From assembly GCA_009103225.1 (NCBI GenBank), contig RHPI01000863.1:1-60855 (forward strand): 60,855 nt of DNA, in the 5' to 3' direction. Position 1 is the stretch's first letter. Every line of letters begins with the position of its first letter. Positions 1 to 60,855 of this stretch are shown piece by piece. A program made the position numbers and the translations under genes. A model generated the notes under the pieces. The model worked only from the letters and a program-made list of their open reading frames with translations, had not been told where the DNA came from and made no database searches. This DNA is from Chlorokybus atmophyticus (Eukaryota > Plantae > Mesostigma and Chlorokybus algae).

Positions 1-200
1 TGAGTTTTGACTTAGGAGGAGGATTATACTACATGTATGGTATATATGTATACATATATGTCTAAAATGTAGGTTACACGTATACATATAATGTTAGTGT
101 GTTTGATATATGATCGCATATCGCATATCTTTTATGATGTATACGTGATACGGAATGATATGTCAGTGTGTTGTGTGCAAAATATACTAACTATGTATGC
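1..200. repeat. AT-rich dispersed repeat, related to 14163-14440
   Basis: GAGTTTTGACTTAGGAG occurs at 2-18 and 14164-14180, followed by colinear, diverged TATA/CATAT-rich sequence (e.g. ATGTAGGTTACA, ATCGCATATCG). Confidence 0.7.
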
Positions 201-604
201 ACCGGTAAGTTTAATACCTCGCCCCGCCAATCCTGAACATTCAATCAAAATGTATGTGAATAGTTACGTCATTTGCTAATGAATGCGCTTTGCATCTAAG
301 ATTATGGGGCTGCTAACGACTCCACCGGATTACATAAACATTCACGTTCTTTAGCAATGAAGTGTGCTATTAAACATTCACTTCATTTGACGGTGAACCA
401 TGGTCAGTCTACATTATCGACCATTCACACGCAATGTGCGTCACGTTAAACATGAATGTTCACGCACGCGAACATTGACGAACAAAAATAATAGAAGGTG
501 TGGTGTTCACAGCCCGACCATGGCAGCGCTACCTGGACAGTTCTTGCAACCGGATGGATTAGGCGGGAGTCAAATACAAGACCTTCAAGCAAGGCAGACA
601 CATC

Positions 605-1700
605 TCATCTCAGTCGATCAAGCAAATCATCTATCCTTGGCAGCGGATACCTGTTCTTGATGGTCAGCTTGTTCAAGGCCCTATAGTGTAAGCACATGCG
701 TAGCCTGCCGTCCTTCTTAGGTACGAAAAGAATGGGTGCTCCAAAAGGAGAGCTACTTGGCTCAATCAATCCCTTCTCAAACAAGGCCTTGATCTGCCCC
801 TCCATGTCCGCATACTCAGCTGGACTCAGCCTATACTATAGGTCTGAACGGAGGCTGCGCATCAGACTCTGGAGGGAACGTATGCTAGATGTCCCTCTAA
901 GGTGGCAATGCAGGCAGTTCTTGAGCTTGAAACACATCAGAAAATTCAGACAACAGATCTTCAAGGGCCGTGTCTGGTGGCTTGCCACCGGTCTCACCAA
1001 CTGAGGGGGAAGTGTCGTTGTTGCCGACTGGCCGGACGAGCACTAGAAGAGGTTGAGCTCCATGGCGAACAGCCCTCTTCACCTGCATGGCACTCAACAA
1101 AGAACATAAGACATCTGTACTTGATGCATCATTAACAGAGATAACAGTGGGCGCAACATTGTGCCCATCTGCATGCAAGGTCACACGACCTTTGCGTACA
1201 CTGCAAAGTTTTGTGTCCGCGTCTGTGCGCAAGCCACATGCTTGCTCCCAGTGGCTGCCAACAATGACATCCACGCCTGGCACCTCTACAAGGATGACCA
1301 AGAACTTGAGCTAAGCATGATAGCCTTGCACATGCAAAGACAAGCGTACAACTCCCGCACGGGGATCTCAAGCTTGTTCAAGGCAACAACCGTGTCATCA
1401 CACTTGCTGACACGAATGCCTAAGCGCCGCACAAGAGATTCACTCACAAAGTTCTTAGGTGTGCCCGTGTCTATCATCAAGATGCACGGCACATGCGCAA
1501 TTGAAGCTTTGAACAACCAAGTCAAGTCCAGAGTACTTACCTCATGGATGGCAGGGGGGTCATACAACACACGCATCTGCCCCTTACCTAGCTTGACCTC
1601 TCCCAGGACCTGCATGCCTTTAACAAAGCGGGTCCACAACTCAGGACGCTTGGGTACAACCACGCATGCACTTGTGTTGTGCGCACTCTTGCTCTTGCAA
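605..1700 (-). pseudogene. Degenerate Ty3/Gypsy protease plus N-terminal RT fragment
   Basis: Protease-like ILMIDTGTPKNFVSESLVRRLG; RT start [52 protein letters not shown]. It has stops and frameshifts and is truncated at about 605. Confidence 0.9.
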
Positions 1701-3049
1701 TCCACATAATGCTTGAGCATGTTTGACAACTCGTCAACACGTGCATTGAGCAAGACACACTTGCCCGCACAGTCGTGCTGCATGAGTTGAGTATCTACCT
1801 GTACACCCAACTCGTTCTCCCACACAGCGACATTGCATGGTTGGGGAAGGCGTGACATCAAGTCACTGAAAGCATATTGCGTATCAACGTCCACAGAGCA
1901 GCTAGCCATTGGCAATCCCTGTTGTATACATGGCTTCTTGCTCTCTTCATGTCCCTCATACATGAGAGCATGGCCCCGAGCAGCATCAGCTTCAGCTTCA
2001 CAGAGCTGTGCTTCACGCCTACGCTTACGCTCTCGGTGGTTCTGTACACTTGCATAAACAGATGCACCAACATGTCCCTGACTTGGGATTGCACAGTCAG
2101 CGATGTCACTTGACCGTTGCCATTGAGCTATGTTGGCCTCGTGTTGTTGCTGTAACTCTGTTACCTGCTCACACAATGTGGCAACCAAAGTGGTAAGCTG
2201 TCGGGTGGTCTTAGCAACATCATTGCCCCAAGATACCTTTTCTCTTGCTGTATGCTCTTGCTCAGCCATTGCCACAAAGGTTAGGGCCAACACCACAAGG
2301 TGAGGTCCCTGTAACAGATGCACTCACGCGCACACGCGCGCACACACGCGCACACGCGCCGCGCTGCAGCAGCTGGTGCAGCAATAAGCCAATGCGTGTG
2401 TAATGCTGTGTATGAGCAGCAAGAACACACAACTAATGCTCAAATCAGCGTGTAGAACGACCCACACCGTGCATGCAAGTGTGCACGCAGCTGGACGCAC
2501 CAACTAGCATGCACAATCAGCTCAAAACCCTGCCATGTAGTGTGTGCAAGCAAAGAATGCAATGCACGCACGGTGCAGCAAGTGCATGAGCTGATGGGCA
2601 AGCATGCAAGGCTTGGAATGCAAGCTCCGAGTCCAATGTAACGATACCACTCACGTATTTGCTGGGCGGCTTGGCAAACTTATGCACAAGCACAGGACTT
2701 ACTACTGGAAGCCCTACCAGCGTCACTGGTGCAGTACCATGCAGAGGAAGTCACAGCACCGCACCAAGGAAGGAGAGGATGACACCAACCTCTCTACTCA
2801 GCTCCCACACACTCACACACTCAAGCACACCTCACACACATGTGCAAAGCTGCCACGGACATCACACCCCACATGGGATGAGAGGGAGAGCCCCTTGAGC
2901 AACTATACTAGGCACCCCACACAAGAGTCGAGTATGCACATGCTGAGCTGCCTCAACACATGTTGAGGCCGTTCATATACCCTCTCTTTGCTGCTCTCCG
3001 ACCTAGAACATCCAAGTCCAAGGCTACATGCCTTGTCATGGCTGCGTTG

Positions 3050-3432
3050 ACCACAACTCATGTCTAGGGCTGCCACATCAGCCCTTGGACCTGTTTCAAC
3101 GCCCAAGACTGATCACACATCAGCCTCGGACATTGCAAACGTCCCTAGGCTGGTCACATCAGCCTAGGACATCACACACATCATCCTTGGACGTTGTGAA
3201 CGTCCTTGGCTGGTCACATCAGCCTAGAACATCATACTCATGCATACATATGCACCCTTATGCATACATATGCGCGCATATGCACACATATGCGCATGCA
3301 TGCATATACATGCATACATCTAGTACATACCTCTCATGCACGCATATGCACTCATATGCGTACATGTGCACACATATGCAAACACATGCATACACATGCG
3401 GACATATGCACACATATGTCTCTGTACATCAC
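3050..3432. repeat. Tandem repeats: about 40-45-bp CACATCAGCCT-containing units, then (CACATATGCA)-like low-complexity array
   Basis: GGTCACATCAGCCTAG-like units repeat at 3050-3235; the TACACATATGC-type array runs 3236-3432. Confidence 0.8.
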
Positions 3433-3509
3433 ATGATGTCTCATCGGCTATGATCAGCCCTGTGCTTGCCATCATGCCTTGTGTAGTTCATCATGCTCAA
3501 GGCCGCACA

Positions 3510-4036
<527 letters not shown>

Positions 4037-4275
4037 TTCAAGACATATGCTTACCCTCAAGTTGTTGTCCGAAAGGTTGGGTGGCTGTGTGGTGCCCGTG
4101 GCACTGTAGCGTTTCACTTCAAACCTCTGCATCTCTTGAAGAGCTGCACGGAACTCTTCTTTGGTATCCACCGCAGGTTCTTTGCCGCTGCTGTGCGGAG
4201 GATTTACGTAATAAAGGACTTGTTGAAACATCTGCAGTCTCCTCTGAGTCTGCCTCCTCGCTTGCTTCCAACTCC

Positions 4276-4306
<31 letters not shown>

Positions 4307-5142
4307 ACCGTTGCAGCTGAAGCTGTTGCTGCTGCTGCTGCTGCTGCTGCGCTTGCAGCTGCTCTTCTTCCACCTCCAGCTGCGTATCGCGAGGCCAAAA
4401 CATATACTGCCTTGACAGTCGTCCCGCTTCGTCCCACATTTTTTGCGTCTGTAACCTTGGGTTAATTTGCATGGTGGGATAATTGGTGTAAAACTGCATC
4501 CACTCACCCATCCTGAGATGGCCATGACTTCTGCCATTTGGTAGTACTTCAGCACCGCGACCCTTGGATGAGGGTGGGTCGGTTATTGATTGTTCTGCAA
4601 TACGCTGCTGGTGAGTTTCTCGTGCAAATGTAAGTTGATAACAAGGCTTGTATAACAAAAGAACAGCATGCATAACACGTGACGTGCACAGGATCCCAGC
4701 AGCGACTGTCAACGCGCTGCGCGATGCGCCATACGGCACAGAGCATTGACAGCCCGGGCATGTCGTAAGCAAATTCGATTGTTGAACGCTCTTACCTTAG
4801 TGGCTTTTTGGAGTTCAAGCCCCATAGACTTGCACGCATCCTGGTCCTAGCTACCGCCTCCGTTGTTGACCATGCGCACGACTCGGCACATCTGCGTGTT
4901 GAAGTGCTGTCCGATTTTGGTGGGCTTGGTCTCTCCCCGAGTTGGTTGACCCCTTGCATCACGATGACCAGCTTGCACATTGCACAAACAGAACGGGCAG
5001 CCCCAGATAAACGGCGCCCCTGTGGACGCCCGCCTTCGTTCCATGACGTCCAATTGCCTGGCAATCCTTCTCCTAGCAACTGTCTTGTACAACTCCTCAC
5101 AGCTCAGCACACCTCTCCTCGCTTCACCCTGCGCCCTGAGCT

Positions 5143-5283
5143 ACACCCACACCCACACCCACACCCACACCCACACCCACACCCACACCCACACCCACAC
5201 CCACACCCACAACCACACCCACAACCACAACCACAGCCACAACCACAACCACAACCACAACTACAATCACAACAACAACAGCA
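5143..5283. repeat. Compound microsatellite (CACCCA)n-(CAACCA)n-(CAA)n
   Basis: Directly visible. Confidence 0.95.
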
Positions 5284-5859
5284 AACAATACCAGCGAGAC
5301 CTTGCAATGGCTATATACGTCACCAACCTCCCGTCTAATTGACGATGTCCATCAATGACAGCCGCCAAGTTGGTGAGTCCCTAGCCCTAACCCTTGACAG
5401 CCGCCTTGTTTATTTTATGCATTTGTTGTTACAGAATCCACTGAATTTTATTATAGCATGCGTTTGGCGTCAATTCGCTGTTAAATAGATGACAACCGCC
5501 AGTTTAAGGATTGACAGCCGCGTCGCTAGCTTTGTGACTTCCATTGACTGTCGCACTGCACATGGCACTGCACAAGTACGGCTTGTGCGGCAGTCACAAG
5601 GCTTGAGCGGCTCGTGCGACTGTCAATATGGAACATGATAGGACTTGACAGTCGCAGCAGCAACTTGGTAATTGAATGATGAGTTCGCATGCGCGTTTGC
5701 ATGCGCCCTGGTGTTGCTTGAGTACTTGCATTTGTTGTTTTTGTTTTCCTGCGAGCTGTCAGCGCTTACCTGCAAGGTGTTTAACTTGCTTTAAAGCTTG
5801 CATGCCTTGTTGCTTGCGCGCTGAGTCACTGTCTGTGCACTAAGTTCGCTTGCTTGTTT

Positions 5860-7603
5860 AGCCTCAGTCTGTGCACTGAGTTCAATTACTGGTTCAGGCT
5901 GTTCAGCTGCAGCACACCATGGCTACCAAGGAGGGCAGCCAAATGCGTGCCGCAGCTGATTGCTTCAAGGCCAGTGCAACAATTTGCTGAGCCAGGTGAC
6001 AGGTCCGCAGTCCTTGATAACGGAGGAGTACAAGCATATGCACACAATGCTGATGGTTTACATGGAGAAGCTGAAGAAGGAGATGTTGAGCAAGTGGCCA
6101 CTACCTCAAGATATAAAGTGCAAGCACTTCAAGATGAATGCTGAGCACCGGCAGGAGCTCGATGAAGTATGTGAAGCGGTCTTGCAGCAATCACTTCCGC
6201 TGGTCTATTATGTAAACCACTCGCTCATGTGGACAAAAGGTGAGCTGCTTTCTTAATGACATGTGATCTTTGAATGGAACTTGAACTCAGCTGCGCTGAA
6301 GTGAGCCTTCAAGCATGTTGTTCAGCTTTCAATTTACTCTGTCTGCTTTGCTGTAATGCCGTTGACAGTCCTTGCCCTGGTTGATGTTGCTGTGTTCATG
6401 CTTGTTGCTTCAATGACCAGTCGCGATATGCTGTCTTTGAGGCTGTCTTCTGCTAAATGGCAACTTCCAACAACTGAAAGTGTGTGCTATATGGAGCTGC
6501 CGTCGACAGTCCTTGCCGTTGGTACTTTGCTGTAATCGTATCTGCTTGTGGTGCAGCACAAATCAAGCATGTATGCTAGTGCTTCAGTACTCCGTTGGCG
6601 CGAAGCGCGGCAGTGGTACCGTGAAAAGCGTCCAACATCGCAATGAAGCCAAGAAGCAAAGACGTGCCAGCAACAGGGAAGTTGCACAAGGCAGCCTCGC
6701 TGCTCAAGCTGAAGCTGGCTGGGGCATGACATTTTGCTTGGGGAGGGACATGAGGGCCAACCAGCAGGTGGTCATGCTTGCGCCTTTGACCGCTGAGCCT
6801 CTCACATATGCTCAGTACCGGGCCACTTGGCTAAAAGAGAGGTAAGCAACCATGGTGCTGTCGACTGCCAGTCCTGTTCTACTGTTGCCTCCATACTGGC
6901 TTCACACATGGTGCCTGCTACTCAGCCTGCTACTCTGCATGTCACGACAGGGGTGTGGACGGATATGCTGAAGATCAGGCGTACAACATTTGCAACAACG
7001 CAGTTGTTGTTGTGCGGATTGTCAACATTATTGACAGTCGCTAATGCGATCAGTTGACTCTGTCATGAAAGTCGCCAAGGGACTGCACTGACCACTCTGG
7101 GTCCTACGCAGGTTGCTGGGGCGATCTCTGACTGTGAAGATGAAGAAGCCGCCCCCATGAACTTGCGAATTGCAGCGGGGATTGTGTGCAACATCGAGCC
7201 CAATGCCCCCATCAGAGAGGAGGCAATGGACATGTATGAGTACTACTACCACACCGAGCACACGCTGTTCCACAATAGTCACCAGCTGGCATTCAAGGAT
7301 CCCGACCAAGTGGAGCGTGTGCCAGACGAGCTGATTTTGCGAGCCATTGTCACCTTTGCTACCAGGAAAAACTGGGTAATTTTGAACAAAGATGTTGAAG
7401 GAGGGTGCGAGTGGGCAATTAATTGCAAACTACTAGGTATGCATACTTCACTGCAGTAAGTTAACAATAGTCCTTTGCTAGTTTTTAAGAGTGACGACTT
7501 GGTATAATGCAGGGCTATTAAGCGAGGCAAACTTTGCCTCTTGAAGAAGAGGAAGCCATTCCGACAAAAGAGCAGTGGATGCGACAGCCCTCGTCATCCT
7601 CCT
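5860..7603 (+). CDS. Possible spliced gene of unknown function inside the CACTA-like arm
   Basis: Protein-like segments end at good donors (SLMWTK then GTGAG near 6240; WLKER then GTAAG near 6842; INCKLL then GTATGC near 7438). No family recognised. Confidence 0.3.
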
Positions 7604-8029
7604 AGGTGGGTGGTTTCCTATGCTATGGTCATGTTACTATTTGTGTGTAAGCACATAACATTACAGTTGTTGTGCAGAGTTCAACAAGCACGCGCTGAGT
7701 GTTTGCAAGAGATGCCGTCGAGCAAGGCTGTCGCGGGTGTCTTCACATTGGGGCTGAATCAACCATGGAGCATATGTGTGGCTTCCAGGCGAAGGTGCTG
7801 GCAACACAACAGACTGATGTTGTTAGCTGCTTCTGTTACCTCCTGTAACCGCAGCGTGAAGTGCATGCATGTAGGCGACTGTAGCTACAGTTTCACTGGC
7901 TTGACACTGACGGGCTAGCGTTTGACAGTTCATTACCGCATTTTTGTGAATTGCATGCGTGTCGGATTGTATGCACCAAGCACGGTGCATGCACCAGTGC
8001 TGAGACCTTGCATGGATACAATGGCTGTG

Positions 8030-8600
8030 ACATCATGACAGACCATGCATGGTGCGATTGTCAATTAGACCATGTATGGTGTGTTGTCTGTTGGGACTAG
8101 ACATGGTGCCGCTTGTAGACCATGCATGCACAACAATGTCCGTATCTATGGACCGTGCATGGTGCGACTGTCAATCAGACCATGTATGGTGCATTGTCTG
8201 TTGGGTTATACATGGTGCCGCTTGTGGACCATATGCATAACAACGTCCGTATTCATGGACCGTGCATGGTGCGATCGTCGATCAGACTGGCACCATAAAT
8301 GGTCCACTAAGCCAGGAGGGCAGCGCATTATGCATGGTGTACAATGTCGGTTACAAAAAGGACTTTCGGTCCGTATTCATGGACCGTGCATGGTGCGAAT
8401 GTCAATCACTAGACATGTGGAAGTAACAAACCATGCATGGTCTTCGGCGCCAGGGGGCATTGCACCATACATGGTCCTTGCAACCTCATACAAACAGGTC
8501 ACCATACAAGGTGCGACCCCCAAAAAAACATGGGACCGTTCACGTGAGGTTTGGACCATGCATGGTCCGACTGTCAATGACCAACCATATATGGTCCACT
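8030..8600. repeat. Palindromic subterminal repeats, consensus GGACCRTRYATGGTCC
   Basis: Perfect GGACCATGCATGGTCC at 8553-8568, with many degenerate copies. Confidence 0.8.
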
Positions 8601-11332
8601 AATTTCATTTAGCAGGGGAAAATCTCGGTCTAGAGGTACGGACCATTTATGGTCCTTTGACGTCAACCGGTATGACCCCCCACCTCAGCACCAACCAACG
8701 ACGCAACCGGAGCTTGACACGAGCTCGGTCCTGCAACTGCAGCCCTACAATGGCTGCCTTGTTTGCTGCTAACGCGCTGCGCGCAGGGCGAATATCAGAC
8801 AGCACTTTCATTGAAAAATTGATAATTGTCACATGTTGCTACTTATACACTTTATTCAACAATGCAAGCTAATTCATCTCCACGGTGTGGCATATGCATA
8901 ATTCTTCGGCCTTTGAATTAAAGGACTAGATCATGTGGCATGCTTGACAAAAGGCCCACGAGTTCTTGTGTGTGCTTGCCAAGCACGGCTTGCACATTGG
9001 TTGTGTGCATTACGTATGTCTTATCAACATCAGCATCTCTATCGTTTCAAAAGTCCAAGGTTTATGTATCAACAACGCTAGTACATGCACGTTTAACCAT
9101 GGCACAATATATCGAAGAAAAACGACTAGACTCAACGTGCCACAGCATGCCATATCCGCAGCAACATAACACACAAACATATTATCATATGGCTCACAGC
9201 GTGTTTGTGCAAACATATTGCTAACCATGCCTATAACAAGTTCCGCTCCGCAGCTGCGGCGAGCATGGCGTTTTCCTCCATCGTCACTATGAGCATCGGC
9301 TTGGGACCCCGCTCAGGCACAGCCGCCACCACGGCGCCGTGCTTGCGAGGATCGCAAGTCCTTGCGCTCGCTGGAGCGCGCATGTCAGACACTATCGCTA
9401 ATTGGTCAAAATTCCTGGTAGACAGCGACGTGGCAGTCCCTGCACGTCGAGCAATATAACCATGTGTACCACATGCCTTTCAATCGACCCCGCCTTACAC
9501 ATCACTTACGCACAATAGCCGCACGCTTTTTGCTTGATACAACCCCCTTTGGCGAGCCGATTGTCAATGGCTTAAGTCTATAACGTGGTATAGAGTGGTA
9601 TAGAGTGGTCAGCGATGTGCTCGCAAGCAGCATAACAACGCCCCTCTCAACACACAGTGCGAGAACTTTGAGCGTTTTGGTAACTTTGGGCGTTTAATAC
9701 ATGCACGTACAACAGAATACTCCATGTAAATAATTGTTGATTCACCAAGAATGTTCATGAGAGGAGAGAACATAATGTTTTACCAACAGCTTGCTTGCCG
9801 GTTGCTTCTGTGACCCCTTCTTGCGTGCACCTTCAGCATGCGTTTGACACTTTTTGCAGTTTCAAGTTGACGGCATCAAGTGTTGAAACTGCTCCTTTTC
9901 AGACTGGCTTCTTCTTCTTCACGACAAACAATAGCTTTCTCCCCATGCAATAGCAACTGCCGCTGTGCTTGTGACGTGACAGACACTGCGCAAGTTGAGC
10001 AGGTCGAGCGGGGCGTGTATGTTTCTGGGTGTGTCACTTGGTGTGGTGCATTGCAGCCAACGCTGACTATTGATTGTGTGGTTTGTAGCGGACATTGTGA
10101 CAGCGCGTGGGAAGCTTGACGAAGCCTTCAGTAATTGTTGGGTTTTCCACCGTTGTGCGCTTACTCGGTCTAGTTCACATGGCGCTGGACTCTGTATCAC
10201 TCATTCTCATCAATGTGTTCAAGCGTAGGCAGAGCTGCGACGGATGCTCGCGCAAGGTCATGGCTCGGTGGTGAACAACACAAGCATCTCTGGCCACGTG
10301 TACACGCCGCTCAGCAGCAGCTACTGCGCCAGCAAGGCCGCTCCTGACAGCTTTACCATCTCTGCAGCCGCCGAGGTCAGCCACAAGTTGACCAACAAGC
10401 CATGAACACGCACGCAGGCACGCATGTCAGCGTCATGTGCAACATGTTGTTGTGAAGGTTGCGCAAAGAGGCGTGCGCGTGAGACGTGATCGCGCCTGGT
10501 TTCGCGCTCCCGTCAGAGATAATCTCGGCAATGGTGAACGGCCCTTCCTAGTCGCTGGACTTTGTTCTCAAACTCGTTCTGAGCAGGAAGGTTGGCGGAC
10601 AGTGAACAGCCTGTCATCAAAGAGCATTGCAACCAGCTGCTGTGGTTGCATGCATTCAAGTCCGTCACAGGTCAAGTCATCAGCATTGACGGGTGTGCTG
10701 GTATCAACCACTACAGTTTGTGACATGAGCCGTGTTGATGTAGTATATTGACGATTTGTCTCCTGTGTTCAGTAGATATAGCATATGCGACAAGTGTTTG
10801 TAACAGAATGTTGGGCTTTACCTGGCCCATGACATATCAGTGGCCTGGCTTGTCGACGCCTCCATAACAAGTCGTAACTTCGACTCAAGAGGACGTGCTT
10901 CTGTGCAAGTACATTGAAGCACTGCAGGCACTGAGTGTTCCAAAGTGCGACAAACCGAGTTGTAAAAGCTTGACCAACATCACCTCGAAAGGCCCGTATT
11001 CATGGACCACATGCTTATCTGCTGGTTCCTGGCGGATGATGCAAGAGAATGCGGGGCACGGTCTGCTATGCAACAAGCCATGCAACAAGCCATGCAACCT
11101 GTGCACGACAAGCCTCATACCACTGCATGTGTCTCCAAGATTGCTGCACAACGGATTGCGCAGCTTTTATTGCTCACAACGAGATGGCCTAGTGAGCTAC
11201 AGGATCAATAGCTCAAGGTCTCCAACACTATCCGTTGGAGAAGGATTATCACTCAGTGCTTCTAGACATTTGCCTACTCAAGTCCGAAACAACAGTTACG
11301 GAAAGCCAATCGCTTCCGGTTGGTGTCTTCGC

Positions 11333-13399
11333 TCAAGTGAGAGTGATGCGGCACGAGGAGGCAGCGTTCTTGTTGTCGCCATGGAACCAGTCCCAGTTCT
11401 GCTGAATGAGGAAGCGCTTGCCTTTGATGTGCGTGTTGTAACGCTTGCCAGCATGGAAGTGCTGCTTGCCATACCTGCACCCCAATCTCAAGTGTTGTTG
11501 GTTGAGACGAATCTTGCTGCGGCCAAGTGATGACATGCATTGGGGGACACTTACGTCCAAGCGCACTTGTCGGCATTCTCGTTGCCCTTCTGATCATGCC
11601 ATGCGTTGAGTCTCGGGTCCGAGTGGGCCTCCATCAGCTGTGGGGACCGCAATCAGGAGCAAGATTCAACAACAAGATGACAGCACGTGCGCCGACCCAT
11701 CCCCCTCTTCCCCACCCACCCACCCGAACACACCCCCACACAACAGCCTATGCGTGCGTGCGTGCATGTGTGCCAAGGTCACGCCTGATCTCCCTCATCG
11801 TGTACGCGCACAGGTGCGCGTACTCACGCACATACATAAGAGACAGACGCGAGCACGCGCACGTACCTCATGTGCCAGAACGCTGGCCATCATATCACCC
11901 GCCCAGTCATTGGGAGCGCTAGACTTCTTGATTGACAGCGGGCCTCCACAATTTTTGGGGCAGCGCGTTGCGGCGTTGCCGATGAACGCGTACTTCATGT
12001 TGTGCTTGTCGTACGTGTGCCAACCGCAGAACTTCCTGCAACACAATGACCCGACGATGATCTTGTGGTAGACTGTACCTCTCTTCACCCTTTCAGAGTC
12101 AAGCTTACGTGCACAAGCCAGATATGGTGACCGTGTTGTCGGTGATGACGAAGTACACGCCATTCGGATCAACCTTCTTGCCAAAGTGTGGACTCAACGC
12201 AGCGTTGCGGGCGAGGTGCTGCACTTGGCTGGAGGTGATACTGCACACGCACACAAAAACATAAGTTCACAGAGTTGAGAGTTGTGTCCAGATGCAGAGC
12301 AGTTGCAACTGCAAGTTCACTCAAGTCCAACATGTTGATGACCACTCACGTGTGCCCAAAATGGTAGCCGTTGTAGATCACGCTTCCCTTGTACACGACG
12401 GGGGAGTGGCCGAGCTTTTTGTTTGTAGTGTAACGCGACTCGATGTTCTTCCACCACCCGGTGTTACCGATACCCTACTTGCCACATGTGGTGAGAGTGT
12501 TGTCTGCAACGTCGCGTGTGCATGTGCTCAACAGACGCACTTGACTCACCTGTGCAAGAGTCAAGAGCGTTAAACGCGTTTTGCTGTTGGAGTAGCGAAG
12601 TCTGTCCCATTTGCCATAATAGGCATAGTACACGTGCACGGGCCTGCCCTGGCCCATCACGGGACCGTGAAAGTACTGGATGGGGGAGTTGATACCTGTG
12701 CAGGCAGATAGCAATTTCAGTAAACATGTCGGGGATCGGCAGAGTACTGGCCTTTGTGCGAGTTCAGCACAAGTATGTGTGCGCGTTTGTGCAAGGATGT
12801 ACGCGCGCTGTGTGGCACTCGCATACACGCGCATGCAAACAGACACGTGTGTGCGCAGAGTTGCGTGACTGTGCGGGGCGGTCGTGTACCTGCATAGGCG
12901 GATACGGGCCCCTCTCCACCCGCGTGTGTCTGAGCATCTGGGTCGATTGCACCACTCGGCGCTTCTGCACAGCACACAACACAACTTCAGTCAGTTGCTG
13001 CAACACCGACAGTTCCATCACGCACGTCTGCCACTCACTGGCAGTGGAGGCATTGGTGTTCTGAGCTGCAACATTGTCACGGTCGATGTTGTTGATGGGA
13101 TGAATGCGGAGAGGAGGGATGTCGCTGTCGCTGTGGCTAGCAGCCGCTGTTGCCTGGTGCACCTCCTCAGCGCTGATGTACTGCAGACCAACGAGCTCGA
13201 CCATATCTGACCAACACACAAGCCAGTCAGTGGCAGAGCGGCAAACAAATTGTCACACGCACATGTGGACATCCGCTGCAAAGTGCAGCACACACCCACC
13301 TAGCAGGTCTTCAGCGGCAGTGCATTGGGACATGATCTGCGTCCCAACCAGCAGCAGAAAGAGGAGGCAGCTCGTGGAGGCTGCAATGGTCGACGCCAT
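11333..13399 (-). CDS. PHI-1 (phosphate-induced 1)/EXORDIUM-like secreted protein, 9 exons, 379 aa
   Basis: Exons 13399-13300, 13206-13039, 12964-12890, 12695-12550, 12474-12350, 12240-12109, 12035-11867, 11637-11555, 11474-11333; all GT-AG, phases consistent, 1140 nt. N-terminal hydrophobic signal MASTIAASTSCLLFLLLVG. Family motifs IQYFHGPVM..VYYAYYGKW, NGVYFVITD..SGLCTKFCGWHTY..KYAFIGN..CPKNC, APND..GDMMASVLAHELMEAHSDP..AW..GNENADKCAWTYG..YN..FLIQQNW. Confidence 0.9.
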
Positions 13400-15889
13400 G
13401 GTTATGACGCTGACCGATTCACTCTGGCACGCAGCAACCACTGAACAGACAATGCCACGGCTCCTGCCCAAACATGTTGGTTTATATACCACATTCCAGC
13501 GCGACGTGGCCTGTTACGCGGCCTGAGGCTGGCTTAGCAACATCTGACAAAGTGGTGACTGTACTTGTATGAAGCAGCAATGGCGTATGGTAACTTGCCA
13601 CGCACTGCCGGATAGCTCTGACAGCTCAGCACAGATGTAACACCAGAGGTACTACGTAAGATCACGCGCGCCGTTTGGAGCCGCTCGCCTCTCGAGCCCA
13701 GAAGTCTAGTAAGCACATTTCAAATCGATCAACAAGTCTGCGTGGGTTGCTTACTATTCCGTCGGTCGTTGACAAGGTTCCGCACTGCTGCATGTTGCCA
13801 GAGCGCCATTTTGGCTTTGAGGCCAACACATCCAGCCGTCTAACTCGCTAGCTTGTTATGGCCAATGCTGCGTCTGTAGTCATGCGTAATGCTTTGAAGG
13901 CGTAACATAAACTGGTAATGGTTTTCTTTTCTTGCAGCTGCTACGAGCACATCCCATCCAATATAGCCATCATAAGCCATCATAGCAGAAATTCATATCG
14001 ATTAGTGTCGCCGCCTCAGACGTTCGATAATTGCAATTAAAACATCACATTAATACACAATCTTGTACATTATGCTGGAACCGACAGGTACCGTATATAC
14101 CAAAACACAGTCCCCCCCCCCCCCAAACACAGTCCCCCCCCAGCGTTTGTAAAGGGGGGGACAGAGTTTTGACTTAGGAGTCCCCCCTCCATTTGTAAGT
14201 TTACCTTTAAGGGGACTGTACCACATATATGGTATACATATTACACATATATGCATACATGTATGTCTGATATGTAGGTTACATGTATACTTATATTTTT
14301 AAAATGTATGATATATAATCGCATATCGGATATCGCAAATCTTATATAATGTATATGTATAAATATATACACACACACGTGATACAAAATGATATACCCA
14401 TGCATTGTGTACAAAATATACATATGCAACTATGTACACAAACATATGAGTTGCAACAATATGGTACAAATACTATTTATTTGTATACATACTGATAGTG
14501 TACGTATGTATCATTTGTGTTTATCATTAACAGCGTGATACATGTATATGCTTAAAATGCTAATAAAATTCCCTTTTTGTGGGCCATGGTGGCACAATTG
14601 TTGCTTATCTTATAGGCTGCGTCAGCCTGCTGCCGTTGCTGGCCTGCCGGCACCACTATAAGTTACGCTACTGACTGTGACCAATAGTGTCATGCCTATT
14701 GTCCTCGCATGCCAGCCTTCATCGAGCATGCTCACGTCAAGACCCTCCCCCGGCCTACCAGCCTACACGCGTCACGTCTCAGTGGTTAGGTTGTGAATCT
14801 AGACTAGCTCATGACCATAGCCTACAAAGGCATCGCGCGTAGCTGTTCAGTTGTACGGTTGGTTATTAATTTTGTTCTTTTAATTAGGAGGTGTTCGTGG
14901 GAATAGCCTCGATATGACTATTAGCTAATGTTCTAAACAGTCTTAATTTGACATGTATAAGAAGTTGAAGTGTTCACCAAACCAGCTAGTGACACTGTGA
15001 GTGAGAAAATGGAAAGAGCTAAGAAAGCTAAGAGCTTGTGAAGCAACTTTAACTACGAACACGCCATCCCACTTTTCAAGAATCCCCTCACCGTGTGAGG
15101 GATTCTTGAAAATTAGGAGCCTGTGCATGCTCTTGTGTAATGTGCTTGTTATTCCTGTGAAAATTGGTGTGCTTGGTTGCATCAGTTAGAGCATTGCATC
15201 CACATGTTGCTTACTCATTCACCTCACTTCACAAAGTGAGATATTCCCACTCATGCGAATAACTGTAAACAGCGCTACCTATAATAGTGCTTGTTGAGTC
15301 ATTATCACCCTCTTTGCTCAAGTGAGCAGCTGAGGATATTCCAACATCCATGGCAATAAGTAAGTTGGCTGGCTTGCCCTTTGCATAGGAATAGCCGCTA
15401 GAAGGTTTGAGACAACTTAAGTCAAGCGGTCCAAGCGCGAGAAGGTTCCAGGCGCGTCGGCGAGTCCGGATTTTGGAGACTTTCAGGCGCTGTAGTAGAA
15501 TGATTGTATCTTGGTGATAGTTGACTATTTGGCGTGTGCTATAGCTTAATGGAAAGCTGCTGAAAGCTAGCTACGTGGCGCAACTTGGAGTGCAGGTTAT
15601 GGTTGAGCGTGCTAGATGCAGTAGCTTTTGAAAGAGAAGCATGTGTAGCTGGCGGGTATTAAATCCGTGGACATGATGTTAATAGATGGTCTTGTATGGT
15701 CTCCTGACGCTGGTGTTGTAGCGTGCACTTGTGCATATGTATGCTTGTCATCGTCCATCTAAACAAGTCATGGGCCTACACATGCTTGTGTAGGTTGTAG
15801 TGAGTTGAATCGCGTGAGTAGGTGTGGATGATGTGTGGGTAGTAGGTTGCAAACTCTGCGAGTAGCAGAGGGGCAACGAAGGTTACAAG

Positions 15890-17028
15890 CATGGACGGCA
15901 TCAAGTACACAAACGACCCACTAGACGTTGACAACTACAACATCTGCAGTATGAAGATGGCGCTGCTATTAGCCCACAAAGAGTTGTGAAAGTATGTAGA
16001 CCCGAAGGAGACTGTTCCCGTTGCTGAGGCGAGTGTTTGTGCGTCTCAAGGGAGGAAGGCTCTGGCGCTGATTGGCTTGCACATTGCAGACCATCACTTG
16101 GTGTTGGTGAGGGAGTGCAAGGATGCGAAGGAGCTTTTTACAAAGCTTGAGAACCACTTCAAGGCGCGTAACATGGCGAGGAGATACAACTGAGGTAGGA
16201 GCTCAACTCGTTGCGCAAGGAGAGCGGAGAGGCCATTATCAAGTTCATGACACGCGCGAAGGCGTTGTGGAAAGACTTGCTCGGTGTTGGCCATGATCTC
16301 AAGGAGGTGGAGATATTTTGGGATGTGCTCATGTTTGCCCGAGGATTATAGGGTTGTTGTCACTATATTGGAGTCATCAACGGAGGACTTGACGTTGGAT
16401 GGGGTGACACCACGGTTTCTTCAAGAGGAGCAACGCTTGAGGAAAGAGGATGAAGTAGAGAACGGAGCTGAACTTGGTGGTGTGGCATTCGCGACTTTAT
16501 CGAGGCATGCACATCAGAAGAAGGGCGCTCGAGGCAGCAGCGTGCAGTGTTGAAACTGCGGGGAGCGTGGTCATGTAAGGAGCAAGTGTCCCAAGCTGAA
16601 GAGGACGAGGGCTGATGGTGAGGAGAGGGTGTGTGCGTTTCATGCATCTGATGAAGGAGCGGAGTATCCTGGGTGGGTGCTGGATTTGGGAGCAAAACAA
16701 GCATCTCAAAAGCGACAGGAGCAAGCTAATCAACCTCACTCTGTTAACTGAGCCAGTCACGGTGGACTTTGGGAACAAGAAGATGCTGGATGCTGTTGCC
16801 AAAGGAGACGCCAACCTCAGGTGCAAGGTGGGTGGTGCAGTTAAGAAGGTTGTGCTTACAGATGTACTGTATGTGCAAGGTGCATCTGCTAGTTTGTTCT
16901 CAGTACATGTAGCCTCAAGGGTTGGTGCGAAAGTTGTGTTCCATGCGGACAAGGTTAAGATAGTGCTTGGGGGCGTCACATATGTGGTAAGCATCAACAA
17001 GGGCGGACTCTACTACGTTGAGGAGGAC
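15890..17028 (+). pseudogene. Copia gag (with CCHC remnant) and aspartyl protease, copy 1
   Basis: NCGERGHVRSKC knuckle near 16555; PGWVLDLGAKQ protease site; VLYVQGASASLFSV and GGLYYV; multiple stops. Confidence 0.85.
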
Positions 17029-17696
17029 TGTAACGGTCAAGGCCAAGTTTCATGATTTTATAACCTTTTTGCCCATATATTGAGCACCACGTTTTCATGA
17101 CTTGTGCCAGATATTGGCGAGTTATGCGTCTGCTACGGATATCAACTGGGGGCCCAGGACCAGTCCGGAAGGTGCTAGAAAACGGAGGGCCAGTCGAGAA
17201 GGGCTCGACCAGATTTCTCAAAGGGCCTGGCGCCAAGTAGAATAACTTGACCATATGAGCACCTAATCAGGAGATCTTTGGTGCGTAAGAAAGGTTTAGA
17301 AGTATACTATAAGGTTATGCAATAACATCTTAGCCTTAGATTTTGTGTACCACGGGAATCGTCTACACAGTAGCATGTGCAGACTGGCAGGTATAAAAGT
17401 GACATTCTACAATGTGCAATACAACCTTTAGCTCCCTAGTTTCTTGTGTGCAAGCCTGGTGGTGGTTAGCAGGGATTGCTAGCCTGTGTCCATTGGTGTG
17501 TGCTTGCTTGTGTGACGATCCAAGGCGCTACACAAGTTGGTGTGTAGCTTCGAGCGCATGCGCGTGCGTACGCCAGTGACGGGGCGCGCGTGTGTGCTTG
17601 GCAGAGGGGGCAAGGTTCCGGTGTGAATACCGTGTCTTGGTGAGAGGGTTATTGATTGGACCAAGTCACAGGTGACAAGGCACAAGCACCGTTACA
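17029..17696 (+). repeat. G1 5' LTR
   Basis: Direct repeat of 33544-34205; TG...CA ends. Confidence 0.93.
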
Positions 17697-17779
17697 ATTG
17701 GTATCGGAGCACGGTGTCCAAAGGTGAGAGAGGAAGTGTGTGGGCGTTTACACTTTTCATTCGGAAGCGGAGTGTAGTG

Positions 17780-18715
17780 TGTCAATGGAGATGAAAGATG
17801 CTCGCATGGAAGAGCTTCAAGCTGCCATCTTAGCATTGAGGGAAGAGCTTCATTACACCCAAGCGGCGGCACAAGCACAACGCGAGGCGTATGAGCATGC
17901 GATGGCGCGTGTACAAGTTCCCATCGCATCAAGCTCGCACGTGCATGTGAAGGTGCCAAAGCCCAAGCCGTTCAAGGGTTAACGAATGGAGATGCAGTAG
18001 ACAAATGGATTTTTCAATTATTGTCTTTGGTTGAAGCTCGCGGACGTGCCCACGCATCTGCACGTAGAGGTTGCAGCGACGTTGCTTGAAGGTGCAGCAC
18101 TTGCATGGTGGAGACATTGTTGTGCGCGTGTTGCAAGTGGGTTGGCGCTGCCATTGACCACCATCGAAGAGTTGGCTCTGGAGATCAGGCATCTTTTTTT
18201 TCCGTGGAGAGTGTGAAGGCCGCACGCGATAAAATTGCAGCCCTTGTGCAAACGCGGTTGGTGACGGCGTACACGGCTTCGTGTCAGCGTTTGGTAATGT
18301 CCATATCCAACATGACCAAGGAAAAGCAGTTGGACATGTACACACGTGGTTTGAAACCTTCAAGACGCAAAGAAATGGAGCTACGAGACCCTGAAACTTT
18401 GGCGGAAGCTATTCGCATTGCGAAGCGTCTCGACGCGTTGTACTTCAAGTCTTCCGCAACAAACGCTGACTGGAGGCGTGGGAGCAAGCAAGAGTGGTGA
18501 TTAGCCTGGGGGAAGCTTTTAACATGCATGGACACGAAGGGAACTAAGTTCACAACTTGCAAAGGAAGGTGAAGCTGATTTGGGACCATCACCAATGGAG
18601 GTGGGTGCCGTACACACGCGTAACGATGTGGCGAAGCACGGTGAACATGGTGAGGTAGGTAGCAGCGTGCGCAAGAATTACGTGTGCGGTGCGACAGAAC
18701 ATTTCGCGTTCAATT
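17780..18715 (+). pseudogene. G1 gag, broken inside its CCHC knuckle by Y
   Basis: PKPKPFKG and ATLLEGAALAWWR motifs. YVCGATEHFAFN continues as CSKRR after 29785. Confidence 0.88.
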
Positions 18716-19319
18716 TGTCATGCCTATCGCCCGGGCATGCCAGTTGTCATCGGGCATGCCTACAGCGAGACCCTTGCCCGGCTTACCAGCATGGCAACCC
18801 GCGCGCGTCACTGACCAGTAGCTAGGTCATGTCTCTAGAGTAGCTCATGACCATAGCCTACATAGGCACCGCGCGTAGCTGTTCAGTTGTGAGTTCAGTT
18901 ATAAGTTGGGTTCTATATCGAGTGGGGATTTTCTGTGAATAGCCTCGATATGACCGTTAGCTTATGTTCTGGGCAGTCATGAGTTGACTTGTATAAGTAG
19001 GCACAGTGTTCACCGGATCAGCTGGTGACACTGTAAGTGAGAAAGCTAAGAGCTTGTGAAGCGACTTGAACTACGAAACACGCCGTCCCGGTTCCCCAGA
19101 ATCCCCTCACCGTGTGAGAGCCCGTACATGTTCTTGTGCACTGTGCTTGTCCTTGTTGTGAGCTTGGTGTACTTGGTCGCGGGGTGCTTGTTGGCATCAG
19201 TCAGGGCATAGCATCCACGTGTTGCTTGCTCATTCACCTCACTTAACAGTGTAATTTCTCTTCCACTCATTCAAAGAACTGTGTAAACAGCGCTACCTAT
19301 AGTAGTGGCTTGTTGACTT
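18716..19319 (+). repeat. Repeat A1
   Basis: Direct repeat of 28949-29554 (roughly 96% by hand count, approximate). Confidence 0.95.
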
Positions 19320-19529
19320 ACAGTGTCACCCTCTTTGCTCAAGTGAGTGTAGCTGCAGGCTGCACATGAGCATCGCAATCTGTAGTTGTACACATCGCAG
19401 TGCATTGTTGTCACCGTTATCGCATAGCGCGCACAAGCGCTAGTGTGTTGGGTGATAGCAGCACTGGAGATCCCATTGTAGAGCACAAACACTCTACCCT
19501 TCATCCACTTTCACCATCGCATCAGCTGT

Positions 19530-22500
19530 ATGAGCAGGCCCACCCCTTTCTCGCCAATAGAAGAAGGGAACCTCAACAGCTGGAGCCCAACCTCCAACCT
19601 TACCTACGAGCGCGCAAGTGAAGGGAGCGATTACCGTAGCAGCAGAGGCTCACGCCCCGTCTCCGGCTTCACCTCCTCTCACTCCACTCCTCGACAACGA
19701 GCATCTCCACCACCGTCGGACAGTGACGACGAGGAGATGGAGCCTTCCAGCTCAACCAACTCCCTACGCTTCTCCGGACGCCCTGGCACCACCTCACTTG
19801 ACGAGTTCATCATCAAGTTCCACTCCAAGATGCGGCAGCAAGCCCTCAAGAGCAAGGAATGGACAGATGAGGTATCGTTTCATGTGTCCGCTCAATACCT
19901 TGATCATGAAGCACATGATGTGTGGAAGTCCGTTGCTGAGTTGCACAAGATTGATGGCTATGGCGAATTGGCCAGCACAATATCCTCCACGTCACTGCAT
20001 AGCCCATCGGTTACTGTCCCTGTAGCAGCGGCCCCGCCAGCCTCAGTCACGGGTCTCACTCCAGCTGCAGCCATGGAGAAGGCAGAGAATGAAGAAGTTG
20101 AGGTGGTAGTGGCCTCATTGACTCCTGCAGAGATCGGAAGCAAGAAGGCCGAGCGCCGGATCAGGATACTCAACCGCACCGCTGCCATCATCGTGGAGCA
20201 ACCAGAGGAGCAGCAAGCTGCAGCATTGGAGATGGGTACGCCCCTGCTACCAACACCGAACTCGCGTGCTCCAGCGGGAGGCAATGTTTTCACCCTCGGC
20301 TCAGTGGCATTGCGTGCACCCGCGCACGGTGGGCGCGGCCATGTCGGACTCCCCGTTGAAGGACCTCTACGCCGCACTCCGGCGCACCTTCCCACCTTAA
20401 ACCAACAGCAAGGTAGAGGAGTTGAGGCGTTTTCGACAGAAGCCCAACGAGGACCCTCTCCGACTGTATTCATGGTTGGAAGGGTTGCTTAAAAACACTG
20501 ATTACAAGATTGTCAGCGAGGAGGCGGCAGCAGTGGTGTATGTGGCCGAGTTGGATCCCACCCTGAGTGAGTCAACGCGCCCTGACGCTGAACTACAGCA
20601 GGCCCCTCGGCTACACCCTCAAAGAAGCTTTCGAGACTGCATAAGCCATCCATAAGCGCGCAGTGTATAAAAAAGCGGTGCTGGACACCAACCGCAGTGC
20701 CTCGCGGCCTATGGCAGGCACAAGTGCAGAGCCTCTACGGCGGGACCGCAGCTGAGAGCCGCAAGGCATCCACAACAAGGATAAACGGTCAGCTCATGCT
20801 GCCTTTGTGGCTCCAGTGCTGTGCCACCGGTGTGGTCGACATGGCCACTACCAAAAGGAGTGCACTGAAGATTACGGCAACCTTGTGTGCGACTACTGCC
20901 ACAAGACGGGACACTTGGAGATAGTATGCTGGCTCAAGTTCCCTGAGCTGCGGCCCTCTATTGGCTACAACAACGGCAACAACGCTGTTGGCTACCGCGG
21001 CAACAACAACAACAACAACAACAACAGGGGCTACAACAACAGCAACCACGCTGGCGGCTACAACAACAACAACAACGCTGGTGGTCGCAACAATGGCAAC
21101 AACGCTGGTGGCCACAACCCCAGCAACAACAACAATGCCGGGGCCCGCAAGGAAGAAGCTGGCTACAGAGGGAAAAACCGCCCTCCACAGCACAAAGGAC
21201 CTGAGGGACGTCCTCGCGCTTGAGCTGCTGCTGTAAAGGCACCAACCAATCCACCAGCTGTTGACCAAGTGGCAGCCCTGATGGCGCGCGTGGCACAGCT
21301 GGAGGAGAACAAGGAGCAGGACTATCAAGCCTGCTATGCTGCTAGGTGGGCACTGATGGCACCAAAACGGGATAGGGACACTCCCACGCCGTCACGCGTA
21401 TAACCATCAAGACGTGCGCGCAGGGAAGCTGGCGCGTCGTCAACAGCGGCATCGTCGGACGCCACCTGTGGTGCTGCCTCGGCAGCCACAACCACTGCGG
21501 GGACGACGCCGTCGACGACACCGTCGGCGTCCACCCCGACCACGACAGCAGGTGCCAGCACTCTTGACACCACGCTGTCCCCGATGATGGAAAGCACCCA
21601 CGCCGCAACAACCATGGTCGTTGGGTTCGTGGGTGGTGAATCCACCACTCCTGCCTCCATTGACGCGACCACATCGGTCACAGCTGCTGCCACCCTCACA
21701 GCCGCCACCTCAGTAACAACGACTGCTGCCGGTGCCACCATCGCCTCCAGTAGTGCTGCTACACCCGCTGCACCATCTCCTTAGATCCGAACGGCACCGC
21801 CACCAGCACTTGACGTCACACAGCAAGTGCCACGCGGACCACAAGCAGAACGCGCCTGGGCGTCGATTATACGCCACGTGGAGCCCACCACCATTGCGTA
21901 CGGACCAGGGGGGCAACGCACCACGCGCGTGGCACGCGATGATCGCATCTTGCCCCTACCACCTCCAGAGTACCACACGCTGCCGGAACCCACACAACAG
22001 CAGCTGGAGGATGAAATCCTCGCCGGCACTGCACCAGAGATAAGGGATCGTCTGTTCGGGGTCACCTATCGGCGACCTGCAGTATTAGAGCTGGCCATTC
22101 AGTTTTTGGCATTACACGCACGATTGCAGGGCGCACCCAGTCCAACGCACCAACCCATGCCCGCTCAACAGATCGACTTCGAGCCCTCACCACTGGACCC
22201 ACTCGAACTCCAGCGCCACAAAATACAACACCTCGTGGTCACCATGTCGGACATCGCGCTGGGCACTGATCCCGCTCTCCGGGGGTTCACTCCAGGCAGC
22301 CGTTAAGAGCGGTTCTCTGCCCTCGAACAGGCACGTCGTTATCAGGTGGACCAAGCTGCCCAAGTGGACGCGCACCGACAGGCGTACGAAGCAGCACACG
22401 CCGTTATCGTACCAACTGTAGCTCCGGCAAATGTTGCCAGCGCCTCCACGGCGCTAACCACAAGGTACTCCACGGCAGTCGCCATCGAACAGCCAAGACA

Positions 22501-23050
22501 AGCAACTGCTGCAGACCAAGCGAGGGCGCTGACGCAACAATTGAGGGGGGTGATCGCCCCGTTGCTGCCTTCTTTGGTCGAAGACATACCTGAGGATCAA
22601 CGCGATGCAGGGCAAGGGTACCTCATCCCGCAAGGGGACACCACACAATGAGGAGGAGCTGGTATGGTGGGGGAGCAACAACTCCGTACCGCACTCATCC
22701 GGCAAGCAGTCATGTTGCACAGGCCTGAGGGCAACACATTAAGACAGATGATGGGGATGCGAGAGGGCAGCGCCGCTCGAGCCCATCTCGTGACATGGCT
22801 CGTTGCCAATCACCCTGCTGTCCCCCTGTTTGCCTTTGGCAACCGAGCATCATGGTTGGGGGCATTCGTTTGTTCGCTGCGACAAGCATACGACGAGGCT
22901 GCCACCACAGCCCCGGACTCGCTGGAGGGAGTGCAAGAGGCAATGCTGCGGCTGCCAGGGGTGGAAGCCGCACGATAACGGCGGCGCATCGCCATTGCTC
23001 ATAAGCTACACGCACAGCAGACTGACCTCCCACGCACCCTACGCGCGCGC
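19530..23050 (+). pseudogene. Y Gag region: capsid-like part, two CCHC knuckles, Asn/Gly-rich tract, long Pro/Thr/Ala-rich extension
   Basis: CHRCGRHGHYQKEC and CDYCHKTGHLEIVC in the 20807-21223 ORF. It is split by frameshifts and stops, and is homologous to the X and Z copies. Confidence 0.8.
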
Positions 23051-23659
23051 GCCATGACCGTGCTCGATGTGGGAGTGGTACAAGGAAGGTGGGATGCCTA
23101 CATGGCAGGGATCTTGCGAGTCCCCACCATCACTTACGACATGCGGCGACAGCTGCTACGCGCCGTATACCTGCAGCCCATGCCTCAATATTATCATTGG
23201 ACCGACACGGACACCGAGCCCACGGCCACGTGGGAAGGAACGTTGGTCAGAGAAGCGGCTCATGCTGTCCGATGGACGTACGCCGCGGAGCAAGCTGAAC
23301 GCGAGGCAGGCCCACAAGCACCTGATCCTCCGGGGTTTCCTCCACAGCTATTGGGTACACCTGCGGGCATGATTCCATCTTCGCAGAGGCAGCATCCACC
23401 TGCGCCGCCACCACAATCGGCGCCGAAACCTCCAGGACCGAGGCCCCCCGGTGTCTACCAACCACCACGACAAGGTCGGTTCGGCAGAGGGAGAGGGCAA
23501 GGAGGAGGTTCTCCGGACCCAGCAGGCAGAGGAGCTCTGGCTGCCATGCGCTCAGCACCCCCAGCTGAGAGAACTGAGGCAAAGGTGCAGACAGCTCGTA
23601 TTAAGAGGCTGCACATCAACGCCAATGCTGCCATGGTGGCCAACCAAGGTAAGCACGTT

Positions 23660-24050
23660 ACCATTAACGGCCTGGCACCCAAGCGAGTGATGTTGGACAC
23701 CGGAGCACAGCCTGTCATCATCGGGCGCTTCCTCGCGCGGTCCCTCGGCATAACCAGCTCCAACTTGGCGCCTTGCCCGTACGTGTTGGACACTGCCACA
23801 GGTAGCCGAGATAAGGCGATGGGAGTCACCAGGGAGGCCTTTTACATTCGGTTGACAGGGCTGGACCCCACCCACACAATCAAGATCGTCCAGCAATGTG
23901 TAGTCACCAATGCCGGCTCCTTCGACTTTCTGCTTGGGCAGGACTTCAACTTCCCTGTGGGCATGGGCCTCGACTGCTGGACAGAGCAGGCGTGGTTTCG
24001 GCCACATTGGGATGAGGATGACGGAGAGGTGCAGGGTTTTCTGCCTCTCG
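23660..24050 (+). pseudogene. Y retropepsin aspartyl protease
   Basis: RVMLDTGAQPVIIG (D at 23696) ... FDFLLGQDF. Confidence 0.88.
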
Positions 24051-24427
24051 AGTTGGTCTCGCGCACGCGCGCCCAGCGCAAAGTGGCTGCCGTGGCCACA
24101 CGCAGCCACGCCCGCACACGAGAGGCTGCAATGGCCACATACGACGGCGCTCGGACGCAAGTCGCTGATGGTGCCACGGCCCCGTGTTGAACCGTTGACT
24201 CCTCTCCCACCCTGTACAACAAGGAGCAAGAGGATGCTACCGTGGAAGTAGCATTGCAAGACCCAGCTGAACGGCGCTGGCGCGCACAGGTGAACGCACA
24301 CGTCTTGCTCAGCCATCCACTAATCACCACGCGCTTCCCCAACTACCGAAGCCACAACAAGGTGCAGGACCACCATATGGTGGCCACCGCAGTGGTGGAG
24401 TTCCACACCTTTCGCAGGCAACAGGGC

Positions 24428-25335
24428 ATCACAGTGTTGGAGCCGTTTGGAGGCATTAGCAGCGGTCTTGCCGCGGTCCTCACCACGGGTGTGAAGGTTG
24501 TCATATACTATTACTGCGACCCAGCCCCACACGCGCAAACGGTCCTCAAGCACCACTTACGCCAACTGCACGAAAGGTATTCACATTAACTACCCCTCTC
24601 AGCGTTGCAAGGCAGCCACAAGATATCTGGCTGATCACTGAAGATCACCTACTGTCCCTCGGCAACGTCGACCTATTAATCGCTGGGTGGAAATGCCAAG
24701 GGCACTCCAGGGTAGGCAAGGGGCAAGGCCTCGAACACCCTCGCTCAGGGCTGTTTTGGGAGCTGATGAGAATCATCCACCTCCTTCAACACCACTAAAT
24801 CTTCAGACCCCTGGGGTACGTCATCGAAAATGTGCATTCAGAGGACGACAAGCGTCTGCACGTGGCCTCCAGCTACCGACATGTTTGCTCCAATATGGGG
24901 CACCCACTCAAGGTGAACGCTGCACGACATGGCTCGCGCGCACATCGTGTACGTGCCAAACGGACAAACCTGGCCGCCGTGGAGGAACTCATGACCGCGG
25001 AATACACGCGCAGCGCTCGGCCGCGCAACCTGCTGGTCAATGACATCCTGGACCCCGGCCGTAAAGCACAACCTGTCCTCCGTCATAACCACAACCACTT
25101 TTACCCGTGCAATCAGCCCGGTCAGCCCCGTCGCGCACTCCCCACATTGGTGTCCTACCCGGGCTCCTACGCATTCCGGAACGGTGGAGACGGGATGGTG
25201 TTTGATGCGACCACCAACAGGCTGGAGGAACCCAACGCACGCGAACGCGCCATGGGATTCTTCCCCAACAGCATCACGGGTTCATCGCTGACAGATTGTC
25301 AGCAATGCCAGCTGCTTGGCCGCGCCATGGACTAG
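24428..25335 (+). pseudogene. C5-cytosine DNA methyltransferase domain (DNMT3-like) within pol
   Basis: Motif I VLEPFGGISSG; II YYYCD; III QDI; IV DLLIAGWKCQGHS (Cys 24694); V GLEHPRSGLF; VI YVIENV (24826); VIII HGSRAHRVRAKRTN; IX ERAMGF; X QLLGRAMD. Contains two TAA stops and a small frameshifting deletion. Confidence 0.9.
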
Positions 25336-25341
25336 AACAAC

Positions 25342-26950
25342 ATGGTATGGCTGCTGGAGCTGAGCTTCGCGTTGCAGGACCGCCACGTGTTCTTCGAAGA
25401 TCTCGAACACTTGGCTGGGGGGTGGGCTGATCGCGTAGCCGACACCAAGGCAGCTCACACAGCCCTCGAGGTGGTCCACATGGAGGAGCAAGCAGCAGTG
25501 ACAGTGGAGGACATTCCCGTGGTTGCCAATGCAACCTCCTGGGACCATGCCATTGGCCCGTTGGCCACAGAAGGCACTCGAGAGAAGCTGGAGGCTCTCC
25601 TCAACAAATGGAGGAGCCAATTCAGCTTCAATGTGAAGGAATTGGGTACATGTTCAGTGTACCAGATGGACATCGAGCTGGTGGACACTGAGCCGGTGTT
25701 CCGGCGGCAATACAGGCTCTCCAAGTTGGAAGAGGACCTGGTAAAACAGAGATGTAAGGCGCTGCTTGATGCAGGCCTTATCGAAGTGTCCACATCAGAC
25801 TTCGCAGCAGCAACCGTCATGCCACTGAAGAAGGATTCAGCAGGCAACTGGACAGAGCGACGCATGTGTGGCGACTATCGCCCCCTCAACAACAAGACCA
25901 AGCAAGACAGGTACCCCATGCCCACAGCAGAGGGTATCTTTGATGATGTGGGAGGCTGCACAAACTTCAGCATCCTGGACATGCGTCAAGGGTACAACCA
26001 AATCGCCATCAAGGACGAGGATAAGCACAAGACCTCCTTCTGGGGCAACCGACAGTTGTACCAATGGAAGGTGATGCCGTTCGGGCTGAATGCCCCCGCC
26101 AAGTTTCAACGCGTCATGGACAAGGCGTTGAAGGGGATGGACTGCGCGCGGTGTTACATCGATGACATCCTCATCTTCAGCCGCAGCAACGAGGAGCATC
26201 TTCAGCACATCGAAGCAGTGCTGGAACGACTCAAGGGAGTGGGGATGACCGTACACCCCGACAAGTGTACCTTCTTCACCCACAAGGTGCCGTACTTAGG
26301 GCACATCATTGTGCCCCATGGTGTGTATGTGCAGCAGGCAAAAGTAGAGGCTCTGGCAGCTATCCCCGCCCCGACAGACCTTACACGTCTGCGCGCTTTC
26401 TTGGGACTTGCCAACTACTATCGTCGGTTCGTGAAGGACTTCGCGAAGATCGCAAGGCCCCTCAACGAGCTACTGAAGAAGGAGGTGGAGTTCGCATGGA
26501 AGGAGCCGCAACAGCAGGCCTTCGAGGAGCTGAAGAGCAGGCTCACCACCGCTCCCATCCTTCAACGTCCGGACTACGCCAAGCTTTTCACCCTTCACAC
26601 CGACTGGAGCAAGCTGGGGATGGGAGTGGTGCTGGTGCAGCACGATGAGAACAAGAAGGAGCGGGTGGTGTCATACGCCAGCTGAAGCAATAACAGCGCC
26701 GAGGCCAACTACAGCAGCTACGAAGGGGAGTGCCTCGCTGCAGTGTGGGCCATCTCCTTCTTCTGACCTTTTCTCTTTGGTCGGCAGTTCCAACCGATCA
26801 TCACCCCTCAAGTGGCTAATGACCAACCAACATCTGACAGGGAAACTTGCTCGATGGGCCCTGCTGTTGCAGGAATACGACTTCGAGATCGACCACCGCG
26901 CTGGCCTCACCAACCAAGACGCCGATGGCCTCAGTCGCAACCCTCCCCTA
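25342..26950 (+). pseudogene. Y reverse transcriptase and RNase H (Ty3/Gypsy type)
   Basis: RMCGDYRPLNNKT, FSILDMRQGYNQI, MPFGL, YIDD at 26155-26166, FLGLANYYRRFV, LHTDWSKLGMG, YEGECLAAVWA, KLARWALLLQEYDFEIDHRAG. In frame with the DNMT C-terminal part across a TAG. Confidence 0.95.
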
Positions 26951-27379
26951 GGCACCAACGACGCAACTGGAGCTCGGCATGAGCTCGTCCCTGCAGCAAC
27001 AACCCCCACCATGGCAACCATGTTTGCTGCTGCCGCGTTGCGCTCAAGGCGCAAGACCAACACCACGGCCTCAGCAATGGCAGAGGAAATTCCTGCTCTT
27101 GATCCTACCGGCCCTGCGGCAACCACACCTTTGAGAGACGCCCACGCAGCCGACATTAACGTCGATAACACAGAGTTGGCGCCCACTGACACCAGGCAAG
27201 ACATATGGCAGGACAAGCCATCATTCTCCTTTCTTCAAATTGGTCAGCTTCCCTCCGGCATGAGCGCCCGAGAGAAGGACCGAGTCAACCAATGCACCTG
27301 TCACTATCGATAGGCAGGTGACAAGTTGTATCGCCGCTTCCACGACGAAGACAAGGAAGTGCCGACACCGGTCACGCGC

Positions 27380-28665
27380 GAGGGCATCATCACTGCCCTC
27401 CACACGGAGCTTGGGCACTTCGGTGTCAAGCATACCGGCAGCCTAGTTAGGGCGCAATAATGGTGGTATGGGCTGTCCAAACAGGTGCAGGGGTTTGTCA
27501 GTCGCTGCCAGCAGTGTGACATGGTATGTGCCAGCCTCAACACGCGTAGCGCCACCTTGCACCCACTCCCCATCTCCGGTCTCTTTTACCGATGGGGGCT
27601 CGATATCTTGGGGGACTTGGCACCCTCAGCGCGTGCCAACCGATACATCCTGGTCATAATCGAGCAGTTCTCCAAATGGGTGGAGCTGGTACCGTTACCC
27701 AACAAGAGCAGCAGGGGGGTGTCTCAAACCTTCCTCTCTCTCACGTTCTCAGCCGATTTGGCAGCTGTGCCAAGGTCATCACTGACCAAGGTACTGAGTT
27801 CAGAGGGGAATTCGACACCCTCTTGGACAAATGTTACATCGACCACCGCCGTACCTCGCGTGATCACCCTCAAGCCGACGGTCTCGCCGAGCGTACAGTG
27901 CAGACCATCAAGAAGGCACTCCGCAAGTACGTGCTGGAGTACGAGAAGAACACTTGGGATGACCACCTCCTGTGGGTGGCCCTCGGATATCGATTGTCAA
28001 AGCAGGCGGCTTTGCGGGAGTACAGCCCGTACTACCTGCTGTTCGGGCGACCACCATTGCTCCCCTTCCGTGCGCAGCAGGAGGTGGATCGCGTCGTGAA
28101 CAACCTCGACGACCCTGACTGGATGCACCACGACATCACCATGCGCGCCGCGCTTTTCGAGCGCACCATCCCCATGGCCTTCAACAACCTGCGCATCGCG
28201 CAGCATCGCGACACGCTGCGCTACGAGCGCGTATGCAGCGGCTTCTACAAGGAGCGCCAACGGCGGTTCCAAGCGGGGGACTTTGCCTATCGCATGGCAG
28301 CCACCAAAGACACGCTTGACACCTCCGTAGGCCGCACCGTCTACAAGGTACTCAAAGTGTACCCCACAGGGGTGCTGGACCTCCTTGGTCAAAACGGAGA
28401 GAGGTTGAAGGACAACATGGTGAACTGTGCGCCATGTCACCTTCCTTACGTAGCCGGCTTCGGGCGTATCCAGCACCCTCGTCCCGCGCGCAGCACACGC
28501 TGTGAACGCTGCGGCAGCGCCGGCGACGACGCACTCATGATGCTCTGCGATGGCTGCAACAAGGGCCTGCATTGCTACTGCCTGGAGCCACCTTTGGACG
28601 CGATACCTATGGAGGAGTATTGGTGCGACGATTGCCGTACCAACGGCCCTCCTCACTTGCGCTAG
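27380..28665 (+). pseudogene. Y DDE integrase (HHCC plus core) with C-terminal PHD finger
   Basis: LHTELGHFG...CQQC; WGLDILG; VITDQGTEF; HPQADGLAERTVQTIK. PHD is CERC..MLCDGCNKGLHCYCLEPPLDAIPMEEYWCDDC at 28501-28635. Confidence 0.93.
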
Positions 28666-28702
28666 CAGCTGAGCTCTGGAGCTGGAACCTCCCCCAGAGC
28701 CC

Positions 28703-28710
28703 AGGGGGGG
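28703..28710 (+). promoter_or_regulatory. Putative polypurine tract of Y
   Basis: AGGGGGGG lies immediately before repeat B1; the equivalent G-run is in copy Z at 37556-37564 (minus). Confidence 0.6.
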
Positions 28711-28946
28711 TGGCTTGTTGACTTTGTGTGCTACAGCACAGCATGTACACCAGGGAGAACACCGACTCCACCTGCCCGTACTACCCAGCAGCAGCAGACC
28801 AGCTGCACAAAGCACTTGTCACCATGAGGGTTGGGGTCATCTTTTTGCTGCGCGTTACACAAGTGGCGCAGCAGCATGTCCAGCAAGCATGGCTGTCCAT
28901 GCAGCTGTCCGAGACAGCACTCCCCTCGACTCCCCTCGACCCGACA
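28710..28946 (+). repeat. Repeat B1
   Basis: Direct repeat of 29540-29781; ends CCCGACA. Confidence 0.95.
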
Positions 28947-28948
28947 GC

Positions 28949-29554
28949 TGTCATGCCTATCGCCCACGCATGCCAGTCGTCATCGGGCATGCCTACAGCG
29001 AGACCCTCGTCCGGCTTACAAGCATGGCAACCCGCGCGCGCCACTGTCCAGTAGCTAGGTCATGTCTCTAGAGTAGCTCATGACCATAGCCTACATAGGC
29101 ACCGCGCGTAGCTGTTCGGTTGTGAGTTCAGTTATAAGTTGGGTTCTATATCGAGTGGGGATTTCCTGTGGAAATAGCCTCAATATGACCGTTAGCTTAT
29201 GTTCTGGACAGTCATGAGTTGACTTGTATAAGTAGGCACAGTGTTCACCGGATCAGTTGGTGACACTGTAAGTGAGAAAGCTAAGAGCTTGTGAAGCGGC
29301 TTGAACTACGAAACACGCCGTCCCGGTTCCCCAGAATCCCCTCACCGTGTGAAAGCCTGTGCATGTTCTTGTGCACTGTGCTTGTCCTTGTTGTGAGCTT
29401 GGTGTACTTGGTCGCGGGGTGCTTGTTGGCATCAGTCAGGGCATAGCATCCACGTGTTGCGTGCTCATTCACCTCACTTAACAGTGTAATTTCTCTTCCA
29501 CGCATGCAAAGAACTGTGTAAACAGCGCTACCTATAGTAGTGGCTTGTTGACTT
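28949..29554 (+). repeat. Repeat A2
   Basis: Direct repeat of A1; starts TGTCATGCC. Confidence 0.95.
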
Positions 29555-29781
29555 TGTGTGCTACAGCACAGCATGTACACTAGGGAGAACACCGACTCCA
29601 CCTGCCCGTACTACCCAGCAACAGCAGACCAGCTGCACAAAGCACTTGTCACCATGAGGGTTGGGGTCATCTTTTGTTTTTGCTGCGCGTTACACAGGTG
29701 GCGCAGCAGCATGTCCAGCAAGCATGGCTGTCCATGCAGCTGTCTGAGACAGCATGACCCTCGACTCCCCTCGACCCGACA
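29540..29781 (+). repeat. Repeat B2 (element terminus)
   Basis: Direct repeat of B1; followed by TSD AATT. Confidence 0.95.
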
Positions 29782-32700
29782 AATTGCTCGAAGCGGCGCA
29801 CGCAAACGTCCGCATCAGCTGGCAACACATATCACGCACGACGCATCAACGCAATGGAGGAAGATGGCGTGGAGGAACAGGAAAATGACTTCCCCCAGTA
29901 GGTGAGGAGGCTACTGCTGGGGATGAGGGGGAGCCTCACGCACAAATAAAAACTGTGACATCGCAACCAAGGTAGAAAATAAAGGTGGCTATGAACACGC
30001 GCATCTTGGTAAGTTATGCGAGGAGGCAACAAATTACGTTGAGCTTCTAGCATGCACTTGCTATGACCGAGGACAATGGAGGAAGTGCAACCTTGTGGTT
30101 GATAGTGGAGTAAACAGCAACTTCGTGAGTGAGGAGGTTGCACGGCGCTACAGTTGGCTTTCAAAATTACGAGGAGGAGAAGTGAAACTCGCTGTTGGGG
30201 AACCACCCTGTGGAGGTACCGGTGCTGCGTTTTTTACCACGGAGTTGTGTGTTCATGTTCACATGGGGAAGAAGGAGAATATGCGTTTCTGCTGCATCAC
30301 CCTACGGAACGGGTTTCATGAAATTTTGAGACTACCGTGGCTGTGGCAACATAACCCATCTATCGATTGGAGGAAGCGTGTGCTTATTATAAAGGAAAAC
30401 GATGGAGAGTCCATTCAAGGTCTACGCGTGTGCTCCATCGAAGTGGAAGACCACTCTTGCAAGGAAAGCAAGAAGGGCTTTGTCATAGCTGCATCGGACG
30501 TCGCTAAGGCAAGTATGCGCACGTGTATTGAGCACCTGCAAGGGGATACAAGCACCAAAAAGGCACGGCACGCTCAATCGGGTATGAGCATTGCTTCAAT
30601 TTCCTATGTGCAATTGAGGAGGCTGCAATCCCCTCAAAAAGCAAAGGCTGCATGGTTGTGCGTTGTGCGTCTGAGCATTAAAGTCAGCACCGCTGAGTGA
30701 CTGCATTGAAACAGCCACAATGGCTAACCCCGAGGTGTGCAAACTTGTTCAGGACTACAAGATATCATGGTGGACAGACTTTCCGTTGGTCTGCCACCCT
30801 CACAAAGCATTGATCACCGTGTGAAGTTGATTGAGGGCGTGCACAAGCCACCCTACAGGCCTGTATATAAGTTGTCACCTCTAGAGGAGGCCGCGAAGCA
30901 GATAGCGGATCTTCCAAAGAGTGGGTACATCTGGCCAAGTAAGTCACCTTATGGTGCACCAATACTGTTCATGCGGAAGAACGGGAGCCTGCATATATGC
31001 ATTAACTACCAAGCGCTCAACACAATTAAAAAGAAGAACTACTTTCCACTACCGCGTATTGACGAGTTGCTGAAGCAGCTACAAGGTGCGCAGTACGTTA
31101 CCACACTTGATCTTGCGGGAGGTTATCATCAGATCCGCATCGCACCTGAGGTGGAGAAGACAGCGTGCGACGCGCGCTATGGACATTATGAGTGGTTACT
31201 GTTGTTGTTTGGGCTTACGAACGCGCTAGCGACATTTTAGGCGTCGATGAACAGCGTTTTTGCTGACTTGCTAGGTAAGGGAGTCCTCGTGTACCTCGAC
31301 AACATTCTAGTGTGCTCGAAGACGAAGGATGAGCATGTGAGTCGTCTACGGCGCGTGTTGCAGCGTTTACGCGAGCACAAGTTGTACGCTAAGCTACAGA
31401 AGTGCAAGTCTTTGCTACGCGAGGTGGAGTACCTGGGCCACATTGTGTCACAAGAAGGAATTAAGGTTGACCCCAATAAATTGCAAGTGGTGCGCAAATG
31501 GTCTGCCCCGACCAACGTGAAGGAGGTAATGTCGTTCTTGGGCCTTGCGGGGTATTATCGCAAGTATATCATAGGATTTTCGTGCATTGCGGCCCCTTTA
31601 ACCACCCTACTCAAGAAAGGGAAGTCTTGGAGCTGGTCTACAAAGGAAGAGCATGCATTTACTGCGTTCAAGAAAGCGTTGGGGCAGCCGTCTTGGCTCA
31701 CCCCGTTATGGACAAACCTTTCATTTTAGCTTGTGACGCATACGACACAGCTGTGGGAGCTGTGTTACAGCAAGACCAAGGCATGGGTCTTCAACCTGTA
31801 GCGTTCTTTAGTTGAAAACTGAGTGGAGCAGAGCTGGACTACCTTGTGCACTAGAAAGAGCTATTGGCGCAAGTGATGGCGCTACGACAATGGCGATGCT
31901 TTCTTTAGGGCAAAAGGTTCGTGCTAAAGACGGACCATTCCCCATTGAGGTACTTACAGACACAACCACGTCTAAGTCGGAAATAAGCGCGGTGGTTGGA
32001 GTTCTTTCAACTTTTTAATTTTGAGATCAAGTACAAGCCCGATACGTCTAATGGTGTGGCCGATGTGCTAAGCCGGTTGAATGAGATTGAAGCACTCGCT
32101 CAAGTGCAACCGGAGTGGGCCGACCAGATCTGACAAGCGTTTGCGAAGACACAGAAGGTAGGAGAGTCTTGCAAGGCATGGAGAGCACAGCAACGGACAC
32201 AAGTGAACATTGAACAAAGCAACACGGCCTATTATGACATCATGGCCGCTTGTACATCCCCAATGTTGCACATATACACGTTCAACTTTCAAAGGAAGCT
32301 CGTGGCGTACCCATTGCTGGCCACTAAGGAGTGGAGAGGACGTTGGCAAGTTTAAAACAACGCTTTTATTGGCGGGAGATGCATCGTGATGTATGCGATT
32401 ATGTGGCGTTGTGCGACGCATGTCAAAGGGTGAAAGCAAGCAACCCAAAGCCAAGTGGGTTGCTACAACCTCTTCCCGAGCCTTTGTCCAAGTGGGAGCA
32501 GGTTACTATGGACTTTATTACGGGGCTGCCGAAGACAACAGAAGGGTACGACGCAATACTCGTGTCCGTAGACAAAACCAGCAAACTAGTACGCTTGGCA
32601 CCGTGCTGTGAGTCTTGTACGGCACCAGAGGCAGCAAGCTTGTTTTTTAAGTATTGAAAGCGATTGTGATCCCCGCTTCACAAGTAAGTTTTGGGAGGCG

Positions 32701-33515
32701 CTGCATAGTGCACTGGGTACTACCTTAAAGTCTAGCACGGCTTTCCACCTGCAAACTGCTGGGTAAGCGGAGCGAGCCAATCGTGTGATTGAAGATATGT
32801 TGCGCTGCTACGTGAACGCACGGCAAGACAATTGGGCGGAGTTGCTGAAAGTGGTGGGTTTTGCCAACAACAACCACACCAACGCAAGCACGGGTGTCAC
32901 CCCCTTTCTCATGAACTACGGCCAACACAGGCTGACACCGCTGACGCCGTGAACACCGCGAGGAAGTGACGTTGATGTGAAAGCAGTATTCTTACAACGT
33001 GTGCGGACATCAACAAGGCAGCGAGAGAGGCGCTATAGGTGGCACAAAATAGGCAAAAACAGTACGCAAACGCGCATCGTCGACATGTCACGTTTCGTGA
33101 AGGCGACAAGGTGTTGCTATTTGCAAGGAACTTACAGGTGCGTGCTAGAGTTTGCAAGTTAAGTGAGCGCTGGCTTGGGCCATTTTAAGTCATCAAAGTG
33201 GTTTCGGACGTGGCGTACAAGTTGCAATGCCCGACTCTATGCACGTCCACCCTGTCTTGCACATATCCCTTCTAAAATCATATTGAGGACATCCACCATT
33301 GCGGCCACCGCTTGAGTTGGCTACGGAAGGTCATATGGAATACGAAGTGGAGGACATATTGGGAGAAAATGATGCACAACGTGCGCAAATATTTGGCGAA
33401 GTGGAAAGGCTACATGATGCATGAAGCCACTTGGGAACTGGAGGAGCACTTGGCAAATGCACAACATATCCTACAACAGTATTTGCAACGACTAGAGAAT
33501 CCTCGAGAGCTTTGA
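29782..33515 (+). pseudogene. G1 pol: protease, RT, RNase H, integrase, chromodomain (degenerate)
   Basis: MVDSGVNSNFVS; SPYGAPILF, PLPRIDELL, YLDNILV; ACDAYDTAVGAVL; WEQVTMDFITGLP; chromodomain KYLAKWKGY..EATWELEEHL. Many stops. Confidence 0.92.
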
Positions 33516-33543
33516 GGACAAAGCTTACCTAGGGGGGCAGGAG

Positions 33544-34205
33544 TGTAACAGTCGAGGCCAAGTTTTACGTTTTTAAGACCTTTTTTGGCCCATTTATCGA
33601 GCACCGCATTTTCATGACTTGTGGCAGATATCGGTGAGTTATAAGTCTGCCGCGGATATCGACCGGGGCCCCAGGACCAGTCTGGAAGGTGCTAGAAAAC
33701 GGAGGGCCAGTCGAGAAGGGCTCGACCCGATTTCTCAAAGGGCCTGGCGCCAAGTAGTGTAACTTGACCATATGAGCATCTAATCAGGAGATCTTTGGTG
33801 CGTAAGAAAGGTCTAGAAGTATATTACAAGGTTTTGCAACATCTTAGCATCAAGTTTTGTGTAGCACGGGAATCGTTTAGATAGTAGCATGTGCTGACTG
33901 GTAGGTATAAAAGCGACATTCTACTATGTGCAATACAACCTTTAGCTCCCTAATTTCTTGTGTGCTGGTGATGGTTAGCAGGGGTTGCTAGCGTGTGTCC
34001 ACTGGTGTGTGCTTGCTTGTGTGACGATCCAAGGCGCTGCACAAGTTTGTGTGTAGCTTTGAGCGCATGCGCGTGCATACGCGAGTGGCGAGGCGCGCGT
34101 GTGTGCTTGGCAGAGGGGGCAAGGTTCCGGTGTGAATACCGTGTCTTGGTGAGAGGGTTATTGATTGGACCAACTCACAGGTGACACGGCACGAGCACCG
34201 TTACA
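33544..34205 (+). repeat. G1 3' LTR
   Basis: Direct repeat of 17029-17696. Confidence 0.93.
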
Positions 34206-37200
34206 AGGAAATACGCACAAGAAGGTTGCGGCGACAAAGGTGGTTGAGAATGGAGCATTCAAGACACCACAATGTCAAAACAACAAGGAAGCATAGTGAT
34301 TGCTGTGAAGCGGATGAGCTCGGAGCCCAGTGGGAGTTGCAAGGAGCTACAAGCAAGTGGTGGAGAGCAAGGTGGCTTAGGAAGAGCCAAGAGCTTTCAG
34401 CAGAGCTAGAATTGCTATCAGGAAGAGAGGTGCAGCCGGAGCAGGGCGGCAAGGAGCATGTGCAGCCAAAAAGCAAGGGGTTGAAAGTTAATCAGGAGGC
34501 TCAAGTTGCTGTGGAGGACAAGTACCGCAAGGGGAACCGATTCCAAGCGCTTGTGGGAAGCATAGTGGAAGAGGTGGAGCAAAAAGAGAAGGTGAAAGGA
34601 TTTTTAGCAATTGCGAACAAGAGGAGCAAGGCTAGTACAAGAGCTAATGGTACATGAGCTAGTACAGCCTGGTTGTAAGGAAGACAACGCATGTTGAGAT
34701 TATTCCAACATTTAAATCAATAAGTTAGTCAGTTAGCTTGCCCTCTGCATAGGAATAGCCGCCATAAAGATCCAAGCGACTCAAGTCAAGAGGTTCAATT
34801 GCGAGAAGGTTCCAGGCGCGTCGGCAAGTCAGGAGTCCCGAGACTTTCAGGCGCTGTAGTAGAATGATTGTGTGTCGGTGGTATTAGACTATTGAGAATG
34901 TGCCATAGCTTGTTGAAAAGCTCTTGAAACTAGCTACGTGTCGCAACTTGGAGCGTAGGTATGGTTGAGTGTGCTGAATGCAGTAGCTTCTGGAGTATAA
35001 GCATGTGTAGCTGACGGGTATAAAACCAGTGGACATAATGGCAATAGTTGGTCTTGTATGGTCTCCGCGGCGCTAGTGTTGTGGCGTGCACTTGTGCATA
35101 TGTGTGCATCTCAATATGAGTGTGGTTGCATTCTGTGCATCAGATGTGCAAGTTGCAGTTTGATACATCGTAGTGAATTGTTATCACCGCCATCGCATAG
35201 TGCGCACAAGCACTAGTGTGTCGAGTGGTAGCAGCATTAAGAGAGCTTAATAGAGCACAAACAGTCTACCCATCATACATTTTCACTATCGCATAAGCTG
35301 TATGAGCAGGCCCACCCCATCTTCGCCAATACAAGAGGGGAACCTCAACAGGTGGAGCCCAACCGCCAACCTTATCTACAAGCGAGCAAGTGAAGAAAGC
35401 AGTTTCCATAGCAGTAGAGGCTCACGCCCCGTCTCCGGTTCCACCTCCTTCCACTTTTCTCCTCATCAACGAGCATCTCCACCTCCTTCGGACAGCGACG
35501 ACGACGAGATGGAGCCTTCTAGCTCAACCAACTTCCTGCGCTTTTGCGGGCGTTGTAACACCACATTACTTAATGACTTTATTATCAAGTTCCACTTCAT
35601 GATACTGCAGCAAGCCCTTGAGAGTAAAGATTGGACAGATGAGGTGTCATTTTATGTGTTGGGGCGATACCTCAATTATGAAGCACATGATGTGTGGAAG
35701 TCCGCTTGATGAACTGCACAAGATCGATGGCAACGGCGAGATGGCCAGCACGGTAACCTTTACATCACTGCACAGCCTAGCAGCTATAGCCCCTGCAGCA
35801 GCGGCCCCACCAGCCTCAGTCACCGGTCTCACCTTAGCCGCAACCATGGAAAAAGCAAAAATCGAAAAAGACTGAGATGGTGACCTCTTGAACTCTTTGA
35901 AAGAACGAGGTTACTCTACCAGAAGGAGTGCTACTAGAAGGAGTGCACCAAAGAGATTACGGCAACCTGGTGTGCCACTATTGCCACAAGGCGAGACATT
36001 TGAAGACAGTATGCTGGCTCAAGTCTGTTGAGCTGCGGCCCTCTATTGGCTACAACAGCAACATCGCTGGTGGCTACCGCAGTCACAAGAATAATAATGA
36101 GGGCTACAACAACATCAACAACGCTGGTGGTCACAACAATGGCAACAATGATGGTGCCCACAACCCCAACAATTACAGCGTCGGCAACCGTAATAAGGAA
36201 GCAGGCTTTGGAGAAAAGAAGTGCCCTCCACAACGCAGAGGACCTGAGGGACGTGCGGGCTGGAGCTGCTACTGTTTAAGCACCACCCAACCCAATTGTT
36301 GACCAAGTAACAGCCCTCATGGCTCGTGTGGCACAGTTTAAAAAGAGTAAAGAGCAGGACTATTAAGCCTGCTATTCTGCCCGTTATGCACTGATGGCTC
36401 CGAAACGCAAAATGCAAGAGAGACACTCCATCGCGCATTCAGCCATCGCAACATGCGTGCAGAGAGGCTGGCGCACCATCAACATGAGCGTTGTCAGAAA
36501 CAACAAGTGGGGCTGCATTGACGGCCACAAGTATCACTGGGACGACACCATTAACGACACCGTTAGCATCCACTCCGACTGCTGCAGCAAGTGAAGGAAC
36601 ACTTGGGACAACAACGGCTCCGAATTGCCATCCACAGATGCTGCTGCCGTACACCCGAATGTTGTTGGCGCCACCCTCACCGCAAGCGCAACTGCAGCCG
36701 ATGTTGCATCACCTTCGACAGCTCTTATTGTTACAGATGCGGCACCGTCGTTGGGTTGAGCGGCCCCTCCACCACATCCTGATGTCACTTAAGAAGCTCG
36801 ACGTGGCCCTCAAGCCGAGCGTGCCTCGGCAGCCGCTTTGCGCGACATCGAGCCCACAACCATTGCATATGGTCCAGGGGCCCCGCGTACCACACATGTT
36901 GCTTGCAATGACCATAACTTCCCGCATCCTCTACCGGAGTATCACACACTGCCGGAACCCACCCAGCAACAACTGGAGGATGAATTCCTTGCTGGCAGTG
37001 CTCTAAAAACATGGGACCCCATTATTGGCGTTACCTACCGGCGACCTTTTGTGTTGAAGCTGGCCGTCCAGCTGATTTGGGCATTGCACGCACAAATGCA
37101 GGTGGCACCCAGTTGGTCACGCCAAGTACTGCCATATCGGGCTGAGGAGAGCAAAGGGTCATGCTTGCTACATACGCTACTGCAGCATGCTGTAGCATGT

Positions 37201-37320
37201 CTTGCAATGTTGGCCAAAGCAAAAGATAACAGCAAATATAACTCAATTTGGAGTGGTGCTCCACCATGGTACACATGTTGTGATGTAAGGCACACATTTA
37301 ACAAGCCCCCGTTCTCAGCC

Positions 37321-37555
37321 NNNNNNNNNNNNNNNNNNNNNNNNNNNNNNNNNNNNNNNNNNNNNNNNNNNNNNNNNNNNNNNNNNNNNNNNNNNNNNNN
37401 NNNNNNNNNNNNNNNNNNNNNNNNNNNNNNNNNNNNNNNNNNNNNNNNNNNNNNNNNNNNNNNNNNNNNNNNNNNNNNNNNNNNNNNNNNNNNNNNNNNN
37501 NNNNNNNNNNNNNNNNNNNNNNNNNNNNNNNNNNNNNNNNNNNNNNNNNNNNNNN
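37321..37555. other. Assembly gap (N run)
   Basis: Ns. Confidence 0.99.
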
Positions 37556-40500
37556 CCCCCCTTTAGCTTCTGGGTAGGTTCAGCTCTAGAGCTCAGCTGC
37601 TACCACAAGTGTAGAGGTCCCGTAGCGCGGCAGTCTCCTGCCTGGAACCTGCGATGTCGTTTTTTGTAGAAACCACTGCGCACGCGCTTGTAACGCAGCG
37701 TGTCACGATGCTGCGCGACGCGCAAGTTGTTGGCCATGGGGGTGTGCTCGAAATGGGCCGCATGCGTTATAATGTCATAATGCATCCAATCGGGGTCATC
37801 GAGGTTGTTCACCACTTGATTCACCTCCTGCTATGCACGGAAGGGAAGCACTGGCTGTTGTCCAAACAGCAAGTAGTGTGGGCTAAATTCGCGGAATGCT
37901 GCTTGCTTTGGCAGTCGATACCTGAGAGCCACCCACGGCGGCCATCGGCTTGAGGGTGGTCATTGTGCTCGCTGACTGTGCGTTTAAAACCGGAATGTCC
38001 CAACTCAGTGTGGAGGGCAGCGATGATGCCCTCATGTGTGGCTGGTGTCGGCACTTCCTTGTCGTCATCATGAAGACAACGATACAAATAAAGAGAGCTG
38101 GCCACTCTGCAGGGAAGAGAGGGGATAAGTTGTTGAGCCATATGTCCTGTCTGATGTCGGTGGGTGCAAGCTCTGTGTCATCAATCTCTGAAATAACGAC
38201 ACGAGTGTCTTCTGCGTTTGTTGCAGGGCAGGTTGGCTCAAAGGCAGGCATCTCCTCTGCATCGACTGTAACAGCAATGTTGGTCTTGCGCCCCAACCGC
38301 AGCACGGCGGCAACAAACATGGCAGCCAAGAGAGCGCCGCGGTTGACCAAGCTAGTTACACGGGTAGAAATGATGGTGGTTATGGCAAGTGACGGGGTTG
38401 TGCCTTACGACCAGGGTCAAGGATATCAGCGATTAAAAGGTCGCGAGGCCGCGTACTGCGTGTGTAGGATTGTCGTAAGCTCTTTTGTGGCGTCCAAATT
38501 TGTCCATTTGGCGCGGACACGGTGTGTGCATAAGCCGTGTCATGCTGCGTTCACCTTGAGTGGGTGCCTAAGAATTTGGCACACCTGCCTATAGCTGGAG
38601 GCCACGTGCAGACGCTTGTCGTCCTCTGAGTGCACATTCTCGATGTACCCCAGCGGCCTTGCGATCTGGTGCTATTGGAGGAGATGGATGATTCTCATCA
38701 ACTCCCAAAACAATCCTGCGTGAGGTCTTTTAGGCCTTGGCCTTTTCCTGTTGTGGAGTGTGAGTCTTTGGCACTCTCATCCTGATATCAAGTTCATGTT
38801 GCCGAGAGCCAGTAGGTGGTCCTTGGTGATCAGCCGGATGTCCTGTGGTAATGCTTTTAAAGTGCCTTGCAGTGCCAATAAGGGCACTATGGGTAGCGCT
38901 TATGTAGCTGTCGCAGGCGGTGCTTGAGGGTTGTGTGTGCGTGGGGGTTGGGGTCACAGTAGTAGTACTTGGTGACTTTGACCCCTGTGTTGAGAACGGC
39001 GGCGAGACCACTGCTGATGCCTCATAGCTCCAGCAATGTGGTACCCTGCAATCGCCAAAAGGTTTGAAACTCCATCACCCCATGTGTGGCCACCATGTGC
39101 TGATCTCGCACCTTGCCATGTCCCTTGGAGTTGTTGGAGCGCGAAGTGAGCAATGGCTGAGTCAGCGGGTGCGCATCCACATGTGCCCGCTAGCAGCGTT
39201 TGGACGGGGTCTTGCAATGCCACCATGGCATCCTCTCGCTCCTCGCTGTAAAGAATGGGAGCGGAGTCATTGGCGCGACACGGAGCTGCCGCCACGGCAG
39301 CGACTCTGGTGCGAGTGCTGTTGTATGTGGCCGCCGCAGCTTCTTACGTGCACCCATGGTTACGAGTGGCTATTGCAGCCACCCTGCATGGGGCATGCGC
39401 ACGTGCCACCAACTCAAGAGGCAGGAATCCCTATACCTCCCCATCATCTTCATCTCAATGAGGCCGCAATCAAGCCCGCTCTGTCCAGCATTTAAGGCCC
39501 ATGCCCACAGGGAAGTTGAAGTCTTATCCAAGCTAAAACCGAAGGAGCCGGCGTTAGTGACCACACATTGCTGCGTGATCTCAGTGGTGTGGGTTGGGTC
39601 TAGCCCTATCAACCATACCTATATGGAGAGTGTTTCATGACTCTCATCACCCTATCCCGACTGCCGGTGGCAGTGTCCAACACATATGGGCAAGGCGCTA
39701 GGTTTGCCGTGATGATGCCCGGGGATTGAGCGAGGAATCGCTTGATGATGACAGGTTGTGCTCCGGTGTTCAGCATCACCCGCGTGGATGCCAAGCCATT
39801 GATTGTGACATGCTTGCCTTGATTGGCGATCATGGCCGCGTTGGCGTTGATGCGCAGCCTTTTTGTGTGGGTTGTTGGCATCAGTGTCTTTGGTCTCTTG
39901 GCTAAAGGTGCTGAGCGCACAGCAGCTAAAGCTTCTCTACGTGCTGGGTCTTGAGGACCTCCTTTCTGCCCTCTCCCTCTGCCTAACCGGCCTTGTTGTG
40001 GTGGCTGGTAGACGCAGGGAGGTCTTGCCATTGGGGGTTCTAGTGCTGGTTGAGCTGGAGGTGGTGGTGGATGCCGCCTCTGCAAAGCGGGGGTCATGCC
40101 TGCAGGTGTTCCAGTGGTTGTGGAAGGAAAGCTGGAGGACCCGGCGTTTGGGGTCCGCCCGACGTTCAACTGGTTCCGCATATAAGTCCATCGGACAGCG
40201 TGAGCTGCCTCTGTAACTAAGATTCCTTCCCATGTGGCCGTGGGCTCGGTATCCACATCGGGCCAATGGTGATACTGCGACATGGGCTGCAGATACACGG
40301 CGCGCAGCAGCTGTTGCCGCATGTCATGGGCGATGGTGGGGACCCTCTAGATCCGTGCTGTGACAGCTTAAACCCTTTTTCATAATTTACTGCATGTATA
40401 ATATGTGTTTTGCCCCTTTTTTAAGCTTAATAAAGGGTTTTCGGAGGCTTTATTGAGCTCTTCTAGCGCAGGCTCTACTGCAGCGCGACTTCGCCTTCGC

Positions 40501-42591
40501 CAGCAGCTGCCGACCTGCGGCGTGCTTGCCACCGAGCCAATAGCGACGTGACTGGCTCGCGGCATGTGACATTACACCTGACTAGGCACTGCCGGGTGAT
40601 GCAAACTTAGTCAGCTACCGCTATGCAGTACTTCACGACGCAGAGTGCATAGTCAGCTGCCGTGTGAAAGGTACCCAACGCCAGGGGCAGCACTACAGAC
40701 ATTGAGATTTGGTAAAGCGTGAATAAAATGCTTGGTTATTAACCTGCTTGGCTTTGGTGCTAATATAAATATATGAAAAACCCTATATAATACAACCAAC
40801 TTTGCTTTCTGCTCTTTGCTGTGGATATGCTGGTGTATGCTTGACAGAGTTGTGACCCAAAGCACACTGCTGCGTTCTTACTTGGCGTGAAAAGTAGTAG
40901 TGTTCGTGTGCGTTCGTGCGCGGAGGAAGGCAAGGTTCCGGTGTGAAGACTGTGCTTACTTGCACACACGTATTGTATGACTTGTGTCATGTGCATGTGA
41001 GCACGAGCATCGTTATAGTGGTATTGGAGCCCTTTGAAAGGTTGGTGTTTTTGTTATAAAGGGTATTAACCATCTCTTTGATGTGCGAGGTATTTTTCTG
41101 CTATGGACGCTACCATGGATGATGCATGTGTTGTAGAGCTCCAGCTCCAGCAAGTGCTGGTGGCTGCTCATGAGGCAGCGTGTCCAAGCATCTGCCCAAG
41201 CTCAAGCGGCACAATCTTAATAAGCCATGGCGCAAACGCGCGCGTCCACATCCGTTATAGCTCATTTGGTTGCTCCATCAGCCTTTCATCATGTGAAGCT
41301 ACCAAAACCAAAGCCATTCAAGGGTCAAAGGGACGGTGATTGTGGCGAGGAGTGGGTGTTTGCCATTTTTACAAGGTTGAAGCTCACCAAGGTACCCATA
41401 CATCTCCGTGTCGATGTGGCTGCTACTTTTTTTGAGGGAGCTGCACTTTTGTGGTGGCGTCATTGTTGTGCTCGTATGGAGGCTGGTCTTGAGGTTTCTT
41501 TCACTACCATGGCTGAGGTGGCTGCTGAAGTGAAGAAACAGTTCGTACCAGTGGAGAGTGTGAAGACGGCATGCGACCAGCTTTCTACGCTTGTGCAAAC
41601 GCAGTCTGTGATGGCCTATACCTCTGCGTTTCAGCGTCTTGTGCTCTCTGTACCCAATATGGCTGAGAGGGAGCAGCTAGACCGTTACACGCGCGGGTTG
41701 AAGACTCTTTGTCGCAAGGAAGTTGAGCTTCGTGACGCCAAGACTCTCGCGGAGGCCATTGGCATCGCCGAGCCTACGGACGTGTTGTACTTCAAGGGGA
41801 TTGCCAAATACGCTGTTCGTGGACACTTCAATAAGTCTCGTGGAGGTGTATCGCTCGTACGCATCTGTTGAAGCTGGTTTGGGAGCTGCAGCTTATAGGG
41901 CTGGTTCGGGGCCGATTTTAATGGAGTTGGGTGCTCTCCATGTTTCCAAGCAGGGGATAAGGGGTTGAGAAGACTCCAAGGCAGTTATAAAGTGTTGGGA
42001 GTGCTCTTACGTTGATCATGTGCGCTCTAGGTGCCCCATTTGTAAGGCAAAATCTGCTGCACATGCCCGCAACGCTCGCGGCGGTGGACGCATTAACATG
42101 GTGGAGGAGGATAAGTTGCAGCCGGCAAACGGCTCACCTGAGTAGCTGGAGAGGCTCCAGCTGGGGTGGTGATGCAGCCTCACTATGATGTTGAATGTCC
42201 AGCGGCTGGCGTGGAAGCGTTGTTAACGGTTGGCGGCATGTGCGCAACTCAAAGCGGTATGGTTCGTGTGCCCGACAAGACGAGGCCGTTGGGAGTCATG
42301 GCTCTAATCCGTGAGGGCAATGGGCCTTGGATGGAGTGTAGGATGCTAGTGGATTGCGGCGCGAACAGCAACCTCATGAGTCGCGAGGTTGCGCATCGGC
42401 ACAAGTGGCTGTCATGGGCAAATGCTGGCTCAGTGGCTCTAGCGAACGGCTTTGCGCCAGTAGGATGAGCTGCAAAGCAAAGAGCTCGAGATGCACGTGG
42501 GGATGATGAAGGTCGTCTACGGTTTTGCTGCATCGGTGAACAACGGCGTTCATTGGCATATTGGAGCTGTCGGGGGGGGGGGGGGGGGGGG

Positions 42592-42801
42592 NNNNNNNNN
42601 NNNNNNNNNNNNNNNNNNNNNNNNNNNNNNNNNNNNNNNNNNNNNNNNNNNNNNNNNNNNNNNNNNNNNNNNNNNNNNNNNNNNNNNNNNNNNNNNNNNN
42701 NNNNNNNNNNNNNNNNNNNNNNNNNNNNNNNNNNNNNNNNNNNNNNNNNNNNNNNNNNNNNNNNNNNNNNNNNNNNNNNNNNNNNNNNNNNNNNNNNNNN
42801 N
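42592..42801. other. Assembly gap (N run preceded by a G run)
   Basis: Ns. Confidence 0.97.
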
Positions 42802-45132
42802 GCTTTACATATAACCCCGTCATTGATTGGAGGAAGCGCGTGCTCGCTGCCCCGGAAGCCGGTGGTGAGGTTTTGGTGTGCTTTAATGCAAGGCGAGTGC
42901 GTGGTTCAAAATCGTGTGAGCTGTGGTGTTGAGGCTACCTAGCAATGTGCCGCATACGCGTGTAGCGCACGACATAAAGGCGCACCAGCAAGCTGCACCA
43001 CAGTTGCTTCTTGCTCAAGGGGAGAGATTCCGAAGCTGGTGTCACGAGTTTCAAAGACCGAGATGGAGCAGATCTGGTCCGGGAACGATGTGAAGGATGC
43101 ATGGCTGTGCATGGTGCGTGAGACACCTCCCAAGTCGGACTTGAAGCTGGTCGGCACCGTTTTGGAGAATTTGGAGGACCCCGAGGTGCAGAAATTGCTT
43201 AAGGAGTTTTAAGATGTCATGGTGGATGGGCTACCAGCTGGTCTGCCACCCACGCAAAGTGTTGATCACCGTGTGGAGTTGATTAAGGGCGTGCACAAGC
43301 CGCCGTATCCAGTGTGGCAATGTGTCAGATTGTCTCCGGCTGATCTTGAAGAGGTGAGGAGCCACGTCAAGGACCTTCTACAATGTGGGTACATTAGGCA
43401 CAGCAAGTCGCCTTACGGTGCGCCTATCCTATTCATATGTAAGAAGAGCGGAGCCTTGCGCATGTGCATTGACTATCGGCCACTCAACAACATCATTAAA
43501 AAGAATGTATTCCCGCATTGCCACGCATTTATGAGTTGTTGGAGCAGCTCGAGGGTGCTGAGTTCTTCTCAGGCTTGGACCTAGCTGGTGACTACCATCA
43601 GACGTGTTGCGCCCGAAGACGTTGCGAAAACAGCTTTCAACACTCGCTACGGCCACTACGAGTGGTTGGTGATGTCCTTTGGTATGACAAACGCTCCGGC
43701 CACCTTTACAACCTTGATTAATGAGGTGTTTACTGATCTGATTGGAAAGGGTGTGCTAGTGTACCTCGACATCCTAGTGTACATGAAAAGCAAGAGGGAG
43801 CACGTGGCGCTGCTACATGAGGTGATGCAACCTTTACATATACACAAGTTGTTCACTGAGCTCAACAAGTGCCACTTCTTGCTTGAGGAGGTAAAGTACC
43901 TTGGCCATATTGTTTCCAAGCAAGGAATCAAGGCGGACCCGAACAAGATTGCCGCGATGCGCGATTGGGCTGCTCCGAAGGACGTGAAGGATGTCATGCC
44001 GTTCCTAGGGCTTGCCGGCTACTATCACAAGTTTGTAAAGGGCTCTCACACTTTGCGGCACCGTTGACGGCATTGCTAAGGACGGGGGTGGCTTGGAGCT
44101 GGTCGGAGACTTCAACGAAGGCACTTCTGACTTGAGAGAGGCTCTGACAACGGCTCCCGTGCTGCTGCATCCCAACATGCAATTGCCCTTCATGGTGGCG
44201 TGCAATGCGTCCGACAAGGCCATCGGGGTAGTTTTGCAGCAAGATCATGGCAATGGCTTGCAACCGGTGGCCTATTTTAGCAGGAAGATGACCGGGGCTG
44301 AGCTCAACCACCCCGTTCCTGAAAAGGAATTGCTGGCGCAGGTGCTAGCGTTACGGCAACGGCGTTGTTTTCTCAAAGGCAAGCGCTTCACACTTGAAAC
44401 GGACCACTCCCCATTGAGGTACCTTCAAACCCAACCTCATCTCTCGCGTGGGCAAGCTCGTTAGCTTGAAGTCTTCCAACTCCTTTGATTTTAAAGTAAA
44501 ATACAAGCCCGGCTCTTCAAACAGGTGGCGGACGCGTTCAGTCGCCAACTTAATGTGCTTAAAATGGTGGTGCAATCGAAGCCCGAGGGGTTGGACCAGA
44601 TCGAGCCTTATTGGACGCGGTAGGTGACAACACTATCAAGGTGCTAGAGAATGGGACTGAGCATAGTGGTATTTGGGCATTGAAGGGGGTTAGGGTTAGA
44701 GTTAGGGTAGGCTGCCAAGGCATGGCAATCGCATGTACATACCCAACATTACACACATGCGCGTAGCATTGGTGCGAGAAGCGCATGACGTGCCGTTGGC
44801 TGGTCATTTAGGGCTGGAATGGACGTTGGCCTTGTTTATACAGAGATTTTTCTAGATAGAGATGCATCGTGATGTCAAAGACTATGTGGCGTTGTGCGAC
44901 ACTTGTTAAAGGGTGAAGGCGAGCAATTAACGCGTCAGCGGGCTGCTCCAACCATTGCCGATGCCATTAACGAAGTAGGAGCAAGTTATTCTCGACTTCA
45001 TTATGAGGCTGCGACGGACACGTGAAGGGCATAATGTATTAATGTATAATGTATAATGTATTCACCATCAACAACCACAAGAGTGCAAGCATGGGCGTGA
45101 CACCTTTCCTCATGAACTACGGGCAACATCCA

Positions 45133-47727
45133 TGTTGAAAATATTTCTGCATCTAGGTTAAACGGTCACCTTGCCCTCTACATAGGAATAGCCGCTAGAA
45201 GGTTTGAGACAACTTAAGTCAAGCGGTCCAGCGCGAGATAGTTTTTGGCGCGTCGGCGAGTTCGGAGTCTGGAGACTTCCAGGCGCTGTAGTAGAATAAT
45301 TGTATCTCGGTGCTAATTGACTATTTGACGTGTGCTATAGCTTAATGGAAAGCTGCTGAAGCTAGCTACGTGGCGCAACTTGGAGTGCAGGTTATGGTTG
45401 AGCGTGCTAGATGCAGTAGCTTCTGATGTAGAAGCATGTGTAGCTGGCGGGTATACAATCCGTGGACATGATGGCAATAGATGGTCTTGTAAGGTCTCCT
45501 TACGCTGGTGTTGGCGTGCACTTGTGCATATGTATGCTTGTCATCGTCCATCTCAACAAGTTATGGGCCTACACATGCTTGTGTAGGTTGTAGTGAATTG
45601 AATCGCTTGAGAGGGTGTGGATGCTGTGTGAGTAGTAGGTTGCAAGCTCTGCGAGTAGCAGAGGGGCAACGAAGGTCACAAGCATGGACGGCATCGAGTA
45701 CATAATCGACCCACTGGACGTTGACAACTACAACATCTGAAGTATGAAGATGGCGCTGCTACTAGCCCACAAAGAGTTGTGAAAGTATGTAGACCCGAAG
45801 GAGATTGTTTCCGTTGCTGAGGCGAGTGTTTGTGCGTCTCGAGGGAGGAAGGCTCTGGCGCTGATTGGCTTGCACATTGCAGACCATCACTTGGTGTTGG
45901 TGAGGGAGTGCAAGGATGCAAGGGAGCTTTGGACAAAGCTTGAGAACCACTTCAAGGCGTAACATGGCGAGGAGATACAACTGAGGTAGGAGCTCAACTC
46001 GTTGCGCAAGGAGAGCAAAGAGGCCATTATCAAGTTCATGGCACGCGCGAAGGCGTTGTGGAAAGACTTGCTCGGTGTTGGCCATGAGCTCAAGGAGGTG
46101 GAGATTTTTTGGGCTGTGCTCTCAGGTTTGCCCACGGAGTATAGGGTTGTTGTCACTATCTCGAAATTGTCACCGGACTTGTTGTTGAATGAGGTGACGC
46201 CACAGCTTCTTCAAGAGGAGCAACACTTGAGGAAAGAGGATGAAGTAGAGAACGGAGCTGAACCCGGTGGTGTGGCATTTACGACTTCATCGAGGCATGC
46301 ACATGAGAAGAAGGGCGCTCGAGGCAATAACGTGGAGTGTTGAAACTGCGGGGAGCGTGGTCATGTAAGGAGCAAGTGTCCCAAGCTGAAGAGGACGAGG
46401 GTGATGGCGAGGAGAAGGTGTGTGCGATTCATGCATCTGATGAAGGAGCGGAGTATCCTGGGTGGGTGCTGGATTTGGGAGCGAAACAAGCATCTAAAAC
46501 GCAACGGGAGCAAGCTAATCAACCTCACTCCGTTGACTGAGCTAGTCACGGTGGACTTTGGGAACATGAAGATGCTGGATGCTGTTGCAAAGGGAGACGC
46601 CAACCTCAGGTGCAAGGTTGATGATGTAGTTAAGAAGATTGTGTTTAAAGATGTACTGTATGTGCAAGGTGCATCTGCTAGTTTGTTCTCAGTACGTGTA
46701 GCCTCGAGGGTTGGTGCGAAAGTTTCGTTCGATGCAGACAAGGCCAAGATAGTGCTTGGGGGCGTCACATATGTGGTAAGCATCAACAAAGGCAGACTCT
46801 ACTACGTTGAGGAGGACTGTAACAGTCAAGGCCAAGTTTCATGATTTTATGACCTTTTGGCCCATTGATTAAGCACCACGTTTTCATGACTTGTGCCAGG
46901 TATTGGCGAATTATGCGTTTGCCGCGGATATCGACCGGGGCATCAATAAGGGCGGACTCTACTACGTTGAGGAGGACAAGACGCACAAGGATGTTGCAGC
47001 GATGAAGGTGGTTGAGAAGGGAGCATTCAAGACACCACAAGGTCAAGGCAACAAGGAGGCAGGCTGAAGATTGCTGTGAAGCGGACAAGCTCGCAGTCCG
47101 TGGGAGCTGCAAGGAGCTACAAGCAAGTGGTGGAAAGAAAAGTGGCTAAGGAAGGGCCAAGAGCTATCACAGGGCTGGAGTTGCTATCTCAGAAAGAGAG
47201 GTGCAGCAGGCGCGGGGCGGCAGCGAGCATGTGCAGCAAAAGAGCAAGGGGTTGAAGGTCAACCAGGAGGCTCAAGTTGCTGTGGAGGACAAGTCCCTCA
47301 AGGCGAACCGATTCCAAGCGCTTATGGGAAGCATGGTGAAAGAGGTGGAGCAAGAAGGGAAGGTGAAAGGCTTCTTGGCAATCGCGAACAAGAAGAGGAG
47401 CAAGGCTACTACGAGAGCTAGCGGCACATGAGCTACAAAGGCAAAGGTGTAAAGGCCAAGCTGCCCGTGGGAGTGTTGAAGATATTCCTACATTTAGGTC
47501 AGACGGTTAGCTTGCCCTTTGCACAGGAATAGCTACGTGGAGCAACTTAGGGCGCAAGTTAGGGTTGAGTGTGCTAGATGCAGTTGCTTCTAGAGTAGAA
47601 GCATGTGTAGCAGGCGGGTATAAAACCCGTGGACATGATGGCAATAGCTGGTCTTATATGGTCTCCTGACGCTGTTGTTGTGGCGTGCACTTGTGCATGT
47701 GTATAGTTGTCATCGTTCATCTCAACA
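45133..47727 (+). mobile_element. Non-autonomous Ty1/Copia element, copy 2
   Basis: LTRs 45133-45558 and 47474-47727 (internally deleted); perfect TSD ATCCA; PBS AGTTATGGGCCT; gag and PR remnants colinear with copy 1. Confidence 0.92.
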
Positions 47728-50700
47728 ATCCATTGACGCCATTAACGGCGTGGGTGCCTTGCACATAAAGTTTCAATGTGGAGGCCGTGGATGGCTTTCT
47801 TGAGAGGTGTGCGAACATCACCAAGGCAGCTCCGGAAGCTTTTATTGTGGCACAGAACCGGCAAAAGCAATATGCCGATGCGCGTCGCAAGGATGTTGTG
47901 TTCGAGAAGGTGACCTTGTAATGCTTTCAACCAAACATGTGCAACTGGTCACGTGTGCGTAAGCTGAGTGAGCGATGGTTAGGGCCCTTAAAGTTCTCTA
48001 GGTCATCTCGCAGGTGGCCTACAAGCTGGAGCGTCCTGATACTTTGCGTGCACCCTGTTTTTCCATGTCTTGCTCCATAAAGTTATTGAGAAGAGCCATT
48101 ACTCTCTATTGAGGGTATGCTGGTGTGTGCTTGAGAGAGTTGTGATCCAAGGCACATGCTGCGTTCTTACTTGGCGTGAGCAGTAGTAATGTTCGTGTGC
48201 ATGTGTGCGCTTGACGTGCGCGGAGGAAGGCAAGATTCCGGTGTGAAGACTGTGCTTACTTGCACACACGTGTTGTATGACTTGTTTGCTGTGCATGTGA
48301 GCACCAGCATCGTTACACCTGCCATGTAGGCATCCTACCTTCCTTGGATCTTGCCCACATCGAGCATTGTTATGGCGCGTGCTCGATAGATACCCTGAAG
48401 ATTGGGCTAATGTGCGTGCAGCTCATAAGCAATGGCAATGCGCCGCCGCTATCGTGCTGCTTCTGTTCTTGACAGCCGCAGCAGTGCCTCCTACACTCCC
48501 CTCCATCGTCAGAGCTGTGGTAGCAGCTTTACTAAATGCTTGTTGCAGTGAGCGCATGAACGCCCTCAGCCATGATGCTCTGTTGCCAAAGGCAATTATG
48601 GAGATAGCGATGAGGTTGGCAACAAGCCAAGTCATTAGTTGTGTCCGGGTCGCGCTGCGTTCTTCCATCCTCAGCATCCGCCTCAGTGCACTTCCCTCGA
48701 GCATGTGCAGCATGACTGCTTGTCGTGTGAGGGCGGTACAGAGTTGTTGCTCTCCTACCATACCAGCTCCTCTTCATTGTGTATTGCCCCCCTATGGAGA
48801 GAGATAGCCCTGCCCTGCATCTCGCTAATCTTCAAGCATATCCTTAACCCAAGAAGGCAGCATCGGGGCGAATACCCCCCTCTATTATTGTGCCAACGCC
48901 CTCGCTTGGTCAGCAACAGTTGCTTGCCCTGCGGCGCTGTGGACGCCGAGGGTGATATCAATGCGAGTGCAGTAGTGGTGCCGGCGACGGTGGACGCCCT
49001 TGCAATTGGTGTGGCTACAGCGCGTGCTGCTGCATACGCTTGCCGTCTTGCGTCAATCTGCGCCGCCTGCTCCAGTTGCCAGTGATGTGCTTGTCCAAGG
49101 GCAGAGACCCGCTCATGACGGCTGCCTTGAAAAAGACCTTAAAGGGCTGGGTCCGTGCCCCGCGGCATTGTTGATGTGGCCGCCACGAGGTCTCTCGTAT
49201 AAAGCGGCGTTATAGCTCTTATGGTTTCAATGTAGAAGGCTTAAATCCATCAATCTGTTGAGCGAGCATTGACAGGCGTGATTGACTGGGTGCCTCCTGC
49301 AGTTGTACATGCAATGCCCAAAACAGTTGGATGGCCAGCTCCAACACAAAAGGCCGTTGATGAGTGATGCCAAAGATGCGGTTTTGCATCTCTAGAGCAC
49401 TGCCAGCAAGGATTTCGTCCTTCAGTTGTTGCTAGGTGGCTTCCGGCAGTGTGTGATACTCCGGTGCCGGATGCGGGAAGATGCGGTCATTCGGGCAACA
49501 TATGTGGTACGTTGCCCCCCTTGACTATATGCAATAATTGTGGGCTCGATGTTGCGCAACACGAATGCCCAAGTGCGCTCGGCTTGAGGGCCACGTGGAA
49601 CTTTTAAAGTGACATCAAGATGTGGTGGAGGGGCCGCTCGACCCAGCAATAATGCCGCGCCTGTGACGACAAGAGCCGTCGAAGGTGACGCAACGTCGGC
49701 TGTAGGTGCGGTTTAGGCAACTGTAGCCAACATGGTGTCTGCATTTGCGGTGAGGGTGGCGCCAACAACATTCGGGTGTGCACCAGCATCTGTGGATGCC
49801 AACTTCGAAGTCGTTACTGTCCCAAGTATTCTTGTACTTGCTGCAGCGGTTGGAGTGTGTTGAAGGACTAGCATGCACATGTAGCTGAGACAAGCATGGA
49901 TACACATGGACAGAGCTACCGCCACCAGAGCATACACAAGTCACATCACATTCATTTATTGCAAGTTGTCCGCTGGCTCTTATACCAGCCGCTTATACAC
50001 GCGTCTACATTTGCAAGCACTGCGAGAATTGTACTTATTCATTTGCGGCGTTGTAAGTTGCGCTGTCTGTCTCACAACCAGCTTTCCAACAAGCTTTCAC
50101 ACGCTTTTTAAGGCTTAGTATGCACTGAGATACGAAGTATCTTGTAGGCGCCTAGTTTAGAGTCCGGACTTTGGCTGAGCGATGTCTTGCCAAGTCCAAA
50201 GTCCACGTGCTCCGCCTTACGAAGTTTTCTACTCTAGTGTGGGAGGGGTCGATGCTGATCGTATGTAGGAATACTCGCAATGGAGTGGATGCTGACGGTG
50301 TCGACGAAAGGGTCATGTAAGTGATGGTTGTGGCCGTCGAGACAGCCCCATTCGCTGTTTCTAACGACGCTCTTGTTGACGATGCGCTAGCCTCTCTGCG
50401 CACACGTCGCGATGGCTAAATGCGCGATGAAGTGTCTCTCTCGTGATTCGGTGCCATTAGTTCCCAACGGGCAAAGTAGCAGGCTTGTTGGTCCTGCTCT
50501 TCGTTCTCTTCCAACTGTGCCACACGAGCCATGAGGGCTGTAACTTGGTCAACGGTTGGGTTGGCTGGTGCTTTTACAGCAGCAGCTCCAGCGCAAGGAC
50601 ATCCCTCAGGTCCTCTGCGTTGTAGAGGGTTGTTCTTCCCTCCGTAGCCTGCATCCTCTTTGCGGTTGCTGGCATCGTAGTTGTTGAGGTTGTGGCCACC

Positions 50701-60855: not shown

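Follow-up and report, generated by a model that had tools for sequence, protein, structure and literature searches.

The DNA analysed here, 60,855 nucleotides from Chlorokybus atmophyticus (the window), contains a retroelement, E1, which encodes on the plus strand, in order, gag, protease, a DNA methyltransferase (DNMT), reverse transcriptase (RT), RNase H, a DDE integrase and a PHD finger (Table 1). The coding span is filled from gag to the PHD finger, and the repeats are arranged A1-internal-B1-A2-B2. The split repeats of the original prediction were borne out by alignment, A1 and A2 being 96.4% identical over 606 columns and B1 and B2 95.0% identical, a 5-nt indel included. The spacer between B1 and A2 is exactly GC (28947-28948), and the end of A and the start of B overlap in a 15-nt word, x (GTGGCTTGTTGACTT), found at 19305-19319, 28710-28724 and 29540-29554. 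E1 starts with TGTC, ends with GACA and has AATT at both flanks. Its outer boundaries are not two identical long terminal repeats (LTRs): the left end consists of A only and the right end of B-GC-A-B.

Removal of E1 together with one AATT in silico generated a single open frame across the insertion site. This supports the earlier view that E1, with its TG...CA ends and 4-bp duplication, is a single insertion by a DDE integrase. The same prediction held that a host zinc knuckle was restored. The frame does close, but the restored motif, N-Y-V-C-GATE-H-FAFN-C, lacks the first cysteine of a knuckle, and the interrupted frame is part of another Ty3/gypsy element (pol at 30848-32943), not a host gene. 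This degenerate knuckle belongs to the gag of that other retroelement. An older relative at 14688-15297 aligns with A1 from the same first base. Of the other copies in the window, neither E2, which has no 3' end, nor E4, whose 3' end is broken by an N gap, was usable for 3' comparisons. A separate 426-aa open reading frame (ORF) at 55885-57165 has no homologue that could be found.

Table 1. Features of E1 (window coordinates), with the evidence for each.
Feature	Position	Strand	Evidence
Target-site duplication, left copy, AATT	18712..18715	+	Identical bases at 29782-29785; frame restored on removal
A1, 5' repeat; 3' part of U3 plus R-U5 of the predicted reverse-transcription LTR; starts TGTCATGCC	18716..19319	+	96.4% identity to A2
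TATA-like box, TATAAGTA, ~30 nt upstream of predicted RNA start	18992..18999	+	Consensus match only
Predicted first 11 nt of transcript, GGTGACACTGT; putative self-primer	19024..19034	+	Perfect complement of 19320-19330
x, copy 1; 15-nt A-end/B-start word	19305..19319	+	Sequence comparison; pairs in predicted helix
Candidate primer-binding site (PBS), self-priming (Tf1-like) type, from first base after A1	19320..19330	+	Complementarity and predicted fold
gag region; CCHC zinc knuckle (20822-20869), then Asn-rich repeat	19530..21223	+	PF00098 on ORF 20807-21223; AAC-rich repeats 20963-21150
Aspartic protease	23657..23947	+	PF13650, E=2.8e-9; aligns with protease of polyprotein P0311
C5 cytosine methyltransferase remnant (Dnmt3-like), frame-broken	24242..25335	+	Homology to P0311
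RT (25855-26310) and RNase H (26497-26944)	25855..26944	+	PF00078, E=4.5e-30; PF17919, E=1.8e-18
Integrase, HHCC zinc domain and DDE core; frame change near 27715-27751	27200..28227	+	Aligns with P0311 residues 1837-2178
PHD finger at integrase C-terminus; stop codon 28663-28665	28501..28635	+	PF00628, E=7e-9
Polypurine tract (PPT) ending in G-run, directly before B1	28696..28709	+	Read from sequence; G-run in relatives
B1, 5' part of U3 and start of predicted reverse-transcription LTR; begins with x, ends GACA	28710..28946	+	Repeat comparison
Putative internal integrase site (att), palindrome GACA-GC-TGTC; B end and A start with 2-nt spacer	28943..28952	.	Core invariant in relatives
A2, second A copy	28949..29554	+	Repeat comparison
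B2, second B copy; A2/B2 joint in x (29540-29554); GACA end at host boundary	29540..29781	+	Repeat comparison
Target-site duplication, right copy, AATT	29782..29785	+	Matches left copy

The coding region displays the features of Ty3/gypsy elements (Metaviridae): a protease-RT-RNase H-integrase order with an RT of the Ty3 lineage, an HHCC plus DDE integrase, TG...CA ends and a 4-bp duplication. The best solved relatives of the E1 RT are Ty3 RT (4OL8; 3.9e-57) and Ty3 Gag-Pol (7Q5B), and the top identity to the RT or integrase in a set of 5.8 billion proteins was ~58%. A representative-library search with the RT, dominated by long multi-domain polyproteins, provided one useful intact relative, P0311. 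Pfam returned no methyltransferase match on the broken DNMT ORFs of E1 themselves; the DNMT-RT part (24616-26811), however, aligns at 44% with residues 1038-1741 of P0311, of which residues 978-1226 are the PF00145 methyltransferase domain. Judged by this homology, E1 carries a methyltransferase between protease and RT, the position that characterizes the Gypsy-DNMT3 clade. Almost every relative that extends far enough upstream has this domain, and a PHD finger was found in most relatives. The P0311 segment aligned with the E1 integrase carries PF17921 and PF00665; the E1 ORFs show the catalytic residues D (GLDILG), D (ITDQG) and E (GLAER), and P0014, a relative of the E1 integrase, matches both Ty3 and PFV integrase. 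A tyrosine recombinase (PF00589) was absent from the 11 plus-strand E1 ORFs scanned, the intact 2188-aa P0311 and the genes called in locus L002. On the evidence of its sequence E1 is a genuine but dead Ty3/gypsy retrotransposon, an inactive copy with several frame changes and stops, and belongs to the streptophyte Gypsy-DNMT3 clade.

The positions of the putative priming signals define which repeat is made by reverse transcription. More than 30 related copies have a G-run PPT that directly adjoins B1. At the other end, the complementarity between the predicted start of the E1 transcript and the first bases after A1 is perfect over 11 nt, which was equalled by 3 of 2,000 shuffles. The R-U5 RNA is closed by this self-priming helix in both the minimum free energy and the centroid folds, and x pairs with RNA nucleotides 12-26 within the predicted helix. 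Complementarity likewise begins at the first base after A1 in three other lineages with unrelated sequences: it spans 13 nt in a Closterium copy, L003 (0 of 2,000 shuffles), 12-14 nt in moss-associated loci and 16-17 nt in L088 from Sphagnum fallax. A tRNA-type PBS (TGG...) was not seen after A1. In E1 the TATA box is a prediction, as are the start of transcription and the poly(A) site, and the predicted TATA-to-start spacing recurs in the Closterium copy and the moss-associated loci. As the PPT lies directly before B1 and the self-priming site directly after A1, the repeat made by reverse transcription would be B+GC+A, not A+B. The view that E1 has a permuted LTR (B+A) with att sites inside it is thus supported. 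The converse assignment, A+B as the reverse-transcription LTR, was rejected, the PPT and PBS positions being incompatible with it in every lineage examined, as was a plus-strand primer before A2: the B repeat of Closterium is rich in purines, that of E1 in pyrimidines.

The integrated ends are marked by an internal palindrome, GACA|GC|TGTCA. Its 11-nt core (GACAGCTGTCA) is invariant in nine elements whose flanks are otherwise unrelated, and in decayed copies it differs by transitions only. As the integrated copy opens with the TG of A, closes with the CA of B and is bounded by a 4-bp duplication, the integrase appears to recognise the two halves of a palindrome located inside the B+GC+A repeat. 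The A2/B2 joint, in contrast to the constant PPT/B1 boundary, varies among copies. Some joints carry 0-4 nt that match the beginning of the PBS (A, AT, ATT, ATTC), and others have lost 2-5 nt of the B start, variation that is like that of a 2-LTR-circle junction. In E1 the joint contains one x where a blunt join of the cDNA termini would give two, so that a join in the E1 lineage must have been homology-guided or made by template switching.

A search of related genomes and a check of family copies, both proposed with the original prediction, recovered the same layout in Closterium, Klebsormidium nitens, a chromosome of Sphagnum fallax and ~20 metagenome loci. Perfect 4-bp duplications flank five copies: E1 (AATT), L003 from Closterium (ACTC), L088 on the S. 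fallax chromosome (ATCT), L081 (ATAA) and L050, a single-B copy (CCAA); in L059 three of the four positions match. The 3' architecture of E1 is shared by L007 from K. nitens, L002, L005 and ~20 distinct metagenome loci. The L007 junction consists of a G-run PPT, B1, the GC spacer and the TGTCA start of A2; the match between this contig and the window is limited to 77 nt at ~80% identity. These comparisons show the A-internal-B-A-B layout to be a trait of the clade and no chance feature of E1. Around a third of moss-associated copies have a single-B 3' end, single-B copies occur at ~10 distinct loci, and in an unselected sample B-A-B copies outnumber single-B copies ~2 to 1. The single-B copies could derive from B1/B2 recombination or from a second integration route. 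Two loci were rejected as informative relatives: Calypogeia L001, where a piece of integrase lies among tandem repeats that are unrelated, and Marchantia L089, which has kept a PPT but has no palindrome or repeats.

We consider it probable that the cDNA ends are joined and that integrase then opens the molecule at the palindrome, two steps that we infer solely from integrated copies. Transcription would start inside A, ~30 nt past the TATA box, and reverse transcription would be canonical in layout and of the Tf1 type. The termini of the full-length cDNA (U5 end and U3 start) would then be joined, creating the A2/B2 joint, either through formation of a 2-LTR-type circle or through end-joining by the host once integrase had cut and inserted one palindrome. 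In the upstream repeat, integrase would cleave each strand of the palindrome just 3' of the CA; the 2-nt spacer would leave recessed CA-3'OH ends with 2-nt 5' overhangs, exactly as at a processed retroviral end, and these would be inserted into the target. The predicted product is A-PBS-internal-PPT-B-GC-A-joint-B, the only copy that would yield an RNA with R at both ends and a full B-GC-A. Cleavage of this kind has precedents: in 2-LTR circles the LTR-LTR junction, also a palindrome, is cut by the integrases of PFV and HIV-1 (PMC1180852, PMC1905944, PMC4372172). The single x at the E1 joint and the single-B 3' ends of moss-associated copies count against the model. Random opening of a circle with two palindromes is expected also to give the mirror image, A-joint-B-GC-A-PBS-internal-PPT-B, and its absence among the eight copies with a readable 5' end, a small sample, is a further point against the model.

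That absence would be accounted for if the extra B were made by an asymmetric polymerase step, with RT acting alone. Here the plus strand, on reaching the right terminus (the A end), switches to the left terminus (the B start) and recopies B, after which integrase cuts the palindromes of the longer linear DNA, with no ligation or circle; the jump would be guided by x in the E1 lineage and occur end to end elsewhere. The presence of x at both predicted cDNA termini and only once at the joint fits this scheme, as do joints with 0-4 primer-site bases if the plus strand copies part of the RNA primer before jumping. Against it, relatives have no overlap between A end and B start, several joints have lost B-start bases and so look more like end-joining than templated switching, no template feature stops synthesis at the B end, and cutting at the palindrome is still needed. 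We regard this route as possible but distinctly less probable than joining of the cDNA ends.

The frequency of single-B copies, and the perfect duplication around at least one of them (L050), raises the question of whether the primary product is instead the short A-PBS-internal-PPT-B form. Integrase would then use the A half-palindrome of the left repeat and the B half of the right repeat on ordinary linear cDNA, and B-A-B would be a rarer by-product and the sole transcriptionally competent form. This is improbable: B-A-B is the majority form in the unselected sample, B1/B2 recombination is also expected to produce single-B copies, and a family whose main product could not be copied again is unlikely to have lasted in Klebsormidium, Closterium and Sphagnum alike. 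It is more improbable still that the layout is not the element's own, reflecting misassembly, a nested or tandem solo repeat beside a truncated copy, or a DIRS-type element mobilized by a tyrosine recombinase in trans. The scaffold from which the window derives is indeed a draft, interrupted by an N gap and containing 525 nt of poly(G), and the layout is identical to that of PAT/Ngaro elements. Against this, A1/A2 and B1/B2 have diverged by 4-5%, the pattern expected if the copies are equally old, and the layout, GC spacer and invariant palindrome recur in independent assemblies of other organisms, one of them at chromosome level, so that misassembly of the E1 region is unlikely. In addition, five copies combine perfect duplications with TG...CA ends, and the scanned E1 ORFs and intact relatives revealed no tyrosine recombinase domain.

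Joining of the cDNA ends followed by opening at the palindrome remains the preferred reading. The broader proposition, that the DDE integrase of this clade regularly works from a single LTR-internal palindrome on cDNA with joined termini, giving an insertion like that of an IS circle and leaving the A2/B2 joint as a fossil in every copy, is plausible but tentative, with the balance slightly against it. The clade, whose hosts range from the streptophyte algae Klebsormidium and Closterium to peat moss, has the putative integrase sites inside the LTR and an end-to-end joint in each copy. If the proposal is true, the clade is a natural case of an integrase using a built-in circle-type junction, and the long-standing question of whether joined or circular forms can serve as integration substrates becomes directly testable in algae and mosses that grow in culture. 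LTR finders built to look for a pair of identical terminal repeats will mis-annotate such elements or call them DIRS.

The layout of E1 is also that of DIRS-order elements (PAT, Ngaro and TOC1-like), where the B1-A2 junction likewise holds the information to rebuild both ends. These elements use a tyrosine recombinase, create no target-site duplication and have an RT of a different lineage. E1 differs from them in its DDE integrase, TG...CA ends, 4-bp duplications and Ty3-like RT. The original prediction that no Ty3 family of this kind had been described did not hold, as de Mendoza et al. reported KnitGypsy-Dnmt3 in 2018, which has DIRS-like repeats (A-coding-B-A-B) with Gypsy domains and, like E1, a Dnmt3-type methyltransferase inside a Ty3/gypsy pol (PMC5890265). 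As the RT and integrase of E1 are only ~50% identical to any K. nitens protein found, E1 represents another family. The 2018 report offers neither a target-site duplication nor an analysis of PBS and PPT nor a mechanism, and the layout, recorded that once, was never explained.

The candidate self-priming PBS resembles that of Tf1/sushi and plant Tcn1 Ty3/gypsy elements, where the PBS complements the start of the RNA made from the element itself and not a tRNA (PMC6317226, Neumann et al. 2019), and the hosts are likewise non-seed plants. Unlike in E1, the LTRs of these elements are ordinary, identical and delimited by the integrase sites, and a chromodomain is present with no PHD finger or DNMT. 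Circle junctions of IS3-family insertion sequences abut two transposase end sites head to head across a short spacer, and cutting there can regenerate both reactive ends. The accepted view of LTR retrotransposons and retroviruses is that they integrate linear DNA with the LTR tips as the integrase sites, circles being regarded as dead ends. Retroviral 2-LTR circles resemble E1 in that integrase end sites are abutted head to head and one cut site regenerates both reactive ends, but their junction needs ligation to form, its spacer measures 4 nt and its use for integration is marginal. In the E1 clade, by contrast, the junction is encoded by the element, has a 2-nt spacer and is apparently the regular site of integration, while the heterogeneous, ligation-type joint stays inside the integrated copy.

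The feature under study, an element with split direct repeats, is very probably real in both its identity and its layout. Alignment of A1 with A2 (96.4% identity) and of B1 with B2 (95%) bore out the repeat positions originally proposed. A and B share an overlap, the 15-nt word x: it closes A1, opens B1 and is present a single time where A2 meets B2. Between B1 and A2 stand only the two bases GC. The element has TGTC at its left end, GACA at its right end and AATT on either side, as originally noted; its in silico excision together with one AATT restored a continuous reading frame across the site. The restored motif is NxxC-x4-H-x4-C, and not the CxxC knuckle first described, and the interrupted frame, initially ascribed to the host, belongs to the gag of a different Ty3/gypsy element, which has its own pol. 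The window consists of transposable elements nested in one another.

Features of the window; coding domains of the studied element are listed in coding order
Feature	Position	Strand	Remark
A1	18716-19319		
B1	28710-28946		
A2	28949-29554		
B2	29540-29781		
gag with CCHC knuckle		+	first domain
Aspartic protease		+	after gag
Methyltransferase remnant		+	after protease
RT and RNase H		+	after methyltransferase remnant
Integrase		+	after RNase H; D, D, E residues readable
PHD finger		+	C-terminal, after integrase
Asn-rich coding repeat	20963-21150; 36045-36191; about 50680-50780		27-nt AAC-rich units, 3' of gag zinc knuckle
Interrupted Ty3/gypsy element	17698-18715 + 29786-33500		gag-like frame broken by studied element
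RT, RNase H, integrase of interrupted element	30848-32943		about 34% identical to P0311
Paralogue of interrupted element	43178-45012		
E2, older relative	14688-15326 + 35110-37123		75-80% identical to studied element
E4, related copy	about 52190 down to 37130	-	
N gap	37321-37554		right after PPT of E4
LTR-like block, about 440 bp	15331-15771; 34695-35107; 45127-45566; 47530-47733		
Internal sequence associated with this block	15373-17151; 45170-46940		92% identical
670-bp stretch	17024-17697; 33539-34206		on both sides of studied element
Run of G	3511-4035		525 G, unbroken, 100% identity
tnp2 (CACTA-type) transposase, PF02992	54759-55430		weak match, E=8e-4, under Pfam cut-off

The nested copies carry features of their own. 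The A repeat of E2 aligns with that of the studied element from the same first base, TGTCATGCC, and about 20 kb of sequence, the studied element included, separates the two parts of E2. Beyond the N gap in E4 lie a second polypurine tract (PPT)-like word, an x-like word and B'; a B-A-B region may have been collapsed or skipped at this point of the assembly. The run of G most likely reflects a sequencing or assembly error, not a biological feature. The Asn-rich repeat is kept in three diverged copies.

The domain order of the window element recurs in P0311, an intact metagenomic polyprotein of 2188 aa with the Pfam domains zf-CCHC, Asp_protease_2, DNA_methylase, RVT_1, RT_RNaseH, Integrase_H2C2 and rve. 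The alignment between the two spans protease to integrase, with 44% identity in the DNMT-RT-RNase H part. Among solved structures the window element comes closest to Ty3 RT and Ty3 Gag-Pol, and a close relative's integrase to those of Ty3 and PFV. Neither the scanned ORFs of the window element nor P0311 contained a tyrosine recombinase domain. The window copy is dead, as it contains several frame changes, one or more of them within the integrase core.

In every copy the 3' end of the PPT adjoins the first base of B1. In four lineages the bases from the first position after A1 are the perfect complement of a site within A that follows a TATA-like box at a distance of about 30 nt. This complementarity extends over 11 nt in the window element (reached in 3 of 2000 shuffles), 13 nt in Closterium (none of 2000), 12-14 nt in moss-associated loci and 16-17 nt in Sphagnum fallax, the complementary sequences of the four lineages being unrelated to one another. 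Both the MFE and the centroid structure predicted for the window R-U5-PBS RNA are closed by the putative self-priming helix. We interpret the site after A1 as a primer-binding site (PBS) in a Tf1-type self-priming arrangement with a transcript start predicted at about 19024; Tcn1 elements in mosses and club-mosses are likewise predicted to prime in this way (PMC6317226). With the PPT at the start of B1 and the self-priming PBS after A1, the LTR in the reverse-transcription sense would be B+GC+A, which supports the original prediction of a permuted LTR with internal att sites. A1 would then be this LTR with its initial portion missing, and B2 an additional copy of that portion.

Relatives gathered through protein identity and a metagenome scan share the architecture G-run PPT, B1, GC, A2, B2, flank. 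Complete copies occur in Closterium sp. NIES-65 (duplication ACTC) and in a Sphagnum fallax chromosome record (ATCT); the 3' part alone represents Klebsormidium nitens, and the same architecture was found in two ENA/JGI contigs and some 20 distinct loci in metagenomes associated with mosses. Perfect 4-bp duplications also flank L081 (ATAA) and L050 (CCAA), the latter a copy ending in a single B, while that of L059 matches at three of four positions. Both the recurrence of the layout in related genomes and the duplications at other copies, which had been put forward as checks, were thus observed. The 11-nt core of the B1-A2 junction, GACAGCTGTCA, is identical across nine elements with unrelated flanking sequences, and in decayed copies transitions are the only differences at this junction. 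Judged from these sequences, the layout is a trait of the clade. Of the relatives for which sufficient upstream sequence exists, nearly all carry a methyltransferase. Domain order varies within the clade, since in L069, L078, L084 and L085 the methyltransferase follows RT instead of lying between protease and RT. The B-A-B region is internally shortened in L046/L051, where A2 extends over just about 75 nt before B2 starts.

The A2/B2 joint varies between copies, whereas the PPT/B1 boundary and the palindrome at the B1-A2 junction do not. In one moss-associated family 0, 1, 2, 3 or 4 bases matching the PBS start (A, AT, ATT, ATTC) lie between the end of A and B, and an alternative joint in this family lacks the first 5 bases of B; in a second family the start of B2 lacks 0, 2 or 4 bases. 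Junctions of 2-LTR circles typically show such primer-site remnants and small losses. Read most simply, the joint would be formed anew in each transposition through joining of both full-length cDNA termini.

A joining-and-cutting route, deduced from the integrated copies, is plausible and perhaps somewhat probable. Reverse transcription would yield B-GC-A-PBS-internal-PPT-B-GC-A, whose outer termini would be joined, either in a circle or by host end-joining following integration through one site. Integrase would cut the palindrome of the upstream repeat after CA on both strands, and the 2-nt spacer would leave two ends, each with a recessed CA-3'OH and a 2-nt 5' overhang. Such ends are the normal substrate of strand transfer. 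Insertion with a 4-bp stagger would produce A-PBS-internal-PPT-B-GC-A-joint-B, the only form from which RNA with R at both ends and a complete B-GC-A could be obtained. Retroviral integrases are able to cleave the palindromic junction of 2-LTR circles (PMC1180852, PMC1905944, PMC4372172).

Some observations do not yet accord with this route. If a two-site circle were opened at either site by chance, the mirror-image form, A-joint-B-GC-A-PBS-internal-PPT-B, would also be expected; it occurs in none of the eight copies with readable 5' ends. The window lineage has one x at the joint, whereas a blunt join predicts two; the single x points to a join guided by homology or to a template switch by the polymerase. 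The main rival model, in which a template switch makes the joint, draws support from this single x and from the joints carrying primer-site bases, while joints that have lost bases from the B start look more like products of end-joining. About a third of moss-associated copies have a single B at the 3' end, and a B followed directly by flank was seen in L033, L034, L037, L038, L047, L048, L050, L053/L056, L079 and L083. Such copies could arise by B1/B2 recombination; alternatively, a circle with one repeat or the linear form cut at both sites could have been integrated.

A full-text literature search for the name KnitGypsy-Dnmt3, an element described in K. nitens by de Mendoza et al. in 2018 (PMC5890265), returned no occurrence beyond that paper, and a 2026 preprint mentions a streptophyte 'Gypsy-DNMT3' as previously described. 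Judged by titles and abstracts, none of the eight papers listed for 'split direct repeats' with Gypsy and integrase deals with a Gypsy element of such a layout. The combination of target-site duplications with an invariant internal palindrome, the definition of B+GC+A by the PPT and self-priming PBS, the variable A2/B2 joint and the spread to Closterium and Sphagnum all seem to be absent from the searchable literature. The original prediction that no such Ty3 family had been described was nevertheless overstated: the legend of Fig. 4c in the 2018 paper reports a DIRS-like repeat arrangement with Gypsy domains, so KnitGypsy-Dnmt3 and the window element have both in common and the layout itself is not new.
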